Origin: an uncultured Eubacteriales bacterium
GTDB taxonomy: Bacteria > Bacillota > Clostridia > Peptostreptococcales > Anaerovoracaceae
Reading direction: 5' to 3'
NCBI GenBank assembly: GCA_900547295.1
Contig: URGK01000002.1
Location: 22,732 to 86,731, forward strand
DNA: 64,000 nucleotides
In this document: positions 1-64,000 of the stretch, piece after piece
Position numbering within the stretch: the first letter of the stretch is position 1
How the letters are laid out: the number at the start of each line of letters is the position of its first letter
Program-made: the position numbers and the translations under genes
Notes under the pieces: generated by a model
Seen by the model: the letters and a program-made list of their open reading frames with translations, nothing else
What the model was told of the DNA's origin: nothing
Database searches by the model: none

Positions 1-1181
1 CCTGAGCGTATCAGTTCTCCAACATAGGAATAGGTTGCCCAGTACACAAATATGTGATCGGGCATGCATGGTATCATAACTCTCACGTCTATGCCCGAAA
101 GCGCCGCAACTTTGAGTGACTCTATAATGCTGGCATCAGGTACAAAATATGGCGTCTGAAGATATATGTTCTTCTTTGCGGATACAATCATCTTCATGTA
201 CGCTCTCTTGACTTCCTGCCGTTCGTTGTCGGGGCCTGAGGTTACTATCTGTATGCCTGTATTGCCCGCATTTACCGGTTCTTCGAGAAATATTGATGAA
301 AAGTCCAAATTTTCTTTTGAGGCAAAACGCCAGTCCAGTATGAATCTTGCATTAATATCGTGGACAGCTCCGCCTCTTATTCTGACATGTGTATCTCTCC
401 AGTATCCGAATTTCTCTTTGAGGCCCAGATATTCTCTTGCTATATTGAATCCGCCTATGTATCCTATGCTGTTGTCTATAACAACCAGTTTCCTGTGGTT
501 TCTGTAGTTAAGCCTCATAAGGAAGATTTTCATCTTGGGCCTGAAGAAAAACGCACATTTAACTCCTGCATCCATAAGAGGCTGTATTCTCCGCTTTGTA
601 ATCTGTCTGCATCCGAGAGCATCCATAAGAAGCCTTACCTCAACGCCTTCTTTTGCTTTCTTTTCGAGGGCCTTGAGGAGTCTGATCCCAACCTTATCCC
701 ATTTGATGATATAGTATTCGATATTGATGCTTTTTTTGGCGTTTTCGATGTCTGCAATCAGACTTTCGAATTTCTCTCTGCCGTCTGTAAAAAGCTCTAC
801 CTCATTGTTCTGAGTGAAATATGCACTGTCATATCTCTGATTGAGTCTGATCATATCTCTCCATTCGGCAGCTTCTTCATTAACAAACTCGTATTTGCCC
901 GTTGAGATTGCATCCATCTGTTTTTTGAGTGATGAGCTGACGAATTTCTCCTCATCGGGATTCAGCCGGAATATCTGTTTTCGGGCGATATTCTGTGAAA
1001 AAATCATATACAGGATAAGTCCGACCACCGGCAGAAATGTAAGCACCAGTACCCACGCAAGAGTGGATTCGGGGTTTTTTCTTTCCATAAAGATTATGGC
1101 TATAATGATAAGAATGTTTACTGCTGCGATAGCTGCCGCCAGCCCTGTTGTCGTTTCAAACGGTGTCAATAATACTATCAT
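1..1181 (-). CDS. cls: Cardiolipin synthase (phospholipase D family), C-terminal part runs off the left window edge
   Basis: Reverse-strand translation from ATG (complement 1179-1181) gives MIVLLTPFETTTGLAAAIAAVNILIIIAIIFMERKNPESTLAWVLVLTFLPVVGLILYMIF..., two N-terminal TM helices then first HKD motif (HRKLVVIDN). RBS GGAGAG ~7 nt upstream. Not in the supplied ORF list because no stop codon inside the window. Confidence 0.85.
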   Translation of the reverse strand, partial: MIVLLTPFETTTGLAAAIAAVNILIIIAIIFMERKNPESTLAWVLVLTFLPVVGLILYMIFSQNIARKQIFRLNPDEEKFVSSSLKKQMDAISTGKYEFVNEEAAEWRDMIRLNQRYDSAYFTQNNEVELFTDGREKFESLIADIENAKKSINIEYYIIKWDKVGIRLLKALEKKAKEGVEVRLLMDALGCRQITKRRIQPLMDAGVKCAFFFRPKMKIFLMRLNYRNHRKLVVIDNSIGYIGGFNIAREYLGLKEKFGYWRDTHVRIRGGAVHDINARFILDWRFASKENLDFSSIFLEEPVNAGNTGIQIVTSGPDNERQEVKRAYMKMIVSAKKNIYLQTPYFVPDASIIESLKVAALSGIDVRVMIPCMPDHIFVYWATYSYVGELIRS

Positions 1182-1280
1182 AAATCTCTCCACTTTCCTT
1201 TTAGTTAATTAAGTCTATCACGATACCGGCTTCTTGTCAAAAGGCATAAGCGATATTATAATATATACGAGGAAAGTTGT

Positions 1281-1553
1281 ATGGAAAAAAAGAACTATGT
1301 ATATATTTTAAAATGCTCAGACGGCACCTTTTATACCGGCTGGACAACAGACATTGAAGCCAGAGTAAATACCCATAACAGCGGCAGCGGAGCCAAATAC
1401 ACCAGAGGCCGCCGTCCTGTCAGCCTTGTATATTATGAGGAGCTTCCTGACAGATCCGCCGCATTAAAAAGAGAGGCAGCCATCAAAAGACTGCCTAGAA
1501 ATAAAAAGCTTGAACTTATAGCATCTAATCCTGCCCGCCCTTGTAAGGGTTGA
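1281..1553 (+). CDS. GIY-YIG nuclease family protein (UPF0213/YhbQ-like, 90 aa)
   Basis: N-terminal YVYILKCSDGTFYTGWTTDIEARVNTHNSG is the canonical GIY-YIG motif of small stand-alone UPF0213 proteins. Confidence 0.85.
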   Translation: MEKKNYVYILKCSDGTFYTGWTTDIEARVNTHNSGSGAKYTRGRRPVSLVYYEELPDRSAALKREAAIKRLPRNKKLELIASNPARPCKG

Positions 1554-2427
1554 CATGCACCATACAGTGCTTGACATCGGGGAAGTTTTTTTCAATTTCA
1601 TTATGCACACGCTCCGCTATGCCGTGCGCATCATAAAGGCTCAGATTTCCGTCTGCCGCTATTTCTACATCTGTATATATCTTCGCTCCGAAAATTCTCG
1701 TCTTGATATCATCAACCGCAAGCACACCCTCCTGCTTCATCACAATCTCTTCCATTTTTTCAACGGTTTCATCATCACAGGATTTGTCCGTAAGCTTGCC
1801 TACGGCCTCCATAAATATATCAACCGTAACCTTTAATATCATCACGCAGATTATAAGGCTGGCAATGGGGTCAAGCACCTGAAATCCAAGCCTTGCGCCA
1901 AGTATTCCCGCAAAGCTTCCAACCGATGACAGTACATCTGACCTGTGATGCCACGCCTCTGCCATAAGTGCGCTTGAGTTTATCTTCTTCGCTCCGTTTC
2001 TGGTGTACCAGAACATCGCTTCCTTTGATACTATTGAAATCACAGCGGCAATAAGGGCTATAAGACCCGGTGTTTCAATGCTGTCATAATTGCCGTAAAG
2101 AACTGTTTTAACTCCTGAATATCCTATTCCAAGCCCGACAGCGCACAGCACCACTGAAAGTATAATTGCAGCAATGCACTCTATTCTTTCGTGTCCGTAC
2201 TGATGATCGTGGTCTGAATCCTTAGCCGCTATTTTAACTCCCGCTATAACCACCATGCTGCTGAACACATCGGACAGTGAGTGTATGGCATCTGAAACCA
2301 TAGCCGCCGACCTGCCAAAAATACCCGCAAAGAGTTTGAATGCCGCCAGCACAATGTTGCCTGCTCCGCTTACCACTGATATCTTAACCGCAATCTGTTC
2401 ATTTGTTTTTGTCTTTTTCTCTCTCAT
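1525..2427 (-). CDS. Cation diffusion facilitator (CDF) family divalent-cation efflux transporter
   Basis: 6-TM N-terminal domain with HSLSDVFSS...DSDHDHQYGHERIE motif and cytoplasmic C-terminal domain typical of CzcD/FieF-type CDF proteins. Overlaps the 3' end of the convergent GIY-YIG gene by 29 nt. Confidence 0.9.
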   Translation of the reverse strand: MREKKTKTNEQIAVKISVVSGAGNIVLAAFKLFAGIFGRSAAMVSDAIHSLSDVFSSMVVIAGVKIAAKDSDHDHQYGHERIECIAAIILSVVLCAVGLGIGYSGVKTVLYGNYDSIETPGLIALIAAVISIVSKEAMFWYTRNGAKKINSSALMAEAWHHRSDVLSSVGSFAGILGARLGFQVLDPIASLIICVMILKVTVDIFMEAVGKLTDKSCDDETVEKMEEIVMKQEGVLAVDDIKTRIFGAKIYTDVEIAADGNLSLYDAHGIAERVHNEIEKNFPDVKHCMVHVNPYKGGQD

Positions 2428-2530
2428 AAATTATCACCTTACCTATTTTATTCACTGCCCCTGAATTGTTACTTTATCGTAAATGGGGTTAGGTCATTTC
2501 GCCGTAGTTTTCTTGCCAATCATATCCCGA

Positions 2531-2575
2531 AAATATAAAAAAACATCTGAAGGATATATATCGTCCCGCAGATGT
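2531..2575 (-). terminator. Rho-independent terminator downstream of flavoprotein gene
   Basis: Minus-strand RNA: AACAUCUG-cgggacgauauauauccuu-CAGAUGUU (8-bp stem) followed by UUUUUUUAUAUUUU. Confidence 0.55.
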
Positions 2576-2647
2576 TAATAATCTGTTGCCTTAAGCCCGG
2601 CTTTCGCCTGACAAAAACATTTTAATATATCGCGCTGCCTGTGTCAA

Positions 2648-3175
2648 CTATTTTACCTTGTCTGCCAGCATTGCAATCTTTTTAAGGTCATCAGGTCTGT
2701 TGGCAAGGTCATCTTTTTCTCCGGCGCTTACAGGCTCATAGAATACCATATCCCAGCCAAGATAGTCTGCTATACACCTGAAAGTGTCCTCTATAATCCT
2801 GTACTGAGGTCCCTCAAGCTCATCTTCACCTATGGCAATAACGCCTATCTTCTTTTTCTGTCCCTGCAGCAGATTACATCTTGCATACAGCTTGTCTATT
2901 GCAAGCTTGAGCTGAGCTGTAACGCCCCACCAGTATACAGGTGTTGCAAACAGAATGAAATCAGCCTCTTCAACCTTATCCATTACTTCATTGGTATCAT
3001 CTTTGTCAACACAGCTGCCCTCATTCTGACAGAAAAGACAGGCCTTGCACGGCGCTATTTTTTTAGCCTTAAGATTTATGATTTCAAAATCCTTATCTTC
3101 ACCGCCCATAAAGGCATTGATTGCAGCTACCGTATTTCCCTGTCTGGGACTTCCGTTAAGTATTAATTTTTTCAT
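2648..3175 (-). CDS. Flavodoxin-like fold NAD(P)H-dependent FMN reductase / iron-sulfur flavoprotein
   Basis: MKKLILNGSPRQGNT... N-terminus (flavodoxin-like FMN site), Cys cluster CKACLFCQNEGSC typical of Isf-type iron-sulfur flavoproteins, FILFATPVYWWG motif. Confidence 0.7.
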   Translation of the reverse strand: MKKLILNGSPRQGNTVAAINAFMGGEDKDFEIINLKAKKIAPCKACLFCQNEGSCVDKDDTNEVMDKVEEADFILFATPVYWWGVTAQLKLAIDKLYARCNLLQGQKKKIGVIAIGEDELEGPQYRIIEDTFRCIADYLGWDMVFYEPVSAGEKDDLANRPDDLKKIAMLADKVK

Positions 3176-3255
3176 ATTACACGCTCTCCTCTCGTTCCTT
3201 AATCCTGATATTTATTATATACAAAACGCAGACGCAAAACAATATCCTGCGTATA

Positions 3256-4050
3256 TCATCCGCCGTATATTCTGCCCACAATATACGACACCAGTCCTGC
3301 GGGAAGTATTTTGACAAGCGCGCAAAACAGCCTGTATTTAAAGCCTATCGTGTATACCGGCCTTACTTTTTTGGCTGAAGCGACAGTTGCTATTAAATGA
3401 GCCGCAGTTTCCGGCTTCATGCCGTTTTGCTCATCATGCTCCATTACAGCAACGCTTCTTGAAATTCTGCCGCTGTATATTTCATCGCCTGCATATGATT
3501 TTTCTCTAGCTCCCGTAAATCCTGTGCATATATCTCCGGGCTGAACCGCGCACACGCTTATTCCGTAAGGTCTAACCTCATTGATAAGCGCCATTGTATA
3601 TGAGTTTATTGCAGCCTTTGCAGCCGAATAGTATGCCTGAAACGGTATTGCTATAGGCGCCGCCACCGAGCTTATATTTACAATCCTGCCGCCTCCGGCT
3701 CTGCGCATAAACGGTATTACGGCTCTGTTCATATTGACCATTCCGAAGAAATTGACATCAAACTGTTTTCTGGCGTCTGCGGTTTCGGTAAACTCGACAG
3801 CGCCGGATATTCCAAAGCCTGCATTGTTAATCAGCACATCTATTCTGCCCGCTTTGTCTATGATATATGATACGGCTTCGTTTATACGCTTTTCATCTGT
3901 CACGTCAGCGGATATATGGTTTATACCCGCCGCGCCCTCTCTGCGTCTGCTTATATCAAAAACCTCATAGCCCTTTGCTTTCATTTCGAGAGCCGTGCAA
4001 AGACCGATGCCTGATGATCCGCCTGTAATTACACAAATTTTCTGCTCCAT
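3256..4050 (-). CDS. SDR family NAD(P)-dependent oxidoreductase
   Basis: TGGSSGIG Rossmann motif, NNAG, catalytic YSAAKAA; 264 aa. Start 1 nt after the ABC permease stop, suggesting co-transcription. Confidence 0.85.
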   Translation of the reverse strand: MEQKICVITGGSSGIGLCTALEMKAKGYEVFDISRRREGAAGINHISADVTDEKRINEAVSYIIDKAGRIDVLINNAGFGISGAVEFTETADARKQFDVNFFGMVNMNRAVIPFMRRAGGGRIVNISSVAAPIAIPFQAYYSAAKAAINSYTMALINEVRPYGISVCAVQPGDICTGFTGAREKSYAGDEIYSGRISRSVAVMEHDEQNGMKPETAAHLIATVASAKKVRPVYTIGFKYRLFCALVKILPAGLVSYIVGRIYGG

Positions 4051-4051
4051 A

Positions 4052-4801
4052 TTATTTATTGTCCTTTACCATCATTTTTTTAAATGCAATCACCGCAAGC
4101 ACTGAAATTACCACGGCATATGCAATATCCGTAACAAGGTACATCCAAAAGCCTTCGTATTCGCCCGATACTGCCATTCTGCCCATACAGGTTGCAGGAT
4201 ACCACGGCAGGAATTTGCATACGGTCTCCAGACTTCCCATAGTTTCAAGAGGCATCCACGCGCCGCCCAGCACCGCGCTTATAGTTATGATTGCGCTTGA
4301 TACTCCCGGAGCCGACTTGTCCGACAGAATACTTCCAAACAGAATTCCGATAGCCGTCATAACAACTATAACAGGCAGATCCACCGCAAAGTTAAGCAGC
4401 ACGCCGCCAAAGCTGAGGCTCACACCTGTTGCTGCCGCAATTATGTATGATACTATAACGCATATAATTATCTGTAAATATCCGAGAATAATTCCCGGAA
4501 CTCCATACCCGATGATATAGTCTGAGGTTTTCATAGGTGAGGAATAAAGTCTTGAAAGCAGCGAGGTTGTCCTGTCCTTGCTTACAAGTATAGCCATATA
4601 AAGCATTACAAAGGCAAATGCAAATACTATTATTCCTGGCATAAGAACATCTATGTTAAACCAGTATGCATCAGGTGTATAATGCCCTATAAGCTGAAAC
4701 ATTCCTATCATAGCCACAGGGAAAATCACACAGAATATTATTCCCAGCGGGTCCCTTAATATCTCCTTTATGTTTCTTGATGCAAAGTTCCACGCTTTCA
4801 T
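4052..4801 (-). CDS. ABC-2 type transporter permease
   Basis: 6 predicted TM helices, 249 aa, start overlaps the ATPase stop (ATGA). Confidence 0.8.
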   Translation of the reverse strand: MKAWNFASRNIKEILRDPLGIIFCVIFPVAMIGMFQLIGHYTPDAYWFNIDVLMPGIIVFAFAFVMLYMAILVSKDRTTSLLSRLYSSPMKTSDYIIGYGVPGIILGYLQIIICVIVSYIIAAATGVSLSFGGVLLNFAVDLPVIVVMTAIGILFGSILSDKSAPGVSSAIITISAVLGGAWMPLETMGSLETVCKFLPWYPATCMGRMAVSGEYEGFWMYLVTDIAYAVVISVLAVIAFKKMMVKDNK

Positions 4802-5526
4802 TACAGCTCACCTCCCACAAGTTTGATAAACGCGTCTTCAAAGCTTTCTGTTCCGGCTTTTTCAATAAGCTCCTGCGCGCTGCCGGAGGCTGTAATCCGG
4901 CCTGCTTTCATAATCGCTATACTGTCTGCAAGAGCCTCCGCCTCCTCCATATAGTGAGTTGTAAGTATTATTGTCTTGTGTCCTTTCAGCCCCTTTATTA
5001 TCTTCCAGAGCTCTCTCCTTGCTATGACGTCAAGCCCAAGTGTAGGCTCATCTAAAAACAGTATTTCGGGATCCGATATCAGCGCCATTGCAATGGAAAG
5101 TCTCCTCTGCCAGCCGCCCGAAAGTGTTTTTGCTCTCTGATTTATTATTTCCTCAAACTTAAATTCAGAAATTATCTTCTCAATCCTGTCGCTATCCTTA
5201 ACATCATATACCCCCGCTATAAATTCGAGGTTTTCCCTTACTGTCAGGTTTCCTGCAACTGCTGTTTCCTGCGGAGATACATTTACAATCTCCTTTACCT
5301 TGTCCGGGCTGTTTACAACTGAATAACCGTTAAGCAGTGCGTCTCCGGAGGTTGGTATGCTGAGCGCTGTAAGCATTTTAATTGTGGTAGTCTTGCCTGC
5401 TCCGTTAATTCCAAGCAGCGCAAACAGCTCTCCGTCCTTTATATCAAGTGAAATATTATCTACTGCTGTCCTGCTGCCAAACACCTTGGTCAGGTCTTTT
5501 ATCTCTATGCCCCTTTTATCACTCAT
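4801..5526 (-). CDS. ABC transporter ATP-binding protein
   Basis: Walker A GINGAGKTTT, signature LSGGWQRRLSIAMAL, Walker B LFLDEPTLGLD. Listed ORF extends to 5559, but the ATG at 5526 (MSDKRGIEIKDL...) gives ATGAGTGA overlap with the upstream AbrB-like stop, so 5526 is the probable start. Confidence 0.9.
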   Translation of the reverse strand: MSDKRGIEIKDLTKVFGSRTAVDNISLDIKDGELFALLGINGAGKTTTIKMLTALSIPTSGDALLNGYSVVNSPDKVKEIVNVSPQETAVAGNLTVRENLEFIAGVYDVKDSDRIEKIISEFKFEEIINQRAKTLSGGWQRRLSIAMALISDPEILFLDEPTLGLDVIARRELWKIIKGLKGHKTIILTTHYMEEAEALADSIAIMKAGRITASGSAQELIEKAGTESFEDAFIKLVGGEL

Positions 5527-5737
5527 CGCTTTTGCCTCCCATTTTTTTAATTCCGTCAAAAATAAGGTCTGCCACCGACAGTTCCGTTATTGCAATGCCT
5601 TTCTCCTTGTCTGCAAGCAGAAGCACCGAGTCGCCGGGTTTTAAGTCAAACATATCTCTTACGGCCTTGGGAATAACTATCTGGCCCTTCTCGCCGATTT
5701 TAACCGGCTGCATATATTTGCCCTCAGGAAATTTCAT
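5519..5737 (-). CDS. AbrB/MazE/SpoVT family swapped-hairpin DNA-binding protein (~72 aa)
   Basis: MKFPEGKYMQPVKIGEKGQIVIPKAVRDMFDLKPGDSVLLLADKEKGIAI matches the SpoVT/AbrB looped-hinge-helix fold. Start chosen at 5737 because GGAGGT lies 6 nt upstream; the listed ORF start at 5833 has no RBS. Confidence 0.75.
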   Translation of the reverse strand: MKFPEGKYMQPVKIGEKGQIVIPKAVRDMFDLKPGDSVLLLADKEKGIAITELSVADLIFDGIKKMGGKSDE

Positions 5738-5829
5738 AGGTTTACCTCCAGTTTTAAAAGTATAACTTGTATAACTAATTATACTTTTCACCCATACCTT
5801 TGTCAAGCAATTAAAAACAGAGCTGCATT

Positions 5830-6015
5830 TCACACTTTGCTCTGCTTAGCTCTGTTCAAGATTTCAAGTTCTTTTTTCTCTCTGCATTTCCTGCATATCA
5901 TATCGGAAATTATATCATCGCTTTGCAAAAATCCCTCACGTTTATACTCTGCTTCTCTTGTTCCCATAATCCTGCCGCACTGCGGACATATCACGTTTCT
6001 GGTTACTGTTATCAT
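5830..6015 (-). CDS. Small zinc-ribbon protein (61 aa), first gene of the AbrB-ABC-SDR operon
   Basis: MITVTRNVICPQCGRIMGTREAEYKREGFLQSDDIISDMICRKCREKK: two CxxC pairs (CPQC...CRKC). AGAGGT RBS 8 nt before the ATG at 6015; longer listed ORF (to 6075) lacks an RBS. Confidence 0.5.
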   Translation of the reverse strand: MITVTRNVICPQCGRIMGTREAEYKREGFLQSDDIISDMICRKCREKKELEILNRAKQSKV

Positions 6016-6075
6016 TCTCGTATACCTCTGTTTTACTGATATACAAAGTCTATATCCGCTGCTGTGAATTGTCAA

Positions 6076-6114
6076 TCACAAATGAGTGAAAGGAGCCCAA
6101 AAGAGCTCCTTTCC
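6076..6114 (-). terminator. Rho-independent terminator after surface-protein paralog 1
   Basis: Minus RNA GAAAGGAGCUCUUUUGGGCUCCUUUC (9-bp stem) then ACUCAUUUGUG. Confidence 0.5.
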
Positions 6115-6126
6115 TGTTAAAGTTAT

Positions 6127-9018
6127 TTATTTACTCCAAGTTCTCAATCCGTATTTACACTGTTTAAGAACTGTCTGTCCTGCTAAAGTATCTCCGCTGT
6201 ATACCATAGCCTTAGCCTTGTAGTAGTACTTCGTGCCTTTCTTGCCGGCAGTGTTGATGTATGTGTTTGTATCCTTGGTCTTAACAGCTTTGTATCCTGC
6301 AGCTTTCTTTGCTGATCTGTAGAACTTGTATTTAACTGTATATCCTGCATCTGTCAGCGCAGTTATATCTCCCGATACTACAGCTTTGATGTTCTTCTTT
6401 GATGTCTTTGATGTTCTTACTTTAAGATTAACTTCCTTAATCATGATATCTAACTGTTCAGCCATAGCCTTATCAGCCTCATCCTTAGCCATTACTGCAT
6501 ATTCTGAGAAGTGGCCTGTTGTAAAGGTGTATGTACCGTCTGCGTTCTTCTGTCCGTTTACTAATGTGTAGATACCGTTGTCATTGATGTATACACATAC
6601 AACATCCTTGGCTGCAAGCTCCTTGGACAGGTTAATTGTAACCTTGACATTACCGCCATTGAAGTCCTTAACAGCTCCGTTTGATGTTATAAGTTTCAGG
6701 TTTACATGGCAGATGTTTTCATCAGACTTAATGGTTTCGATTATCAGTCTGACAAAACCTGTATTTCCTGCCTGCGCTGCAACTGCATCAAGCGCAGTCT
6801 TGTCTAAATCAACTTTACCGTTATCAGTTTTAATAACCAGATTGGCATCTGTTTTTTCAGCCAGTTCCTTAACTGTCTTTTCAGGTATGCCGACTTCTGA
6901 TGATGCTACATTGTTATTACCTGCTGCATCAACGATGATTTCTTCTGATTTATTTTCTAATGCTTTTTCAACAATCTTGTCTGCTGTCTTGGCATCTACA
7001 GTTGTTTCAGCCTTATTGTCCTTAACAGCCGGAGTAAGGTCAGCAGTTGTATTCTTATCTGCAGGGTTGTTGGTTACGTTGTCTGTAGGGGTTGATGGTG
7101 TGTATGGTACAGGCCTAACTGTCCAAGCGTCACCACTCTTATCAGCATAATATCCTGAAGCTACATATGCACTAGGATCTGATGAGAATGTACCGCCTGT
7201 GATAGTAGCAGTTCCCTTATATTTTTCGCTATTATCATAACGATCACAAAGCACCTTCTGATTATCTTTACTTATATATGTACCTCCTGTTACTGTCAGT
7301 TCTCCAACAGCACGATTTTCAGCATATTTTGCAGTAAATAAAACTGCTTCAGCACTGTCATTTGCTTCAAAGCTACCACCGGAAAGATTAGCCTTGTGCC
7401 AGTTCATAATAACAAACTGCGAAGTATTAGAGAAAGATCCGCCGCTAACCGTCAACTCACCTAATTCATCATTTTTTACAGTATTAATACCGCCAGAAAA
7501 GCTTCCCCCGTTTATTTTTAATTTGGATGCGCTTTGACTTGCACTATCACCGCCATTACGGATCATACTTGAGAAGTGTCCTTTATTTGTAACATTAACA
7601 CCATTTTTGATGGTCATATTACCACCCTTATCATTCAAAATAGTGTAGAAGCTATTCTTACCGGCACTGTCCTTATTATTCTCTTCATCCTCTAAACTTC
7701 GAGTATAAGTACCTCCATTAAGTATAGCTGTACCATAGTTAACTAAAGCTGCTTTGCCGTGAGTTACATTGTCTACAGTACCAGCCTTATTTTCACTGGT
7801 ATCCTCAATAGTAAGTGTACCTCTATTAACAATTGTATGGCTACCACTATTTGTTATCTTATTTCCGTTAAGGTCAATAGTTGCAGTACAATCTGCTAGT
7901 ATTGCAACATCCTTAGTAGCATCTTTACCAAGCTTAATTGTAACATTAGCACTTTCTCCAAGATAATCTACTGCACTTAAATCAGAATATGTACCACCTG
8001 TGATAAAATTTTTCTTATCTTCACTATATATAGCATTAGTTCCACCCTTTATAGCTGTAAAGTTTCCACCAGATACTGCGATTTTTACTTTAGCTATGTT
8101 TTCAACACTGTTTTTTTGTGGATTACTCTCGTATAGCGCACTGAAACCCTTTATATCTCCACTAATAATTTTTACGTCAATTGGTAAACCTGTAGTGTGC
8201 TGTGCAATCGCAATTCCCGCACCATCAGTAGTCGAGCCATTACCATTAGGAGTTACTGTTTTAGGTGCACTGGTGCCTGTAATCTCTGTATTTTCTGATA
8301 CAGTAAGTTCTCCTGCACGAATTTCTATTCCAGTAGCTCCTGTTATCTTTGCGCCTTCAATATTCCATTTCGCATATCCTGCAGCATAAATTCCATCTCC
8401 TACTGACTCAATAGTTGCAGTTGATCCTATTTTAATATTTGGAACGGCTCCTGTTGTGGCTACAATTTGCCCATTTATATAAATTCCAGATCCCTTGTCA
8501 CCAGATGTATCAGCAAGACCTTCAAGCTTACCGTTTACTGTGGCATTAATACCGTAATTTGAACCCTTATTCTGATCAATAAAAAGAGCACTCCAACCTC
8601 TAAGTGTGATATTTTCTCCAACTATAACATTGCTGTGATTTGTTTCAGTTTGCTGTGATCCGCCATTTAAAATAACTGGTCCAAAATAAGGCTCAGCTTC
8701 AGATACAGTTCCAGTGCCTTTAAACTCTAAAGTCCCATTTTTAACAGTAAAATGTTTTTTAGAAGAAAATGATATATTCTTACCATTCATATCTATAGTT
8801 ATATTTTTGCCATTTTCTATAACAATGACTTTCCCAACATTTACCAAATCCTCTTCTAATCTAATATTTATATTTTGACCAGTAGTATTACTTAAAGCAT
8901 TATTAAACTCTTCTATGCTTTTTACATGAACTACTGTTTCCTCCGCAGCAAACACCCCTATAGGCATCATTGCCACTATCATAGCCATACTTATGACTAT
9001 AGCCAATAACTTCTTCAT
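6127..9018 (-). CDS. Large secreted repeat protein, paralog 1 (963 aa). Signal peptide, Gly/Thr/Asn-rich beta-helix-like repeats, conserved ~330 aa C-terminal module.
   Basis: N-terminus MKKLLAIVISMAMIVAMMPIGVFA is identical to paralog 2. Central region is low-complexity G/N/T-rich with recurring xGGxFSxx/NGGT motifs. The C-terminal ~330 aa (PYTPSTPTDNVTNN...KQCKYGLRTWSK) is ~85% identical to paralog 2 and contains an Fn3-like YKFYRS...KYYYKAKA module also found in the M23 peptidases of this window. GGAGGG RBS. No LPXTG, SLH or choline-binding anchor seen. Confidence 0.8.
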   Translation of the reverse strand: MKKLLAIVISMAMIVAMMPIGVFAAEETVVHVKSIEEFNNALSNTTGQNINIRLEEDLVNVGKVIVIENGKNITIDMNGKNISFSSKKHFTVKNGTLEFKGTGTVSEAEPYFGPVILNGGSQQTETNHSNVIVGENITLRGWSALFIDQNKGSNYGINATVNGKLEGLADTSGDKGSGIYINGQIVATTGAVPNIKIGSTATIESVGDGIYAAGYAKWNIEGAKITGATGIEIRAGELTVSENTEITGTSAPKTVTPNGNGSTTDGAGIAIAQHTTGLPIDVKIISGDIKGFSALYESNPQKNSVENIAKVKIAVSGGNFTAIKGGTNAIYSEDKKNFITGGTYSDLSAVDYLGESANVTIKLGKDATKDVAILADCTATIDLNGNKITNSGSHTIVNRGTLTIEDTSENKAGTVDNVTHGKAALVNYGTAILNGGTYTRSLEDEENNKDSAGKNSFYTILNDKGGNMTIKNGVNVTNKGHFSSMIRNGGDSASQSASKLKINGGSFSGGINTVKNDELGELTVSGGSFSNTSQFVIMNWHKANLSGGSFEANDSAEAVLFTAKYAENRAVGELTVTGGTYISKDNQKVLCDRYDNSEKYKGTATITGGTFSSDPSAYVASGYYADKSGDAWTVRPVPYTPSTPTDNVTNNPADKNTTADLTPAVKDNKAETTVDAKTADKIVEKALENKSEEIIVDAAGNNNVASSEVGIPEKTVKELAEKTDANLVIKTDNGKVDLDKTALDAVAAQAGNTGFVRLIIETIKSDENICHVNLKLITSNGAVKDFNGGNVKVTINLSKELAAKDVVCVYINDNGIYTLVNGQKNADGTYTFTTGHFSEYAVMAKDEADKAMAEQLDIMIKEVNLKVRTSKTSKKNIKAVVSGDITALTDAGYTVKYKFYRSAKKAAGYKAVKTKDTNTYINTAGKKGTKYYYKAKAMVYSGDTLAGQTVLKQCKYGLRTWSK

Positions 9019-9034
9019 TCGTTTTCCCTCCTCG

Positions 9035-9057
9035 AATAAATAAATAAATAAATAAAT
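9035..9057. repeat. (AAAT)5 microsatellite in 5' UTR of paralog 1
   Basis: aataaataaataaataaataaat directly read; lies between the leader terminator hairpin and the RBS. Confidence 0.9.
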
Positions 9058-9087
9058 TTGTTGCCTGTTACCTTTATTAAGTAACTT

Positions 9088-9124
9088 TAAATTAAAAAGA
9101 CAAGCTTCTGCCTGCCTTGCTGTC
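9088..9124 (-). terminator. Terminator-like hairpin + U-tract forming the expression platform of riboswitch copy 1
   Basis: Minus RNA GACAGCAAGGCAGGCAGAAGCUUGUC followed by UUUUUAAUUU, between the aptamer and the paralog 1 RBS. Confidence 0.5.
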
Positions 9125-9139
9125 GTAATAAATATTAGT

Positions 9140-9222
9140 CTGTATAACTGGCAGCCATACTCATTACGAGCTGCAGGCCCTATAGCTTTGCGCCCCTGTC
9201 TTTCGACAGATTTGCCCTTTTC
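9140..9222 (-). ncRNA. c-di-GMP-I (GEMM) riboswitch aptamer, copy 1
   Basis: Minus RNA ...AAAAGGGCAAAUCUGUCGAAAGACAGGGGCGCAAAGCUAUAGGGCCUGCAGCUCGUAAUGAGUAUGGCUGCCAGUUAUACAG. Matches the GEMM-I signature GGGCAAA-P1 stem-GAAA tetraloop-stem-GG(A/G)CGCAAAGC-P2 (compare Vc2 GGGCAAACCAUUCGAAAGAGUGGGACGCAAAGCCUCCGGCC...). Confidence 0.65.
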
Positions 9223-9237
9223 AATTTTTACCGTTTA

Positions 9238-9267
9238 ATTATACCCCTCCCCACGACGCTCTGTCAA
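9238..9267 (-). promoter_or_regulatory. Sigma-A promoter for riboswitch/paralog 1 (TTGACA-18-TATAAT)
   Basis: Minus strand TTGACAgagcgtcgtggggaggggTATAAT ~15 nt upstream of the aptamer 5' end. Confidence 0.55.
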
Positions 9268-9289
9268 CATAAACACATTCAGCATGCCT

Positions 9290-9348
9290 TCAAAAACAGA
9301 CGATCCGCCGATAAAATTATCAGCGGATCATCTGTTTATTTATTTATC
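9290..9348 (-). terminator. Bidirectional hairpin terminator after paralog 2
   Basis: acagacgatccgccgataaaattatcagcggatcatctgt imperfect 18-bp inverted repeat flanked by A-run/T-run. Confidence 0.5.
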
Positions 9349-9409
9349 CAATCAATCTATAAAGATTAATTAAGAAGGGTCTGATTTAAATCTACCTTGT
9401 TTCAGTTAT

Positions 9410-12109
9410 TTACTTACTCCAGGTTCTAGCTCCATACTTGCACTGTTTAAGAACTGTCTGTCCTACAAGCTTATCTCCGTCATATACAAGAGCCTTTGCC
9501 TTGTAGTAGTACTTGGTACCTTTCTTACCTGCAGTGTTGATGTATGTCTTGCCGGCTTTTGTTGCCTTTGCTACATACTTTGATGCTTTCTTTTCTGATC
9601 TGTAGAACTTGTACTTAACTGTATATCCTGCATCTGTCAATGCCTTAACATCTCCTGATACTACTGCCTTGATGTTCTTCTTTGCTGTCTTTGATGTTCT
9701 TACCTTAAGATTAACTTCCTTGATTAAGGTATTTAACTGTTCAGCTATTTTCTTGTCAGCCTCAGCTTTTGCCATTACAGCATATTCTGAGAAATGACCT
9801 GTTGTGAATGTGTATGTACCGTCTGCATTGAGAACCCCCTCTACCAATGTGTAGCTACCGTTGTCATCAATGTATACGCATACTAATTCCTTGGCTGCAA
9901 GCTCCTTATCAAGGTTAATTGTAACCTTGACATTACCGCCCCTGAAGTCTGTAACAGCGCCCTTTGATGTTACAAGCTTCAGATCCACATGGCAGATGTT
10001 TTCATCAGTCTTAACTGTTTCAACTGCAAGTTTAACAGTTCCGTCTGTTCCAGCCTGCTCTGCTACTGCTGCAAGGGCAGTCTTGTCTAAATCAACTTTA
10101 CCGTTGTCAGTTTTAATAACCAGACTGGCATCTGTTTTTTCAGCCAGTTCCTTAACTGTCTTTTCAGGTATAGCTACTTCTGATGAAGCTACAGTATTAT
10201 TGCCTGCTGCATCAACTATTACCTCTGTTGATTTGTTTTCTACTGCCTTGTCAACGATCTTGTCTGCTGTCTTGGCATCTACTGTTGTTTCAGCCTTGTT
10301 GTCCTTAACAGCCGGAGCAAGGTCAGCAGTTGTATTCTTATCTGTTGTATTATTGGTTACGTTGTCTGTAGGTGTTGATGGTGTGTATGGTCTGCCTACT
10401 GTATACGGACCATTACCTGTTACTATATATCCATCTGCTACATATGCTGTAGGATCTGATGAGAATGTACCGCCAGTTACTGACAACAAACACTTAGGAT
10501 CTTCGGGTTCTGTATCATAAAGTAATGCAATATCATTCAAAAACATACCGCCACTGACATTAACAATTGCTCCACCATAAGAGGAGTTTTTTACCACAGC
10601 CAATGCATATCCATTTGTTGATGAACCATTAAAATTTGCAACCTGTGTTTTTTCTGGTGCTGTATTATTAAATGTTCCACCCTTAATATCGAGTGTTCCG
10701 CCTTTAATTTCAATAGTACTTCCTTTGCCTGTACTATAATTTCCATTATTAATTACATATTTAGAATTTTTAGCAGCAAGATATAATTGTGCTTCAAACT
10801 CCCCATTATTAATAGTTATATTACTATTTTCATATGAGCCATTAGTATATACGTATCCCTTATATGTTCCATTATTTAATGTGGTTTCAGTATTATATAT
10901 TGAAAAAACCGAAAATTCTCCATCCAATACACCATTTTCTATAATAAGTGTACCATTATTCTGAACAGCAACTTGTTTACCTTTTATTGTACCATTTCCT
11001 GTTATTTTAAGTTTTGAATTTTCTCCAACTCGAATAGTTCTCACACAGCCTGTTTTATATGATACTTCTTTAGTATTCAAGTCAAGTGTTATATTTTTAT
11101 TTACTACAATGGTTTCATCTGTACTTATATCTTTTATAAGCTTTACAGTAGCTCCATCACTTGCAGCATCAATTGCTCCGGCAAGAGTTTTAAAACACTG
11201 TTCATCTATTGAGGCTACTGCATCTGCTGGATCTGTATTCCTTACAACAGTACCATCTGTTTTTAAAACATATCCATCTGCAATGTACGCTCTCACATCA
11301 CCTGAGAATGTGCCACCTCTAATAGCATTTTTCTTGGTAGAAACCTCACCATTAAATTTTCCACCTAAGATTTCAATATTTGATCCTTTTGCAGAAACTG
11401 CAGTCGGTCCAGAGATTTCTCCGTTTTTAATAGTTATTGTACTCATAGAACTTCCACAGATTGCAGTTATATAAGTTTCATTATCTGCTGATACCGCAGT
11501 GATTTCGCCTCCATTCATTTCAAAAGCTGCATTTGAGTTTCTAATGTTTACAGCAAAATTACCTCTTAAAGCAGTTGCTATTACTTTACCACCATTCATA
11601 ATGGCTTTTCCATTACCACCAATATAAATTGTGCTTCCAGCCTTAGCCATACCTTCACCGGTAATAATAGTTCCAGCTTCAATTGTCAGGCTTCCATTTC
11701 CTTCAACTGAAACAACTCTGCCTGATGTTCCTGTGTAACCCGAGCAGATTTTGCCACTGCCAATGCTGTCTTTAACTATTACGTTTCCCTTTATAAGTAG
11801 CGCTTGCTGGTTTACAGATGTATTAGTACCGCTAAGTATATGTCCGTTAAGGTCGATTGTCAGTTTTTTATTTTCCTCAATTGTAGTTGTCTTACCCGTA
11901 ACTGTAACATTATTTATTAGCTTTATAGTACTATTCTCTACCGCAGCATCAATAGCCTCCTGTAACGTATCATAATGTGTAGTGCCTATTGCTGCCTGAT
12001 GACTACAATTCTCTGCTGTACAATTCTCTGCTGTATCAGCAAACACCCCCATTGGCATCATTGCCACTATCATAGCCATACTTATGACTATTGCCAATAA
12101 CTTCTTCAT
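9410..12109 (-). CDS. Large secreted repeat protein, paralog 2 (899 aa)
   Basis: Same signal peptide (MKKLLAIVISMAMIVAMMPMGVFA) and same C-terminal module (PYTPSTPTDNVTNN...KQCKYGARTWSK) as paralog 1, divergent central beta-helix-like repeat region. Cys-containing N-terminal AENCTAENCS segment. GGAGGGTG RBS. Confidence 0.8.
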   Translation of the reverse strand: MKKLLAIVISMAMIVAMMPMGVFADTAENCTAENCSHQAAIGTTHYDTLQEAIDAAVENSTIKLINNVTVTGKTTTIEENKKLTIDLNGHILSGTNTSVNQQALLIKGNVIVKDSIGSGKICSGYTGTSGRVVSVEGNGSLTIEAGTIITGEGMAKAGSTIYIGGNGKAIMNGGKVIATALRGNFAVNIRNSNAAFEMNGGEITAVSADNETYITAICGSSMSTITIKNGEISGPTAVSAKGSNIEILGGKFNGEVSTKKNAIRGGTFSGDVRAYIADGYVLKTDGTVVRNTDPADAVASIDEQCFKTLAGAIDAASDGATVKLIKDISTDETIVVNKNITLDLNTKEVSYKTGCVRTIRVGENSKLKITGNGTIKGKQVAVQNNGTLIIENGVLDGEFSVFSIYNTETTLNNGTYKGYVYTNGSYENSNITINNGEFEAQLYLAAKNSKYVINNGNYSTGKGSTIEIKGGTLDIKGGTFNNTAPEKTQVANFNGSSTNGYALAVVKNSSYGGAIVNVSGGMFLNDIALLYDTEPEDPKCLLSVTGGTFSSDPTAYVADGYIVTGNGPYTVGRPYTPSTPTDNVTNNTTDKNTTADLAPAVKDNKAETTVDAKTADKIVDKAVENKSTEVIVDAAGNNTVASSEVAIPEKTVKELAEKTDASLVIKTDNGKVDLDKTALAAVAEQAGTDGTVKLAVETVKTDENICHVDLKLVTSKGAVTDFRGGNVKVTINLDKELAAKELVCVYIDDNGSYTLVEGVLNADGTYTFTTGHFSEYAVMAKAEADKKIAEQLNTLIKEVNLKVRTSKTAKKNIKAVVSGDVKALTDAGYTVKYKFYRSEKKASKYVAKATKAGKTYINTAGKKGTKYYYKAKALVYDGDKLVGQTVLKQCKYGARTWSK
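12005..12034. repeat. Perfect 15-bp tandem duplication (acaattctctgctgt x2) inside paralog 2 N-terminus
   Basis: Read directly; in-frame, encodes AENCT-AENCS. Confidence 0.9.
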
Positions 12110-12159
12110 TTAATCACCCTCCTTAACTCGGATATTTAATTACTCAGGGCTGCCTCTGC

Positions 12160-12190
12160 CATAATAAAAGGACAAGCCTTAACCTGTCCT
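12160..12190 (-). terminator. Terminator-like hairpin of riboswitch copy 2 expression platform
   Basis: Minus RNA GGACAGGUUAAGGCUUGUCC followed by UUUUAUUAU. Confidence 0.5.
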
Positions 12191-12214
12191 ACTGTCATTA
12201 TATATTCCTCATCT

Positions 12215-12297
12215 CTATGTAACTGGCAGCCATGCTCTATTGAGCTTCAGGCTCTGTAGCTTTGCATCCCTGTCTTTCGACAGATTTGCCCTCTTTT
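12215..12297 (-). ncRNA. c-di-GMP-I (GEMM) riboswitch aptamer, copy 2
   Basis: Minus RNA GGGCAAAUCUGUCGAAAGACAGGGAUGCAAAGCUACAGAGCCUGAAGCUCAAUAGAGCAUGGCUGCCAGUUACAUAG. Same architecture as copy 1 with compensatory changes (GCUC-GUAAU-GAGU vs GCUC-AAUA-GAGC). Confidence 0.65.
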
Positions 12298-12310
12298 GTT
12301 TTACTCTTAA

Positions 12311-12340
12311 AGTATACCCTCCCCCCTGGTGCTTTGTCAA
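12311..12340 (-). promoter_or_regulatory. Sigma-A promoter for riboswitch/paralog 2 (TTGACA-18-TATACT)
   Basis: Minus strand TTGACAaagcaccaggggggagggTATACT. Confidence 0.55.
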
Positions 12341-12349
12341 TAAAAAAAG

Positions 12350-12397
12350 AACCCTGTCGGATATAATCGTCAGAGTTCTCTTTTTTACCTTGATTAT
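12350..12397 (-). terminator. Bidirectional terminator at the end of the rnf operon
   Basis: agaaccctgtcggatataatcgtcagagttct hairpin flanked by A7 and T6 runs, 35 nt after rnfB stop. Confidence 0.55.
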
Positions 12398-12430
12398 GTT
12401 AATTAATACTTCTAAGCAATCACTGTATAA

Positions 12431-13261
12431 TTAAGCTTCTGCCGCTTTTGGCTCTGCAGGCTTTCTCTTTGCTCTCAGGTTTATGATAGCACCTGTAGGG
12501 CATTCCTTAGCGCAGAGTCCGCAGTTTTTGCATTTTTCAGGATCTATTGCAGCCAGATTGTTCTCAATTGTAACTGCTTCGAATTTGCAGACCTTTTCGC
12601 ATTTTTTGCAGCCTATGCAGCCGTTTGTGCAGGCTTTTCTTGTCTTTGCTCCCGGATCTGTAGAGTTACAGTGAACGATAACCTTGTTCTTTGCCGGAGC
12701 AATCCTGATAACATGGTTAGGGCATGCTTTTTCGCACATACCGCAGCCTACGCAGAGCTCTCTGTTTACAACCGCAACACCATCGCATACACTGATTGCG
12801 CCGTAAGCGCATACAGCCTCGCAGTCACCAAAGCCAAGACATCCGTGTGAACATACATTGACACCGCCAAACATCTGCTTTGCAGCCTTGCAGGTTGAAT
12901 GTCCCTGATATTCCATCAGGGTTTTTGCTGCTCCTGTGTTGCCGTTGCACATTACTACAGCAACCACAGGCTCTGCTGACTCTGCCTCAACGCCCAGAAC
13001 GCCGGCAAGTTTTGCCGCAAGGTCAGCGCCGCCTACAGGACATTTTGCCGTACCGATGCTCGGATCACCGCCAAGAGCGGCAGCATAGTCGTCACAGCCG
13101 GCAAAGCCGCAGGCTCCGCAGTTTGCTCCCGGAAGTTCATTTCTTAAGTTTGCAACTGTTTCATCAACCGGTACATAGAAAACTTTTGATGCGATAGTAA
13201 GAATAACGGCCAACACTAAACCGATTGCCATAACCAGTAATACCGGAATTAAAATATTCAT
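12431..13261 (-). CDS. rnfB: Rnf complex subunit B (ferredoxin-like, polyferredoxin)
   Basis: N-terminal TM, CGACGFAGCDDYAAAL motif, multiple CxxCxxC 4Fe-4S motifs. Confidence 0.9.
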   Translation of the reverse strand: MNILIPVLLVMAIGLVLAVILTIASKVFYVPVDETVANLRNELPGANCGACGFAGCDDYAAALGGDPSIGTAKCPVGGADLAAKLAGVLGVEAESAEPVVAVVMCNGNTGAAKTLMEYQGHSTCKAAKQMFGGVNVCSHGCLGFGDCEAVCAYGAISVCDGVAVVNRELCVGCGMCEKACPNHVIRIAPAKNKVIVHCNSTDPGAKTRKACTNGCIGCKKCEKVCKFEAVTIENNLAAIDPEKCKNCGLCAKECPTGAIINLRAKRKPAEPKAAEA

Positions 13262-13279
13262 CTCTTTCGCCTCCTCATT

Positions 13280-13849
13280 CTATACCAGTCCGCCGAATCC
13301 CATAAATGCAAGGGACAGGAAAGCAGCTGAAACCAATGTGATAGGTACACCCTGGAAAGCTTTAGGAATAGCCTCGTTGCCTTCAAGCTTCATTCTCATT
13401 CCTGAGAAAAGAACCATTGCAAGCAGGAAGCCGATTCCCGCACCGGCAGAGTTTACTAATGCCTGAGCATAGTTGTAACCCTCATCAATATTTGAAATAC
13501 ACACACCTAAAACTGCGCAGTTTGTAGTTATCAGCGGCAGATAAACTCCCAGCGATCTGTGAAGCGCCGGTATGAATTTTTTGAGCGCCATCTCTACAAA
13601 CTGAACAAGCGCAGCTATAATCAGTATGAATACAATTGTCTGCAGATAACCGATTCCCAGTTTGTCAAGGATAAGCATAATCGGCCATGTTGCGGCAGTT
13701 GCAAGAACCATTACGAAAATTACCGCAACACCCATTCCGACTGAGGAATCTAGTTTTTTGGAAACACCAAGGAACGGACATATACCGAGGAATTGAGCCA
13801 GTACATAGTTGTTCACAAGGATAATACCTACTAAAATAGTGAAATACAT
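13280..13849 (-). CDS. rnfA: Rnf complex subunit A
   Basis: 189 aa polytopic membrane protein, RnfA/NqrE family sequence; position in rnfCDGEAB order. Confidence 0.9.
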   Translation of the reverse strand: MYFTILVGIILVNNYVLAQFLGICPFLGVSKKLDSSVGMGVAVIFVMVLATAATWPIMLILDKLGIGYLQTIVFILIIAALVQFVEMALKKFIPALHRSLGVYLPLITTNCAVLGVCISNIDEGYNYAQALVNSAGAGIGFLLAMVLFSGMRMKLEGNEAIPKAFQGVPITLVSAAFLSLAFMGFGGLV

Positions 13850-14559
13850 TATGCTTCAGCTCCTTTCTTTATCTCTGCTTCAAGCGCTTCTATGCATTTT
13901 TCCTGCTGGCAGATGGAAGCCATTGCGCAGCCCCTGCAGTCAAAGCTGCCCTTAACACCTTTGCCCTTAGTGAAGTGATTGATTGCCGCAATCATAATCG
14001 CATATACGAAGAATCCGCCCGGAGCCAGCGCTATGATAAGCATTGGGTGAACGCTGAGCCAAGGAAGCGCAATTCCGAAGATTGTGCCTGCGCCTATGAT
14101 TTCTCTGATAGCGCCCATAATTCCAAGCGCCAGTGTAAATCCAAGACCCATTCCGATACCGTCTAAAGCGGAATCCAGAGCGTTGTTCTTTGATGCGAAC
14201 ATCTCGGCTCTTCCGAGTATGATACAGTTTACTACTATCAGAGGTATGAACAGTCCCAGTGAGTCATAAAGTGACGGTACAAACGCCTGCAGTACAAACT
14301 GTACTACGGTCACAAAGCCTGCAATTACTACGATATAGCAAGGTATTCTCACTTTGTCGGGTATAATCTTTGCAAGCAGTGAAATAACTATATTCGAGCA
14401 GATCAGTACTGCCATTGCGGAAACACCCATTCCAAGACCGTTTAATGCCGAGCTTGTGGTTGCCAGTGTAGGACATGTTCCGAGAAGGAGCACCAGTACC
14501 GGGTTTTCCTTAATTATGCCTTTGGTTAATATGGCGAGTTTACTTACTTTGTTTTCCAT
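13849..14559 (-). CDS. rnfE: Rnf complex subunit E
   Basis: 236 aa RnfE/NqrD family membrane protein; ATGA overlap with rnfA. Confidence 0.9.
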   Translation of the reverse strand: MENKVSKLAILTKGIIKENPVLVLLLGTCPTLATTSSALNGLGMGVSAMAVLICSNIVISLLAKIIPDKVRIPCYIVVIAGFVTVVQFVLQAFVPSLYDSLGLFIPLIVVNCIILGRAEMFASKNNALDSALDGIGMGLGFTLALGIMGAIREIIGAGTIFGIALPWLSVHPMLIIALAPGGFFVYAIMIAAINHFTKGKGVKGSFDCRGCAMASICQQEKCIEALEAEIKKGAEA

Positions 14560-15128
14560 TAGTTAGCACCTCCCACTTCCTTGTATTGTTCAAGCGCTGC
14601 GCATACACCGTAATGTACCGCATTTGATGATATTGTAGCGCCGCTGACATGAGTAACGTTTGTATCATCTTTAGCTGTAAATGCACTGTAGCTGTCAAGT
14701 CCCACATACTGTTCCAGATACGAAGGCTCCTGCGCCTTGGTGCCAAGACCCGGAGTATCAGCATGTGCAGTAACCTTAACGCCTGTAATGCAGCCGTCAG
14801 TATCTATACCTACCATTTCGGTAAGCAGTCCGCCGAAGGACTTGGATTTAACGGTAACAACCATACCTGTGTCATTGTCGGCAATATAGCAGTCTGTAAC
14901 GAAAACCTTGTCGGCTTCGAGGACAACCAGATCGCCGTCATAAGCTGTAAATGAGTCTGCTGAAGGCAGAAGCTCAGCTCTTGCCTCGTCTGCCGCCTTA
15001 ATTGAGTTCTGTTCAATTATAGGGGCTGTGATTGAGTTAATGTATGCAAGCGCACCTGTGATAACAAGGCAGATTACTACAAGAACAAGTGATGGTGCAA
15101 TATATTCTCTGAATTTATTACTTTTCAT
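14559..15128 (-). CDS. rnfG: Rnf complex subunit G (FMN-binding)
   Basis: N-terminal TM anchor, FMN-binding motif THVSGATISS. Start 15128 preferred (GGAGG upstream); listed ORF start 15146 is possible. Confidence 0.85.
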   Translation of the reverse strand: MKSNKFREYIAPSLVLVVICLVITGALAYINSITAPIIEQNSIKAADEARAELLPSADSFTAYDGDLVVLEADKVFVTDCYIADNDTGMVVTVKSKSFGGLLTEMVGIDTDGCITGVKVTAHADTPGLGTKAQEPSYLEQYVGLDSYSAFTAKDDTNVTHVSGATISSNAVHYGVCAALEQYKEVGGAN

Positions 15129-16095
15129 TTTTCTTTGCACCTCCATACATTCTTTTCTGACAGAAGTTATCTATTAACGGAGTAACTATATTCATTAACA
15201 GTATTGAGAATGAAACTCCTTCAGGATACTGGCCGTACAGCCTTATCAGCATTGTGATAACACCGCAGCCTATGCCGAATATAACTTTGCCCATAGGAAG
15301 TATCGGCGTTGTAACATAGTCTGTTGCCATAAAGAAGGCACCGAGCATAACGCCGCCTGCAAGTACATGGAATACTGCCATCTGAAGCGCGTTTCCGTCG
15401 CCTGTTGCAGCATAGTATATAAGCGCAAATACAAATACTGTTCCGATAAAGCATGCCGGAATTATAGGACTTATAATCTTTCTCCAGATGAGGAACAGTC
15501 CTCCGATAAGCAGCATCAGGGCGCTTACTTCACCCATTGAACCGCCTATGTATCCCATAAACATATCCATATTTGACGGAAGCTCTCCGCCGCCCTCTGC
15601 AAGTATGCCCAGCGGAGTTGCGCCTGTCTGCGCATCTGCTCCTGTGAAAGGAACAGGCCATGTTGTCATTTCTGTTGCAAATGCTATAAACAGCACTATT
15701 CTTGCTGTGATAGCAGGGTTTACAAGGTTTTTGCCTATGCCGCCGTAAAGCTGCTTAACTATGATGATAGCTACAAAGCAGCCTACTATTGCAATCCAGT
15801 AAGGCAGACCTGACGGCACGTTGAATGCAATCAGAACGCCTGTTACCGCAGCACTTAAATCGCCTACTGTCTGAGGTTTTTTCATAAGCTTGTTGTATGC
15901 CCATTCGAAGAACATACAGGACACAAGGCAAACCAGTGTAAGAGCTATAACTCTCGGTCCGAATACATATATGCTCATTGCAAATGACGGAGCAAGTGCA
16001 ATCAGAACCATCAGCATAATTCTGGTGGTATCAGTGTTTGATACTATATGAGGTGCTGATGAAACTGTTAAATTACTGTATATTTTCTTGTCCAT
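15118..16095 (-). CDS. rnfD: Rnf complex subunit D
   Basis: Polytopic membrane protein with DAQTGATPLG motif (RnfD/NqrB flavinylation region). Confidence 0.9.
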   Translation of the reverse strand: MDKKIYSNLTVSSAPHIVSNTDTTRIMLMVLIALAPSFAMSIYVFGPRVIALTLVCLVSCMFFEWAYNKLMKKPQTVGDLSAAVTGVLIAFNVPSGLPYWIAIVGCFVAIIIVKQLYGGIGKNLVNPAITARIVLFIAFATEMTTWPVPFTGADAQTGATPLGILAEGGGELPSNMDMFMGYIGGSMGEVSALMLLIGGLFLIWRKIISPIIPACFIGTVFVFALIYYAATGDGNALQMAVFHVLAGGVMLGAFFMATDYVTTPILPMGKVIFGIGCGVITMLIRLYGQYPEGVSFSILLMNIVTPLIDNFCQKRMYGGAKKNEK

Positions 16096-17405
16096 TACTT
16101 AATTCCAGCCTCCTTTACTATTGCTTTTCCAAGCTTGTTCATAAAGCTGAGAGGTCTTCTTGCAGGGCAGATATATGAGCAGCTGCCACATTCCATGCAC
16201 TGCATTACCTGCAGATTGGAAAGCGCCTGCGCATCCTTTGCCTCATATGCCTTGGCCAGTGCCGTAGGTATCAGGCCGAAAGGACAGGCTCTGTGACATC
16301 TGCCGCAGTTGATGCAGGCAGTTTCTTCTTTTACTCCTGCCTTTTCTTTGGAGAAGGCCAGTATCGCATTGTTGTTTTTAACAACAGGCATTTCATCTGA
16401 TACTATGGCTCTGCCCATCATAGGTCCTCCCATAAGGATTTTTCTGGGCTCCTGTTTGTATCCGCCGCAGAATTCTATGACATCACAAATTCTGGCACCG
16501 ATAGGAACTATTACGTTCTTTGGCTGGGCTACAGCATCTCCGTCTACGGTAATTCTCTTTGAAACAAGAGGCATACCTGTTCTGAAATATTTGCCTACAA
16601 ATGCTATTGTGGTGACATTTGATAAAATGACACCGAGCTCTGCAGGAAGCACACCTGCGTTCATTTTCTTGCCTGTAATCTCATATACGAGAACTCTTTC
16701 GGCTCCCTTAGGGTATCTTGCCTGCAGTTTGAAAGTATGAATATTGGTTATACCTTTTGATGCAAGCAGTTTGTCAATGTGCTCGATAGCATCCGGTTTG
16801 TTCTCTTCGATACCGATATATCCCTCATCAAGACCTATATATTTCATAACCAGCTGGCAGCCGGAAATAAGATCCTCCGCATCCTCAAGCATTGCTCTGT
16901 GGTCAGAGGTAATGAACGGTTCGCACTCTGCCGCATTGACGATAAGTGTATGAACGTCATCGATATTCTTAGGGTTAAATTTAATATGTGTAGGGAATGA
17001 AGCTCCTCCAAGGCCTACCAGACCGCTGTCTCTGATTGCTTTTATAAATTCAGGCAGATCCTTAGCCTCAGGTACTTTAATTCCTTCATAAGGTTCCTGC
17101 TTTTTGTCTGCTTCAATTACAACAAGTGTGTCTGTTCCTCCCATAGCTGATCTCTGTTCTTCGATTCCTGCCACGGTCCCGGAAACACTTGAATAAATAG
17201 GGGCACTTACAAAAGCATCTACATCTCCGATAAGCTGGCCGACTTTAACGTAGTCGCCCTTCTGCACCAGCGGCTTGCACGGCGCTCCAATGTGCTGAGA
17301 CATAGATATTTTTACAACATCAGGTACAGGCATTACTTCGGTTGCACTGCCGGCAGTGTTCTTGTAATGACTCACGTGAATGCTGTGTAAATGTTTTCGA
17401 CTCAT
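16095..17405 (-). CDS. rnfC: Rnf complex subunit C (NADH-binding, 2x[4Fe-4S])
   Basis: CINCGRCHRACP and CMECGSCSYICP ferredoxin motifs; RnfC N-terminal domain. Start 17405 (GGAAGG RBS) preferred over listed 17438. Confidence 0.9.
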   Translation of the reverse strand: MSRKHLHSIHVSHYKNTAGSATEVMPVPDVVKISMSQHIGAPCKPLVQKGDYVKVGQLIGDVDAFVSAPIYSSVSGTVAGIEEQRSAMGGTDTLVVIEADKKQEPYEGIKVPEAKDLPEFIKAIRDSGLVGLGGASFPTHIKFNPKNIDDVHTLIVNAAECEPFITSDHRAMLEDAEDLISGCQLVMKYIGLDEGYIGIEENKPDAIEHIDKLLASKGITNIHTFKLQARYPKGAERVLVYEITGKKMNAGVLPAELGVILSNVTTIAFVGKYFRTGMPLVSKRITVDGDAVAQPKNVIVPIGARICDVIEFCGGYKQEPRKILMGGPMMGRAIVSDEMPVVKNNNAILAFSKEKAGVKEETACINCGRCHRACPFGLIPTALAKAYEAKDAQALSNLQVMQCMECGSCSYICPARRPLSFMNKLGKAIVKEAGIK

Positions 17406-17542
17406 TATTGTGAGACCTTCCTTTCTAAAAATATACAAAAATACTCTTTACATCATACTACAAACTCAAACAAAAATCCATACTTTTGCGACAATTATGG
17501 CTAATTGGAGTACAGATAATTTTTTCCGCCTAGCACTTTGGT

Positions 17543-17569
17543 ATTATACAATTCTTTTACGAGCAGCAA
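17543..17569 (-). promoter_or_regulatory. Candidate rnf operon promoter with extended -10 (TTGCTG-15-TGTATAAT)
   Basis: Minus strand TTGCTGctcgtaaaagaattgTATAAT ~140 nt upstream of rnfC. The 15-nt spacer is short, so this is tentative. Confidence 0.35.
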
Positions 17570-17653
17570 AAGACCTGCCGCATAAAATCAGCAGATCTTT
17601 TATTAATACTTTTACTACTTTATTCAGCAATAATGCAACTTGGCTTAATAGGC

Positions 17654-19318
17654 TTAATTATCTGAGACCCCATATGGTTTAAGTTGTCTTAAATAATCAA
17701 TTACATCGCTTCGATAATTACTCTGACACTTCCATTCACCATCAGCGGTTATCACCATATTATATTTAGTATTGTCGTCATATGCTTTCCATTCGGAAAT
17801 CAAATCATTATTAGGGTTCCCAGTCTTAGCAAAAGAATACACCATAGATTGTGCCTGCGCAATCAGATCATCAGACATTTTATCCGGATCTCCAGTAAGT
17901 TCCGTATATCCTTCTTTCGTTCCGAATTCAAAGCATAAATCCATACAATGAAGAGCTCTGCCCCAAGGAGAAACTTCTGCAGAATCACCACTATATTCAA
18001 CCACTTCGTCTTTATCCGGAGCATATTCCCAATAATACAGATATGTATTTTTATTATTTTTTGATTGTGTTTCAGCTATCATTTGAGTAGGATAGTTGAA
18101 ATAGATTTCATTGTATAAATCCATAGCCTGTTTTACAGGATCATCACCTTTTTTAATGAAATTATCATAAAATCCATCGACTTCAACACCGTAGTATCTT
18201 CCGTATGCATCAGAACGCATTGTATCTGTATTCACCATATAGTCATATATGGATTCAGGATCAGAAATCGGATCAGATACACCGTTATCCCAATCCACAG
18301 CATGCCAGTCCTCTTCACCATTGGTTCCGCCGATAAGCAGATCTATACTCGCTGCCGATCCGTTTTCAAGATCTTCCCACCATGTTTCGGAAATTATATT
18401 TCCATCGGCACATTTCAGTCCGGGATGCGCTCTGCCCAGTTTTTCCACAATATCTGATATATTTTCTGAAATTTCCTCGTCTGTAATCTTTGAAGCCTCT
18501 TCAACTGTACTTACTCCAAGCATATCAAAGATTATCTTTGAATTCTTTTTAACAGTTTCTTTTGATACGGCTTCTCTTGACTGTGTTCCGCTGTTTATAA
18601 TCGCTCTGTTGAAATATTTATTTGTATCCGAATCTGCCATCAGCATCTCAACTGCTCCGCCACCTGCAGACTGACCCATAATTGTTACATTGTCCGGATC
18701 CCCGCCAAAAGCAGAAATGTTTTCCTGAATCCATTTAAGTGCCTGTGTCTGATCTTTTTTACTGAGATTAATTGCATCGGCATATTCATCAGTATAGCCC
18801 TCCAGTACCGACATATCAACTCCGGACATTATTGACATTCTGTAATTAATAGTTACCAGTACGCAGTCTTCTCCTTCCGGCAGATTCCTTATAAAGTATT
18901 CGCCATCATAAGAAGGATCTGTAGTTCCTCCCCAGATGCAGCTTCCTCCATGAATAAACATTATTACAGGTTTATCTTCTGTTTTAACGTCTTTTGTCCA
19001 TACATTAAGAAACAGGCAGTCCTGTGAACAAGGGTCCTGCGAAGCTGCCTCCACCTCATCATAAGGCTGAATGCAATTAGCTCCAAAGGAAGTTGCTTCA
19101 ATTTCATCCTCAGAAGTTGTGGTAACATCTGTTGCGGCTTTAAACGGTTCCATATTACCGTACCTTATGCCCAGAAATTCATCAACACCATCGTTGTCCT
19201 GTCCTATATAGGTTCCGGTCGGGGCTACAGCTTTAACAGCTGAGTCGCTGCAGCCGCAAAAACACAGTGTCATCATTAATATACCTGCAAATACAATCGG
19301 CAATAAAAACTTTTTCAT
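17654..19318 (-). CDS. Carboxylesterase type B family lipoprotein (para-nitrobenzyl esterase-like)
   Basis: Lipoprotein signal (..TLCFCGCS), oxyanion-hole FIHGGS, nucleophile elbow GQSAGG; 554 aa; AGGAGG RBS. AT-richer than neighbours. Confidence 0.85.
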   Translation of the reverse strand: MKKFLLPIVFAGILMMTLCFCGCSDSAVKAVAPTGTYIGQDNDGVDEFLGIRYGNMEPFKAATDVTTTSEDEIEATSFGANCIQPYDEVEAASQDPCSQDCLFLNVWTKDVKTEDKPVIMFIHGGSCIWGGTTDPSYDGEYFIRNLPEGEDCVLVTINYRMSIMSGVDMSVLEGYTDEYADAINLSKKDQTQALKWIQENISAFGGDPDNVTIMGQSAGGGAVEMLMADSDTNKYFNRAIINSGTQSREAVSKETVKKNSKIIFDMLGVSTVEEASKITDEEISENISDIVEKLGRAHPGLKCADGNIISETWWEDLENGSAASIDLLIGGTNGEEDWHAVDWDNGVSDPISDPESIYDYMVNTDTMRSDAYGRYYGVEVDGFYDNFIKKGDDPVKQAMDLYNEIYFNYPTQMIAETQSKNNKNTYLYYWEYAPDKDEVVEYSGDSAEVSPWGRALHCMDLCFEFGTKEGYTELTGDPDKMSDDLIAQAQSMVYSFAKTGNPNNDLISEWKAYDDNTKYNMVITADGEWKCQSNYRSDVIDYLRQLKPYGVSDN

Positions 19319-19431
19319 CTTATACCTCCTAAACTAAATCTTTGAGTATTATTGCAATAAATGACTCTCATTGCCATAGATTATATTTGATTATTAAGAA
19401 TTTTCATATAATACAATGGTACAGTTTTAAG

Positions 19432-20406
19432 TTATACCTTGATTTTTTGAATCAATTCATACCTGTTTTTTACATTTAACTTTTTATATATATGTGTCAG
19501 GTGCTGTTTTACCGTACTCTCTGATATAAACATTTTTTCTGCTATGTCCGGATTACTTGCTCCACTATAAATAAATCCTAACAGCTCCAGTTCTCTTGCG
19601 GTCAGTTTATATTCCTTGGCAAGAATCTCCCACGCAGCCTCTTTTCTGTCACTAACGCCTAAAATCTCAGGAATATAATAATCTGTCCTGAGTTCATCTT
19701 TTTTTGCAACCATATATAAAGTCAGTATACACATCACTATAGCAAAAATATGCGCAGGATCAAAACTTGCAAAAAGTATATTATTCGGAACCTCATCCAA
19801 ACACGATATTATATCCCAATTAGTAATATAAATCATATATGTAACAAGACACCCGCTAAATATAAGCACCCATTTTCCCTGTTTCTCCCCTTTCATTTTT
19901 AAGGCGCCATAAAACACAAATATTATGCTTATTATAATTACTGTCACATCAAAGATGCAATTTATATATAATAGTATGTTTGATATTTCTTTACTACTCA
20001 TTCCAAATTTATATGGACTGAATTTGGATATCAGATTCAATCCATCTACAGAAATTCCATAAATAATTGTATATATTGCAAAGCCTTTTATCTTTATTAT
20101 ATAAGGATTTCCAGATACTATTACTATGGTGGCTATCCATTCAACAATCACAACAAAATATGCCACATCAGAAAGTGTCGTCAGCGTATAAAACAACCCC
20201 CTGGTTATTTGGAGTTCTGTAAAAAATGTTACAAACATTTCAAATACGGTATATGCCAAAAATGATATCAGCAGCATTGAAACACTTTTATATAAACTCC
20301 CGGTTCTTTTAAATGAAAATCTTACATATAAGGTTGCAGCAATCGTACATATTATTATTGTACTGACATAAAACAGCATATTAACAAACATCGGAAATAA
20401 AATCAT
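19432..20406 (-). CDS. Membrane-embedded LuxR-type regulator (~8 TM helices + C-terminal LuxR HTH)
   Basis: C-terminus ELELLGFIYSGASNPDIAEKMFISESTVKQHLTHIYKKLNVKNRYELI is a LuxR/GerE HTH; N-terminal ~230 aa hydrophobic multi-span. AT-rich. Confidence 0.75.
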   Translation of the reverse strand: MILFPMFVNMLFYVSTIIICTIAATLYVRFSFKRTGSLYKSVSMLLISFLAYTVFEMFVTFFTELQITRGLFYTLTTLSDVAYFVVIVEWIATIVIVSGNPYIIKIKGFAIYTIIYGISVDGLNLISKFSPYKFGMSSKEISNILLYINCIFDVTVIIISIIFVFYGALKMKGEKQGKWVLIFSGCLVTYMIYITNWDIISCLDEVPNNILFASFDPAHIFAIVMCILTLYMVAKKDELRTDYYIPEILGVSDRKEAAWEILAKEYKLTARELELLGFIYSGASNPDIAEKMFISESTVKQHLTHIYKKLNVKNRYELIQKIKV

Positions 20407-20434
20407 TACAAATCTCTACTTTCATATTATACCG

Positions 20435-21292
20435 TTAAAAGAACTTCTGAGGGTTGTATGTTCTGCCGTTTATCCATACCTCAAAATGCAGGTGATTTGT
20501 AGAGCCTGCGTTGCCTGTGCTTCCCACAGTTCCGATTTTATCACCGGCCTTAACCTTCTGTCCTGCTCTGACGCTTCTGGAATTGAGATGACCGTACCAC
20601 GTCACAAGTCCCTTTGCGTGCTTTATAACTATGCCCTCGCCAAGACCTCCGTAGTTGCTTCTCGACCTTGTAACTGTACCTGAAGCTGCTGCGTATACCG
20701 GCGTACCCTTTGGCGCAGCATAGTCTGCTCCTATATGAAACGCACCTCCTCTGTTGCCGTAGCCCGACACGTGAGTTGATTTTTTAACGGGCTTTACAAG
20801 TGAAATTCCCCTGTAGGATTTGAGAGTCCAGCCCACAGCTTTTTTTGATTTTCTACTTTTGACGGTTTTTCCCTCTGTTTTAGCATATGCCGCCACTTTG
20901 TAGCAATACCTGCTTTTTATGCTGAGCCCGGAGTCTGTATATGAAGTTTTTTTACTTCCCTTTAGAGTTTTGATGCATATGTATTTCTTTTTGTTCTTGC
21001 TCCAGCGGTACACCTTGTAGCCGTCTGCCGCTTTGATACGTTTCCAGCTTACCTTTATTTTATCGTAATCTCTGCCTGCGGCCTTTACTCCTGACGGCGC
21101 AGCCGGTCTAACGGGCTTTGCCGGTGCCGCATTTACATTGTCCTCAGCTGCCGCCGGCTCCTCTGTTACTGTATCAGGGGCTGACGGCTCCTGCGCAGCA
21201 TCCCCCGCGCCCTCTGCTTCTGATGAAAAAACAGCGACAGGCGCAAAGCACAGTGCGAACACAAAAAAAATACTTACAAGTTTTTTTATCAT
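20435..21292 (-). CDS. Secreted M23 family metallopeptidase with Fn3-like domain
   Basis: Signal peptide; Fn3-like KVSWKRIKAADGYKVYRW...; LytM motifs HIGADY...GHLNS...HLHFEV. Confidence 0.85.
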   Translation of the reverse strand: MIKKLVSIFFVFALCFAPVAVFSSEAEGAGDAAQEPSAPDTVTEEPAAAEDNVNAAPAKPVRPAAPSGVKAAGRDYDKIKVSWKRIKAADGYKVYRWSKNKKKYICIKTLKGSKKTSYTDSGLSIKSRYCYKVAAYAKTEGKTVKSRKSKKAVGWTLKSYRGISLVKPVKKSTHVSGYGNRGGAFHIGADYAAPKGTPVYAAASGTVTRSRSNYGGLGEGIVIKHAKGLVTWYGHLNSRSVRAGQKVKAGDKIGTVGSTGNAGSTNHLHFEVWINGRTYNPQKFF

Positions 21293-21341
21293 AACTGTTA
21301 CTCCTTTTATTATTTAAAATATTTCGCAATCTATACATAAA

Positions 21342-22208
21342 TCAGTAGTTCTGCGGCCTGTGAAATCTGCCCATAAACATCTCGGTCTTAACTACATTTA
21401 TAAATGCTTTAGGGTCCTGCTCTATAACGCAACGGGTCACTATTTTGGCCTCTGTGCTTGACACCACGCAGTAAAGCATTGTTCTGTTGCTCTGCGAATA
21501 CATACCCGTTGCCGGAATTTCAGTAACGCTGTGGTGGGTTTTTTCGAGTATCACCTGATAAAGCTCATTCGGGTAATCCGTAACTATAAACAGCGTAACC
21601 TTGTTGTGAGCCTGATAGAGAAGCCTTATCATCTCTGTCGAGGTGAACTGGAATATGATTGAATAAAGCGCCTTGTCCCAGCCAAACAGTATGCCCGCTA
21701 TGGCAAGCACCGTAGCGTTTCCTATCAGAATATAGTTCCAGACATCCTTGTTTTTCTTTTCGAGAAAATACACCGCGATAAAATCCGTACCGCCGGTTGA
21801 AGTACCGCCGATAAGACAGATGCTTATTGCAACGCCGTTTACAAGGCCTCCGAACACACTTATGAGGAGGATGTCCTGTGTAATAGATATTGCAGGCACA
21901 ATATCCGTAAACAGACTCGTCACAACTATAATCAGCGCTGTATTTAGAGTAAATCTCTTGCCTATTACCTTGAAACTTATAATCGCCGGAACTGCATTGA
22001 GCGCAAGGCTTATAGGCGAAAACGGCAGCGCTATGCCAAAGAACCTGTCAAATATGGTCTGTATCAGAAGTGTGACTCCGTTAAAGCCTCCCGGATAAAG
22101 CCCTCCCGTATGCACAAAGCTCTTGATGTTCACCGCCATAATAAATGAGCCTAGCAGCCCGAAAGCCAGTATTTTAAGCTCGGATTTCAGATTAAATCTG
22201 GAACTCAT
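21342..22208 (-). CDS. YitT family membrane protein (DUF161 + DUF2179)
   Basis: 288 aa, 5-6 TM N-terminal domain plus C-terminal DUF2179-like soluble domain; typical YitT architecture. Confidence 0.8.
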   Translation of the reverse strand: MSSRFNLKSELKILAFGLLGSFIMAVNIKSFVHTGGLYPGGFNGVTLLIQTIFDRFFGIALPFSPISLALNAVPAIISFKVIGKRFTLNTALIIVVTSLFTDIVPAISITQDILLISVFGGLVNGVAISICLIGGTSTGGTDFIAVYFLEKKNKDVWNYILIGNATVLAIAGILFGWDKALYSIIFQFTSTEMIRLLYQAHNKVTLFIVTDYPNELYQVILEKTHHSVTEIPATGMYSQSNRTMLYCVVSSTEAKIVTRCVIEQDPKAFINVVKTEMFMGRFHRPQNY

Positions 22209-22293
22209 AAAAATCTCCTCCCGTCATTTCATATGAATATGTCCGTATAGTTTTAAGGCAGACATCACAACCATTGCGATGACTGCCGTTTGT

Positions 22294-23133
22294 TTAATAG
22301 AACTTTCTTGGATTGTACGCCTTGCCGTTTATTCTCACTTCAAAATGCAGATGAGCGCACATTGCGTTGCCTGTGGCTCCCACTCTGCCGATTTTATCTC
22401 CTGCCTTAACTTTATCTCCTTTTTTGACGCTGCGGCTGCTCATATGACCGTAGGTTGTGGTAATTCCCTTGCCGTGACTGATTTTAACCATAGTACCCAT
22501 GCTGTTGATAGAGCCGTGGGACTCTATTACGGTACCGTCCGCCGCCGCATATATGCTTGTGCCGTGCGAGGCTCTGTAATCATTACCGTGGTGCATTCTG
22601 CCCCATCTCCAGCCGTAGGAAGAAACTGTGCTCAGTTTAGTAAGCGGCTTAACCAGGGCTATCCCCATATATGTCTTATAGGTTTTCTTTTTTACTGTCT
22701 TTGAAAACTTCCCCTCAACCTTATTATTTCCCTGCAGCTTGTAGGCGCATACCTTGTATCTGTAGGTTTTGTTGGATTTGAGTTTTTTGTCCGTATAGTA
22801 AGTCCTGCTGCCTTTGATGGTTTTTTTGAGTATGTATTTGCCGGAGGAGCTGCTGTATCTGTACACCCTGTAGCCGTCGCAGTTCTTTACTTTTTTCCAG
22901 CTCAGCTTAATATTATTTGAAATCGTCTTAACCTGAGCTTTAACTCCCTCAGGCGCTGCCGGTGCCTTAATCTCCTCTGCCGAAGGTGTGGTATCACTTC
23001 CTGCTTCATATGTGATTTCAGCAGGGATTTCAGACCCTGCATCTGCTGATGTTTCCTGCGCAAAACAAGCTCCGCCGCTGCACAGACTTATAATCATTGC
23101 CATAACTAATATATAAATAATCTTCGTTTTCAT
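22294..23133 (-). CDS. Secreted M23 family metallopeptidase with Fn3-like domain (paralog)
   Basis: Signal peptide; KLSWKKVKNCDGYRVYRY Fn3-like; HHGNDY...GHMSS...HLHFEV. Confidence 0.85.
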   Translation of the reverse strand: MKTKIIYILVMAMIISLCSGGACFAQETSADAGSEIPAEITYEAGSDTTPSAEEIKAPAAPEGVKAQVKTISNNIKLSWKKVKNCDGYRVYRYSSSSGKYILKKTIKGSRTYYTDKKLKSNKTYRYKVCAYKLQGNNKVEGKFSKTVKKKTYKTYMGIALVKPLTKLSTVSSYGWRWGRMHHGNDYRASHGTSIYAAADGTVIESHGSINSMGTMVKISHGKGITTTYGHMSSRSVKKGDKVKAGDKIGRVGATGNAMCAHLHFEVRINGKAYNPRKFY

Positions 23134-23249
23134 TGCTTCAATTTCTCCTGCATTTTGTTCTTAAAGTTTACCACAATTTTGCCACATTTGTCAATTGCGC
23201 AGTTGTATGATATATTTAAATCATAGAAATATTGACGGAGGTATTCCAA

Positions 23250-23714
23250 ATGAAAAAAATACTTACAAGCGAATGTCTTTACGGCGGCAGAACAGTAAGA
23301 TATGATGCCGGCGACTGCACAGAAACAAATCCTGTATATCTCAAATGGAAAGAGGAAGGCCGTCTGGTTACAGTCTGTCCTGAAGTGTTCGGCGGACTGC
23401 CTACTCCAAGACCTGATTCCCAGAGAGTCGGCGACAAGGTTATAGCCTGCACAGGACCCGATGTTACTGCCGAATACACTAAAGGAGCAGAGGAAGCATT
23501 AAGACTTGCTAAAGAACATGATGTTGCTTTCTGTATTATGAAGCAGGACAGCCCTTCCTGCGGAAGCAAATTCATTTATGACGGAACCTTTACAGATACC
23601 AAGATACCCGGACAGGGACTTGCTGTTGAGTATCTGAGAAATGCCGGTTTCAAAGTATTTGCAGAAGAGGATATAGACGAGGCCGCTGCATATCTTGCAG
23701 AGCTTGAAAAATAG
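23250..23714 (+). CDS. DUF523 domain protein
   Basis: MKKILTSECLYGG...VTVCPEVFGGLPTPRPDSQ...SPSCGS is the DUF523 (YbbK-like) signature. ATG 23250 has GGAGGT 7 nt upstream; the listed TTG 23232 is less likely. Confidence 0.75.
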   Translation: MKKILTSECLYGGRTVRYDAGDCTETNPVYLKWKEEGRLVTVCPEVFGGLPTPRPDSQRVGDKVIACTGPDVTAEYTKGAEEALRLAKEHDVAFCIMKQDSPSCGSKFIYDGTFTDTKIPGQGLAVEYLRNAGFKVFAEEDIDEAAAYLAELEK

Positions 23715-23715
23715 C

Positions 23716-23752
23716 AAAAAACAAAGAGGTGGAATTCCGCCTCTTTTTGTGT
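23716..23752. terminator. Bidirectional terminator between convergent DUF523 and DAG-kinase genes
   Basis: aaagaggtggaattccgcctcttt hairpin flanked by A-run and T-run. Confidence 0.55.
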
Positions 23753-23756
23753 GCCG

Positions 23757-24698
23757 TCATATGCCGGCGGGCACTGAAAATTTAATTGCCTTAGGAACAA
23801 CCTCAAGCTCCAGAGCATGAGGCGATATTATTTCGCCGTCATTTGAAACCTTCATAGACCCTGTGTTTGATGTTATTTTCAGGCTTCTTACCCTGTGGTA
23901 GTCAAGTATTCCCTCTGCCGTAAGGTTATCAATATGGGTACCCTTTGAATAGCTGGGATAAAGGGATATGAATTTGGTTCTTGAAACCTCTTTGATAACG
24001 CTGACCTCAATCATACCGTCATCTACCAGTGACTGCGGAGAGCTCTGAACTCCTCCGCCGCAGTATCTGCCGTTGGCTGCCGCCGTCAGCAGCAGCGGTC
24101 CGTCGTGGACATATCCGTTATCAAGCTCTATCCGAAGATCCGCTCCCTTTTTTTTGATGAGAATTATTCCCACGCCCAGAAGGTAGGCCGCAGAGCCTGT
24201 AACAACCCCGCCCTTTCGGATTTCGGCCGCCTTTGCAACCACGTTGCTGTCAAAGCCTATGTTTATCATATTGTCGCAGTATCTGACAATATGCTGTCCG
24301 TCAAGCTCATATGTACATCTGATAAGGTCAACCTCTCTGATATTCCCAAGAAGCTGCGCCTTTATGTCCGCAAAGCTTTTGAGAGGTCCGAAAGCCCTTG
24401 CAAAATCATTGCCTGTGCCAAGAGGCACATTGCCTGCTACGGCATTGTCAAAGCCGTAAATTCCGTTTATTACTTCATTCAGAGTACCGTCACCGCCGCA
24501 GCCGAAAAATCTGAATACCTCATCGGGATTGTCGCTGCACATTTTTCTGGCAAAGGCTTCACCGTCGCTCATACTTCTGGTAAAGTATACCTCACAGTCA
24601 AGACCGGTTTCTGACGCCGCACGCTCTATACGGCTCAGCAGCTCCGCCTTTCTTCGTTTTCTTCCTGCATTGGGATTGATTATAAAATAGTTTTTCAT
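23757..24698 (-). CDS. Diacylglycerol kinase catalytic-domain lipid kinase (YegS/DagK family)
   Basis: NPNAGRKRRK N-terminus and GGDGTLNEV motif. Confidence 0.85.
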   Translation of the reverse strand: MKNYFIINPNAGRKRRKAELLSRIERAASETGLDCEVYFTRSMSDGEAFARKMCSDNPDEVFRFFGCGGDGTLNEVINGIYGFDNAVAGNVPLGTGNDFARAFGPLKSFADIKAQLLGNIREVDLIRCTYELDGQHIVRYCDNMINIGFDSNVVAKAAEIRKGGVVTGSAAYLLGVGIILIKKKGADLRIELDNGYVHDGPLLLTAAANGRYCGGGVQSSPQSLVDDGMIEVSVIKEVSRTKFISLYPSYSKGTHIDNLTAEGILDYHRVRSLKITSNTGSMKVSNDGEIISPHALELEVVPKAIKFSVPAGI

Positions 24699-24841
24699 CG
24701 AATACCTCGTATATTACTGTATATGCAATATACATTATATCACCTGTTCAAACAATTCACACTATTATTTTTTTACCGTTCTTTTATTTTTGATATTTTG
24801 AGTGTATACTATAGATATATCTAAGCAACAGGAGGTTTTTA

Positions 24842-25951
24842 ATGGATTTAAGAGTAAAACAGCTTGCAGATGTACTTGTCAACTACTCCTGCAACGTACA
24901 GAAAAACGAAAAGGTTTTAATAAATTACGAGGGTGAGTGCTGCAAACCGCTGGTGAAGCAGCTTATCAAAAACATTTATGCCCGCGGCGGCATGCCTTAT
25001 GTGGAAATGAGGGATTCCTCCGTAACAAGAGAAATTCTGCTGGGAGCCACAGAGGAGCAGATGAATTTTCTTAATGAATATCAGCTTATGCAGATGAAAG
25101 GTATGGACTGCTACATCGCAATAAGAGCGGGAAGCAACACGTCGGAGCTTTCAGATGTACCGTCAGACAAGCTCAATATGTACTACCGAAAAACACAGCC
25201 GGTACTCGATTACAGAGTAAACGAAACAAAATGGGTTGTTTTGAGATACCCTAACGAGTCTATGGCTCAGCTTGCAGGCACCAGCCTTGAAAGCTTTGAG
25301 GATTTCTATTTTGAGGTATGCACTCTTGATTACGCCAAGATGAGCAAGGCTATGGACAGTCTGGTTGAGCTTATGAACAGAACCGACAGGGTTCACATCA
25401 AGGGACCGGGAACTGACCTTACTTTCTCAATCAAGGACATTCCTGCAATCAAATGCGCAGGCGAGATGAACATTCCTGACGGCGAGGTATACACTGCACC
25501 TGTAAGAGAGTCAATGAACGGAGTTATATCCTATAATACACCGTCAGAGGAACAGGGCTTCACCTATGAAAATATCCGTTTTGAAATTAAAGACGGCAAA
25601 ATCATCAAAGCTGCGGCCAATGACAACGAGCGTATAAACCAGCTTCTTGATACCGATGAGGGCGCAAGATATTTCGGAGAGTTTGCAATAGGCGTGAACC
25701 CATATATCCTAAACCCTATGAAAGATACGCTGTTTGATGAAAAAATCGCAGGCAGCTTCCATCTGACTCCGGGAATGGCATATGAGGATGCGCCAAACGG
25801 CAATGACTCCGCAGTTCACTGGGATCTTGTCATGATACAGCGCCCTGAATACGGCGGAGGTGAGATATATTTTGACGATGTGCTTATCAGAAAAGACGGG
25901 CTGTTTACACTGCCGGAGCTTATGTGCCTCAACCCTGAAAATTTAAAATAG
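24842..25951 (+). CDS. Aminopeptidase, M29 (AmpS/PepS) family
   Basis: 369 aa; MDLRVKQLADVLVNYS..., conserved AGSFHLTPGMAYED...HWDLV region of thermophilic-metalloprotease M29 family; AGGAGG RBS. Confidence 0.85.
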   Translation: MDLRVKQLADVLVNYSCNVQKNEKVLINYEGECCKPLVKQLIKNIYARGGMPYVEMRDSSVTREILLGATEEQMNFLNEYQLMQMKGMDCYIAIRAGSNTSELSDVPSDKLNMYYRKTQPVLDYRVNETKWVVLRYPNESMAQLAGTSLESFEDFYFEVCTLDYAKMSKAMDSLVELMNRTDRVHIKGPGTDLTFSIKDIPAIKCAGEMNIPDGEVYTAPVRESMNGVISYNTPSEEQGFTYENIRFEIKDGKIIKAAANDNERINQLLDTDEGARYFGEFAIGVNPYILNPMKDTLFDEKIAGSFHLTPGMAYEDAPNGNDSAVHWDLVMIQRPEYGGGEIYFDDVLIRKDGLFTLPELMCLNPENLK

Positions 25952-25965
25952 CGGATTAACTGCAA

Positions 25966-25993
25966 AAGCCTGCTTTCACAGCGGGCTTTTTTA
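25966..25993 (+). terminator. Rho-independent terminator after aminopeptidase
   Basis: GCCUGCUUUCACAGCGGGC + UUUUUU. Confidence 0.7.
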
Positions 25994-26143
25994 ATTTAAA
26001 CAGTTCATAAAACAAATAATATATCTATTGACAATCTGATAATAATCATACATAATTAATTATAAATCGAACACCGATGTTCATGTCAACTGTTTTTTGA
26101 AATTTTTTTAATTTTTTTCGAATTAAATTTACAGAGGGGATAT

Positions 26144-26923
26144 ATGGATACTAAAAATCTCTTTAAAATGGGGGAAGTCACAAAAGCACTGGGCCTTACA
26201 AGAAGAATTCTTATAAATTATGAGGAACTGGGACTTGTAACGCCTGCCTTTAAAAATGAAAATCAGGGTTTTCGCTACTATTCTGCCGACAATATGGTGC
26301 ATATCAGACTTATACGCACTTTGCAGAAGCTGGGACTGTCCCTTTCTGAAATACGGGAGTATTTTAATGACACCACACATCTTGAGGATCAGATTGACAG
26401 ACTGGTGCTGCTCAGAAATCAGCTCGACCAGTGCATTGCGCAGCTGCATCTGCGTCAGTTTGAGGAAAGCAGTCAGGAAATCTATCAGGTTACACTGCCT
26501 GAATTCAATGCATTCTGCCGCGATTTTAAAACCGCTGATCTTGCGGAAAAAACAGCGCAGCTTCGCCAGACATATATAGATGCGCTCAAGCATTTCCCTG
26601 CAGATAACGAAAACAGAATGTGTATCCAGATTCCGGCAGGCTCGGATTCAGAGGGCACATATATTATACCTGTGCTGGCAGATGCCGGTTTAAAGGACAT
26701 AAGGCATTTCCCGCAGGCAGCCGCAATATGTATATATTACAGAGGACCGTATGAGAATTTTCCCAATGTTCACGAAAGGCTTATGCAGTATGCTTTAGAC
26801 AACAATATGACGCCTCACGGATACTTCCGCAATATATATATGGAGGGTCCGCCTACCCACGGTACAAACAAAGAGGCATATGTCACACAGATTGCCCTGC
26901 CTATCAAATTCATTGAAACCTGA
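26144..26923 (+). CDS. MerR family transcriptional regulator with C-terminal GyrI-like effector domain
   Basis: MGEVTKALGLTRRILINYEELGLVTP MerR HTH; C-terminal ~150 aa GyrI-like/BmrR-type ligand-binding fold. Confidence 0.85.
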   Translation: MDTKNLFKMGEVTKALGLTRRILINYEELGLVTPAFKNENQGFRYYSADNMVHIRLIRTLQKLGLSLSEIREYFNDTTHLEDQIDRLVLLRNQLDQCIAQLHLRQFEESSQEIYQVTLPEFNAFCRDFKTADLAEKTAQLRQTYIDALKHFPADNENRMCIQIPAGSDSEGTYIIPVLADAGLKDIRHFPQAAAICIYYRGPYENFPNVHERLMQYALDNNMTPHGYFRNIYMEGPPTHGTNKEAYVTQIALPIKFIET

Positions 26924-26928
26924 AACTA

Positions 26929-26975
26929 AAGGTCTGTATACGCAGCATAGACTGCGCACACAGACCTTGTTTTTA
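26929..26975. terminator. Bidirectional terminator between MerR gene and convergent secreted-protein operon
   Basis: aaggtctgtatacgcagcatagactgcgcacacagacctt hairpin + T5. Confidence 0.65.
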
Positions 26976-27905
26976 TTGTATATAGAACTGGTTGTCGCTG
27001 AATTTATAGATATAGTTACCTCTTGCAAGTTTCTTGTTCTCATAGTAGCTGTGATAAAATCCCAGATAGTATGTATCTCCCGCAAAGAACCCGTTCTCAA
27101 GCTCATACCCGCAATTGACCTTAATGCGGCATTTCAGCTTGCCGCTTTTGTCATACAGGCTCAGATAGCTTGGCAGGCTTCTTACAGAGGTGCTCTCCTG
27201 AGATACGATATCTCCGTTTAGCATATTAAGCCCCGCATATATCGTATAACTTTTTTTAGCCGAAGTCTTTATAAGCTCAAGAGGTCTGAATTCCCTGTCA
27301 AGCATTATCATACCTTTGATACCTCTGACCCTTACATAATAGCAGTTGTTCTCGCTGTCATAGGTAATGGCGTTATACCCGGAGGTTTCTGTCTGCACAT
27401 CCTCCGAAAGTCCGTGCAGAAATACCGGAAGTTCTATTTTGATATTCCTTTTGACCTTGAGTGTATCGGGATTGATTACGGCTATGGTATCCGGTACGCC
27501 GGTAAGGTGTATTGCTATTATCTCTCCAGTACGGTCATTATATGTAAGATCGTTTCCGTGATGAATTTTCAGCGCTGATGATACCTTAACCAATTTAAAA
27601 TCCTTTAGCCTCACCTTTGCTATTTTGCATTTTTCTACAGCGCGGTTGTAAAGAATATAGTATGCGTTTTCTCCATCGCTGCAGGCTCCCTGAAATGTAT
27701 CATACCCAAAGAGTTTTTCTCCTGCGGCAGCTCTCAGGTTGTATGTACCCGCAGAACCAAACCTTATAATCTTCCCTGTCATTTCGTTATAGGTTTCGTT
27801 TTCTATGCCCGCCGTAATGTTTTTTTGAATGGTCACAGCATCCGCTGTATACGGTATCCCCGATATTATAACTAATGCAAGCAGTATAACACAAAATCTT
27901 CTCAT
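26973..27905 (-). CDS. Secreted hypothetical protein (310 aa)
   Basis: Signal peptide MRRFCVILLALVIISGIPYTADA; no recognisable motif; last gene of a three-gene secreted operon. Confidence 0.6.
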   Translation of the reverse strand: MRRFCVILLALVIISGIPYTADAVTIQKNITAGIENETYNEMTGKIIRFGSAGTYNLRAAAGEKLFGYDTFQGACSDGENAYYILYNRAVEKCKIAKVRLKDFKLVKVSSALKIHHGNDLTYNDRTGEIIAIHLTGVPDTIAVINPDTLKVKRNIKIELPVFLHGLSEDVQTETSGYNAITYDSENNCYYVRVRGIKGMIMLDREFRPLELIKTSAKKSYTIYAGLNMLNGDIVSQESTSVRSLPSYLSLYDKSGKLKCRIKVNCGYELENGFFAGDTYYLGFYHSYYENKKLARGNYIYKFSDNQFYIQ

Positions 27906-27921
27906 ATCCCTTTGCTCCCTC

Positions 27922-28563
27922 TTAATCCAGTTTCTCTCTGTTTCTCTTTTTCTTTTTTACTGCTGCAATTATGCTTACTGTTATAAGCAGTACCGCAATA
28001 ATTCCTGCCGATATTTCAAGCAGTCTGCTGTTTTTCTGATGCTGTGTATCCTCTGACTTTACAGTATCGGTACCGTTTTTATCACTGCTGCTGTTGTCTG
28101 CACTGCCGCTGTCTCCGTCTCCGGTATTGCCTGCAGGCTCATTGGCTGAAATTTCTTCTATCGTTATGTTCCTGGTGACATACGGCGTATTCATCGCCTT
28201 GCCGTCAAGGTCATAGGCCTCCTCTGTGCTGATTGCAACAGAAGCTGCTCCCGTTTTGAGCGCTTTGAATTTGAGATTAAACTCCACAGTCTTACCATTA
28301 TCAGAGCTGCCTTTAAGCTTGATAATACCGCCGTCGCCCGTACTTGAGCCTCCGGATATGTACTCCAGCAGATCTGTATCATAGCTGACGCTGCCTTTTA
28401 TTGAGTCAAGATAATCCGAACTGTATTTTACGTCTACAGTGAAGTTTTCGCCTGCTGAAATATTACTGCTGCTCTCTGCATTTAAATTGAGTGATGCTGC
28501 AAACGCACTCTGAGGTACTGCAGTAATTATACACAGTATCAGCACTGCTATGAATTTTTTCAT
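27922..28563 (-). CDS. Cohesin-like domain protein with C-terminal TM anchor
   Basis: Signal peptide, then ~140 aa resembling type I cohesin (GENFTVDVKYSS...SVSYDTDLLEYISGGS vs CipA GDTVRIPVRFSG...FVYSYDPNVLEIIEIEPG), Ser/Asp-rich linker, C-terminal hydrophobic helix + KKKKRNREKLD. Confidence 0.5.
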   Translation of the reverse strand: MKKFIAVLILCIITAVPQSAFAASLNLNAESSSNISAGENFTVDVKYSSDYLDSIKGSVSYDTDLLEYISGGSSTGDGGIIKLKGSSDNGKTVEFNLKFKALKTGAASVAISTEEAYDLDGKAMNTPYVTRNITIEEISANEPAGNTGDGDSGSADNSSSDKNGTDTVKSEDTQHQKNSRLLEISAGIIAVLLITVSIIAAVKKKKRNREKLD

Positions 28564-28576
28564 AATGCTCTTCCTC

Positions 28577-30637
28577 CTACTTCCTTATAATCGTCAGCGT
28601 ATAGGTCCTTGAAAGTCCGCTGGTCGCTTTCACTTTAATATAGTGGGTATTGGTTCCTGTTTTAAGTGATACGGTATCAGCGCCGCCTGTTACCTGCGCG
28701 CCGCTGTCATTTGCTTTGGCGGTAACCGCAACCTTATCTGTATCGTGAGGAACCGTAACTGTATATTTTTGAGTATACCTGCTGAAGTTCTTGTCAAGGC
28801 TTACCGATGCCTCTCCTGCGGTTACTTTAATGCGGTCTAAAAGATTGTTGTTGTTGCCTGTTGTGGTCGGTTTTTTGCAGGCAGATGACGGCATACTCTT
28901 GAATACAGGTATTTTAAATACTATGGCGCCGTCTGCAAGAGAGCTGTAGCCCTGCTTCATAATCATAGCCTCGCTTTCGGCTCCCTGTATATTTGTCATA
29001 TACTGATGCGTGCCTATTGCGTTTTTGCTGTCAGCGCATACGTTAAATTTCTTGAGATACAGGGTATCCTGTCCCGAATTCACATAGCCTTCGGCATAAA
29101 ACATCGCTCCGCCCTTGAGGGACTTGTATCTGGTGTTCCACGGCCTGCCGTAGGTGGTAGCGCCTGCGCCTGCACCCGATGCCCACCATAAACCTCTCTG
29201 GACTGCAGACATAGTAGAGGTTTTGTAAGCTCCGCAGTTAAAGAAATTGTATATTCCCTTGTAGCCCTTGTACGTGCCCGATACCGAGCCGTTTGAAAGG
29301 CTGCCCTGCTCCTGTATTATCATAGCCGCAAGCACGTTTGGATTTACTCCCGTATTCTTGCCTGCGTAATATATGGCGCTTGCATATGTAGAGTAAGGCT
29401 CGTCAGGGAAGTCCACATCAAGAAATGTGCCTTTAACTATTTTTTTAACTGTCGATATGCTCTGAGCCTCGCTGTCAAAAGCATGGCTTACAAACATATA
29501 TATGCCGTTTTCGTTAAGAAAATTACGCGGATCGAGATAATATTTGATTATTCCGGTATACGCGCTTACCCAGCCGCCGCTGTCAAATACGACATATTTG
29601 TTATTTTTAAAGTCGTAGGCTCCGCTTTTCATTGATTTCCATGAATCATAGGCGCCTGAATATATAAGGTTTCTGCCTACCATCGTTTCGGCTGCAACTG
29701 CAGCAGACCATGCTGTGCCTGTATGCTCAGCCCTGAAAATCCAGTCCGGGTGTTTTTCGTGAAGCGCCCGAAGATAAGGCTTGTAGCTTTCGGGAAAGCC
29801 CTCGTTTTCGAGCATTGTTTCAAAGTCAGATGCGGTGTTTCCTCCGCTGCCTCCGCTGTTATCCCTGTATTCGCTCACTTTAACATAGGCAGAGGATACA
29901 TATCCGTATTCGCTGCCGAATTTTATTTTGTACCAAAGCTTCCCGCTGCTGTCTTTTTTGCTTCCCAGTATTCTGGCTGTCGCCCCCTTGTCGATGCTTC
30001 CAAGCACTCTTCCGGAAGTTCCGGCGGAGACTCTGACATTAAGCGGTCCTTCTTTGACTGTTATCATCTGTTCCTTTGTTTCCTCTGCCGGAGCCGTCGT
30101 GCTGCCTTTTTTGACATATGAAGCCCTTATATATGACAGCTTGCCGTTATATGTAACTGCATACCACAGTTTTTTGCTGCTGTCATATTTGTAGCCTTTA
30201 AGCGTAACCGACGCTCCTTTTTTGAGAGTTCCTCTCAAAGTGCCGGAGGTTCCCGCAGAAGCTCTGACGCTTAAAGGTCCGTCTGTAACCGTAGCTTTCT
30301 GCGCCGGAGTGTAAATTGTATATGCTGTTTTGGTTACTGTCTTGACATAGGCCGAGCTTATATATGAAGCCTTGCCGTCATAGGTTATGTAATACCATTT
30401 AGTGCTTCCGTTTGTTTTATATCCTTTTAGCGTAACCTGCTGCCCTTTGGCAAGCTCTCCTCTGACTGATGAGGTCGCCGAGGCCGCGCTTCTGACATTA
30501 AGCGGCCCTGCGGTTACCTGCCCCGTCTTATAGGATGAATATTTAACCAGTTCTGCGCCTGATGAGGCTGTTACCGATAATACAAATATCAGAGTAACCG
30601 TTATCATAACTGCAATAATGCGCACTAGTCTGTTCAT
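28577..30637 (-). CDS. Secreted cell-wall hydrolase: 3x SH3b domains + glucosaminidase-like domain + cadherin-like beta-sandwich domain
   Basis: Signal peptide; three ~70 aa repeats (GPLNVR.SAGTSG...KG..VTLKGYK...KLWY.VTYNGK.SYI..SYVK) = bacterial SH3; central region with AAMIIQEQGS and YAEGYVNSG resembling GH73/LYZ2 glucosaminidases; C-terminal domain fits cadherin-like beta sandwich. Confidence 0.6.
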   Translation of the reverse strand: MNRLVRIIAVMITVTLIFVLSVTASSGAELVKYSSYKTGQVTAGPLNVRSAASATSSVRGELAKGQQVTLKGYKTNGSTKWYYITYDGKASYISSAYVKTVTKTAYTIYTPAQKATVTDGPLSVRASAGTSGTLRGTLKKGASVTLKGYKYDSSKKLWYAVTYNGKLSYIRASYVKKGSTTAPAEETKEQMITVKEGPLNVRVSAGTSGRVLGSIDKGATARILGSKKDSSGKLWYKIKFGSEYGYVSSAYVKVSEYRDNSGGSGGNTASDFETMLENEGFPESYKPYLRALHEKHPDWIFRAEHTGTAWSAAVAAETMVGRNLIYSGAYDSWKSMKSGAYDFKNNKYVVFDSGGWVSAYTGIIKYYLDPRNFLNENGIYMFVSHAFDSEAQSISTVKKIVKGTFLDVDFPDEPYSTYASAIYYAGKNTGVNPNVLAAMIIQEQGSLSNGSVSGTYKGYKGIYNFFNCGAYKTSTMSAVQRGLWWASGAGAGATTYGRPWNTRYKSLKGGAMFYAEGYVNSGQDTLYLKKFNVCADSKNAIGTHQYMTNIQGAESEAMIMKQGYSSLADGAIVFKIPVFKSMPSSACKKPTTTGNNNNLLDRIKVTAGEASVSLDKNFSRYTQKYTVTVPHDTDKVAVTAKANDSGAQVTGGADTVSLKTGTNTHYIKVKATSGLSRTYTLTIIRK

Positions 30638-30676
30638 TGCTGCTTCTCCTGTTCAATCCCCTGTTTAATATCCGGT

Positions 30677-31984
30677 CTATATACCTATTACCTCTTTAAT
30701 CAGTACAGGTATTTCCGCCCGGTTTTCTGATATTTCAAATGCCTTTGCCGCCTCTGCAGCCGCATTTGAAAGCTTTGTTTCGTCATTTGCATATACTGCT
30801 GCAAGAGTTTCACCGCACTTAACAGCATCTCCGACTTTCTTTTCGAGGTATATGCCTGCCGCAAGGTCTATGCTGTCCTCCTTGGTGGCTCTGCCCGCGC
30901 CCGAATGCTGCGATGCGAGGCCTATTCTTCTTGCTTCTATCTTTGCTACGAAACCGTCTTTTTCGGCTTTGATTTCAACGCTGTGGGCCGCCTTTGGAAG
31001 CAGGCTGTAATCGTCTGCAATGTCAGGATCTCCGCCCTGCGCCTTGACAAATTCCATAAATTTCTCTATTCCTGCTCCGCTCAGCATAGCATTTCTTGCC
31101 ATCTCATAGCCCACTGCCGGATCTGCCGCCTTACCTCCCATATACAGCATAATGCCCGAAAGTGTCAGTGACAGCTCCTGTATGTCCTCAGGACCTCTTC
31201 CCTTGAGTGTTTCCATTGCCTCTATAACTTCAAGGCTGTTGCCTACCGCTCTGCCAAGAGGCTGGCTCATATCGGTTATAACGGCGGCTGTCGGAACACC
31301 GTCGCCCTTGCCTATATGGCACATCAGCTCTCCCAGCGCTCTGGCATCTTCAAGAGTTTCCATAAATGCACCATTGCCGCATTTAACGTCTAAAACTATG
31401 GCGTCTGAACCTGCCGCAAGCTTCTTGCTCATTATTGATGAGGTTATAAGCCCCAGATTTCCCACTGTCGCAGTCACATCTCTGAGGGCGTATATTTTTT
31501 TGTCGGCAGGAGCCACATGGGCTGTCTGTCCCACAACAGCTATGCCGGTTTCGTTTACCTGCTTTATAAATTCATCAGGCTCAAGCGATGTCTTGAAGCC
31601 TCTAATTGATTCCAGCTTGTCTACAGTGCCGCCTGTAAATCCCAGTCCTCTTCCGCTCATTTTGGCAACCGGCACTCCGCAGGCTGCCGTAAGCGGTCCT
31701 ACTACCATAGTAGTCTTGTCGCCTACGCCTCCGGTCGAATGTTTGTCTACCTTGATGCCTTTAATTGATGACAGGTCGACAACATCTCCAGAAAATTTCA
31801 TAGCCTTTGTCAGAGAATATATCTCATCTTTGTCAAGGCCTCTGATATATGCCGCCATAAGAAATGCGGCAGCCTGATAGTCCGGAATACTTCCGTCCGT
31901 ATATCCGTTTACAAAGAATCTGATTTCTTCATCTGAAAGTATACCGCCGTCTCTTTTTTTCTCTATAATATCATACATATTCAT
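30677..31984 (-). CDS. pdp: Pyrimidine-nucleoside phosphorylase
   Basis: MNMYDIIEKKRDGGILSDEEIRFFVNGYTDGSIPDYQAAAFLMA..., TGGVGDKT motif. Confidence 0.9.
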   Translation of the reverse strand: MNMYDIIEKKRDGGILSDEEIRFFVNGYTDGSIPDYQAAAFLMAAYIRGLDKDEIYSLTKAMKFSGDVVDLSSIKGIKVDKHSTGGVGDKTTMVVGPLTAACGVPVAKMSGRGLGFTGGTVDKLESIRGFKTSLEPDEFIKQVNETGIAVVGQTAHVAPADKKIYALRDVTATVGNLGLITSSIMSKKLAAGSDAIVLDVKCGNGAFMETLEDARALGELMCHIGKGDGVPTAAVITDMSQPLGRAVGNSLEVIEAMETLKGRGPEDIQELSLTLSGIMLYMGGKAADPAVGYEMARNAMLSGAGIEKFMEFVKAQGGDPDIADDYSLLPKAAHSVEIKAEKDGFVAKIEARRIGLASQHSGAGRATKEDSIDLAAGIYLEKKVGDAVKCGETLAAVYANDETKLSNAAAEAAKAFEISENRAEIPVLIKEVIGI

Positions 31985-31994
31985 AAGTCTTACC

Positions 31995-33176
31995 TCATTT
32001 TTTTACTCTGTCAAGCACACTGGTTCCAAGGCCTGTGCCGTCTACTCCAAGTATATCGCATACCGTAGCCCCTATATCTGCAAAGGTGCTTCCTGTTCCA
32101 AGATTAACGCTTCTTATATGTTTACCGTACATTACAAAAGGAATATATTCTCTTGTGTGGTCAGTACCGCTGTGAACAGGATCGTTGCCGTGGTCTGCGC
32201 ATATCATAAGCACGTCATCATCCTTCATAGCGGCTAATATTTCCGGTATCCTGCTGTCAAAGGCTTCTATGGCTTTGCCGTAGCCTACAGGATTTCTTCT
32301 GTGTCCATACTCTGAGTCAAATTCCACAAGGTTTGTGAATATGAAGCCTTCAAATTCCTGCCCGAGAGCCTCTATTGTCTTGTCAACTCCGTCCATATTG
32401 CTTTTAGTCTTAACCTTGTCTGTAACACCATTGCCGTTGAATATATCGTTTATCTTGCCTACGGCATATACGGTCTTTCCGGCTTCCTTTATTTTATCCA
32501 GAACCGTCGGTGCAGGCGGATCTACGGAATAGTCATGTCTGTCGCTGGTGCGTTTGCGTTTGCCGTTTTCTATGATATACGGGCGGGCTATAACTCTGCC
32601 GCAGGCGTATTCGCCTACAAGCATATTTCTTGCAATCTGACACATCTCATACAGTCTCTCAAGAGGAATAACTGCCGTATTGGCGGCAATCTGAAATACG
32701 CTGTCGGCAGATGTGTATACTATAGGCTTGCCTGTAGCCTCGTGCTCATCGCCCAGCACCTCTATTATCTCCGTACCCGAAGCCGGGTAGTTGCCGAGAG
32801 TTCCAACGCCTATGGCCTCCTCAAACTTATCCATAAATTCCTTTGGAAATCCGTTTGGATATGTTTTGAACGGAACCTCGGTTTTAAGACCTGCAATCTC
32901 CCAGTGTCCCGTAGTGGTGTCCTTGCCCTTTGAAAGCTCCATAAATCTGCCGTATGCGCCTGTCGGGCTTTTAACTGCAAGCCTGCCTCCTGCAGCCCCG
33001 TCTATATTGCAGAAGCCTAAGTTTTGCAGGTTGGGAATGTTAATTCCTCCCTCCTGATCGTTCATCACATCGACTATGTGTCCGAAAGTATCTGCTCCCG
33101 CATCGCCGTAATCTGCCGCATCAGGCAGCGCTCCCACTCCCAGACTGTCTGTCACTATTAAAGTTACTCTTTTCAT
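31995..33176 (-). CDS. deoB: Phosphopentomutase
   Basis: MKRVTLIVTDSLGVGALPDA...CADHGNDP.HSGTDHTREYIP metal-site motifs. Confidence 0.9.
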   Translation of the reverse strand: MKRVTLIVTDSLGVGALPDAADYGDAGADTFGHIVDVMNDQEGGINIPNLQNLGFCNIDGAAGGRLAVKSPTGAYGRFMELSKGKDTTTGHWEIAGLKTEVPFKTYPNGFPKEFMDKFEEAIGVGTLGNYPASGTEIIEVLGDEHEATGKPIVYTSADSVFQIAANTAVIPLERLYEMCQIARNMLVGEYACGRVIARPYIIENGKRKRTSDRHDYSVDPPAPTVLDKIKEAGKTVYAVGKINDIFNGNGVTDKVKTKSNMDGVDKTIEALGQEFEGFIFTNLVEFDSEYGHRRNPVGYGKAIEAFDSRIPEILAAMKDDDVLMICADHGNDPVHSGTDHTREYIPFVMYGKHIRSVNLGTGSTFADIGATVCDILGVDGTGLGTSVLDRVKK

Positions 33177-33181
33177 TTTTC

Positions 33182-33883
33182 CTATACCTCCGCTATGAGT
33201 TTCGGGCAGGCCCTGAGATAATCAAGGCTTACCAGCATATATCTGGCACCGTTAAATACCGCCTGAAGTCCGTTTTTGAATACTTCAGGCCCGTGAAGAT
33301 GTCCGTACACGACAGTCTCCGCTCCGTACTCCGTAAACAGCTCCGTAAATCCGGAGTTCTGAAATTTCTCGTTTGTAGGCGGATAATGCAGCACCCCTAT
33401 AATCCGCTCATATCCCGCCTGTTTTGCCGCTTTGAGTGAAGCCTCCACTCTAAGCAGCTCTCTTTTGTATATTTTTTCGTCCTGCGGGGTGAACCCGTCA
33501 TTTCCCGGGCATATCCAGCCGCGGCTTCCGCATATGGCGTATCCGTCTGCGGCATAGAAATGGTTCTGCAGGAAGTATACATCATCATAAAGCTGATTGA
33601 GCTTTGTAATGCCGGTCCACCATAAATCGTGGTTGCCCTTGATTATGACCTTGCGGCCCGGCAGCTGATGTATCCACTCAAAATCGGCATAAGCCTCATC
33701 TTTAGTCAGTCCCCACGATATGTCCCCCGCAATTATAACGGTGTCGGTTTCCCTGACTGTGTTTATCCAGTTTTCTTTAAGTCTCTCCGTATGGTTTGCC
33801 CATAACGGACCGAATATATCCATTGGCTTATCTACTCTCTCGTCAAAAGAAAGATGCAGATCACCTATTGCGTATATGCTCAT
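33182..33883 (-). CDS. Calcineurin-like metallophosphoesterase
   Basis: IGDLHLS, GDISW, GNHD, GHLH motifs. Confidence 0.8.
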   Translation of the reverse strand: MSIYAIGDLHLSFDERVDKPMDIFGPLWANHTERLKENWINTVRETDTVIIAGDISWGLTKDEAYADFEWIHQLPGRKVIIKGNHDLWWTGITKLNQLYDDVYFLQNHFYAADGYAICGSRGWICPGNDGFTPQDEKIYKRELLRVEASLKAAKQAGYERIIGVLHYPPTNEKFQNSGFTELFTEYGAETVVYGHLHGPEVFKNGLQAVFNGARYMLVSLDYLRACPKLIAEV

Positions 33884-33886
33884 TAA

Positions 33887-35140
33887 CTATTCCTCATTAT
33901 CGTTTATTCCAAGCAGACCGCTGCTTGTTTCTTCGGGCAGAGCCGTAACATCTCTGAGTCTTCTCTGTATCACGTTTGTTCTGGTGCCTATCAGAGCATC
34001 CAGCTCATTGTTTGCCTGATTAATTCTCTCCTGGGCTTTTTTGAGGGTCTTTTCAAACTTGCCAAACTCCGTCTTGACAGCACCAAGCACATCCCATACT
34101 CTGCTGGAGTGCTTCTCTATGGCAAGGGTTCTGAAGCCCATTTGCAGACTGTTCAGGAGAGCCGCCATAGTAGTAGGTCCCGCGATGTTAACCTTGTATT
34201 CTCTCTGCAGCACCTCAACCATACCTCTTCTTACAACCTCCGCATAAAGTCCCTCAAACGGCAGGAACAGTATTGCAAAGTCAGTGGTTGCAGGCGGATC
34301 TACATATTTGTCATGTATATATTTGGCCGAGGCCTTAATCGATGCCTCAAGCGCCCTGCCGCAGGCCTCTATCTGAGCCTTGTCGCCTGTCTCATAGGCA
34401 TCTGCCAGATTGCTGTATTTGTCTGCAGGGAATTTGGCGTCTATCGGAAGATATACAACTCCGTCCTCATCGCCGGGCAGCCTTATTGCAAATTCAACCC
34501 TGTCAGACGAGCCTTTTTTGGTGGCAACGTTTTCGTCGTACTGCTCCTTAGTCAGAACCTGCTCAAGAATTGCCGAAAGCTGAATTTCTCCGAGTATGCC
34601 TCTTGTTTTGACATTTGACAGCACTTTTTTGAGGTCGCCGACTCCCGATGCCAGATTCTGCATTTCGCCAAGTCCCTTGTATACCTCTTCCAGTCTTTCG
34701 CTGACAAGCTTAAATGACTGTGACAGCCTCTCCTCTAAAGTCTTCTGGAGCTTTTCATCTACCGTCGCTCTCATTTTTTCAAGCTGAACGCTGTTCTCGT
34801 CGGTAAGAGCCTTGATTTTGCTCTCCATTGCAGTCCTTATATTGTCAAGCTTCTGCTCGTTTTCGACTGCCATATTTGAAAATCTGGTATTAAGCTCCGC
34901 AAGCCTCATATCCTGCGCCTTGGCAGACTCTTTCATATTGTTTGATATCATCTCTCCCAGCATCTGAAATGAGCTGTTTACATTCTGAAGCGTCTCGGTT
35001 CTGGAGCGCGCTATCTCGTTTTTAATCTCTGCGCTGTCACTGCCGGCGGCAAGCTTCTTCTCAAGTGATGATATCTTAATTATTGCAATAACAAGAAGCA
35101 CCGCAATAATTCCAAGTAAAATATATATAACTGTGTTCAT
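33887..35140 (-). CDS. rmuC: DNA recombination protein RmuC
   Basis: N-terminal TM, long coiled-coil, C-terminal RmuC nuclease-like domain. Confidence 0.85.
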   Translation of the reverse strand: MNTVIYILLGIIAVLLVIAIIKISSLEKKLAAGSDSAEIKNEIARSRTETLQNVNSSFQMLGEMISNNMKESAKAQDMRLAELNTRFSNMAVENEQKLDNIRTAMESKIKALTDENSVQLEKMRATVDEKLQKTLEERLSQSFKLVSERLEEVYKGLGEMQNLASGVGDLKKVLSNVKTRGILGEIQLSAILEQVLTKEQYDENVATKKGSSDRVEFAIRLPGDEDGVVYLPIDAKFPADKYSNLADAYETGDKAQIEACGRALEASIKASAKYIHDKYVDPPATTDFAILFLPFEGLYAEVVRRGMVEVLQREYKVNIAGPTTMAALLNSLQMGFRTLAIEKHSSRVWDVLGAVKTEFGKFEKTLKKAQERINQANNELDALIGTRTNVIQRRLRDVTALPEETSSGLLGINDNEE

Positions 35141-35237
35141 CGGATTTCCTTTCTATTATGCACATATCCCGCATACTATATAAGCAGTGGAATTTCAGTC
35201 TAATTATAACATATAAGCGGGAGGTTTAAAACACAAA

Positions 35238-36170
35238 ATGATAGAATACCTGCTGACAGGACCCTTTGGTATTATCTCTATGACATTCAGATATTTAATA
35301 TGTATGCTGACCCCTCTGGTAACGGCATTTGCCTTCTGTCAGCTGTTTCTTGAAAGGTCCGGGATAATACTGCGCCTTGAAAGCCACTCCGGAAAATTAC
35401 TGTCGCATATGGGGCTTTCGGCAGACTGCCTTCTCCCCCTCATGTCAGGATTCGGCTGCACCACGGCCGCGCTGTCCGCCCTGTCGGGCTTAAACTCCTC
35501 CCGTGAAAGATATATAGCGGCGTTTCTGCTGTCTGCTGCAGTTCCCTGCTCTGCCCAGACTGCCGTAATAATCGGTATCGCCTTCGTACTTCCTCCCTCC
35601 CTGTTCATATTCTATATATCTTCAGTTGCCGCCGTATTTGTAATTTCTGGTATCTTTCTCAATATACTGCTTCCCGCAGATAAAATATATCACACGCCCC
35701 GTACTAAAAACGGTGCCGTGCACATGCCTGCCATGTTTCCGCTTTTAAAAGTCTCTGTTTTATACGGCATATCCTTTTTAAAGGATACGCTGCTTCCCTT
35801 TGCAGCAGGCTCCGCCATACTTTCTGTTTTAAGCTATACGGGGTTTCTGGATTATCTGTGCCGCATATGCGCGCCTGTAACCGAAAGCTTCCTGCAGCTG
35901 CCGAGAGAAGCTGCGTCCCTGTTCATAATGAGCATTGTAAAAAGAGATTTCGGAGCGGCGGGACTTCTGTCCGTAATAGAGCAGAGCTCATTCACATACC
36001 GGCAGCTTACGGTTTCAATGCTTATTCTGAGCCTGTTTGTCCCCTGCTTTGCCTCCCTCATAATACTTCTCAAACAGGAGGGCTTCGCAAAGGCCCTGTC
36101 CATATGGGCGGGAAGCCTTGCACTCTCTATCCTGGTGGGAAAACTTGCCTCTCTGCTTCTTATCTCTTGA
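35238..36170 (+). CDS. Nucleoside-recognition (Gate) domain membrane protein (YjiH/SpmA-like)
   Basis: 310 aa polytopic protein with two Gate-domain halves; GGGAGG RBS. Confidence 0.55.
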   Translation: MIEYLLTGPFGIISMTFRYLICMLTPLVTAFAFCQLFLERSGIILRLESHSGKLLSHMGLSADCLLPLMSGFGCTTAALSALSGLNSSRERYIAAFLLSAAVPCSAQTAVIIGIAFVLPPSLFIFYISSVAAVFVISGIFLNILLPADKIYHTPRTKNGAVHMPAMFPLLKVSVLYGISFLKDTLLPFAAGSAILSVLSYTGFLDYLCRICAPVTESFLQLPREAASLFIMSIVKRDFGAAGLLSVIEQSSFTYRQLTVSMLILSLFVPCFASLIILLKQEGFAKALSIWAGSLALSILVGKLASLLLIS

Positions 36171-36321
36171 CACTCGCCCCTGTTTTCTGTAAAATATACT
36201 CATAATCCTGACACAAAGTTTTCGCACTGCGAATTCTGCCTGAAAGGTGCAATATATGAGCTATCAGTATATCTGCATTCTTTTGGGGGTGCAGATATTT
36301 TTAATACACAGGAGGCTTGCA

Positions 36322-36579
36322 ATGGAAACAAGAGTTGCCGTTATGGGCATAATAGTTGAAAATCCCGATTCCGCTTCATATCTCAATTCGCTGCTGCATG
36401 AATATGGAAGCTATATAATCGGAAGAATGGGAATTCCCTACAAAGAAAGAAATATCAATATAATATCTGTTGCCATAGACGCGCCGCAGAACATCATTTC
36501 TGCTCTTTCGGGCAAAATAGGGAACATAGGCGGCATCAGCGTCAAAACAGCATATTCAAATGTGGTGTCAAATGGATAA
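36322..36579 (+). CDS. TM1266-family iron-only hydrogenase system regulator (ACT-like, 85 aa)
   Basis: METRVAVMGIIVENPDSASYLNSLLHEYGSYIIGRMGIPYKERNINIISVAIDAPQNIISALSGKIGNIGGISVKT; AGGAGG RBS 5 nt upstream of ATG 36322. Listed ORF start 36247 is not supported. Confidence 0.7.
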   Translation: METRVAVMGIIVENPDSASYLNSLLHEYGSYIIGRMGIPYKERNINIISVAIDAPQNIISALSGKIGNIGGISVKTAYSNVVSNG

Positions 36580-37627
36580 TAATCTGAAACTGCTGATAGA
36601 CAGACTGGAAGCAGAGCGCTGCCTCGAAAAAAACGAATACAAAATGCTGATTGAGGGTTTTTCAGAGGAACCTGCAGCCTACGCCGCTTCAAAGGCAGAC
36701 AGAATAAGGCAGAGCATCTACGGAAAAGACGTATATATCAGAGGGCTGATTGAAGTCAGCAACATATGCGCAAACGACTGCCTGTACTGCGGCATCAGGA
36801 AAAGCAATGCACAGTGCGCGAGATACCGCCTGCCTCTTGAGACAGTTCTTGAATGCTGCCGCAAGGGCTATGAGCTTGGATTCAGAACCTTTGTAATGCA
36901 GGGCGGCGAGGACGGATTTTTTACTGCGGAGCATATATGCAGATATGTCAGCAGTATCAAAAAAAGCTTTCCGGACTGCGCAGTAACGCTTTCTCTTGGC
37001 GAATATTCAAAAGAGGAATACAAGGCCATGTATGATGCAGGCGCCGACCGCTATCTGCTTCGTCACGAAACTGCGGACAAGGCTCACTATGAGAAGCTTC
37101 ACCCTGCGTCAATGTCCTTTGAAAAACGAATGAAGTGCCTTGAGAATATAAAGGAAACCGGTTTTCAGACAGGCTGCGGATTTATGGTCGGATCTCCTTA
37201 TCAGAGCTCTGACACACTTGCAGCGGATCTTAAATTCATAGAGAAGTTTAAACCTCATATGTGCGGCATAGGACCGTTTATCCCTCATAAGGACACACCT
37301 TTCGGAAGCTGCCCTGCGGGAACGGCAGAGCTTACCGTTTACCTGCTCTCCCTGATACGCCTTATCAGACCCGACATACTGCTTCCCGCAACAACAGCCC
37401 TGGGAACTATAGACAATATGGGGCGCGAAAAAGGCATTCTTGTAGGTGCAAATGTTGTAATGCCTAATCTTTCACCTGTTTCCGAAAGAAAAAAATATAT
37501 GCTTTACAACGACAAAATATGTATGAACGAGGAGGCCGCCGAAAACCTTGCGGCTCTCAAAAGAAAAGTTTCGGCCATAGGCTATCGCATTGTCACAGAC
37601 AGAGGCGATTTCAGAAATATAATCTAA
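36572..37627 (+). CDS. hydE: [FeFe]-hydrogenase maturase HydE (radical SAM)
   Basis: CANDCLYCGIR radical-SAM motif, biotin-synthase-like fold, strong co-linearity with T. maritima HydE; ATGGATAA overlap with regulator stop. Alternative start 36560. Confidence 0.85.
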   Translation: MDNNLKLLIDRLEAERCLEKNEYKMLIEGFSEEPAAYAASKADRIRQSIYGKDVYIRGLIEVSNICANDCLYCGIRKSNAQCARYRLPLETVLECCRKGYELGFRTFVMQGGEDGFFTAEHICRYVSSIKKSFPDCAVTLSLGEYSKEEYKAMYDAGADRYLLRHETADKAHYEKLHPASMSFEKRMKCLENIKETGFQTGCGFMVGSPYQSSDTLAADLKFIEKFKPHMCGIGPFIPHKDTPFGSCPAGTAELTVYLLSLIRLIRPDILLPATTALGTIDNMGREKGILVGANVVMPNLSPVSERKKYMLYNDKICMNEEAAENLAALKRKVSAIGYRIVTDRGDFRNII

Positions 37628-37663
37628 CGAAAAGTTAATTCTGACCGTAAGAAAGGAAAAATT

Positions 37664-39112
37664 ATGACAATCTACAATCCAAAATCACTTAAAGCTGATG
37701 AATTCATCAATCACGAGGAGATACTCGAAACTCTCAAATATGCAGAGGAAAACAAAAACAATATAGAGCTTATCGACAGTATTCTCGAAAAGGCAAGACC
37801 GAGAAAAACAGCGGACGGAACAGTCTGTCAGGGTCTTACCCACAGAGAGGCTTCCGTACTTCTTGCCTGTGATATTCCTGAAAAAATCGAAGAAATGTAC
37901 AGGCTGGCAGAGGAAATCAAGCTTGCCTTTTACGGCAATCGTATTGTAATGTTTGCGCCTCTTTATCTTTCAAACTACTGCGTAAACGGCTGCGTATACT
38001 GCCCTTACCATATGAAAAACAAGCATATCAGGAGAATAAAGCTGACACAGGAGGAAATACGCGAAGAGGTAATCGCGCTTCAGGATATGGGCCACAAGCG
38101 CCTTGCAATCGAAGCGGGAGAAGACCCTGTAAACAATCCTATCGAATATATACTTGAATGTATCGATACAATATACAGTATCAAACACAAAAACGGCGCC
38201 ATCCGCCGCGTAAATGTAAACATCGCCGCAACCACTGTGGAAAACTACCGCAAATTAAGCGATGCCGGCATAGGCACATATATACTGTTTCAGGAAACCT
38301 ACCACAAGGAAAGCTATCTGAAGCTCCACCCTACAGGACCTAAGCACGACTATGACTATCATACGGAGGCCATGGACAGAGCAATGGAGGGTGGCATCGA
38401 CGATGTGGGTCTCGGCGTTTTATTCGGCCTTGAGATGTACAAATATGAATTTGCAGGTCTGCTGATGCACGCAGAGCATCTTGAAGCCGTACACGGAGTA
38501 GGACCTCACACCATCAGTGTACCGCGTATCAAGCGCGCCGACGATATAGACCCGAGCGCATTTGACAACAGCATAAGCGATGAGCTTTTTGAAAAGATAA
38601 TCGCCTGCATCAGAATAGCCGTACCGTACACCGGAATGATAATTTCCACAAGAGAGGGGGAAAAGGTACGTGAAAAGGCTCTTTCCATCGGAATATCCCA
38701 GATAAGCGGCGGCTCCCGCACATCTGTTGGCGGATACACAGAAGAAGAAAGACCTCACGATTCGGAGCAGTTTGACGTATCCGACCAGAGAACTCTCGAT
38801 GAGGTTGTAAACTGGCTTATGGAGCTTGGATATATTCCGTCATTCTGCACTGCATGTTACCGCGAGGGCAGAACAGGCGACAGATTTATGTCACTTTGCA
38901 AAAACGGACAGATTTTAAACTGCTGTCACCCTAACGCACTTATGACACTTACAGAATATCTCACCGACTATGCAAGTGATGATACTAAGAAAACAGGCTT
39001 TGCCCTTATTGAAAAGGAGCTTGAAAAAATACCTGCTCCAAAGGTAAAGGCTATCGCAAGGGAAAACGTCGATGCCATCAAGGCTTCCAACAGACGTGAT
39101 TTCCGTTTCTAG
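37664..39112 (+). CDS. hydG: [FeFe]-hydrogenase maturase HydG (radical SAM tyrosine lyase)
   Basis: CVNGCVYCPY radical-SAM motif plus C-terminal CTACYREGRTGDRFMSLC auxiliary cluster; 482 aa. Confidence 0.9.
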   Translation: MTIYNPKSLKADEFINHEEILETLKYAEENKNNIELIDSILEKARPRKTADGTVCQGLTHREASVLLACDIPEKIEEMYRLAEEIKLAFYGNRIVMFAPLYLSNYCVNGCVYCPYHMKNKHIRRIKLTQEEIREEVIALQDMGHKRLAIEAGEDPVNNPIEYILECIDTIYSIKHKNGAIRRVNVNIAATTVENYRKLSDAGIGTYILFQETYHKESYLKLHPTGPKHDYDYHTEAMDRAMEGGIDDVGLGVLFGLEMYKYEFAGLLMHAEHLEAVHGVGPHTISVPRIKRADDIDPSAFDNSISDELFEKIIACIRIAVPYTGMIISTREGEKVREKALSIGISQISGGSRTSVGGYTEEERPHDSEQFDVSDQRTLDEVVNWLMELGYIPSFCTACYREGRTGDRFMSLCKNGQILNCCHPNALMTLTEYLTDYASDDTKKTGFALIEKELEKIPAPKVKAIARENVDAIKASNRRDFRF

Positions 39113-39125
39113 CAGGGAGAATATT

Positions 39126-40328
39126 ATGAGTCTTAATGAACAGGTATCCGCAGAAAGACTGCATATAGGGTTTTTCGGAATGAGAAACGCAGGCAAGTCA
39201 AGTCTTGTCAACGCCGTTACGGGCCAGGACTTGTGCGTGGTTTCAGAAACAAAAGGAACTACAACAGACCCTGTCAGAAAAGCAATGGAGCTTCTGCCTC
39301 TCGGACCGGTTGTAATCATCGACACTCCCGGCCTTGATGATGAGGGAGATTTGGGGAAATTAAGAGTCGAAAAGGCGCTGTCCGTACTCAACAAAACGGA
39401 TATAGCGGTTCTCGTTACCGATGCCTCAAAAGAGCTTATGCCTTTGGAGCTTGACCTTATCCAAAGCTTTAAGGAGAGGAATATAGACTATATAATCGCA
39501 TATAACAAGTCGGATCTGCTTGGCAGTATCCCTGCGGCAGGCGGAAACTCAATATATGTAAGTGCCATTGAAAACAAGAATATATATGAACTCAAGGAGC
39601 TCATCGCATCTTTTGCAAAGGTGCAGAAAACAGATAAAAGAGTAATAGCGGATCTGATAAATCCGGAAGATATTATTGTACTTGTCGTACCTGTAGACAG
39701 CGCCGCTCCAAAGGGCAGACTGATACTGCCGCAGCAGCAGACCATAAGAGATATCCTCGATACGGGAGCTGTCTGTATGGTTACAAGGGAAACAGAGCTT
39801 GAAAAAACACTTGCCTCGCTTTCCCGGAAACCGAAGCTGGTGGTTACGGATTCCCAGGTGTTCGGATTCGTTAACAAAGCGGTTCCAAAAGATATAATGC
39901 TTACATCGTTTTCAATACTGTTTGCAGATTACAAGGGTGATCTAAGGCAGGCTGTAAAAGGCGCAGCCATGCTCGACAGACTGAAAGACGGAAATACTGT
40001 CCTTATCTCAGAAGGCTGCACCCATCACAGGCAGTGCGAGGATATAGGGACTGTCAAAATGCCTGCGTGGATTGAAAAGCATACAGGCAAAAAACTGAAT
40101 TTTGCTTTCACCTCAGGCGGTGATTTCCCATCGGATATGTCACAGTATGCTCTGATCGTTCACTGCGGCGGCTGCATGCTTAACGAAAAGGAAATGAAAT
40201 ACCGCATAGGCTGCTGCAAAGAAAGCGGCATACCCATTACAAACTACGGTATTGCCATCGCTCATATGCACGGTATTCTGAAACGGTCACTGGAGCCGTT
40301 TCCGGATATACTTGACGAGCTGAAATAA
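39126..40328 (+). CDS. hydF: [FeFe]-hydrogenase maturation GTPase HydF
   Basis: P-loop GMRNAGKSSLVN, DTPG, NKSD; C-terminal CTHHRQCE...HCGGC cluster site. ATG 39126 with AGGGAG RBS; listed start 39072 overlaps hydG. Confidence 0.85.
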   Translation: MSLNEQVSAERLHIGFFGMRNAGKSSLVNAVTGQDLCVVSETKGTTTDPVRKAMELLPLGPVVIIDTPGLDDEGDLGKLRVEKALSVLNKTDIAVLVTDASKELMPLELDLIQSFKERNIDYIIAYNKSDLLGSIPAAGGNSIYVSAIENKNIYELKELIASFAKVQKTDKRVIADLINPEDIIVLVVPVDSAAPKGRLILPQQQTIRDILDTGAVCMVTRETELEKTLASLSRKPKLVVTDSQVFGFVNKAVPKDIMLTSFSILFADYKGDLRQAVKGAAMLDRLKDGNTVLISEGCTHHRQCEDIGTVKMPAWIEKHTGKKLNFAFTSGGDFPSDMSQYALIVHCGGCMLNEKEMKYRIGCCKESGIPITNYGIAIAHMHGILKRSLEPFPDILDELK

Positions 40329-40329
40329 C

Positions 40330-40375
40330 AAAAAGACCTTGTTCAGAGAACTTCCCTGAGCAAGGTTTATTAATT
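40330..40375 (+). terminator. Rho-independent terminator after hydF
   Basis: ACCUUGUUCAGagaacuuccCUGAGCAAGGU + UUAUUAAUU. Confidence 0.6.
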
Positions 40376-40598
40376 CCGAATTATTCACAGGTGCTGTTTC
40401 TGTATTTCGGAATAAAAACAATATGGCAAGTGCAATTCCGGCGTGTCTTTGTTATACCCTGGTTATCCGTATGGATACCTCCTATGCTTTGATATGTCTG
40501 CGAAACCAATATCATTACAGCATAGGAATTTTCATATTACAGGCAATACGGCTGCTATGCCTGCTCCCCCGTCTCGGATTGGGTATTGAAAGATTTTC

Positions 40599-41258
40599 TC
40601 ATTCAATACTGACTGCCACTCCGCTGATCCTTGCTTCAATAGCAAGCTCCGTACGACTGCCGCAGCCTGTTTTTTCGAGCATATTATGTATGTGGTTTTT
40701 TACTGTGCTTTCTGATATGTGCAGCTTGTGCGCTATATTCGAATTAGAAAAACCTTTTGTCATAACACGCAGCACCTCCAGCTCTCTTTCGGTAAACTCT
40801 GTACTGTAGGCAAGCCCCAGCTTAACTCTCGGTGTACTGTCGGGATATACATTCTCACCTGACATCGTTCTGTCCATAATTTCAAGAATAGTTTCTTTTG
40901 ATGTTTCCTTGTACCAAAAACTGTCTATGCCTATTTCTTTTGCTTTTTTGAGCCATGAGGCTTCAGGCATGGACGTAACTGCGATTATTCTGATACCGGG
41001 GCAGAGTTTTTTTACTTTCATGGCCGCCGCAAACCCGTTGGAGCCGTCGTTCATAAGAATATCCATTATAACGAGATCAATATGCTCGCTTGCCGCAAAT
41101 GTATCAGCATAGGCTGCGGATTCTACCATACATGCAATTTCATATTTCTCACTCGAATTAATATACATTTCAAACAGCTGTCTTGCTGTAAACTGATCCT
41201 CTACAATCATAACTCTGGTCTTTGACATCTGTAATTTCCTTTCTGTCATATCGTACAA
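40599..41258 (-). CDS. Response regulator, NarL/LuxR family
   Basis: Receiver domain (MIVEDQ...DLVIMDI) + LuxR HTH (LTERELEVLRVMTKGFSNSNIAHKLHISESTVKNH). Confidence 0.9.
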   Translation of the reverse strand: MYDMTERKLQMSKTRVMIVEDQFTARQLFEMYINSSEKYEIACMVESAAYADTFAASEHIDLVIMDILMNDGSNGFAAAMKVKKLCPGIRIIAVTSMPEASWLKKAKEIGIDSFWYKETSKETILEIMDRTMSGENVYPDSTPRVKLGLAYSTEFTERELEVLRVMTKGFSNSNIAHKLHISESTVKNHIHNMLEKTGCGSRTELAIEARISGVAVSIE

Positions 41259-41386
41259 TCATATCTTTTGTATGCCTTAATCAGTATTATACACATAATT
41301 CTATGATATTCCCCCACCCATATATGCCGAAAAGGTGGGGAAAAGTTAATATTTTTTGTTTTTTACGATATGAAAAAGCTCTGATA

Positions 41387-42679
41387 TCATTCAATCTCTG
41401 ATGTATGAATCTGATCAGGCAGATTTATGTTCAGGGCAAAACGCGGCGTGCTTTCTATTGTCATGCTTCCCCCTGCAGCTTCAACAATACGTCTTGTATT
41501 TTTGAGTCCTCCCGCTTCTTTTACTTCTCTTTCGGGTTGTCTGCCGTCATTTGTGATTCTTGCGGTTATTATATCCCCTTCGGTTTTTATTTCAAGAAAA
41601 ATTCTGTGACCTCCGGCATGTTTTACGGTATTGGTTAGACATTCCCGGAGAGCCGTCATTATGATATGCTTCTGGTGTTCTCCTGCCGGAAGCACTCCTG
41701 TATGCGCTATATCCACGTTAACCGCCGCTGCGTTTTTGAGAAGATTTGTCCATTCATCTTCCGGTTTTTCTGAGGCCGCTTCGTGCCTCATAACCGTAAC
41801 TATGTATTTCCACAATGCAAGCAGGCTGCTGCGGTTTCTTTCGTCAAAGGGCTGCTCCATATATGATCTGTACGTGAGCAGCGCTCTGCCCAGATCGTCA
41901 TGCACTTTGATTTTTGCTCTGAGAATTTCTTTTTCTCTTGTGAGAGCTTCAATCCTGCTGTTAAAGCTGCGGAGTCTTTCGTTGACTTCGCTTAATTTCC
42001 GGTTGCGCTGCGACAGCTCACGATTGAGCCTGGCCTGCTCTGTCACATTATATGCAATAATCTCTGTTATTTCCGAATTTCCATTCATCACAGTATTATA
42101 TCTGAAATCCCATACCTGTCCGTCTGCTTCTTTTACGGTTACTGCAGGCTGTGTGCGAAGGCGTCTGGCATTTCTCTCAAGTTCGGCATTTCTGATGTTT
42201 TCCATGAATATCTCCGCATTCATAATCTCACTGCCCAGCAGTCTGCCGCAGAGCATATTCATCTGCGTGTTCACCAGCAGAGGACAGCCGTCTTTGTCAG
42301 AAAAACAGATCCCGTCCGGAAGTATATCCATACCTTCTCTGATGGCATCTTCCGTAATCATTGTTTTCCCTGTCCGGATTATATGTATATGAAGCATAAC
42401 CGCAACAGTGGTAAAAAAAACAAATACCGCAGCCAGCTCAGCGGCGGGCAGCTCCGATATGATTGCGGTGGTATGGCGGCTGCATTCGCCTGAAAACCTG
42501 TGTATATATAATTCTCCGATTTCATAAAGCACCGCTGCACACAGTATTGCACAGAGTAATGCGACTGCTTTGTATCTGGATTTCATATGTGTATTCAGAG
42601 TGCTGATAAATACGAACACCGCAAATGTCATAAGTATAATCCCGTACACTCCCGACATTGCAACAGCCGCCTCGCTCAA
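41387..42679 (-). CDS. Sensor histidine kinase (HisKA_3/NarX-type) with N-terminal TM + PAS-like region
   Basis: H-box KVHDDLGRALL, HATPase region ...GGHRIFLE...GGSMTIEST. Confidence 0.85.
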   Translation of the reverse strand: MSEAAVAMSGVYGIILMTFAVFVFISTLNTHMKSRYKAVALLCAILCAAVLYEIGELYIHRFSGECSRHTTAIISELPAAELAAVFVFFTTVAVMLHIHIIRTGKTMITEDAIREGMDILPDGICFSDKDGCPLLVNTQMNMLCGRLLGSEIMNAEIFMENIRNAELERNARRLRTQPAVTVKEADGQVWDFRYNTVMNGNSEITEIIAYNVTEQARLNRELSQRNRKLSEVNERLRSFNSRIEALTREKEILRAKIKVHDDLGRALLTYRSYMEQPFDERNRSSLLALWKYIVTVMRHEAASEKPEDEWTNLLKNAAAVNVDIAHTGVLPAGEHQKHIIMTALRECLTNTVKHAGGHRIFLEIKTEGDIITARITNDGRQPEREVKEAGGLKNTRRIVEAAGGSMTIESTPRFALNINLPDQIHTSEIE

Positions 42680-42808
42680 TTCATTTAAATCTGTTTATTA
42701 TTTCATATACTCCAATATATCACCATATCGGCAGTCAGGCTCTCTGCATATGCAATTTGCCCTGCCCGGTAATAATCCCGGCAGGGTCTGTTCAGTATAT
42801 ATTCAACC

Positions 42809-42958
42809 TTATTTCAGCTTTTTACATCTGCTGCATCTTTCATAACTGCCGCATCCGCCGCAGCTTCCGCAGCTGTTTCTGTTTTTTATCATATGTATAA
42901 CCGCAGCCGCCAGTGCTGCCGCTATAAGTATCAGGACTATCACAGTAGGTACATTCAT
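42809..42958 (-). CDS. FeoB-associated Cys-rich membrane protein (49 aa), absent from the supplied ORF track
   Basis: Frame 24 nt downstream of feoB stop: MNVPTVIVLILIAAALAAAVIHMIKNRNSCGSCGGCGSYERCSRCKKLK = single TM helix + CxxCxxC-rich tail, the known architecture of FeoB-associated Cys-rich proteins. Confidence 0.55.
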   Translation of the reverse strand: MNVPTVIVLILIAAALAAAVIHMIKNRNSCGSCGGCGSYERCSRCKKLK

Positions 42959-42982
42959 AAACCGCTTCACCGTCCTTGTCCG

Positions 42983-45307
42983 CTACAGCAATCCGCCGAT
43001 AAAGTACACTATCCATGCGCATATCCATGCAATCACACACTGGCAGATAACCACACCGACAGCCCACCTGCCGCCAAGTTCTCTTTTGATTGAGGTTATG
43101 GCTGCAACACATGGAGTATAAAGGAGGCAGAACACCAGAAGCGCCGCTGCCGCAAGCGGTGTGATTATCGAGGCTATATTTATCCCGTCAGTAAGCACCG
43201 TCAGTGTTGCAACTACGCTTTCCTTTGCCATAAATCCTGTAATAAGCGCTGTCGATATTCTCCAGTCGCCAAAGCCAAGGGGCGCAAATACCGGAGCTAT
43301 AAAGCCGGCAAGCATCGCCAGCAGGCTGTCCTGGGAATCGGTAACAACATTAAGCCGGCTGTCAAAGGTCTGCAGGCACCATATTACAATGGTTGCCACA
43401 AATATTACCGTAAACGCTCTCTGCAGGAAATCCTTTGCCTTTTCCCAAAGCAGCTGCCCTACATTCTTAGCTCCCGGAAAGCGATAGTTCGGAAGCTCCA
43501 TAACAAAAGGAACAGGCTCGCCCTTAAACATAATTCCACGTGTAAGAAGTGCAAACAGTATTCCCACTGCAATGCCTGTGAAATACAGTATAATCATCAC
43601 CAGCGCGCTTTTATCCGGGAAAAACGCTGCCGAGAAAAATCCGTATATAGGCAGCTTAGCCGAGCAGCTCATAAACGGCGTCAGAAGTATGGTCATTTTA
43701 CGGTCCCTTTCGGACGGCAGTGTCCTGCTTGCCATAACTCCGGGAACAGTACAGCCAAAGCCTATCAGCATAGGAACTATACTTCTTCCGGACAGACCTA
43801 TTTTTCTGAGCAGCTTGTCCATTACAAAGGCCACCCTTGCCATATATCCGCTGTCCTCTAATATGGACAGGAAAAAAAACAGCGTAACTATTATAGGGAG
43901 AAATGCGAGTACGCTTCCCACTCCCTTGAAAATTCCGTCTATAACCAGCGAATGAACCACCGGATTTATCCGATAGACTTCAAGACCGTGATCCACAAGC
44001 TCTGTCACCAAGCCAAGTCCGCTGTCAAGCAAATCTGAAAGAAACGAGCCGATAACTCCGAAGGTAAGCCAGAATACAAGCCCCATTATACATACGAATG
44101 CAGGGATTGCCGTATATCTGCCCGTAAGCACCCTGTCTATTTTCACGCTGCGGGCGTGTTCCCTGCTTTCTTTCGGTTTTATTACCGTAGCCTCGCACAC
44201 CCTGTGTATAAACGACACTCTCATATCTGCAACAGCTGCAGCCTGGTCAAGTCCGCGTTCTTCTTCCATCTGTCGTATGATATGGCCCAGCATGCCCTTT
44301 TCGTTGTCATCAAGCTTAAGCTGCTCCAGTATCATACTGTCGCCTTCCGCAAGCTTGCTGGCTGCAAATCTGAGAGGGATCTGTGCCGCTTTTGCGTGGT
44401 CCTCAATCAGATGCATTATACCGTGCAGGCATCTGTGTACAGCACCTCTGTGCTCCTCAGGGCTGCAGAAATCCGTACGCCCCGGTTTTTCCTGATACTT
44501 TGCCACATGTATAGCGTGATCCACAAGCTCGCTTATTCCCTCATTTCTGGCTGCGGATATAGGTACTACCGGAATACCCAGAGTCTGTTCCATCTCGTTG
44601 ACAAGAACAGCTCCTCCGTTTTCTCTGACCTCGTCCATCATATTAAGGGCAAGCACCATGGGTATATCCAGCTCCATAAGCTGCATTGTCAGATAAAGGT
44701 TTCTCTCTATATTTGAGGCATCTACAATATTTATAATGCCCTTAGGCTTATCTTCCATCAGAAACTGTCTTGTTACGATCTCCTCGCTGGTATACGGTGA
44801 CATAGAATATATGCCCGGAAGATCCGTAACAAGTGTGTTGCCGTGTCCTTTGATTACTCCGTCTTTTCTGTCTACTGTGACTCCCGGGAAATTGCCTACA
44901 TGCTGATTTGAGCCTGTAAGCTGGTTAAACAGCGTAGTCTTGCCGCAGTTCTGGTTTCCAACCAGCGCAAAGGTTATTGTCTCACCCTCCGGCAAAGGCA
45001 GGCCGTCGGTTTTAACGTGGTATATACCGCCCTCTCCAAGTCCCGGATGCTCTGCCTCTGATTTTTTGCTGCGCAGCTTCTCTTCACCGGCTGCATCGCT
45101 GTCAGAATATGATATATCCTCAATTTCTATTTTTTCCGCATCGGCAACTCTGAGCGTAAGCTCATATCCGTGTATTCTGAATTCCATGGGGTCTCCCATA
45201 GGGGCAAGCTTCATAAGCTTTATCTCTGCTCCCGGCACAACACCCATATCCAAAAAATGCTGTCTGAGGGCTCCCTGGCCTCCTATTTCAAGATCTTTTA
45301 ATAACAT
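42983..45307 (-). CDS. feoB: Ferrous iron transporter FeoA-FeoB fusion
   Basis: N-terminal FeoA (SH3-like) domain, G-domain GNQNCGKTTLFNQLTG, DLPG, polytopic gate-domain C-terminus; 774 aa. Confidence 0.9.
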   Translation of the reverse strand: MLLKDLEIGGQGALRQHFLDMGVVPGAEIKLMKLAPMGDPMEFRIHGYELTLRVADAEKIEIEDISYSDSDAAGEEKLRSKKSEAEHPGLGEGGIYHVKTDGLPLPEGETITFALVGNQNCGKTTLFNQLTGSNQHVGNFPGVTVDRKDGVIKGHGNTLVTDLPGIYSMSPYTSEEIVTRQFLMEDKPKGIINIVDASNIERNLYLTMQLMELDIPMVLALNMMDEVRENGGAVLVNEMEQTLGIPVVPISAARNEGISELVDHAIHVAKYQEKPGRTDFCSPEEHRGAVHRCLHGIMHLIEDHAKAAQIPLRFAASKLAEGDSMILEQLKLDDNEKGMLGHIIRQMEEERGLDQAAAVADMRVSFIHRVCEATVIKPKESREHARSVKIDRVLTGRYTAIPAFVCIMGLVFWLTFGVIGSFLSDLLDSGLGLVTELVDHGLEVYRINPVVHSLVIDGIFKGVGSVLAFLPIIVTLFFFLSILEDSGYMARVAFVMDKLLRKIGLSGRSIVPMLIGFGCTVPGVMASRTLPSERDRKMTILLTPFMSCSAKLPIYGFFSAAFFPDKSALVMIILYFTGIAVGILFALLTRGIMFKGEPVPFVMELPNYRFPGAKNVGQLLWEKAKDFLQRAFTVIFVATIVIWCLQTFDSRLNVVTDSQDSLLAMLAGFIAPVFAPLGFGDWRISTALITGFMAKESVVATLTVLTDGINIASIITPLAAAALLVFCLLYTPCVAAITSIKRELGGRWAVGVVICQCVIAWICAWIVYFIGGLL

Positions 45308-45330
45308 ATATTTCTCCTGCAGGTTTCAAA

Positions 45331-45858
45331 TTATTCTTGTGTAAATTCCCCGTACCATTCAATAACTGGTCTGAGCTTCATTCTGTCTGTAAAGTCCGCA
45401 CCTTTATCAAGTATTTTAATAAGCTCCTTTGCCTTTTTTCTCTCGGCTTCATCGGTTCCTGTTTCGGCGGTCTTTTTTAATACGTTTCCGAACACCATAA
45501 GCATTTTTTTCTGAACGCCCGTAAGCTTTGAAAAATCCATACCGCCTCGCAGATAAAAAACCGGCATATCGTCAGCTATGCTGTTTTTGGCTCTGATGTC
45601 CTTCATGATACTATCTGCATTTTCGGAAATTCCGCAGGGACATACAGCTCTGATATTGTATCTTCTGGCTGCTTTTTTGAGTCCCTCTATTTTGTTTGCG
45701 CTTATCCAGCCCATATATATGACGTCATCGCTTTTTGAAAGTGATTTTTTGTCCTCTCCAAGTCCCGCGTTATATGCTGGAAGTGACAGCTTCTCTGACA
45801 GCATCTGCGCATATTTTCTCGTAAAGCCCGTATTTGATGTATATATTATCGCTTTCAT
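45331..45858 (-). CDS. Flavodoxin-like protein
   Basis: MKAIIYTSNTGFTRKYAQ N-terminus typical of flavodoxin FMN-binding loop; 175 aa. Confidence 0.65.
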   Translation of the reverse strand: MKAIIYTSNTGFTRKYAQMLSEKLSLPAYNAGLGEDKKSLSKSDDVIYMGWISANKIEGLKKAARRYNIRAVCPCGISENADSIMKDIRAKNSIADDMPVFYLRGGMDFSKLTGVQKKMLMVFGNVLKKTAETGTDEAERKKAKELIKILDKGADFTDRMKLRPVIEWYGEFTQE

Positions 45859-45859
45859 T

Positions 45860-46078
45860 TTAATCCTCTCCTTCGTCAGGTATATATTCTAATATATCTC
45901 CGGGCTGGCAGTCAAGTGCTCTGCATATACCGTTGAGAGTTGTAAATCTGATGGCGCTTATTTTGCCTGTCTTGATATTGGAAAGGTTGACATTTGAAAT
46001 GCCCACCTCCTCTGCCAGACTGTTTAATGACATCTTGCGGTCTGCCATCATACGGTCAAGTCTTAATACTATAGCCAT
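45860..46078 (-). CDS. XRE-family helix-turn-helix transcriptional regulator (YozG-like, 72 aa)
   Basis: LDRMMADRKMSLNSLAEEVGISNVNLSNIKTGK HTH; the small Cro/C1 regulator that pairs with DUF2975 genes. Confidence 0.8.
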   Translation of the reverse strand: MAIVLRLDRMMADRKMSLNSLAEEVGISNVNLSNIKTGKISAIRFTTLNGICRALDCQPGDILEYIPDEGED

Positions 46079-46517
46079 AGCCGCCTCCTACAGTGTTTCG
46101 TCTGCCTCCTGCAGCCTGAACAGATGGGACAACCACTCCCGATACCAGTATAAGAATAGCGGTTTTTCTGATCCTTGCCGCGTGCTTTAATTCAAACGGT
46201 CTTAATTCCACGCTGATTTCTCTGAATATCCTGTATGCGAGGAATATCATAAACCATACAAATATCTGCTGTGTCATGGCTGTTATGTACTCTGCTGCAA
46301 TCTGGGAATCAGCCCTCTGACTGTCAAGCGGTGAATGAAATATAGGCTCTCCCAGTTTAAAAATCGTGTCGTTGGATCCTGGAGCTCCTATCCATATGAG
46401 AGCTATAATTTCCATACAGAATCCCACTATTATAGCGATGCTGCATATTTTAAGAACTACGCTTACAGCACTGCTGCTTTTGCTTATTTTAGTCTGAATA
46501 CTGTTTAATCCGTTCAT
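46056..46517 (-). CDS. DUF2975-like 4-TM membrane protein
   Basis: 153 aa, four predicted TM helices, immediately upstream of and overlapping the XRE HTH gene. Confidence 0.55.
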   Translation of the reverse strand: MNGLNSIQTKISKSSSAVSVVLKICSIAIIVGFCMEIIALIWIGAPGSNDTIFKLGEPIFHSPLDSQRADSQIAAEYITAMTQQIFVWFMIFLAYRIFREISVELRPFELKHAARIRKTAILILVSGVVVPSVQAAGGRRNTVGGGYGYSIKT

Positions 46518-46546
46518 TTGCCTGCCCCTTTATCTCTGATGGTTAC

Positions 46547-46575
46547 ATATTACATCGTCAATTTACCTTTGTAAA
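46547..46575 (-). promoter_or_regulatory. Candidate sigma-A promoter for DUF2975-HTH-flavodoxin-feo cluster (TTTACA-17-TAATAT)
   Basis: Minus strand TTTACAaaggtaaattgacgatgTAATAT. Confidence 0.4.
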
Positions 46576-46621
46576 CAATTTTTTAATGTTTTTCGATAAA
46601 TTTTTAGCCTTTTTCAAGTCA

Positions 46622-46660
46622 GACAATAAAAAACAGGCAACTCAATGTGAATCACCTGTT
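46622..46660 (-). terminator. Terminator after alanine/glycine symporter
   Basis: Minus RNA AACAGGUGAUUCACAUUGAGUUGCCUGUU + UUUUUAUUGU. Confidence 0.55.
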
Positions 46661-46678
46661 CTAAAAGCATGTATGATA

Positions 46679-48103
46679 TTATCTGTCCGATATGTGACCT
46701 GCTTTTAACTTTGAGAAATAGCTCCTGGTTTCTGTCGCTACAACGCCGCTTAATGCAACCAGTGCTATCAGGTTAGGTATAGCCATAAATCCGTTGAATA
46801 TATCAGCTATTGTCCATACTGCCTCAAATGTAAGGAAAGGTCCGATGAAAACGGCCGCTATGTAGAGCCACTTGTAAGTCATAAGCACTCCCGTTTTTTT
46901 GCCGCCTATGAGATATTCAAGGCATCTTTCGGAATAGTAATCCCATCCGAGAATTGTTGTAAATGCAAAGAATGCAAGGCACAGCATCAGGAAGAAGGCT
47001 CCTGTCTGTGTATTCCAAGGAAGTCCCTCACCGAAAGCTGTCGCTGTTACTGCAGCGCCTTCAAGACCTTCAATTCCGTGTGAGTTTGTAACAAGGATTG
47101 TAAGCGCAGTCATCATACAGATGATTATTGTGTCAAGGAAAGTACCTGTCATTGTAACAAGACCCTGTCTTACAGGCTCTTTAGTCCGAGCTGCAGCTGC
47201 TGCGATAGGCGCTGAACCAAGACCTGCCTCATTTGAGAATACTCCTCTTGCAACACCCTTCTGCATTGCGATAAACATTGCACCCAGCGCTCCGCCTGCT
47301 GCGGCTCTTGCTCCGAAAGCTCCCTCAACGATTTCCTTAACTGCTGCAGGGATTTCCTGTATATTAACTATCAGTATTGCAACGCATACTACTACATAAA
47401 GCACCATCATAAACGGTACTACCACTGATGATACGCTGGCAATTCTCTTAATTCCGCCGATTACTACAAGCGCTACTGCCGCCGCTACAACTACTGCCGT
47501 AACTAGTGTTGCCCATGTATAGCCAATGCCGTTCATTGTAAATGCAATGTGAGCGCCGTTAGGATCTGCAAAGTTGTTTACTGCTGTTGAGATACCGTTT
47601 ACCTGCGTAATTGTACCTATGCCCAGAAGTCCTGCTCCCACGCCGAAAAATGCAAATATTTTAGCAAGCCATTTCCAGTTCCTGCCCATACCTCTTTCTA
47701 TGTAGTAGAACGGTCCGCCCAGAGCATGTCCCTCTTTGTCAATAACTCTGTATTTGACTGCAAGAAGTCCCTCTGCATATTTTGTAGCCATACCTATGCA
47801 GGCTGCTATAAACATCCAGAATACCGCTCCCGGTCCTCCCGCAAGCATTGCTCCCGCAACACCTACGATATTACCTGTACCTACTGTAGCCGACAGCGCC
47901 GTGCACAGCGCTCCGAAGCTTGTAACCTCGCCCACACCGTCTTTTTCGTTTTTGACCATATAGCGCAGCGCCAGTCCCAGCTTACGGAACTGCAGCACGC
48001 CAAGCCTTACGGTAAGCAGAAGACCTGTACCCATAATGAGTATAAGCATAGGCACGCCCCAAGCCAGATTATCGAGTTTTGTTAAAAAGTCCATAAATGT
48101 CAT
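46679..48103 (-). CDS. Alanine/glycine:cation symporter (AGCS family)
   Basis: 474 aa, ~11 TM, AGCS-family conserved motifs (GTGNIVGVAGA...GGPGAVFWM). Confidence 0.9.
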   Translation of the reverse strand: MTFMDFLTKLDNLAWGVPMLILIMGTGLLLTVRLGVLQFRKLGLALRYMVKNEKDGVGEVTSFGALCTALSATVGTGNIVGVAGAMLAGGPGAVFWMFIAACIGMATKYAEGLLAVKYRVIDKEGHALGGPFYYIERGMGRNWKWLAKIFAFFGVGAGLLGIGTITQVNGISTAVNNFADPNGAHIAFTMNGIGYTWATLVTAVVVAAAVALVVIGGIKRIASVSSVVVPFMMVLYVVVCVAILIVNIQEIPAAVKEIVEGAFGARAAAGGALGAMFIAMQKGVARGVFSNEAGLGSAPIAAAAARTKEPVRQGLVTMTGTFLDTIIICMMTALTILVTNSHGIEGLEGAAVTATAFGEGLPWNTQTGAFFLMLCLAFFAFTTILGWDYYSERCLEYLIGGKKTGVLMTYKWLYIAAVFIGPFLTFEAVWTIADIFNGFMAIPNLIALVALSGVVATETRSYFSKLKAGHISDR

Positions 48104-48140
48104 TTTGATTTCTCCCTCTCAAATAAAACTTAAGCAAATA

Positions 48141-48285
48141 AAAAAAGCCGATTAACTCGACTTCCAGAGAGATGCATAAGCTGACCTATGCTCTGTCCTT
48201 TGTGCCTGAGATATCACTTACAGGTTGCTTAGTCCTGTATGCTTAAACCTTCGGCGCCCTTAAAGGGTCTCTCCAGAGAATCATA
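48141..48285 (-). ncRNA. Glycine riboswitch (single aptamer + terminator expression platform)
   Basis: Minus RNA AUUCUCUGGAGAGACCCUUUAAGGGCGCCGAAGGUUUAAGC...ACAGGacuaagcaaCCUGU...AUCUCAGGCACAAAGGACAGAG is nearly identical in its conserved cores to V. cholerae aptamer (CUCUGGAGAGAACCGUUUAAUCGGUCGCCGAAGGAGCAAGC...CUCAGGCAAAAGGACAGAG). Followed by AAGUCGA-guuaa-UCGGCUU + U7 terminator, then RBS GAGGGAG and the symporter ATG. Confidence 0.8.
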
Positions 48286-48341
48286 GTTTTTTCATACCAT
48301 ATAAAAACTGTAATATACGGTTCATATAAACTAATGGAACT

Positions 48342-48370
48342 ATATTACCATATATTACAGTGATTTTCAA
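48342..48370 (-). promoter_or_regulatory. Sigma-A promoter driving glycine riboswitch/symporter (TTGAAA-17-TAATAT)
   Basis: Minus strand TTGAAAatcactgtaatatatggTAATAT ~55 nt upstream of the aptamer. Confidence 0.6.
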
Positions 48371-48409
48371 TATAAAATTTGAAATTTCTAATTTTGACAG
48401 TAATTTCTG

Positions 48410-49501
48410 CTATTTGCCTGTTGAAAGCTTATCTACGCCCTTGGCGTTCTCCACTACCATATCAATAACCTTCTGGTAAAGCATATAATATTTGATATAT
48501 TCTTCTCCGCCTACATATTCCTCATATGATGAGCCTGTGTAGTCCTCAAATTCCTTGGCTGTATATCCTATTGACTCAAGCTGTGCGGCTACGAAGTCCT
48601 TGTATTCGGAGTCAGTGACTTCAAGCCCCTCCTGTCTTGCAATGTAGTAAACTATCATCTGCTCCTTGGCATTTGTCTGAGCAGCGCTGTCAAGTTCTTC
48701 GTTGAACTCATCTTCTGTCATCTTGTATGTGCTTTCGATAACATCGGCATATTCCATACTGTTGTTCTTGGCGTAATCCTCAACATACTGCTTCTGTTTT
48801 TCCTTGTATGCCTCAAGCTCTTTTTCAGGATACTCGATTACCTCTGAGCTGTCTGTGATAACTCCCCACAGGTAAGTCTCTATCTCCTGCTTCTGTTCGT
48901 TCTCTTTGTTTTTGTAAAGTTCTTTTTTGACAGCCTTTTCGTAATCTGCAACAGTATCATACTCTGAGCTCTGCGCCACGTATTCCTTCTCTGTAGGAGT
49001 TACGTTCTCCTGGGATGAATTGATTTTAACCTCAAACACAACGTCCTTGCCTGAAAGATCCTCGTTGTTCGGATACGGATCAGGGAAAGTAAGATTAAGT
49101 GTCACTGTGTCGCCGACTTTGGCTCCCACAAGTCCGGCTTCAAATCCGTCTATCATAGTCTTGCTGCCGATTTCAAGAGTGCTGCCCTCTGCAGAGCCGT
49201 TTTCAAACTCTTTGCCGTCAATCTTGCCTGTATAGTCGATGTTTACTGTGTCACCGTCGTGCACCTTGCCGTCCTCGACGTCTTTAAGTGATTTGGCTTC
49301 GTCTAAGTCCTCCTGAATTGCATCTTTTATTTCTTTGTCCGATACTTTTATCTTGTCCGGATTTTTGTATTCAAGTCCTTTGTATTCTCCAACCTTGACA
49401 TATTTGGTAAGATCGTAATCGTAAGGCTCGCTGCCGCAGCCTGTTAATATCATTGTTGATCCTAATGCAAGGATAAGAAATAATGCTAATGCTTTTTTCA
49501 T
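48410..49501 (-). CDS. Lipoprotein FKBP-type peptidyl-prolyl cis-trans isomerase (trigger-factor-like PPIase domain)
   Basis: Lipobox LTGCGS; HDGDTVNIDYTGKIDGKEFENGSAEGSTLEIGSKTMIDGFEAGLVGAKVGDTV closely resembles the trigger-factor/FKBP PPIase domain. AGGTG RBS before ATG 49501 (listed ORF starts 49513). Confidence 0.7.
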   Translation of the reverse strand: MKKALALFLILALGSTMILTGCGSEPYDYDLTKYVKVGEYKGLEYKNPDKIKVSDKEIKDAIQEDLDEAKSLKDVEDGKVHDGDTVNIDYTGKIDGKEFENGSAEGSTLEIGSKTMIDGFEAGLVGAKVGDTVTLNLTFPDPYPNNEDLSGKDVVFEVKINSSQENVTPTEKEYVAQSSEYDTVADYEKAVKKELYKNKENEQKQEIETYLWGVITDSSEVIEYPEKELEAYKEKQKQYVEDYAKNNSMEYADVIESTYKMTEDEFNEELDSAAQTNAKEQMIVYYIARQEGLEVTDSEYKDFVAAQLESIGYTAKEFEDYTGSSYEEYVGGEEYIKYYMLYQKVIDMVVENAKGVDKLSTGK

Positions 49502-49638
49502 ATCACACCTCATAAAACAAATTTTTTAGCTTTGTCTATTCTATCATAAAACCGGCAGCTGTAATAGATATATAACCAAAATTCACGAGAAGTTCACAAA
49601 CAATGAATATAAACCCGGCAAGATAATATATTTTACAT

Positions 49639-50088
49639 ATGAAAAAGATTTTAATTACTCTGGCACCCCTGATTTTCGGGGCGCTGTCATGGCTTGTGGT
49701 TTCAGATGCCGCAGTCTCTTATCAAATGCTTGTACGGCCGCCGCTGTCTCCGACGTCATGGGTGTTTCCTGCTGTATGGACTGTTCTCTATATTATGATG
49801 GGAACAGCCTCGCTTAGAATATACAGCTCGGCTGATTCCGACAGGACAAATGCTCTTTATCTTTTTTACATACAGCTTGCGGTAAATATCATCTGGCCCT
49901 TTATATTTTTCGGGCTGTGTCAGTATCTGGTGGCTTTTCTCTGGATAATACTGCTGTGGCTGCTTGTCCTTGATACGACAGTAACCTTTGGCAGCATAGA
50001 CAGGAGAGCGGGCTTTCTGCTTATACCGTACATGTTATGGATATCCTTTGCGGCATATCTTAATCTTGCTGTATTCTTCCTGAACTGA
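49639..50088 (+). CDS. TspO/MBR family tryptophan-rich sensory protein
   Basis: 149 aa, 5 TM, Trp-rich; PPLSPTSWVFPAVWTVLYIMMG motif. Confidence 0.85.
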   Translation: MKKILITLAPLIFGALSWLVVSDAAVSYQMLVRPPLSPTSWVFPAVWTVLYIMMGTASLRIYSSADSDRTNALYLFYIQLAVNIIWPFIFFGLCQYLVAFLWIILLWLLVLDTTVTFGSIDRRAGFLLIPYMLWISFAAYLNLAVFFLN

Positions 50089-50099
50089 GACTGGGGGAT

Positions 50100-51002
50100 T
50101 TATTTAAATCTCTCAGCCATTTTTTTGCTGACCTCCTTTATTTCTCTCTGGGATTTAAGCCTTCGGATCCACCCCTCCGGTATGCCTTCAAAGCCGTAGC
50201 AAAGTCCCGCAAGACCTCCTGCGGCAGAGCAGACCACATCAGAGGCTCCTCCCAGTTTTTTGGCCATACGCACGCAGTCCTCGTAATTTTCGCTGTTTAT
50301 AAGGCACCAGATTGCAGCCTCAACAGTTCTGACAGAATTTTCACTTCCGAATATGGCCGCTTCCGGCAGAAGCCTGAATATATCCATATTATATAAATCT
50401 CTGAGTTCAAGAAGAGCGCTCCTGTAAACCGGACTTCCCGAATAGTACCTGCTGACCAGCTTTATTGCCTCGTATATGCTCTGATCCGTCGAAAATCCCC
50501 CCAGCAGCAGTCTCCCTATCGTCACATATATTGAGCAGGCCACAATACTGAAGGAGTGATTGTTAATAATCCTTACTGTATCGTGAATTATTTTCATTTC
50601 CTGATGTCCAAGCTCACATTCAAGAAAATCAATCTCACCAAGATATATGACAACGGGTATCATTCTCACCACAGAGCCGTATCCGTTGTCTTCGGTGCCT
50701 GCCCGATATTTGCAGCTTTTGCCGCCGTTTTTGTATACCTCTATCGCGGCAGCCACATCGTCACCTATATAAAAGTTCTTTTCGGGCGGTACAAATTTAA
50801 GATTTTCTGTGAAGTCCGCAAAGTTCTGCATAACTCCTCCATAGTTTTTTTCACATAAAAACCCGTCAGCCGTACAAAGACAAAGTCCTGTACTTCTGGA
50901 CCAGCTTTTTTGATCAGCGCCGTCAGGTGCTATTGCCTCGGCCTCGCCTACAGCAAGTCCGAACATTCCTCCTATTATTCGGTCTTCTATACTTTTACAC
51001 AT
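50100..51002 (-). CDS. ADP-ribosylglycohydrolase family protein
   Basis: MCKSIEDRIIGGMFGLAVGEAEAIAPDG N-terminus and Asp/Thr-rich metal-site segments of the DraG/ARH family. AGGGGG RBS before ATG 51002 (listed 51032). Confidence 0.8.
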   Translation of the reverse strand: MCKSIEDRIIGGMFGLAVGEAEAIAPDGADQKSWSRSTGLCLCTADGFLCEKNYGGVMQNFADFTENLKFVPPEKNFYIGDDVAAAIEVYKNGGKSCKYRAGTEDNGYGSVVRMIPVVIYLGEIDFLECELGHQEMKIIHDTVRIINNHSFSIVACSIYVTIGRLLLGGFSTDQSIYEAIKLVSRYYSGSPVYRSALLELRDLYNMDIFRLLPEAAIFGSENSVRTVEAAIWCLINSENYEDCVRMAKKLGGASDVVCSAAGGLAGLCYGFEGIPEGWIRRLKSQREIKEVSKKMAERFK

Positions 51003-51168
51003 TTCATTTCCCCCTTTAAATATGATCTGCACTATCCTCTAGCTATATATTAAATGCTGCCGAGGAGCAAATATATCTCTGATACAGGGAAAAAAACTTC
51101 AATTATCGTCATACGGCTCTGACGCCCGATAAAAAATTCCGGCATATGACCGGAATTTCTGTTCTGTA

Positions 51169-51687
51169 TTATTTTGTATCCACCAGTATGCCCGCCTGCT
51201 CAAGACCTTTTATGATACGCACATAGGCATCTTTGTCAGGAACTCTTATCATATGAATATGAAGACCGCCTGTCAGGTCACAAAGCTGCGTAGCATTGGT
51301 GGCTTTTGCAATACGCACAAACTCATCTGCATCATATCTTGACCTGATATTAAGGTCTGCGCTTATCTGTCCGTATATAGGGTGCTCGACTATTACATTG
51401 TCGATGCAGCCTCCGTTATCTATAATTATGTAAAACTCTTGCAGTGTATCCTCTGCGCTGTGTCTGCATACTATGCTTTCGACAATGGAGTCATCTTCGG
51501 ATTTCTCAATAACATAGCCTCTCTGGGTTGCAATTATTTTGTGTCCGTTTGCACGAAGAATAGCAATATCTGAAACAATTATCTGCCTTGTGACTCCAAA
51601 TTCAGCCGCAAGCTTTGATGCAGATATGCTGATATCGGCATCTCTCAGAATATCAAGTATTCTGCTGCGCCTTTCGGTCTGGTTCAT
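51169..51687 (-). CDS. niaR: Transcription repressor NiaR (YrxA/NadR-like; HTH + 3H domain)
   Basis: MNQTERRSRILDILRDADISISASKLAAEFGVTRQIIVSDIAILRANGHKIIATQRGYV plus C-terminal 3H domain. Confidence 0.85.
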   Translation of the reverse strand: MNQTERRSRILDILRDADISISASKLAAEFGVTRQIIVSDIAILRANGHKIIATQRGYVIEKSEDDSIVESIVCRHSAEDTLQEFYIIIDNGGCIDNVIVEHPIYGQISADLNIRSRYDADEFVRIAKATNATQLCDLTGGLHIHMIRVPDKDAYVRIIKGLEQAGILVDTK

Positions 51688-51708
51688 AGCCGCCCTCCTT
51701 TTGTATCT

Positions 51709-51722
51709 AATCTATATAGATT
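51709..51722. promoter_or_regulatory. Perfect 14-bp palindrome AATCTATATAGATT just upstream of niaR RBS (candidate operator)
   Basis: Read directly; position -22 to -35 relative to the niaR ATG. Confidence 0.3.
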
Positions 51723-51775
51723 TTACTCCATTTCCTCTTAAATCACAACAAAAACATTCAAGCTGCTTTCTATGT

Positions 51776-51816
51776 TATAAAAAATAAGCTCCGCGGGTAC
51801 AGAACTTATTTTTTAA
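51776..51816. terminator. Bidirectional terminator between aldehyde dehydrogenase and niaR
   Basis: aataagctccgcgggtacagaacttatt hairpin with A6 / T6 flanks. Confidence 0.5.
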
Positions 51817-51980
51817 TCTGATTTTTTATATTTTTTGAAGGAGGTATTTCATATCTGTCTATATATGAAACTGTGAAAAAATCTATCTCTTACAATACCT
51901 ATTATACATATCAGTATGTCATAACCCGGTCGTTTTGATGTCACTTGTGAAAAGGTTTTGTTCACATCTCCTTCACACTT

Positions 51981-53351
51981 CTAGCCCCAGAGTTCCTCAT
52001 CTGACGGCACATAGTTGTCCGGCATATATCTTGCAATTCTAGATACATTCATAAGGTGCTTGTAATCAAGGTTTTCGGATATGGAGTTATGTCCCCATGT
52101 GCCGCAGCCCAATGTGTTTGTAGGTGCCAGTCCGTTGTAGAAGCTGCCGCCTGCGCTGCTTGCGCACACCTGATTTATGACAAATCTTGATACGCAAAGC
52201 TCCTCGCCCACATGTCTGATATGCTCCTCGGAATCGGAATGGAATGAAACGCTGTGACCCTTGCCTTCCTTTTCGAGATTTTCTCTTGCTATGTTTATTC
52301 CCTCGTCTAAATCGGAATACTTGTATGCTGCAATTACAGGAGCCATTTTTTCGCCGCCCAGAGGATCTCTGTCTGCCGCCGCCTCTGCCAGCGCAACTAT
52401 GATTCTGGTATCCTCAGGGATATCAAGTCCTGCCATCTGCGCTATTTTTGCAGGCGACTGTCCTACAGAATGTCTGTTAGGCTTGCCGTCCTCAAACAGC
52501 GCTGCTCTGATACCGTCAAGCTCCTGCGGAGTTCTCGCTATATATGCACCGTTTGCCTCAAACTCTGCCATAATATCCTCAAAATCGTTTTCAGGGCAGA
52601 TTACCGACTGCTCGCCGGAGCATATGATACCGTAGTCAAAGGTTCTTCCCTGAATTATCTTAGGTACTGCTGTTTTAAAGTCATATCCCTCGTCTATAAT
52701 GCACTGCACATTACCTGCGCCTACGCCAAGAGCAGGTCTGCCGGAACTGTACGCCGCATTTACCATGCCCGCTCCGCCGGTTGCAACCACCACATCTGCC
52801 GAAGATATCAGAGTTCTGGTGTTTTCTCTTGACTGCTGATCTATAATCTGTATCAGATTCTTTGGATATCCCAGCCTTGCAAGCTCTGCATTCATCATAT
52901 CAACGGTTTTGGTACTGCATTTGATAGATTTGTGATGAGGCGTTATAACTATGGCATTGCCGCATTTGAGAGCAAACATTGCATTGCTCATAGGTGTAAC
53001 TATAGGGTTGGTGCATGGGGTTATCGCCGCAACAACTCCTACAGGCTTTGCTATTCTTGTTATGCCTGTGGTTTCATCTGTATCTAGTATGCCTCTTGAC
53101 TTCTTGCCTTTGAGGTTATTCCATATTATCTTTGATTTCTGTTTGTTTTTGGCTATCTTGTCGGGAACGTTTCCCATTCCTGTCTCTTCTACTGCTATTT
53201 CAGCCAGATACTCTGCATTGTCATACACGACCTTGGCTATTGTCTTTACGGCTAAATCCACTTCCTCCTGGCTCATTTTTTCAAATTCAGCCTGAGCCTT
53301 TCTCGCTCTTTCGATATATTCTCCTATATATGCCTTACTGTCAAATTCCAT
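51981..53351 (-). CDS. CoA-acylating aldehyde dehydrogenase (EutE/PduP-like)
   Basis: ALDH superfamily, EutE-like N-terminus (MEFDSKAYIGEYIERARKAQAEF...EETGMG), catalytic Cys region. GGAGG RBS before ATG 53351. Confidence 0.85.
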   Translation of the reverse strand: MEFDSKAYIGEYIERARKAQAEFEKMSQEEVDLAVKTIAKVVYDNAEYLAEIAVEETGMGNVPDKIAKNKQKSKIIWNNLKGKKSRGILDTDETTGITRIAKPVGVVAAITPCTNPIVTPMSNAMFALKCGNAIVITPHHKSIKCSTKTVDMMNAELARLGYPKNLIQIIDQQSRENTRTLISSADVVVATGGAGMVNAAYSSGRPALGVGAGNVQCIIDEGYDFKTAVPKIIQGRTFDYGIICSGEQSVICPENDFEDIMAEFEANGAYIARTPQELDGIRAALFEDGKPNRHSVGQSPAKIAQMAGLDIPEDTRIIVALAEAAADRDPLGGEKMAPVIAAYKYSDLDEGINIARENLEKEGKGHSVSFHSDSEEHIRHVGEELCVSRFVINQVCASSAGGSFYNGLAPTNTLGCGTWGHNSISENLDYKHLMNVSRIARYMPDNYVPSDEELWG

Positions 53352-53516
53352 TGTAATTCCTCCAAATTCAATAATCACTCTTTATATATATAATACAACA
53401 AATCCCCTCAGGTTTCTATATAAAAACAAATATAATACTGTACACACGCGCTATGTATTATTTTCCGCTGCAGGTGCAATAATAATACAAAACAAAGTCA
53501 TATCAGGAGAATACTT

Positions 53517-54923
53517 ATGAATAAATACGATTATTTTTTAAAAACTCTGCGTGAAAAGCTGCCTCTTGAGGAATGTTTTGACCTTGTGGAACACCCTGTA
53601 AATATAGGCGGCAGAAGCGCCTCTCTCTTTTTTATAGACGGGCTTGTCAGAGGCCACATAATGCAGCAGATTATGACCGACCTGCTGTCTGTAACGGAAA
53701 GTCAGATAGATAAATCACAGACCGCAGATGATTTTATTTCAAACAGCATCACACTCTTAGACTCTGTTTCCGAGGGCGATGTCAATGCTGTCATAAAGTA
53801 TCTTTATTCGGGGCTTGTGCCTCTTGTCGTAGATGGCTTTGATAAGGTCATAATAATGGATGTAAGAGAATATCCCTCAAGAGCCGTAAACGAGCCGCAA
53901 AAAGAAAAGAGCCTGCGCGGCGCAAAGGATGGATTTACAGAAACATTTATGAGCAATATAGCTCTTGTGCGGAGAAGAATTCGTGACAACCGCCTCATAG
54001 TCAGAAACTATACCATAGGCAGCGTCTCCAAAACGGATGTGTGTATCGTGTATATGAAAGGTCTTGCCGATGAAAAGATAGTTAAAAAATTCGATAAGGC
54101 CATAAGGGATATAAAGGTGGATACTCTGACGGTGGGAGAGCAGTCGCTGGTTGAGGCGATGGGCAAAAAAAGCCCTCTGAACCCGTTTCCAAAGGTAAGA
54201 TACACCCAGAGACCCGACGTGGTGTCCGCGCATATAACGGAGGGGAAAATCGCAATTATAACCGATAATACCCCTACAGTAATTCTGATACCCGTAGGAA
54301 TTTTTGATTTTGTGCAGGACGTTGACGATTACTATTTTCCTGCAATTACGGGCAGCTATTTCAGAGCTTTGAGATTAATCAATTTCCTCGTAATTCTGTT
54401 TCTGACCCCTGTATATCTGATGCTGACAGAGGAATATATAGACGCTCCTGATATTATTAAGTTTTTTATACCCGATGAGGACTATGCAATACCGATATTC
54501 TGGCAGTTCATACTGATAGAAGCCGCAATAGACGGACTCAAGCTGGCCTCACTCAACACGCCGGAGTCCCTCGGAATGTCCCTTTCGGTAATAGGTGCGC
54601 TGCTTCTGGGTGAGTTTTCCATAGAGTCGGGCTGGTTTATTCCTCAGACCATTTTCTGTATGGCAGTTGTCGCTCTTGCAGCATTTACACAGCCAAGCAT
54701 TGAGCTTTCCTTTGCGGTCAAATTTGCAAGAATACTGCTGCTTACAGGCGTATTTGTTTTCGGATATCTGGGCGGAATAATTGCGCTTCTGATTATTATA
54801 GCCGTAATCGCATTTACGAGAACACTGTCGGGAACCTCGTATCTCTATCCTCTGGTTCCGTTCAAATGGCAGGCATTAAAAAAACTGCTGTTTCGTACTA
54901 TGAAAAAAGAAAACAGCAGGTAG
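53517..54923 (+). CDS. Spore germination protein, GerA (A-subunit) family
   Basis: 468 aa; soluble N-terminal domain + 5-TM C-terminus; co-linear with GerAA/GerKA. No adjacent B or C subunit genes. Confidence 0.85.
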   Translation: MNKYDYFLKTLREKLPLEECFDLVEHPVNIGGRSASLFFIDGLVRGHIMQQIMTDLLSVTESQIDKSQTADDFISNSITLLDSVSEGDVNAVIKYLYSGLVPLVVDGFDKVIIMDVREYPSRAVNEPQKEKSLRGAKDGFTETFMSNIALVRRRIRDNRLIVRNYTIGSVSKTDVCIVYMKGLADEKIVKKFDKAIRDIKVDTLTVGEQSLVEAMGKKSPLNPFPKVRYTQRPDVVSAHITEGKIAIITDNTPTVILIPVGIFDFVQDVDDYYFPAITGSYFRALRLINFLVILFLTPVYLMLTEEYIDAPDIIKFFIPDEDYAIPIFWQFILIEAAIDGLKLASLNTPESLGMSLSVIGALLLGEFSIESGWFIPQTIFCMAVVALAAFTQPSIELSFAVKFARILLLTGVFVFGYLGGIIALLIIIAVIAFTRTLSGTSYLYPLVPFKWQALKKLLFRTMKKENSR

Positions 54924-54924
54924 G

Positions 54925-55323
54925 TTAACGATACACAGGAAGAGTCCTGTTGTACCATCTTAAATCTATTGCTTTGTAAAGAGCGGCAAGGTCACCTGCG
55001 GTAACCTCAAAACTGCATATGATATCATCATTATTGCCTGATATAATCTGCATATATATGCCTGCGCCCTCTCTGTATATGCAGGTGCGGCAGTCCTCCG
55101 ATGAAAAAACAGGCTCTCTGCTATGCCCTGTTTTATCGGTCTCTCTGACATATGGCTTCAGAGCATTCCTGAAAAGCAGCACATCGCCGCAGCTCAGTGT
55201 ATATTCTTTCCCTGATATGTCTGCCGTCAGACTGCATGGGGTATGGTAGTCAAGACATTTGATATCCGCTGCAAGATATATAATGCAGCCGTTCTTTTCC
55301 AGCACTTTTCTTGCGTATATCAT
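54925..55323 (-). CDS. Hypothetical protein (132 aa)
   Basis: ORF only; no motif recognised. Confidence 0.4.
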   Translation of the reverse strand: MIYARKVLEKNGCIIYLAADIKCLDYHTPCSLTADISGKEYTLSCGDVLLFRNALKPYVRETDKTGHSREPVFSSEDCRTCIYREGAGIYMQIISGNNDDIICSFEVTAGDLAALYKAIDLRWYNRTLPVYR

Positions 55324-55385
55324 TGGTTTATCCTTTGCATATTAACAGGGCCGGCTGCACAGACAGCCGTCCCCTAATTACAGGT

Positions 55386-55664
55386 TTATTCTTCAAAGTC
55401 AACAGGCTCGCAGTCATCAAGGTCAACGGGAACTATAACGTTCTGCGCGTCCTCCAGCCTGTCTGCCGGTACATAGATGTCTATAGGAAAAGATGTATTG
55501 GAACCCATGGCTATCTCTATGAAATTGCTGGCTCCCTGATATTTTTTGACGCACGGAATGCCCTCGCTTCTGAGCTTTGATTCCAGAATATCGGCATCAA
55601 GGCTGCTCTTCGTATGGCATAAAAACACGCCGTCTCTCCAGACTTCTTTTTCTTTTACAAACAT
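55386..55664 (-). CDS. DUF2007-like small protein (92 aa)
   Basis: Sequence loosely resembles the DUF2007 putative signal-transducing fold; acidic C-terminus. Confidence 0.45.
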   Translation of the reverse strand: MFVKEKEVWRDGVFLCHTKSSLDADILESKLRSEGIPCVKKYQGASNFIEIAMGSNTSFPIDIYVPADRLEDAQNVIVPVDLDDCEPVDFEE

Positions 55665-55676
55665 TTTATTCTCCTG

Positions 55677-57422
55677 CTATATAGCCTTTGTTTCAATTTC
55701 TTCAACAAGCTTTGCGATAAATTCGTCTGCGTTCATTTCGCCAAGATCTCCAACCTTTGAGGATCTTACCGATAATGTGCCGGCCTCTGCTTCTCTTTCG
55801 CCTATTGTGCAAAGGTATGAGTCTCTCTGGTTTCTTGCCTCTCTGATCTTGTATCCGATTTTTTCGTTTCTTCCGTCAAGCTCAACTCGCAGTCCTGCTT
55901 CTTCACACTTTGCTTTGATTTCTTCTGCATAAGGCACGAATTTTTCTGTTACCGTAAGCAGCTTAACCTGTACAGGTGCAAGCCACAGAGGGAATTTGCC
56001 CGCAAAATGCTCTGTAAGTATTCCTATAAATCTTTCGATTGAACCGAAGATTACTCTGTGTATCATTACAGGTCTGTGCTTTTCGCCGTCTGCTCCAACG
56101 TATGTGATGTCAAATCTCTGAGGCATCTGCATATCAAGCTGGATAGTACCGCACTGCCATGTTCTTCCCAGTGAGTCTTCAAGGTGGAAGTCAAGCTTAG
56201 GACCGTAGAAAGCGCCGTCACCCTCGTTTATAACATACGGAACGCCTATTGTTTCCATAGCCTCTCTGAGAGCTGTTTCGGCTGCTTCCCATTCCTCGTC
56301 TGAACCCATTGAGTCGTCCGGTCTTGTGGAAAGCTCTATGTGATAAGTAAATCCGAACATATTGTATACGTCATCTATAAATTTAACAACGCCGATTACC
56401 TCGTCCTTAATCTGATCAGGAAGCATAAATATATGTGCATCGTCCTGTGTGAAAGTTCTTACTCTCATAAGGCCGTGAAGCGCTCCTGAAAGCTCGTGTC
56501 TGTGAACCTGTCCCAGTTCTCCCATTCTGATAGGGAAATCTCTGTAGGACCACATTTTTCTCTTGTATGCCAGAAGTGAGCCCGGACAGTTCATAGGCTT
56601 GATTGCATAGTCCTCACCGTCAATCTTGGTGAAATACATATTGTCCTTGTAGTGATCCCAGTGTCCTGATGTTCTCCACAGCTGCTCATTCATAATAAGC
56701 GGGGTTTTGATTTCCTCATATCCTCTTTTTCTGTGCTCTGACTTCCAGAAGCTTTCAAGTTCGTTTCTGATTATCATACCGTTAGGCATAAAGAACGGAA
56801 ATCCCGGACCCTCTTCAAATATAGCGAACAGATCCATTTCCTTGCCGATTTTACGGTGGTCTCTCTTTTTGGCTTCTTCAAGTCTTTTAACGTATTCATC
56901 AAGCTCTGCCTGTGTAGGGAAAGCCGTCGCATATATTCTCTGAAGCATCTGTCTGTCGGAGTCGCCTCTCCAGTATGCTCCCGCAACGCTCATCAGCTTG
57001 AATGCTTTAATCTTGCCTGTTGATTCCATATGAGGACCTGCGCAGAGATCCACAAAGTCGCCCTGCTTGTAAAATGATATAACCGCATCTTCAGGCAGGT
57101 CATTGATAAGCTCCACCTTGTAAGGCTCGTTTTTTTCTTCCATCAGAGCGATAGCCTCAGCTCTCGGCAGTTCAAATCTTTCCAGCGGATAGTTTGCCTG
57201 TACTATTTTTTTCATTTCTTTCTGAATTTTGAGGAAATCCTCTTCGCTGAATTTGTGCTCTGACTCAAAGTCATAGTAAAATCCGTTGTCAATAGCAGGT
57301 CCTATTGCAAGCTTTGTATCCGGCCACAGATTTTTTACAGCCTGCGCCATAATGTGTGATGCTGTATGTCTGTAAGTGTTTCTTACCTGTTCATCTTCAA
57401 AATTCAGTTTTTCCTTTGCCAT
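55677..57422 (-). CDS. thrS: Threonine--tRNA ligase
   Basis: 581 aa; N2 editing domain, class II motifs, anticodon-binding C-terminus. No room for a T-box leader (35 nt gap to upstream gene). Confidence 0.95.
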   Translation of the reverse strand: MAKEKLNFEDEQVRNTYRHTASHIMAQAVKNLWPDTKLAIGPAIDNGFYYDFESEHKFSEEDFLKIQKEMKKIVQANYPLERFELPRAEAIALMEEKNEPYKVELINDLPEDAVISFYKQGDFVDLCAGPHMESTGKIKAFKLMSVAGAYWRGDSDRQMLQRIYATAFPTQAELDEYVKRLEEAKKRDHRKIGKEMDLFAIFEEGPGFPFFMPNGMIIRNELESFWKSEHRKRGYEEIKTPLIMNEQLWRTSGHWDHYKDNMYFTKIDGEDYAIKPMNCPGSLLAYKRKMWSYRDFPIRMGELGQVHRHELSGALHGLMRVRTFTQDDAHIFMLPDQIKDEVIGVVKFIDDVYNMFGFTYHIELSTRPDDSMGSDEEWEAAETALREAMETIGVPYVINEGDGAFYGPKLDFHLEDSLGRTWQCGTIQLDMQMPQRFDITYVGADGEKHRPVMIHRVIFGSIERFIGILTEHFAGKFPLWLAPVQVKLLTVTEKFVPYAEEIKAKCEEAGLRVELDGRNEKIGYKIREARNQRDSYLCTIGEREAEAGTLSVRSSKVGDLGEMNADEFIAKLVEEIETKAI

Positions 57423-57457
57423 AATATCTCTCCTTATATATTAATTCTTTTGATTTG

Positions 57458-59014
57458 CTATTCGTAGTCGCGTGTCCATTCACCGTCGGCCTGCTCTGCG
57501 CCGTTCATAACATTGTTTATCTTTGTATTCGCTTTGGTTATGCAGCTTGTAGACGGTATTACCACCGATGCGGGAGCTCCGCCCATTGTGTAGCAAGGCT
57601 GACTGCCTGTACTGCCGGTTATTGAATAGTTTGCTATATTCCAGCCGGACATATCATTTATCTGCATCTTTACAAGCGACTGCATTTCAGATGTGGTCAT
57701 ATTTGTCTGCATTTCGTCTTTGACCGCATCAAGCAGCTGTGTATATTTTGTAAGCAGTGTTTTGCTTGAAAGCACTTTTTTGAGCATTGCCTTTAATACT
57801 TTCTGCTGGTTTTTATTTCTCTGAAAATCACCGTCCGTAAACGAATATCTTTCTCTTGAAAATGCCAGAGCCTCTTCACCGCTCAGATGGTTCTTGCCCT
57901 CAACAAAGCTGTATCCCTCGTTCTGTCTGCCATGGGTTATAAATGCCATATCGGATTTGACATCAATGCCTCCTATGGCATCAACTATTTCAATTACAGT
58001 CGAGAAGTTGACTCTGATATAGTAATTTATATCAATGCTCAGCATATCCTCTATTGTGGTTACGGTTTCGTCAATGCCGTATACGCCCGAATGAGTAAGC
58101 TTGTCATAAGCTGCTCTGCTGTGAAGCATTACATAGGAGTCCCTCGGTATTGATGTCAGCAGTATGGTCTTTGTTTCCGGATTGACCGTCATAACCATAT
58201 TGACATCGCTTTTTGCAACCTGTTCTATGGTTCCGAAGTTGTCGTTGCCGCTGATGCACACATTAAACGGTGTGGTCGTTATCTTATCAACACTCTTGGC
58301 CACATTATCAACCGCCGTTGCTATAGTTATAGTATATATTATTTTTGTCGACTCTTCAAAGCCTTTAATGTTCTCGCAGGACATATCGTAATATGTGCTG
58401 CTCATAAATATGGCGTTGCAGTCGCCGTTCATAAGGGTTTCGGATATCTCTATAGAGTTCTTGCCCTCTTCAAAGTTTATCTGCACATGATCTGCAAGTT
58501 TCTGCCTTGCCTCAAGGTAAGGTGTCTCCGATGATTTGAAAACATAGACATCATCTCCCATAATGAGATCAAGACCCATTGCTTTGGCTGACGCATCCTC
58601 CACATCTTCTGCCGGAACTATAACGTAATAGTCCTCTGTGGACTGTCCGATGGTGCTTATCTTTGAAAACAGATCCTGCGTGCTGTATATATAGTATGAA
58701 CCTATACCGTAGACAATAATTGCGATAATTGCAATTACTGTTCCGACCACGCGCCGCTTTGACCTCTTTTTCCTGATACGCAGAAACATCACAACAAAGA
58801 ATGAACCTATCAGTATAACCGCAAGAGCAGGTATCAGATATTTCATAGGCAGTACATTAAGCCATATCAGCATAGCCGAAAAGCATATCATCAGAATCAT
58901 ATATATTACGATGAGTATGATGTGAAAAGGCTTTCTGCCGCCCTTCTTTGGTGCGCTGTTATCCTCTGAAGTTCTTCTTCGTTTTTTTCTGGTTTTTCTG
59001 TTTACTTCACGCAA
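57458..59014 (-). CDS. LytR-CpsA-Psr (LCP) family protein
   Basis: Basic N-terminus, 3 TM, LCP catalytic domain (SIPRDSYV...AYDKLTHSGVYG...RERYSFTDGDFQRNKNQQ). Confidence 0.85.
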   Translation of the reverse strand: MREVNRKTRKKRRRTSEDNSAPKKGGRKPFHIILIVIYMILMICFSAMLIWLNVLPMKYLIPALAVILIGSFFVVMFLRIRKKRSKRRVVGTVIAIIAIIVYGIGSYYIYSTQDLFSKISTIGQSTEDYYVIVPAEDVEDASAKAMGLDLIMGDDVYVFKSSETPYLEARQKLADHVQINFEEGKNSIEISETLMNGDCNAIFMSSTYYDMSCENIKGFEESTKIIYTITIATAVDNVAKSVDKITTTPFNVCISGNDNFGTIEQVAKSDVNMVMTVNPETKTILLTSIPRDSYVMLHSRAAYDKLTHSGVYGIDETVTTIEDMLSIDINYYIRVNFSTVIEIVDAIGGIDVKSDMAFITHGRQNEGYSFVEGKNHLSGEEALAFSRERYSFTDGDFQRNKNQQKVLKAMLKKVLSSKTLLTKYTQLLDAVKDEMQTNMTTSEMQSLVKMQINDMSGWNIANYSITGSTGSQPCYTMGGAPASVVIPSTSCITKANTKINNVMNGAEQADGEWTRDYE

Positions 59015-59054
59015 TGTAAATTCTCCTTATATTTTACTGTGTTTAAAGCTGTAA

Positions 59055-60095
59055 TCAATATCCGTAATAACCTGTTGTGTACGAAATGCTGCCGCTTATT
59101 TCCCTGACTCTGTCGCTTGGCACATAGCCGCTCTGACCGAAAGCATCCTCATGAAGTCTGGCAACGTTGCTTTCGAGGGTAATCGGAGCCGCATACCATA
59201 CATGCGACGGACTGATATATCCCTCCTTGTCATAAGGCCAGCCGATGCTGTCCTTGATGTCCATTTTGTACATTTTGAGCATAAGCGGGATTATATCCAT
59301 AGAGTCGATATTGCTGCTTACCTCCGGCAGCACATCGTCCATCATTTTGTTAAGCTCTCCGAAGCTCATTTTTTTGACTTCTTTGAATACTGCTGTGAGA
59401 ACGGTTCTCATTCGCTCTGTCCTGCGGTAATCACCGCCCTCCGTATGTCTGATACGGGAGTAGGTTACAGCCTGAACCCCGTCAAGGTGCTGTTCGCCTG
59501 CCTCGGTTATATATTCAAAATCGCTTTTGAGATATCTTGCGGTTTCGGGCAGATATGTATTCATCTGGCTTATCTCATCGTCTTTGATATCTATGTCAAT
59601 TCCGCCCACGCTGTCTACCACCTTAGCCACCGTCTTGAAATTAAGAGCCGCAAATTCTGTGATATTAAGGTCAAGGTTTCTGTTGAGGGTATTGATTGTC
59701 CTCTCCGGTCCGCCGTATGCAAATGCATGGGTCACCTTGTCAAGACCTACGCCCTCAATGTCAAGGAATGAGTCCCTGTAAACCGATATGAGTTTGATGT
59801 CCCCCGATGTCTTGTTTATACTCACTATTATTATAGAGTCTGTCCTTGAGCCTGAGAAATTACTCATATCTCTTGTATCAACTCCGAGTATGACGATATT
59901 CCTGTAATCGGAAATGTCATTGTCTGCCGCAAGGCTGCTTTCGTCAAGCTCAACGTGCAATATGTTATCAAGCTTGTCCCTGGCATAAAGAACTCCCGCC
60001 GCGCTTATTACGGCACCTATTATAACAAGCGTCATAATGAATGATATAAAACGCCTTAAAAACGATTTTCTTTTTTTTCTGTGTATTCCGGCCAT
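59055..60095 (-). CDS. LytR-CpsA-Psr (LCP) family protein
   Basis: Single TM + LCP domain (LISVYRDSFLDIEGVGLDKVTHAFAYGGPERTINTLNRNLD). Confidence 0.85.
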   Translation of the reverse strand: MAGIHRKKRKSFLRRFISFIMTLVIIGAVISAAGVLYARDKLDNILHVELDESSLAADNDISDYRNIVILGVDTRDMSNFSGSRTDSIIIVSINKTSGDIKLISVYRDSFLDIEGVGLDKVTHAFAYGGPERTINTLNRNLDLNITEFAALNFKTVAKVVDSVGGIDIDIKDDEISQMNTYLPETARYLKSDFEYITEAGEQHLDGVQAVTYSRIRHTEGGDYRRTERMRTVLTAVFKEVKKMSFGELNKMMDDVLPEVSSNIDSMDIIPLMLKMYKMDIKDSIGWPYDKEGYISPSHVWYAAPITLESNVARLHEDAFGQSGYVPSDRVREISGSISYTTGYYGY

Positions 60096-60283
60096 CTCCC
60101 CAGTTCCCCTCTAGTCATATACACTTTATTTTATATTAAATCGGAGATGTTTTCAATAAATTTCTATTTTATATCGCATCTTAATTATTTTTAATTCATA
60201 ATTCCACTGTGTCCCGGACATAGCTTTTTTCCCGCGCACTCTGTATATCTGCATATATTTGTGGCAAAAGAGGTACATCGGAT

Positions 60284-61514
60284 GTATAATACCTGTATGG
60301 ACAGAGTTATTTTACATTGTGATATGAATGGATTTTTTGCATCGGTTGAGCTGCTTTCGCATCCTGAGCTTGCAAATGTTCCCATGGCGGTATGCGGAAA
60401 CCCCGAAAACCGTCACGGCATAATTCTTGCAAAAAACGAGCTTGCCAAGAAAGCAGGCGTTGTTACCGCGCAGACGCTGTGGCAGGCGCGAAAGAAATGC
60501 CCTGATTTACAGGTGGTGCCTCCGCACCATGATAAATACAAGCACTACAGCAGGCTTATCAATGAAATCTACGGCAGATTCACCGATATGGTAGAGCCTT
60601 TCAGCATTGACGAGTCGTGGCTTGATGTTACTGCAAGCCGCAGGCTTTTCGGTGACGGCAAGTATATAGCGGACACCATAAGAAAAACCGTCAGAGAGGA
60701 GCTTGGACTTACACTTTCTGCGGGGGTTTCTTTTAATAAAATCTTCGCCAAAATGGGCAGTGAATACAAAAAACCCGATGCAACCACAGTCATATCCAGA
60801 GATAATTACAAAAAAATATTATGGCCTATGCCTGTTTCCGAAATGTTTTTTGTGGGAGGCGCAACCGCTCAAAAGCTTAACAAGGCGGGAATTATGACTA
60901 TAGGTCAGCTTGCGCAGACCGAACGGGCGCTGCTTGAGAATATGCTGGGCAAGCATGGCAGTCAGCTTTATGATTATGCCAACGGGCTTGATGACTCGCC
61001 TGTATGCCGTCAGTGTGAGAAGCAGAAGATAAAATCCGTCGGAAACGGCATTACGTTCAAAAGAAATCTCACCGGCACAGAGGATATAAAGACGGCTGCA
61101 ATGAACCTTGCAGACACTGTTGCGGCAAGGCTTCGCCATTATGAAATGAAAGCTCATGGCATTAAGGTTGATATTAAGGATACGGAGCTCAAAACAATAT
61201 CAAGACAGAAACAGCTTACAGTTCCAACAAATCTTGCCTATGAGATTTCAGAAGCTGCAGTTGAAATAATAATATCCTCATGGAATATCAGAAAACCTAT
61301 CAGAATGCTGACAATCACGGGAATAAACCTGTGCGATGAGGACACCGAGGAACAGATCTCACTGTTCGGCGCAGATACTGTTTCCAGAGAGAAAACCGAA
61401 AATCTGGAGCGGGCCATGGATTCCATACGGGCAAGGTATGGCCAGTCATCCATTACTTTCGGCAAGTTTAAAACAGATGAGCTTGGCATAGATCCATACA
61501 GCGATGATGATTAA
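60284..61514 (+). CDS. dinB: DNA polymerase IV (Y-family)
   Basis: ILHCDMNGFFASVE Y-family motif A. ATG 60284 has AAGAGG RBS 8 nt upstream; alternative start 60297 (MDRVIL...); listed ORF begins at GTG 60261. Confidence 0.85.
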
Positions 61515-61729
61515 AACAACAAAATCAGGAGTTTTGCATTTGATAGCATATCTCTTGATTTATATTTTTTATCAAAGTAAAATCGTTGTACGTATAATCC
61601 GCCATGCAACTACTAAAAATGAAATAAGAATAAATATTTCACCGTTTTATTTCAATTTTAATTGTTTTTTTGAAATAAGAGAAGTATAATAGAGTATATA
61701 TTTCAATTTCCCGAAAGGAGCCATGACTG

Positions 61730-62872
61730 ATGAACAATCGTGCAGGCTATTATAAACAAAATTTATCAGGCGAAATGGCATACAAGTCTTTTGTTCCAAA
61801 TCCTCTGCCGCCGGTTCCTCCGATTGAGTTATCAGAGGATATTGTGGGCTTACTTGTAAAAGCAAATTCTCAGCTTGCCGTTTTGGAAAGTATTGCGGCT
61901 CGCATCCCAAATGTGAAATTATTCATATCTATGTACGTACGTAAAGAAGCACTGATGTCTTCGCAAATTGAGGGTACACAGGCAACTTTAGAAGATATTT
62001 TAGATCCAATGCTGGATACCAACACAAACCGCAATATTGCGGATGTTGTAAACTATATCAAAGCCACCGAATTTGCAATTACACGTTTACAAACTCTTCC
62101 GCTATGCAACCGCCTGATTAAAGAAACACACGCAGTGCTAATGAAAGGAGTACGCGGGCAAGAAAAAAATCCAGGTGAATTCAGATACTCACAGAATTGG
62201 ATTGGCGGTCAAGGAAGCACGCTCAAAAATGCCCGCTATATTCCTCCATCTCCCGACGATATGCAAAACGCAATGTCTGACCTGGAAAAATACATCAATA
62301 CCGATGATGATCTAGATGCATTAATCCAGGCAGCACTTATACATTATCAGTTTGAAACCATCCACCCTTTCCTTGACGGAAACGGTCGTGTCGGCCGTCT
62401 ACTGATTACACTGTTTTTAATGGACAAAGGAATTCTCACAACACCCGCTTTATATATTTCCTATTTCCTTAAAAAAAACCGTGTGGAATACTATGACCGC
62501 ATGACTGAAGTAAGAACAAAGGGAAACTATGAGCAATGGATCATTTTCTTCTTGCAGGCTATCATGGAGTCTGCAGGAGATGCTACATCAACAATTGATG
62601 AACTAATCACTCTCCATGACACCAATACATCTGTAATTTCCAAATTGGGACGTGCATCAAAAAATACAATGCTTGTTTTTGACTATCTAGAGTCCAACCC
62701 TATTATTGATATTGGAAAAACAGCGGAAGCTTTAAGCATTACCTTTAATACTGCCTCCAGCGCAGTCAGGCGTTTAGTTGATGCCGGTATTCTTGTACAA
62801 ACCGGAGGCGGCGGCAGAAATCGTACCTTTGCCTATGAGGCATATCTTGATATCCTACGCAAAGGAACCTGA
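61730..62872 (+). CDS. Fic family protein (class II, N-terminal inhibitory helix; C-terminal wHTH)
   Basis: Fic motif HPFLDGNGRVGRLL; inhibitory motif SSQIEG (SxxxEG) upstream of the core. Gene and leader are AT-rich with TTA/CAA-biased codons unlike neighbours. Confidence 0.9.
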   Translation: MNNRAGYYKQNLSGEMAYKSFVPNPLPPVPPIELSEDIVGLLVKANSQLAVLESIAARIPNVKLFISMYVRKEALMSSQIEGTQATLEDILDPMLDTNTNRNIADVVNYIKATEFAITRLQTLPLCNRLIKETHAVLMKGVRGQEKNPGEFRYSQNWIGGQGSTLKNARYIPPSPDDMQNAMSDLEKYINTDDDLDALIQAALIHYQFETIHPFLDGNGRVGRLLITLFLMDKGILTTPALYISYFLKKNRVEYYDRMTEVRTKGNYEQWIIFFLQAIMESAGDATSTIDELITLHDTNTSVISKLGRASKNTMLVFDYLESNPIIDIGKTAEALSITFNTASSAVRRLVDAGILVQTGGGGRNRTFAYEAYLDILRKGT

Positions 62873-62880
62873 AGCTGCAT

Positions 62881-62945
62881 CTGACCGGTTCAGACCGGTC
62901 AGTAAAAAACACAACCATAGAAAACCCCTGTGGTTGTGTTTTTGT
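62881..62945. terminator. Two consecutive hairpins after Fic gene; second is a bidirectional terminator
   Basis: CTGACCGGttcagaCCGGTCAG (8-bp perfect IR) then ACACAACCA-tagaaaacccctg-TGGTTGTGT + TTTTT. Confidence 0.6.
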
Positions 62946-62965
62946 ATGCTGCACGCCTTGCAGCT

Positions 62966-63214
62966 CTATCTTATTTTTACAAATTCGTTTTCATCGGCTC
63001 TGTATATGCTTTTGACAGCTATCTGATTTTCGGCAAGTATGCGTTTTACTTCCCCGATGTCGTCTGTCTTTATATATATACCGTAGCCGCAGCTTTTAAC
63101 AAGCTCGGGCGGAAGTCTTCTGACCGAAGCTCTGAGTCCGTTTTCTGAAAGTTTATCTCTGGCATATGCCGCTTTATAAAATGAAGAGAAGGAAATAATA
63201 TACAACTTCTTCAT
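62966..63214 (-). CDS. DUF3343 domain protein
   Basis: MKKLYIISFSSFYKAAYARDKLSENGLRASVRRLPPELVKSCGYGIYI matches DUF3343 (YIITF...A...KLL...G.....PVPREL..SCGLAL). GGGAG RBS before ATG 63214. Confidence 0.6.
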   Translation of the reverse strand: MKKLYIISFSSFYKAAYARDKLSENGLRASVRRLPPELVKSCGYGIYIKTDDIGEVKRILAENQIAVKSIYRADENEFVKIR

Positions 63215-63270
63215 TTCCGTCACTCCCATCACAGTATAATACTACATTATATGCAGCAGCCGCTGAAATG

Positions 63271-64000
63271 TCACTGTCTGTGCAAAGGCTCCGTCTGTTT
63301 CAGAAGCCACTTAGCTTCGTCCTCGTCAAGATATTCTTTAAGTGTATCATACACTCTGCTGTGATATCGGTTTAAAAATTCCAGCTCATCATCCTCAAGC
63401 ATATTAACCTCTATGGCCTCTCTGTCAAAAGGGCAGAGTGTTATGGTTTCAAAACAAAGTCCGTCACCCTCTTCTATGCAGAGGATTTCGTTTTCAAGTC
63501 TGATACCGTATTTTCCCGCAAAATATACCCCCGGCTCATCGCTGGTTATCATTCCCGGTACTATACAGCATTTGTCACCTCTGCGGCTGATGGTATTTGG
63601 TCCCTCGTGAACGCTTAACATATGGCCTACTCCATGCCCTGTACCGTGATTGAAATCAAATCCTCTGTCTTTGAGCGGTTTTCTTGCTATAACATCAAGC
63701 TCCGCTCCCGTGGTTTCATATCTGAATTTTGCCGCCGCAAGCCTAATGTTGGATTTCAGTACAGCAGTATATGCATATCTTCTGTCACAGGTAACAGGTC
63801 CCAGAGCAATGGTTCTTGTAATATCCGTAGTACCGTCCCTGTACTGGCCTCCCGAATCCACCAGCAGAAATCCCTCAGGTTTAATCTGCACGTTGCTCTG
63901 CTTCGTCGCCTGATAATGTATTATAGCGCCATGCTCCTCATAGCCTGCTATGGTATCAAAGCTAAGGTCATATGCTCCCTGCTGCCTGCGGCACTCCTCA
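63271..64000 (-). CDS. Xaa-Pro aminopeptidase (M24B), N-terminal part beyond right window edge
   Basis: C-terminal pita-bread domain with HGTGHGVGHMLSVHEGP and EPGVY metal-ligand motifs; reading frame stays open to position 64000. Confidence 0.85.
   Translation of the reverse strand, partial: EECRRQQGAYDLSFDTIAGYEEHGAIIHYQATKQSNVQIKPEGFLLVDSGGQYRDGTTDITRTIALGPVTCDRRYAYTAVLKSNIRLAAAKFRYETTGAELDVIARKPLKDRGFDFNHGTGHGVGHMLSVHEGPNTISRRGDKCCIVPGMITSDEPGVYFAGKYGIRLENEILCIEEGDGLCFETITLCPFDREAIEVNMLEDDELEFLNRYHSRVYDTLKEYLDEDEAKWLLKQTEPLHRQ

Follow-up and report, generated by a model that had tools for sequence, protein, structure and literature searches.

Two adjacent riboswitch-led cassettes encode exported beta-helix proteins with a common C-terminal module, one of them predicted to be switched off by c-di-GMP

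Two neighboring minus-strand genes, A and B, in the 64,000-nucleotide stretch of DNA from an uncultured gut Clostridia bacterium analyzed here (the window) probably represent separately transcribed cassettes belonging to a single large Sec-exported protein family, in which gene A would be switched off by c-di-GMP, a basic Fn3 domain would retain the proteins, and the beta-helix segments would be shuffled. Each cassette comprises a promoter, a c-di-GMP-I aptamer, an intrinsic terminator, a ribosome binding site (RBS), and a gene. This kind of regulation of surface proteins is already known; here, it would gate a large, undescribed family that is invisible to Pfam and occurs in several copies per genome in common uncultured gut Clostridia. 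The features of the region are as follows.

6088–6113, minus strand: intrinsic terminator 3′ of gene A
6127–9018, minus strand: gene A, open reading frame of 963 aa
6130–7107, minus strand: C-terminal module of gene A
6130–6483, minus strand: basic Fn3 tail of gene A (pI 10.06, charge +17.8)
7108–8946, minus strand: right-handed beta-helix region of gene A (structure model)
8947–9018, minus strand: signal peptide of gene A
9026–9031, minus strand: RBS of gene A, GGAGGG (read off the sequence)
9035–9057, minus strand: (TATT)5.8 microsatellite of gene A, between leader terminator and RBS
9090–9139, minus strand: expression platform of gene A, a spacer and then the terminator (9097–9118) with its U-run
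9140–9226, minus strand: c-di-GMP-I aptamer A (Rfam RF01051, 64.3 bits, E 2.7e-10)
9238–9267, minus strand: promoter of gene A, TTGACA-18-TATAAT (12/12 consensus matches)
9289–9337, minus strand: intrinsic terminator 3′ of gene B, between the two units (20-bp stem and U-run)
9410–12109, minus strand: gene B, open reading frame of 899 aa
9413–10390, minus strand: C-terminal module of gene B
9413–9766, minus strand: basic Fn3 tail of gene B (pI 10.1, charge +19.8)
10391–12037, minus strand: two-lobed beta-helix-like region of gene B
12038–12109, minus strand: signal peptide of gene B
12117–12122, minus strand: RBS of gene B, GGAGGG (read off the sequence)
12161–12190, minus strand: leader terminator of gene B (9-bp stem and U-run)
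12215–12300, minus strand: c-di-GMP-I aptamer B (Rfam RF01051, 62.0 bits, E 1e-9)
12311–12340, minus strand: promoter of gene B, TTGACA-18-TATACT (11/12 consensus matches)
12342–12385, minus strand: intrinsic terminator closing the upstream rnf operon, directly before promoter B
20435–21292 and 22294–23133: M23 peptidases with a Pfam fn3 domain

Genes A and B are regarded as independent units because strong terminators bracket each of them. The hairpin that closes the rnf operon has a folding energy of −19 kcal/mol (z −5.0) and is followed by a U-run, the one between the two units reaches −31.6 kcal/mol (z −8.0), and the one 3′ of gene A reaches −19.3 kcal/mol (z −6.0). The identity of rnfB, upstream of gene B, was taken from synteny and Pfam in the related sequence L080. 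Both promoters are sigma-70-like and rank as the top two among 29 promoter-like sites in the region, and promoter B is kept in L080, L086, and L087. A first-pass annotation, made from the letters of the DNA alone, had proposed that each gene has its own promoter and riboswitch leader and that the signal peptides are identical. Both promoters and leaders were found, each gene lies between strong terminators, and the signal peptides agree over 19 residues.

The structure model of the gene A center is a right-handed beta-helix (AF2 pLDDT 91.7, pTM 0.89, ~60 short strands), as the first-pass annotation had expected. The helix is two-lobed, and a 'GGTFSxDxxAYxAxGY' cap motif closes each lobe. Based on homology to A (E 2e-12), the center of gene B is likely a beta-helix as well; the two G/N/T-rich centers do differ, as had been noted, with ~28–32% identity, yet are clearly homologous. 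Nearly all of the 50 Foldseek matches listed for the gene A center are beta-helix proteins (TM ~0.27, best E 3e-4). Pertactin is the top match, and PL6 alginate lyases, Hap, Ag43, pectate lyase, RbmB, tailspikes, and glycosidases are also included. No Pfam or NCBIfam domain is matched in A or B, the family profile has no PDB sequence match, and neither protein belongs by sequence to the polysaccharide lyase or glycoside hydrolase beta-helix families (PL1, PL6, GH28, and others). The variable two-lobed helix is proposed to be the working part, a binding or glycan-directed surface, and the role of the proteins would be adhesin-like. Pertactin, Hap, Ag43, and the SRRP of L. reuteri likewise use a right-handed parallel beta-helix as an exposed, variable working part. 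In contrast to these proteins, A and B have no autotransporter barrel or serine-rich repeat context, their helix is two-lobed, and the likeness is at the level of the fold only.

Since the Foldseek matches include lyases and tailspikes, an enzymatic role is possible. The beta-helices might be secreted lyases or hydrolases that degrade glycans of matrix, mucin, or capsule, made at low c-di-GMP for dispersal or foraging, with variable fronts that track glycan diversity as in phage tailspikes. An OFF switch would suit dispersal, and C. difficile represses its ZmpI protease likewise. However, this role is judged unlikely: the structural matches are weak and headed by an adhesin, Pfam and PDB give no sequence match to lyase or hydrolase families, and no catalytic-looking motif is common to A and B, with 'PNGNGSTTDGAGIAIAQHTT' missing from B.

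The C-terminal module runs from PYTPSTPTDNVTNN to the end of each protein and aligns without gaps over 326 aa. The sharing of this module was recognized in the first-pass annotation, which put its identity at ~85%; the measured value is 82.8% (270/326), and the corresponding DNA is 82.6% identical over 1,091 bp. In the structure model of gene A, the module consists of a linker, an alpha/beta domain, an Ig-like sandwich, a helix, and an Fn3 domain, and module profiles match gene B at E 1e-36 to 1e-44. The tail is a seven-strand beta-sandwich that matches Fn3 structures; for gene B, the fold is taken from its homology to the tail modelled in A. Outside this strongly basic tail, the rest of both proteins has a pI of 4.5–5.3. 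Pfam has no model for the module, and no known wall-binding fold was found in it. The nearest known relatives of the tail are clostridial Fn3 modules (PDB ID: 3mpc, from C. thermocellum, and the CtXyl5A Fn3, PDB ID: 5g56), from which it differs in being strongly basic, always the last domain, and missed by Pfam fn3. The suggestion that the same Fn3-like unit occurs in the two M23 peptidases holds for the fold class and the strong basic charge, but not for an identical unit, as the profile of the A/B tail matches the first peptidase only, and weakly (E 0.002).

The module is widely distributed. At least 1,466 protein clusters (50% identity) end in it; they are carried by Anaerovoracaceae-like gut Clostridia with several paralogues per genome, in keeping with the paralog-diversified family and common uncharacterized module first proposed. 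Among named taxa, Anaerovoracaceae and Emergencia timonensis are the closest carriers of this family. The module is always last, in proteins of 192–3,039 aa, and its tail closes with a conserved '[YW]S.KA.R..K'-type strand; a signal-peptide-like N-terminus is present in 109 of 143 representatives. An aptamer accompanies just 6 of the 47 assessable family loci, and aptamers also stand immediately 5′ of family genes in distant genomes.

Neither protein has a recognizable anchor, and here the searches agree with the first impression. The signal peptides lack a Cys at their end, which reads 'GVFA|A' or 'GVFA|D', and A and B have no lipobox, no LPXTG-like motif, and no second hydrophobic segment outside the signal peptide; Pfam gives no match at E≤1 to SLH, CWB2, choline-binding, LysM, or SH3b domains. 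Elsewhere, SLH domains, or a CBM_X2 domain and a hydrophobic tail whose end is basic, accompany homologous beta-helix regions instead of the module, and the SLH region of one such homologue (P0117) has no match in 144 module-bearing representatives. Because related beta-helix regions bear SLH domains or a membrane tail instead, we infer that the proteins are retained at the surface: by charge, position, and analogy, the very basic terminal Fn3 domain may hold an otherwise acidic protein non-covalently to the anionic Gram-positive wall. Similar to the Cwp (CWB2) proteins of C. difficile, the SLH proteins, and the GW proteins of Listeria, the family would combine one retention module with variable domains in many paralogues. 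In contrast to CWB2, SLH, and GW, the A/B module differs in fold, is not covered by Pfam, and occurs strictly at the C-terminus, and its wall binding is putative. If the basic terminal Fn3 module does retain proteins at the wall, it would be a new type of anchoring beside SLH, CWB2, LysM, GW, and LPXTG, and would allow the surface proteome of these organisms to be predicted.

It is also conceivable, though doubtful, that the module is not a wall anchor but an oligomerization or stalk element, or an export or processing tag that needs a free C-terminus, and that the proteins are released. In each of the 144 representatives inspected, the module is strictly terminal, which is more like sorting domains than movable wall-binding repeats, and the failure to detect a known wall-binding fold points the same way. 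Release is, however, at odds with an acidic body joined to a tail of +18 to +20, with the SLH domains or membrane tail that stand in for the module in homologues, and with the absence of dedicated secretion genes beside the cassettes.

With respect to regulation, a c-di-GMP-I aptamer followed by a terminator is present in both leaders, as initially called. Both aptamers match RF01051 (GEMM-I, gathering score 35 bits) over its full length (1–87) and contain 'GGGCAAAUCUGUCGAAAGACAGG' and '..GCAAAGC..', a P2 hairpin with a GNRA tetraloop, a P3 hairpin with its receptor, and G20, A47, and A48; a P1 helix was not identified in the leaders. Positions were mapped by hand from the Rfam alignment and the published Vc2 numbering (PMC3764141). 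By this mapping, aptamer A has a U at the position of Vc2 C92, as in L001, L002, L082, and L083, and reads 'AUACAG' after P3 where the consensus is 'gCCgaa'; C44 and G83 are both present. Aptamer B has a C at position 92 and a U at the position of Vc2 C44, with 'GAUGC' in place of the consensus 'GACGC', which limits the interhelical pair with G83 to a U–G wobble; its orthologue in L087 has a C at position 44. In c-di-GMP-I aptamers, C92 forms a Watson–Crick pair with one guanine of the ligand, and Vc2 C92U binds more weakly and retains a response at high c-di-GMP. The adjacent natural U92 and U44 variants offer a ready test of affinity or specificity tuning in these riboswitches.

Equilibrium folding predicts that leader A is an OFF switch. 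The gene A spacer is complementary to the apical part of P3, and the resulting antiterminator duplex has an energy of −29.2 kcal/mol (z −5.1 relative to shuffles). In leader A, enforcing the aptamer raises the terminator probability from 0.01 (free RNA) to 0.93; in the type C leaders from L080 and L086, it rises from 0.00–0.01 to 0.61–0.80. Among the three leader types, the terminator stem covaries, with the second pair changing from A–U to G–C. Without ligand, the P3 stem and junction of leader A would base-pair to the spacer and to the terminator's 5′ arm, and this antiterminator would permit read-through transcription; binding of c-di-GMP would lock the aptamer, allow the terminator to form, and turn gene A off. 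On this reading, protein A would be produced at low c-di-GMP. In leader B, the corresponding probabilities are 0.92 and 0.95, and no switching is predicted, since the terminator forms with or without the aptamer; the same holds for its L087 orthologue. The first-pass annotation had given no direction of control. In C. difficile, a member of a related order of Clostridia, the seven class I riboswitches that are functional all act as OFF switches through terminators (PMC6366702). Those of Cd1/flgB and zmpI share with leaders A and B the aptamer class, the order of aptamer, spacer, and intrinsic terminator, and the control of envelope or secreted functions, and share with leader A the (here predicted) ligand-induced termination. 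In contrast, A and B encode an unrelated protein family, and two differently mutated aptamers adjoin, one of which is predicted not to switch.

Class I ON switches exist (Bc2, Vc1), and adhesion is generally promoted by c-di-GMP, so the riboswitches could instead be ON switches through which high c-di-GMP induces the proteins as adhesins of the sessile state, on the model of Bc2-cap in Bacillus thuringiensis or of the class II-controlled CD2831 and CD3246 in C. difficile. In these systems and in Vc1-gbpA, as here, a riboswitch for a second messenger has direct control over a secreted or surface protein; their products are LPXTG/sortase substrates or chitin-binding proteins induced by c-di-GMP, whereas A and B have no sortase signal and repression is predicted. 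In the equilibrium model of leader B, the terminator forms by default, as would be expected of an ON switch at rest. However, the terminators lie 25–30 nt past the aptamers without overlap, which makes direct sequestration by ligand binding impossible, enforcing the aptamer raises the terminator probability in leader types A and C, and no ligand-stabilized anti-terminator was found for leader B; control in the ON direction is thus improbable. Less probable still is the decay of one or both aptamers into relics, in which case the leaders would be constitutive attenuators, with promoter and leaky termination alone setting expression: the U at position 92 in A and at 44 in B, the aptamer-independent termination predicted for leader B, and the 5 of 16 non-functional c-di-GMP riboswitches of C. 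difficile are consistent with decay, but both aptamers score ~27 bits over the gathering score, keep G20, A47, the GAAA tetraloop, and both stems, and belong to leader types retained before intact genes in several genomes, and Vc2 C92U still responds at high c-di-GMP.

Finally, the two cassettes, first described as tandemly duplicated, are not the product of a simple recent duplication: the modules have diverged to a dS of 0.51, the leaders and 5′ ends share 72.9% DNA identity over 332 bp, the position of gene B after rnfB is conserved, and a related genome has the gene A cassette at another location, with breakpoints of recombination. The pair instead consists of juxtaposed shuffling cassettes. 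Strain comparisons reveal mosaicism whose breakpoints are sharp and fall at the leader/signal peptide and within the module. We propose that the two conserved parts, the leader/signal-peptide region and the module, double as homology arms, through which recombination would swap or fuse beta-helix segments between paralogues and strains. Judging from these breakpoints, strains may diversify the beta-helices they expose through recombination, a process relevant to colonization, phage susceptibility, and immune recognition. A more far-reaching version, considered a long shot, holds that the module is an undescribed Gram-positive retention or sorting module that serves, with the leader block, as a pair of cassette-exchange arms, and that the aptamers differ in threshold (U92 in A, U44 in B) or in ligand (3′,3′-cGAMP for the G20/U92 variant), so that paralogues would be expressed at different second-messenger levels. 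Relative to L001, gene A is ~100% identical from 9318 to ~7000 and 72–93% identical thereafter. The L080 gene joins the 5′ part of B to a segment of A and the module, and in L087 the leader and signal peptide of B are kept before a beta-helix region with ~30% protein identity and no DNA match. The (TATT) microsatellite of gene A has two units fewer in L002, L082, and L083.

Genes A and B, which lie next to each other on the minus strand, each stand behind their own near-consensus promoter and full-length c-di-GMP-I aptamer, as the first-pass annotation had proposed. These promoters are the top two promoter-like sites of the region. In both leaders, a hairpin terminator follows the aptamer, and a GGAGGG and then an ATG lie downstream of that terminator.

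Features of the A and B cassettes
6127-9018, minus strand: gene A, an open reading frame of 963 aa
9118..9097: leader terminator A, a 9-bp hairpin then a U-run, 3′ of aptamer A
9140-9226: aptamer A, c-di-GMP-I, full length, Rfam 64.3 bits (gathering score 35)
9267..9238: promoter A, TTGACA-18-TATAAT, upstream of aptamer A
Between gene B and gene A: dividing terminator, 20-bp stem, −31.6 kcal/mol, z −8
9410-12109, minus strand: gene B, an open reading frame of 899 aa
12190..12169: leader terminator B, a 9-bp hairpin then a U-run, 3′ of aptamer B
12215-12300: aptamer B, c-di-GMP-I, full length, Rfam 62.0 bits (gathering score 35)
12340..12311: promoter B, TTGACA-18-TATACT, upstream of aptamer B

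Strong hairpin/U-run terminators are also present at the end of the upstream rnf operon and after gene A, and this bracketing argues that A and B would be separate transcription units by construction. At the DNA level, the two cassettes are 82.6% identical across the C-terminal module and 72.9% identical across the leader and 5′ end. Short tandem repeats were observed in both. A (TATT)5.8 microsatellite (9035-9057) separates the leader terminator of gene A from its RBS and is two units shorter in the related loci L002, L082 and L083, making its copy number strain-variable. Just past the gene B signal peptide, a 15-nt unit repeated 2.1 times (12004-12035) encodes ‘TAENC TAENC’; the related allele of L088 has a single copy of this unit.

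The encoded proteins share their first 19 residues, in keeping with the common signal peptide described earlier, and end in a C-terminal module that aligns without gaps over 326 aa at 82.8% identity, slightly below the ~330 aa and ~85% first put forward for this shared region. The centres, which had been said to differ, are 28-32% identical, yet homologous (E 2e-12). Neither protein contains an LPXTG motif, a lipobox or a second hydrophobic segment, and searches of Pfam and NCBIfam returned only noise (UfSP_MPN_N, E 0.12; AmaP, E 0.02-0.08), which agrees with the anchorless appearance noted before. An AlphaFold2 model of the A centre (residues 25-640, alignment of 29 sequences; pLDDT 91.7, pTM 0.89) contains ~60 short strands and, as a prediction, confirms the anticipated right-handed beta-helix fold class. 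Nearly all 50 matches listed by Foldseek against the PDB are right-handed beta-helix proteins, including pertactin, PL6 alginate lyases, Hap, Ag43, tailspikes and the L. reuteri SRRP. These matches are weak (TM ~0.27 and a best E of 3e-4 among the matches listed) and include no close relative. A single-sequence search of the PDB gave only a weak match to 3mpc, and the profile of the beta-helix family had no match at all among PDB sequences, so that no enzymatic family is indicated for the beta-helix. The centres of A and B are each two-lobed; both lobes of B close with a ‘GGTFSxDxxAYxAxGY’-type motif, and the first lobe of A closes with a looser version. In the model of the module (pLDDT 91.8), a short linker leads into an alpha/beta domain (module residues ~10-115), an Ig-like beta-sandwich (119-208), a helix (209-225) and a terminal Fn3 beta-sandwich (230-322). 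This terminal Fn3 has a pI of 10.1 and a net charge of +18 to +20, compared with a pI of 4.5-5.3 for the beta-helix and the first module domain.

When all 1.84 billion cluster representatives were scanned, the module was found in 1,466 proteins at E≤1e-3 and in 345 at E≤1e-30. It forms the C-terminus in all 144 representatives fetched and inspected, which are 192 to 3,039 aa long and, in those examined, differ in their N-terminal regions; a signal-peptide-like start was found in 109 of 143. Close homologues share 80-93% identity in the module, as against 26% to 100% in the N-terminal regions. Pfam applied to seven long module-bearing representatives yielded one Flg_new_2 match and nothing else, and the module was also found on a Glug-containing protein. 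Homologues of the A beta-helix also have other C-termini: they are followed by SLH domains in proteins P0117-P0120, and by CBM_X2, a hydrophobic segment and ‘RKRKNH’ in P0077 and P0101. In the representatives checked, an SLH region and the module never occur in one protein. Based on these interchangeable C-termini and the charge pattern, we infer that the module retains its protein on the cell surface. The architecture resembles the modular logic of the Cwp/CWB2 and SLH wall-protein families, but the module differs from theirs and is undescribed. The family is multicopy per genome in species-representative genomes. Among its carriers, Emergencia timonensis SN18 has at least 5 loci and several MAGs of uncultured gut Clostridia have 7-9 each; other Anaerovoracaceae also carry it. 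The source of the window is itself a spore-former with an Rnf complex.

The leader terminators begin 25-30 nt past the aptamers, without overlap. Such a layout is what an OFF switch should show, with an antiterminator that competes both with the aptamer and with the terminator. Because no convincing canonical P1 helix adjoining G20 and C92 was found in any leader type, the argument for direction rests on this competition. Three leader types occur among related genomes: type A (the gene A leader, L001, L002, L082 and L083), type B (the gene B leader and L087) and type C (L080 and L086). The terminator stem is kept by compensatory change, its second pair being A-U in one type and G-C in another. 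In partition-function folding, the probability of the terminator in type A is 0.00-0.01 for the free leader and 0.72-0.93 with P2 and P3 enforced; the corresponding values are 0.00-0.01 and 0.61-0.80 in type C, and 0.87-0.92 and 0.95 in type B. In the type A antiterminator, the P3 apex pairs with the spacer over 13 bp, and 6 bp more form with the 5′ arm of the terminator (−29 kcal/mol, z −5.1 versus shuffles); in types B and C, the P3/spacer duplex falls short of significance (z +0.25 to +1.2). From these folds, c-di-GMP is predicted, with moderate confidence, to repress gene A. Class I c-di-GMP ON switches, e.g., Bc2 and Vc1, are known too (PMC6366702). In regulatory terms, this is a further example of a familiar type, in which a class I c-di-GMP riboswitch works through a terminator.

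Both aptamers deviate at a conserved position, as mapped via the Rfam alignment and the published numbering (G20 in J1-2, the C44-G83 interhelical pair, A47-A49 in J2-3 and C92 in J3-1). In Vc2, C92 forms a Watson-Crick pair with one guanine of c-di-GMP, and the C92U substitution weakens the response but does not abolish it. The equivalent residue is U in aptamer A (9141-9146, in the tail after P3) and in L001, L002, L082 and L083, that is, in all type A leaders; it is C in aptamer B and the other aptamers collected (13 above E 1e-20). Aptamer B has a U at C44 (12261-12263, the ‘GAU’ of ‘GGGAUGCAAAG’), where the orthologous L087 leader keeps C, and it belongs to the leader type without predicted switching. 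The G20/U92 combination may make aptamer A a natural low-affinity or altered-specificity variant. Judged by sequence, U92 in A and U44 in B could reflect different thresholds, altered specificity or partial decay.

A covariance model built from seven aptamers was used to search the genome loci. It located c-di-GMP-I aptamers immediately ahead of family genes, or of neighbours ending in the same basic Fn3 tail, in distant genomes (L004, L006, L021, L036 and L048-L050) as well as in close relatives (L001, L002, L080-L083, L086 and L087). Of the 47 genome loci whose 5′ end is intact and whose upstream sequence is long enough, only 6 have the aptamer; therefore, c-di-GMP control recurs yet marks only a subset of the family. 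A metagenome scan for the leader found four loci only, two of them ahead of an unrelated surface protein. In L089 and L091, from a fermentation metagenome, the same 23-nt aptamer P2 sequence precedes a different signal-peptide-bearing protein of 1,041 aa, which does not resemble the A/B beta-helix or module. The Emergencia-type leaders (L048 4534-4760, L050 4575-4760 and L049 177-360) have two successive terminator-like hairpins after the aptamer, which recall the long two-terminator platform reported for Bc1 of B. thuringiensis (PMC11218506).

The proposal of a tandemly duplicated cassette holds insofar as two cassettes are adjacent. A recent tandem duplication was rejected based on a dS of 0.51 and different genomic contexts. 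Between the modules of A and B, dN is 0.118 and dS 0.506 (dN/dS 0.23), values that indicate an old split under purifying selection. The gene B slot is conserved (M23 peptidase, rnfCDGEAB, then riboswitch and family gene) in L080, L081, L086 and L087, and the beta-helices of these slot genes share only 30-65% identity with the B beta-helix. The L001 cassette adjoins an rRNA operon; it is ~100% identical in DNA to A from the promoter (~9318) to ~7000 and falls abruptly to 72-93% identity inside the module. The single slot gene of L080 (6001-8844, downstream of rnfB) is a chimera: 96.6% identity to window 13300-11125, from rnfB to ~980 nt into B, is followed by 95.8% identity to A 7782-7160, a segment of the second beta-helix lobe, and then by a module. 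L085 is 95.8% identical to A over the first 1,083 nt of the gene and divergent thereafter. L087 retains the B leader and signal peptide (96.5%), and its beta-helix has ~30% protein identity to that of B and no DNA match. In L088 (449-1417), the beta-helix is deleted: a 322-aa variant runs from the B signal peptide and ~40 N-terminal residues straight into the module, with the same riboswitch still upstream. These mosaic breakpoints suggest that the leader/signal-peptide block and the module act as arms for recombination, with the variable core between them. The window pair is two such cassettes brought side by side, and with these amendments the overall first-pass reading of a c-di-GMP-controlled surface or secreted family is supported. 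IS605/OrfB, IS110 and PDDEXK_2 genes lie beside some cassettes.

The secreted M23 peptidases at 20435-21292 and 22294-23133 each have a very basic N-terminal Fn3 (pI 10.2 and charge +22 in the first). It had been claimed that the module and these peptidases carry the same Fn3-like unit; the fold and the basic charge are indeed shared, but identity of the unit was rejected. In this organism, basic Fn3 domains may serve more generally to target proteins to the wall. Between the peptidases sits a 288-aa membrane protein (21342-22208), and L080, L086 and L087 show the same, conserved M23-rnf arrangement. Adjoining the first peptidase is a 324-aa protein (19432-20406, minus strand) with a multi-pass membrane N-terminal region and a C-terminal LuxR/GerE HTH. 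Elsewhere in the window, a likely surface protein of 686 aa (28577-30637, minus strand) combines three SH3_3 domains with a cadherin-like beta-sandwich at its C-terminus, and an LCP (LytR_cpsA_psr) family protein is encoded at 57458-59014. Finally, a single glycine riboswitch aptamer (RF00504, 50.3 bits; 48183-48286, minus strand) lies upstream of a sodium:alanine symporter family gene (46679-48103, minus strand).

Follow-up and report, generated by a model that had tools for sequence, protein, structure and literature searches.

[quoted passage not shown] The initial annotation had placed a class I c-di-GMP (GEMM) aptamer on the minus strand of the window, meaning the whole 64-kb stretch of DNA analyzed here. 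A cmscan search of this entire window against all 4227 families of Rfam 15, using the very model that the annotation had proposed as a check, bears this out. The c-di-GMP-I (GEMM-I) family RF01051 matches 9140-9226 (-) over its full length (model positions 1-87 of 87) with 64.3 bits, not below but far above its gathering score of 35 bits, and the E-value of 2.7e-10 refers to the entire 64-kb window and all 4227 families. The match is far above chance, and family membership marks the segment as a true c-di-GMP riboswitch aptamer of class I. The variant clan members c-di-GMP-I-GGC and c-di-GMP-I-UAU were rejected, RF01051 being the best clan member kept by cmscan. The leader letters quoted in the annotation, GGGCAAAUCUGUCGAAAGACAGGGGCGCAAAGC at 9217-9185, GGGCC at 9180-9176 and GGCUGCC at 9156-9150, all match the minus strand. 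Its range of 9088-9267 takes in promoter, aptamer and terminator and leaves outside the last 70 nt of the leader, up to the start codon at 9018. Three Rfam matches in the window reach their gathering thresholds: two c-di-GMP-I aptamers and a glycine riboswitch (RF00504, 48183-48286 (-), 50.3 bits, gathering score 32), which lies upstream of a 474-aa ORF at 46679-48103 (-).

The anatomy of this aptamer, referred to as copy 1, follows from the cmscan alignment. P2 occupies 9215-9190 (-), reads UCUGUC-GAAA-GACAGG with GC/GC closing pairs and carries its GAAA tetraloop at 9204-9201, while P3 occupies 9187-9146 (-) and spans AGCU...GGGCC to GGC..CC.AGUU. The hallmark of class I, a GNRA-capped P2 flanked by GGCAAA...GCAAAG, is present. 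In an alignment of nine family aptamers, 93.7% of cells form the pairs that the Rfam structure requires, compared with 29-40% when the register is slid by one to three columns as a control. P2 pairs in 98% of cells and has two compensatory pairs, with changes from U-A to C-G; the P3 helices pair in 89-92% of cells, with the UAUGG half of the tetraloop receptor present. As the 5' half of that receptor, copy 1 has CCUGCAG and the second window aptamer (copy 2) has CCUGAAG; the canonical CCUAAG occurs only in the family locus L049. The minimum-free-energy folds inspected yield no convincing P1 helix for copy 1. The best partner of the A-rich 5' flank in these folds is the terminator U-run, a pairing discounted as a by-product of composition rather than a designed helix.

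Ligand-contact positions were compared with the structural reference Vc2 of Vibrio cholerae, whose numbering was transferred through the invariant 27-nt G20-A47 spacing and the C44-G83 interhelical pair (PMC4744006, PMC11218506) by way of model positions 11, 35, 38, 74 and 83. The copy-1 equivalents are G9216 for G20, C9192 for C44, A9189 for A47, G9152 for G83 and U9144 for C92, so that the ligand-stacking A47, G20 and the C44/G83 interhelical pair are all retained (positions per PMC4744006). U9144 sits at model position 83, the Vc2 C92 column, with high posterior probability; the copy-2 base is C (12219). U also occupies this column in L001, L002 and the sub-threshold L003, and six other family leaders have C. 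Copy 2 has a substitution of its own, U (GAUGC, 12266) at the C44 position, where copy 1 and the consensus have C. In Vc2, C92 is the Watson-Crick partner of the second ligand guanine, and C92 and G20 are less conserved than A47 (PMC9049102); the C92U change weakens the in vivo response without abolishing it (bioRxiv 10.1101/617340). Because C92 is the less conserved position and its replacement by U only weakens the Vc2 response, U9144 is not grounds for exclusion. It is treated here as a natural variant, perhaps of lower affinity, that keeps its family membership, and comparison of the two aptamers suggests that the tandem riboswitches may differ in affinity. This base, the second aptamer and the poly-G promoter spacer described below had all been missed in the initial annotation.

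The aptamer stands within a compact transcription unit. A sigma-70-type promoter, TTGACA-18-TATAAT, is present at 9238-9267 (-) as annotated, with 12/12 hexamer matches in a consensus scan, and the 3' half of its spacer is a G tract, GGGGAGGGG, at 9252-9244 (-). The distance of about 15 nt previously given between promoter and aptamer holds only approximately: from the end of the -10 box it is 12 nt to the first model position and 21 nt to GGGCAAA. Behind the aptamer, the predicted hairpin plus U-run was located as the terminator of the expression platform at 9094-9118 (-). It consists of AAGGCAGGC-AGAA-GCUUGUCUU at 9118-9097 (-), a 9-bp stem (9118-9110 with 9105-9097) closed by an AGAA loop, followed by the U-run UUUAAUUU; the hairpin alone is worth -11.2 kcal/mol. 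Seven paralogous leaders hold a hairpin and U-run at the same place despite altered stem sequences. The start codon at 9018 lies 76 nt past the U-run. Between the terminator and the ribosome-binding site runs an (AUUU)n tetranucleotide repeat of 5.8 copies (9035-9057 (-)), which is polymorphic in length, with 5.8 copies in the window and L001 and about 3.5 in L002.

The unit is bounded on both sides. A strong 20-bp terminator of the upstream paralog at 9294-9337 (-) (-31.6 kcal/mol, z = -6.9, then U5) shields the copy-1 promoter from read-through, and a terminator-like hairpin at 6088-6113 (-) lies directly past the stop codon of the regulated gene. With terminators before (9337-9294) and after (6113-6088), the riboswitch governs one gene from its own promoter, and the unit is monocistronic.

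Folds of growing transcripts, constrained folds and the folding of seven paralogous leaders show how the aptamer and the terminator could communicate. In minimum-free-energy folds of copy 1, the linker segment AUAUUUAUUACGA at 9123-9135 (-) forms a 13-bp alternative helix with distal P3 (9169-9157) once about 110 nt have been made, and keeps it in every longer transcript. As soon as the terminator 5' arm is made, its GCAGGC (9115-9110) pairs with GCCUGC (9178-9173) in the P3 5' strand. The aptamer side of this antiterminator spans 9157-9178 (-), comprising GCCUGC and UCGUAAUGAGUAU at 9169-9157 (distal P3 and loop). Constrained folds give -32.2 kcal/mol for aptamer plus terminator and -39.4 kcal/mol for the antiterminator state with the terminator 3' arm unpaired, and the unconstrained minimum free energy is -46.8 kcal/mol. 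By these energies the antiterminator, and with it read-through, is the default unless ligand holds P3. The terminator lies about 25 nt past the aptamer and has no bases in common with it. Folding of the aptamer therefore does not tie up the terminator, and this speaks against an ON design.

Each of the seven paralogous leaders folded (7/7) permits pairing between the P3 5' strand and the terminator 5' arm or loop, through differing bases (GCCUG:CAGGC, AAAGCU:GGCUUU, CUAAAGG:CCUUUAG). In copy 2 and L050, the aptamer-plus-terminator fold is already the minimum-free-energy structure without ligand (for copy 2, -36.1 versus -26.5), which weakens the thermodynamic case for switching; there, switching would need kinetics. 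The arrangement of a transcription-termination riboswitch claimed in the annotation is real in its promoter-aptamer-terminator layout, and a mutually exclusive antiterminator pairing can be modeled.

These elements suggest the following course of events. Transcription would start a few bases past the -10 box (9243-9238), and the aptamer would emerge first, then the linker, then the terminator. Without ligand, GCCUGC of P3 would hold GCAGGC of the terminator 5' arm while the linker holds distal P3, and this antiterminator would block the terminator hairpin, allowing the gene to be transcribed. When c-di-GMP is bound, P2 and P3 would be locked together and the terminator 5' arm released; the freed hairpin and U-run would then form, and transcription would stop near 9094. 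On this account the cell would produce the protein while c-di-GMP is low and cease to do so when it is high. Since a ligand-locked aptamer frees the terminator, the modeled design is that of an OFF switch, a direction that the initial annotation had left unstated and that we consider likely provided the RNA is functional. In C. difficile, class I riboswitches are OFF switches, and one of them precedes a putative adhesin (PMC6200980). That the RNA binds its ligand, that it works by termination and that it switches in this direction are here deduced from computed elements, namely family membership, promoter, terminator, alternative pairings and recurrence before paralogs. Taken as a whole, the account of a genuine aptamer that acts as an OFF switch by termination on a single secreted beta-helix gene is probably correct. 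A regular-expression scan found no GGDEF or HD-GYP motif in any ORF of the 64-kb window, a result that is uninformative for the whole genome; with no diguanylate cyclase motif in that window, c-di-GMP synthesis in the organism is assumed.

The opposite direction deserves weighing. In an ON switch, c-di-GMP would favor read-through as it does for Bc2-cbpA in B. thuringiensis, and the surface protein would appear at high c-di-GMP. Adhesins are generally favored by high c-di-GMP, class I ON switches are on record (Bc2 before cbpA, PMC7423583; Cdi-1-1, PMC6200980), and copy 2 and L050, which terminate by thermodynamic default without ligand, depart from a simple OFF prediction. The architecture nevertheless makes such a switch quite improbable: beyond the roughly 25 nt and the zero bases shared between aptamer and terminator, the terminator 5' arm has a single strong competitor, the P3 5' strand, and ligand sequesters that strand; the folds contain no linker-terminator pairing that forms solely with the folded aptamer. 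A different idea is altered sensing. In that case U9144 would have retuned copy 1 to a lower c-di-GMP affinity, so that it responds to high levels only, or to a preference for 3'3'-cGAMP, whose A would pair with the U; copy 2, with its C, would be the high-affinity form, and the paralogs would differ in threshold or signal. The confidently aligned U of copy 1 opposite the C of copy 2, and its recurrence in L001, L002 and sub-threshold L003 against C in six other leaders, speak for this idea. Against it stands G20: natural GEMM-I RNAs that sense cGAMP have as their defining mark an A at this position, and the copy-1 equivalent is G. The G20A variant is noted to bind cGAMP (PMC7288161). Moreover, the ligand could plausibly form a G-U wobble, the alignment of the unpaired tail is less certain than that of the helices, and cGAMP production in this organism is an assumption of the reading. 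Published work gives it some room, as C92U in Vc2 weakens the response rather than abolishing it (bioRxiv 10.1101/617340), G20A/C92U redirects Vc2 to c-di-AMP (PMC7288161, PMC9049102), and G20 and C92 are conserved less than A47 (PMC9049102). On balance, retuning of copy 1 in this sense is unlikely.

It is also conceivable, though highly improbable, that the aptamer binds c-di-GMP but bypasses the predicted terminator, affecting RNA stability or translation instead, or that it is a decaying relic without regulatory effect. Vc2 itself gave no termination in vitro and works through RNA stability (bioRxiv 10.1101/617340), and several C. difficile class I copies are without function (PMC6200980). 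In related genomes, paralogs have had the aptamer deleted (L040, L051) or do not have it (L052, L176, L177), which makes the element dispensable. Against this, the aptamer is identical in L001 and nearly identical in L002, scores far above threshold and maintains its helices despite sequence change. Moreover, a hairpin and U-run stand behind the aptamer in seven of eight leaders and farther downstream in L007, and loss of the aptamer always takes the terminator too (L040, L051). This joint loss suggests that the two form one working unit.

The regulated gene lies at 6127-9018 (-) and encodes a protein of 963 aa with the Sec-type signal peptide MKKLLAIVISMAMIVAMMPIGVFA. The annotation had spoken of a giant surface protein; at 963 aa it is large rather than giant. 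Its AlphaFold model, built on a 69-sequence alignment, has a mean pLDDT of 81.8 and two beta-solenoid domains and leaves the tail unmodeled, and structure comparison recognizes the right-handed beta-helix in this predicted model. The two helices cover about residues 29-345 and 353-636 and are followed by an alpha/beta region (648-845) and by a basic tail rich in lysine, which makes up the last 110 aa and has a net charge of +17. The protein matches no Pfam or NCBIfam family, and these libraries reveal no recognized wall anchor (LPXTG, SLH, CWB2) in it. Distant homologs of its N-terminal part carry SLH or CBM_X2 domains, which would fit an extracellular, wall-associated role, while the basic tail is only suggestive of a possible wall-binding element. 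The secreted protein is presumably displayed on the cell surface.

The same fold is found in Gram-positive adhesins (the binding region of L. reuteri SRRP and PfbA of S. pneumoniae), in autotransporter passengers (Vag8 and pertactin of Bordetella, UpaB and Fap2), in alginate, pectate and other polysaccharide lyases, and in phage tailspikes. Identity to these known beta-helix proteins is only 9-15%, and here two helices stand in tandem with a different C-terminal module. The claim that the target family is undescribed holds insofar as Pfam and NCBIfam have no family for it, but its fold is the ordinary right-handed beta-helix of adhesins and polysaccharide-active enzymes.

The upstream paralog repeats the promoter-aptamer-terminator arrangement. 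Its gene lies at 9410-12109 (-), and its leader carries the second c-di-GMP-I aptamer at 12215-12300 (-) (RF01051, 62.0 bits). A consensus scan and an alignment of the two leaders place a promoter (12340-12311) and a terminator (12190-12169) on either side of this aptamer as well. The signal peptide is nearly the same in both window paralogs, which share 27.5% identity in their N-terminal regions and 80% in the last 359 aa. Just past the terminator U-run of copy 2, at 12145-12160 (-), a conserved element GGCAG-N3-GCAGCCCUG also occurs in L010, L038 and L050 and is absent from copy-1-type leaders. It complements the aptamer GGCUGCC (P3 3' strand), pairs with it in the full-leader minimum-free-energy fold and might have an effect on transcripts that read through. 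Next to the surface-protein pair on its upstream side, 12431-17438 (-) contains Rnf/Nqr-type subunit genes and a 4Fe-4S (RnfB-like) gene, an apparent rnf operon. The downstream neighborhood (1525-5833) includes an AbrB/MazE-like gene, an ABC-2 transporter, a short-chain dehydrogenase and a cation-efflux gene.

The protein family reaches well beyond this window, with 2852 homologs that come nearly all from metagenome assemblies. A genome scan places it in metagenome-assembled genomes (MAGs), mostly from human gut, labeled uncultured Clostridia/Clostridiales, Christensenellaceae, Oscillospiraceae and Anaerovoracaceae, with many paralogs per genome. RF01051 matches lie upstream of family genes in L001, L002, L007, L010, L038, L049 and L050; sequence inspection adds an aptamer before the family gene of L178, and L003 has a sub-threshold one of 33.5 bits. 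The L001 protein is 96% identical to the 963-aa protein and is encoded beside an rRNA operon and Flg_new-repeat proteins, not rnf. In L176 and L177 the protein is 70% identical and the leader is a different one without aptamer, and L052 has a 46-nt leader, also without aptamer. L040 and L051 retain only GGGCAAA and the P2 5' strand, joined to the former terminator 5' arm; in these remnants (about 2920-2990 in L040, about 2900-2990 in L051), GGGCAAAGCUGCC runs straight into GGCAGGCUUUG. Both keep a poly-G promoter and a short leader and belong to the same MAG as the intact L049. Such junctions read as a joint deletion of aptamer and terminator. The association between aptamer and family is recurrent yet labile. 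In L002 (4098-7040), a gene with a different N-terminal region stands behind a leader of the copy-1 type, complete with the U92 equivalent and the AUUU repeat, and in L178 the copy-2 position downstream of rnfB is taken by a paralog of 949 aa. Judging from these comparisons, strains appear to have reshuffled their leaders, loci and N-terminal regions.

A further layer of control may reside in the promoters. All family promoters follow the pattern TTGACA-N7-9-poly(G)-TATA[AC]T, with G tracts of 7-11 and spacers of 16-20 nt; they were seen in the window and in L002, L007, L010, L038, L040, L049, L050, L051, L052 and L178. The two window tracts, at 9244-9252 (-) and 12317-12326 (-), are each interrupted by one A. 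Tract length differs between loci and between strains. At the orthologous copy-2 locus, with rnfA and rnfB upstream, L178 has G5AG3 and a spacer of 17, the window has G6AG3 and a spacer of 18, and the promoter is otherwise identical. This difference would be the expected signature of slipped-strand spacer variation, and the promoters could be phase-variable. Among the matches listed from a metagenome scan for TTGACA-N14-24-TATAMTTWARNNGTAAAA, there was no family promoter, only unrelated chance matches. The nearest precedent is the C. difficile flgB leader, where an invertible flagellar switch is stacked on a class I riboswitch (PMC5386303). A broader reading, possible but doubtful, sees the family as a system of combinatorial surface variation, in which a shared signal peptide and C-terminal module would be combined with exchangeable N-termini, with a stochastic poly-G promoter before each gene and, before a subset of the genes, with aptamers retuned or deleted one by one. 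The retuning would then consist of U at C92 in copy 1 and U at C44 in copy 2, and phase variation would be stacked on the second messenger.

Comparison with characterized systems indicates how much of this is familiar. As the annotation stated, riboswitches of this class before clostridial surface proteins are documented, with a putative adhesin of C. difficile as an example (PMC6200980), and B. thuringiensis has a class I riboswitch before a putative adhesin gene (PMC7423583). The C. difficile class I set includes Cd1/Cdi-1-3 (flgB), Cdi-1-2 (the calcium-binding putative adhesin CD630_27970) and Cdi-1-12 (zmpI) (PMC6200980), and it shares the Rfam family and the clostridial 5'-leader layout with the present case. 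Transcriptional OFF control of surface and secreted targets is measured in C. difficile (PMC6200980) and predicted here. Unlike C. difficile, the host is an uncultured gut member of the Clostridia, the beta-helix target has no Pfam model, and two tandem paralogs each have their own copy of the riboswitch; the suspected phase element is a poly-G promoter spacer rather than an invertible DNA segment.

Like Vc2, the aptamer has a GAAA-capped P2, the UAUGG receptor half in P3 and equivalents of G20, A47 and C44-G83. It differs from Vc2 in the U at the C92 equivalent of copy 1, in a receptor 5' half of CCUGCAG instead of CCUAAG, and in its platform, a clear intrinsic terminator, whereas Vc2 acts via RNA stability (bioRxiv 10.1101/617340). 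With Bc2 (CbpA) and Bc1 of B. thuringiensis it shares a class I aptamer, a large Gram-positive surface protein and a terminator-based platform (PMC7423583, PMC11218506). Bc2, however, switches ON, and its target CbpA has an LPXTG motif and a domain that binds collagen, whereas the present switch is predicted to be OFF and its target has beta-helices and no recognizable anchor.

The riboswitch class, the layout and the association with surface proteins are thus already known in kind. What is new is the host lineage, the unannotated beta-helix target family and the tandem duplication with differently tuned copies, together possibly with the poly-G promoter layer. These findings extend c-di-GMP riboswitch control to a family of uncharacterized beta-helix surface proteins, rich in paralogs, that belongs to uncultured Clostridia of the human gut. 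They also offer a handle on protein function, as expression is expected at low c-di-GMP. Moreover, the tandem paralogs provide a natural experiment on threshold tuning in class I riboswitches, because their aptamers differ at ligand-contact and tertiary positions and their platforms differ in strength. If the poly-G tracts do phase-vary, they would be, beside the invertible element of C. difficile flgB, a second means of combining stochastic switching with the sensing of c-di-GMP.

Follow-up and report, generated by a model that had tools for sequence, protein, structure and literature searches.

The region at positions 12161-12340 on the minus strand of the 64,000-nt stretch of DNA analysed (the window) is a complete riboswitch leader, forming the 5' leader of an independent transcription unit. 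Its aptamer, designated copy 2 and located at 12215-12300 on the minus strand, almost certainly belongs to a known family, the class I c-di-GMP riboswitches (c-di-GMP-I or GEMM-I). The leader as a whole probably functions by stopping transcription of a gene for a secreted protein when c-di-GMP is high. A paralogous leader, copy 1, is present at 9090-9267 on the same strand.

The whole window was scanned against Rfam at gathering thresholds with cmscan, and three matches were obtained, two of which were to RF01051. Copy 2 scored 62.0 bits (E=1e-9) and the copy-1 aptamer, at 9140-9226 on the minus strand, 64.3 bits (E=2.7e-10), the gathering score of the family being 35. Both matches extended over model positions 1-87 of 87. 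The copy-2 match was not truncated, and RF01051 was preferred over the other families of its clan. The first-pass annotation had proposed a second c-di-GMP-I copy at this position and had named a cmsearch with RF01051 as the check, and the proposal is confirmed by this score. The family membership of copy 2 is accepted mainly because of the model score and not because of covariation in an alignment. A match of this length and significance, on the right strand, positioned between a promoter and an ORF and conserved upstream of homologous genes in many assemblies, effectively refutes the idea that the likeness to GEMM-I arose by chance and that the sequence does not act as an RNA, a reading which was given next to no weight. 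The third Rfam match was a glycine riboswitch (RF00504, 50.3 bits; 48183-48286, minus strand), which is unrelated to c-di-GMP-I and lies upstream of a gene of the sodium:alanine symporter family (ORF 46679-48103, minus strand), an association of a known kind.

The helices of the family were present in copy 2, as assessed by cmscan and by RNAalifold on 14 homologous leaders. The first aptamer hairpin, located by cmscan and the alignment at 12264-12289 (minus strand), reads GC..UCUGUC-GAAA-GACAGG..GC, with a GNRA tetraloop (GAAA) as its cap and with the closing GC/GC pairs of the family. The second hairpin (12221-12261, minus strand) contains a candidate receptor-like internal loop, CCUGAAG/CAUGG, one nucleotide longer than the consensus CUAAg/uAuG, and the apical stem GCUC-AAUA-GAGC. 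Around the ligand site, the family is characterised by GGCAAA, GACGCAAAGC and a C after the second hairpin. Copy 2 has, by sequence, GGGCAAA and GCAAAGC, with AC behind AGUU, and is predicted to bind the ligand. Departures from the consensus were seen at two conserved places. One is GAUGC for GACGC (U for C). The other is the A of column 58, for which the Rfam register gives A.C (58:86) and the RNAalifold register A-U (58:84). The aptamer sits in the 5' UTR, between the promoter and the gene, and is accompanied by an expression platform.

A pattern scan identified a sigma-70 promoter for copy 2, TTGACA-18-TATACT at 12340..12311 on the minus strand, with 11/12 consensus matches, so that the retention of the promoter, which had been noted from the first reading, was correct. 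The -35 hexamer TTGACA (12335-12340) was kept in all aligned homologous leaders, and the -10 hexamer TATACT (12311-12316) was present as TATACT or TATAAT in all of them. Transcription would be expected to start at approximately 12303-12305. The terminator scan located an intrinsic terminator at 12161-12190 (minus strand), AGGACAGGU-UAAG-GCUUGUCCU followed by UUUAUUAU; the hairpin occupies 12190..12169 and the U tract is directly 3' of it. The ribosome-binding site (RBS) AAGGAGGG at 12117-12124 (minus strand) was invariant across all homologous leaders, and each of the two leaders in the window ends with AAGGAGGG or GAGGAGGG and an ATG. The regulated gene (9410-12109, minus strand) has its ATG at 12109, with the ORF starting 105 nt past the aptamer, and encodes a secreted protein of 899 aa. 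In the copy-1 leader, the promoter TTGACA-18-TATAAT at 9267..9238 showed 12/12 consensus matches, the terminator hairpin was found at 9118..9097 with a U-rich tract behind it, and the gene downstream (6127-9018, minus strand) encodes a paralog of 963 aa. The promoters of the two copies were the two best promoter-like sites in the interval 5800-12600.

Upstream of copy 2 lies an RnfB-like ORF (12431-13261), and a terminator-like hairpin with a T tract (12343-12379, minus strand; AGAACUCUG...CAGGGUUCU then U7) closes the rnf operon and sets it apart from the copy-2 riboswitch promoter. This hairpin was read from the sequence, its long loop falling outside the criteria of the terminator scan. A second hairpin with a T tract closes the copy-2 gene just 5' of the copy-1 promoter. 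As both promoters are preceded in this way, each of the two genes constitutes its own transcription unit. The rnfCDGEAB-like operon directly upstream is complete (12431-17438, minus strand), and the order rnfB, riboswitch, surface-protein gene was kept at loci L004, L005, L009, L011 and L016 of other assemblies. In copy-1-type leaders, an (ATTT)n repeat of variable copy number was observed between the terminator and the RBS (9035-9057, minus strand, in the window); the window and L012 have 5 full units each, L008 has 7, and L001, L006 and L016b have 3. An 81-aa ORF located 3' of the copy-1 gene (5830-6075, minus strand) gave a sub-threshold match to DUF7351 only, and has its own promoter-like site, TTGACA-17-TAGACT, at 6075..6047.

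The first-pass annotation had regarded structure-preserving covariation between the two copies as strong evidence for a functional RNA. The strings that it quoted were all found on the minus strand, including the apical hairpins GCUC-GUAAU-GAGU (copy 1) and GCUC-AAUA-GAGC (copy 2) and the junctions GGCGCAAAGC (copy 1) and GAUGCAAAGC (copy 2). Over the 87 nt of the aptamer, 71 positions were identical and 16 different, and 14 of these 16 were unpaired in the family structure, being located in the 5' flank, junction, bulge, internal loop, apical loop and 3' flank. No aptamer pair was changed on both sides, and the differences can therefore not be called compensatory. The junction difference (GGCGC versus GAUGC) was composed of two independent single departures, at unpaired positions, from GACGC, which is the consensus in the family as well as among the homologous leaders, and does not preserve any pairing. 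The difference in the apical hairpin does keep the pairing, as had been stated, but it is one-sided, the basal pair of the apical stem going from G.U to G-C. The other paired difference, G to A at column 58, changes G-C to A.C in the Rfam register or G.U to A-U in the RNAalifold register.

The terminator of copy 2 had been described as re-formed from different sequence; it proved to be the same homologous hairpin as in copy 1, with 15/22 positions identical, one two-sided change (A-U to G-C), which was the only one in the pairwise comparison, and two one-sided changes. Pairwise covariation between the copies was accordingly rejected as evidence, there being no two-sided change in the aptamer. 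The real signal of the comparison is that the substitutions avoid the helices: only 2 of the 16 fell within the 42 paired positions of the 87, where 7.7 were expected (binomial P=0.003). The earlier conclusion that copy 2 is a functional-looking RNA nevertheless holds, on the basis of the model score, the position in the 5' UTR and the aptamers found upstream of homologous genes.

Loci for comparison were sampled from the contigs of eleven protein relatives, with a further three found by protein similarity (genome contigs) and three by DNA pattern (metagenome contigs), these last being the only loci recovered with a 24-nt leader pattern over metagenome contigs. Of the 11 homologous genes looked up in other assemblies, 10 were preceded by an RF01051 match at or above the gathering score, and the homologous aptamers ended 102-130 nt before the start codon. 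At locus L016, the layout was the same as in the window (rnfB, riboswitch, gene, riboswitch, gene). Eighteen leaders, representing 14 distinct sequences from aptamer to terminator, were aligned (alignment A2). Standard pairs were present in 97.6% of the cells of the aptamer-plus-terminator structure, compared with 30-47% in a control in which the 3' partners were slid by 1-3 columns. When RNAalifold was given no structure, the same helices and the terminator were recovered.

Four pairs were changed on both sides over the 14 leaders, two of them in the first hairpin (P2; L010 and L011) and two in the terminator, and this count was equalled in at most 3 of 500 shuffles. The 6-bp first hairpin was paired in 100% of cells and the terminator in 96%; the helices of the second hairpin were paired in 94-100% of cells, with one-sided changes only. 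The region is thus conserved among related leaders, as the first reading had anticipated, and true covariation appeared only once more distant homologous leaders were added to the two copies. The covariation in this alignment is modest, because the aligned sequences are closely related. Some of the leaders were mosaics. That of L015 combined an apical loop of one type with a spacer and terminator of the copy-2 type, and those of L006 and L007 combined a copy-2-like promoter and 5' flank with a copy-1-like aptamer and platform.

The homologous leaders also bear on whether copy 2 is a decaying duplicate which has lost binding or switching and serves as a constitutive attenuator. The GAUGC variant was seen only in copy 2 (W_c2) and L014, the other type-B leaders keeping GACGC, and it would be compatible with decay, as would the A.C at column 58 in the Rfam register and two properties of the platform described below, the lack of an anti-terminator above the shuffled control and a minimum free energy (MFE) fold that contains the terminator without ligand. 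Against this, copy 2 still scores 62 bits over the full model, A58 is pairable with U84 in the RNAalifold register, and the differences from copy 1 avoid the helices. In addition, other assemblies yielded four more distinct sequences of the same leader type, A58 included (L009, L013, L014 and L016a), and the type is therefore maintained. Decay was consequently considered improbable, and copy 2 is treated below as a switch.

The copy-2 terminator starts 25 nt beyond the aptamer and has no nucleotides in common with it, so that a ligand-bound aptamer is compatible with the terminator; folding with the aptamer enforced always contained the terminator, as is expected of an OFF switch. Anything that blocks the terminator would have to be made of aptamer nucleotides, which the ligand withdraws, and this corresponds to an OFF-switch architecture. 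According to the proposed mechanism, the mRNA would start at the sigma-70 promoter and its first ~90 nt would fold as a GEMM-I aptamer, composed of the GAAA-capped hairpin and of the second hairpin with its receptor-like loop, and this would be followed ~25 nt downstream by the self-contained terminator, and then by the RBS and the surface-protein gene. Binding of c-di-GMP would hold the aptamer closed and leave the terminator free to form, turning the gene OFF. At low c-di-GMP, without the ligand lock, aptamer nucleotides (candidates are AAGAGGGCAA and AGCCUG) would pair with the terminator strands, block termination and permit read-through. The OFF direction is favoured on these grounds, with somewhat less confidence than the reading as a whole.

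In the case of surface adhesins, c-di-GMP more often turns expression ON, and this general tendency counts against an OFF switch. If copy 2 were an ON switch, the terminator would form without ligand, c-di-GMP would promote read-through, and the protein would be made at high c-di-GMP. The predicted default of copy 2 without ligand, which is the terminator fold, would agree with such a switch, and there are precedents in Bc2 of Bacillus thuringiensis, which is located upstream of a collagen adhesin gene (PMC4933901), and in the one of 12 Clostridioides difficile class I riboswitches that is induced by c-di-GMP (PMC3649979). Structural support for it was absent from the leader studied here. The terminator lies wholly outside the aptamer, nothing in the ligand-bound aptamer competes with it, and all candidate competitors are aptamer nucleotides sequestered by the ligand. 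With the aptamer closed, no conserved part of the spacer that could base-pair with a strand of the terminator was seen on inspection of the alignment, and the architecture of copy 1 is clearly of the OFF type. An ON switch was therefore judged unlikely.

Anti-terminators were sought in both copies by folding. In copy 1, the 5' half of the second hairpin and the apical loop were predicted to pair with the spacer and the terminator 5' strand (GCCUGC/GCAGGC). Before the terminator 3' strand is made, this structure lay 20 kcal/mol above the aptamer fold in stability, a value equalled by 1 of 300 shuffled tails. In copy 2, the advantage of alternative folds over the aptamer fold was 6.2 kcal/mol, which 100 of 300 shuffled downstream sequences also reached, and the energetic case for an anti-terminator was rejected for this copy as being the same as for shuffled tails. 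According to these predictions, a specific anti-terminator has statistical support in copy 1 and not in copy 2. The MFE structure of copy 2 was an aptamer-like fold from 92 to 128 nt; an AGCCUG/CAGGUU competitor appeared only at 134-140 nt, and at full length the structure consisted of aptamer and terminator even without ligand, so that thermodynamics alone would predict constitutive termination.

The best conserved candidate for an anti-terminator strand in copy 2 was AAGAGGGCAA in the 5' junction (12286-12295, minus strand), whose complement is provided by the 3' strand of the terminator together with the U tract (12166-12175). This pairing was present in 97% of cells over the 14 leaders, with one-sided changes only, and the predicted duplex (-11.4 kcal/mol) approached the terminator stem (-12.3 kcal/mol). 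As 0.5% of random 12-mers do as well and approximately 110 windows were tested, a chance pairing is possible at this rarity. The second candidate strand, AGCCUG in the second hairpin (12248-12253, minus strand), has its complement, CAGGUU, at 12181-12186, within the 5' strand and loop of the terminator. It was paired in 87% of cells in the type-A register (columns 59-64 with 125-130), which is one column off the copy-2 pairing, and it was not above the shuffled control in copy 2. A pairing of the apical loop with the spacer, which extends over 13 bp in copy 1, was rejected as a general anti-terminator, since it was confined to copy-1-type leaders (70% of cells paired overall) and was disrupted both in copy 2 and in L015, a recombinant.

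Inspection of the 5' and 3' flanks of copy 2 found no convincing complement for a P1 helix closing the aptamer; copy 1 does form a P1 helix with the spacer in the aptamer-enforced fold. The terminator strands of copy 2 (12169-12190) resemble the strands of its first hairpin (12269-12284, minus strand), with GGACAGG/CUUGUCC in the former and GACAGG/UCUGUC in the latter, so that strand exchange is conceivable on paper. Among the upstream partners for the 3' strand of the terminator, the 3' strand of the first hairpin was the best in copy-1-type leaders (-12.0 kcal/mol).

Another pairing was noted beyond the terminator. In the MFE structure of the full 5' UTR, GGCAGCC at 12148-12154 (minus strand) forms 7 bp with GGCUGCC of the aptamer (12226-12232) and encloses the terminator. 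Control might on this basis be partly or wholly post-transcriptional, with the pairing altering mRNA stability or access to the RBS, and GCAGCC was kept in type B and C leaders though the surrounding bases differ. Leaders of type A, copy 1 among them, were however without the complement and have a local hairpin there instead, no covariation of the pairing was seen, and a strong canonical terminator with a U tract was present in every leader. Such a mode of control was regarded as very unlikely, and termination of transcription remains the preferred reading.

The 899-aa protein has a signal peptide and two predicted right-handed beta-helix domains, and ends with a conserved C-terminal module and a basic tail. 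It gave no sequence match in Pfam, NCBIfam-style models or the PDB, and no record was found on look-up for the exact protein. An AlphaFold2 model (mean pLDDT 80) showed stacks of short strands at residues 40-290 and 300-570, then mixed alpha/beta domains to ~780 and a low-confidence lysine-rich tail. In a fold search against the PDB, the best match of the model was pertactin (E=1.3e-3), followed by tailspikes and antigen 43; all were weak, and all are right-handed beta-helices. The 899-aa and 963-aa proteins have an identical signal peptide and a near-identical C-terminal region of ~330 aa, and their central regions are unrelated in sequence. Both are read as secreted beta-helix surface proteins, probably associated with the wall. 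In a comparison of the copy-1 protein with P0040, the match was nearly perfect for the first ~700 aa and distinctly poorer for the last ~260 aa, and the sequences of such mosaic proteins suggest recombination between paralogs.

A search of a metagenome protein collection gave 1601 relatives of the 899-aa protein; among the 120 matches listed none was named, and most were without a Pfam domain. On genome contigs, relatives were found in an uncultured Clostridia metagenome-assembled genome (MAG) from Hadza stool and, more distantly, in Emergencia timonensis, the nearest named relative found. In E. timonensis SN18 (L003, 4129-11005; homologous leader at 4129-4210), a c-di-GMP-I aptamer and terminator head an apparent operon. 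Its products are a 224-aa Lgt-like membrane protein, a surface protein of 1273 aa (CHB_HEX_C_1, Flg_new_2) and a homolog of 703 aa, which has its C-terminal module in common with the window proteins. This species can be cultivated and could be used for experiments. Family members without a riboswitch were also encountered (L018, 2417-5622; L019, 5587-8895; L006, 4775-7618), and in L018 and L019 a divergently transcribed HTH_3 regulator was present in place of the riboswitch.

No gene with a GGDEF, EAL or HD-GYP domain was found among the ORFs scanned in the window, a point that counts against the favoured reading. For three of these ORFs (27922-28563, 33182-33883 and 33887-35140), the scan consisted of NCBIfam only and gave no hits; in the scan for c-di-GMP turnover, ORFs 41387-42679, 45331-45858, 46056-46517 and 26973-27905 had no Pfam match at E<=1e-8.

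The anti-terminator of copy 1 is predicted to be much more stable than that of copy 2, and the two genes may therefore respond at different c-di-GMP levels. A tentative extension, considered rather unlikely, is that the adjacent leaders are not redundant, that their diverged platforms (predicted at ~20 versus ~6 kcal/mol) would shut off the two variable beta-helix proteins at different c-di-GMP levels, and that recombination of leaders, signal peptides and C-terminal modules would produce a riboswitch-graded choice of surface coat.

For riboswitch biology, little is gained from copy 2, as the family, the structure, the OFF logic in Clostridia and the duplication of leaders were already established. 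In the literature searched, no description of this lineage and gene family as a context for c-di-GMP-I was found. The observations may be of use for annotation, in that a large secreted beta-helix family known only from metagenomes would be marked as controlled by c-di-GMP, and they suggest a role of this family in the switch between motile and attached states in a lineage of gut Clostridia related to Emergencia. Further work might be worthwhile on one aspect, the large difference predicted between the platforms, together with the mosaic leaders and genes. If the set-points truly differ, the two leaders would be a small natural case in which a threshold is tuned solely through the expression platform.

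The class, architecture, likely logic and duplication of copy 2 all have direct precedents. Its likeness to the types of RF01051, Vc2 of Vibrio cholerae and Cd1 (Cdi1_3) upstream of flgB in C. difficile, consists in the full-length match to the family model, the GAAA-capped first hairpin, a candidate receptor-like loop in the second hairpin and the conserved GGCAAA and GCAAAGC junctions. As in Cd1, the copy-2 aptamer is located in a 5' UTR with an intrinsic terminator behind it (PMC3649979). Copy 2 differs from the types by the U of GAUGC, by A58 and by a receptor loop that exceeds the consensus by one nucleotide. Its host is an uncultured gut Clostridia bacterium, and the product of its gene is a beta-helix surface protein that is uncharacterised.

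Bc2 of B. thuringiensis, a class I ON switch, precedes cap, the gene for a collagen adhesion protein, and has terminated transcripts of ~121 nt (PMC4933901). In the features given there, copy 2 is similar in having a class I aptamer, a terminator-based platform and an adhesin-like surface gene. The length of ~121 nt would imply a Bc2 terminator close to, or overlapping, the aptamer. In copy 2, by contrast, the terminator stands apart from the aptamer and has its end ~140 nt from the start, an arrangement that speaks for an OFF switch.

Another close parallel is provided by C. difficile, in which 11/12 class I riboswitches are OFF switches, with premature termination when c-di-GMP is raised (PMC3649979). 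Its genome harbours the duplicated class I leaders Cdi1_8 to Cdi1_11, which are 88-93% identical, and Cdi1_12 is located upstream of the exported protein CD2830 (PMC3649979; reviewed in PMC11477304). As in that species, several paralogous c-di-GMP-I leaders per genome are found upstream of secreted or unknown proteins. The C. difficile duplicates act as OFF switches by termination, and by analogy the same direction would apply to copy 2. Unlike them, the two copies in the window are adjacent, their platforms differ strongly in predicted anti-terminator stability, and each drives one member of a mosaic family with a common signal peptide and C-terminal module.
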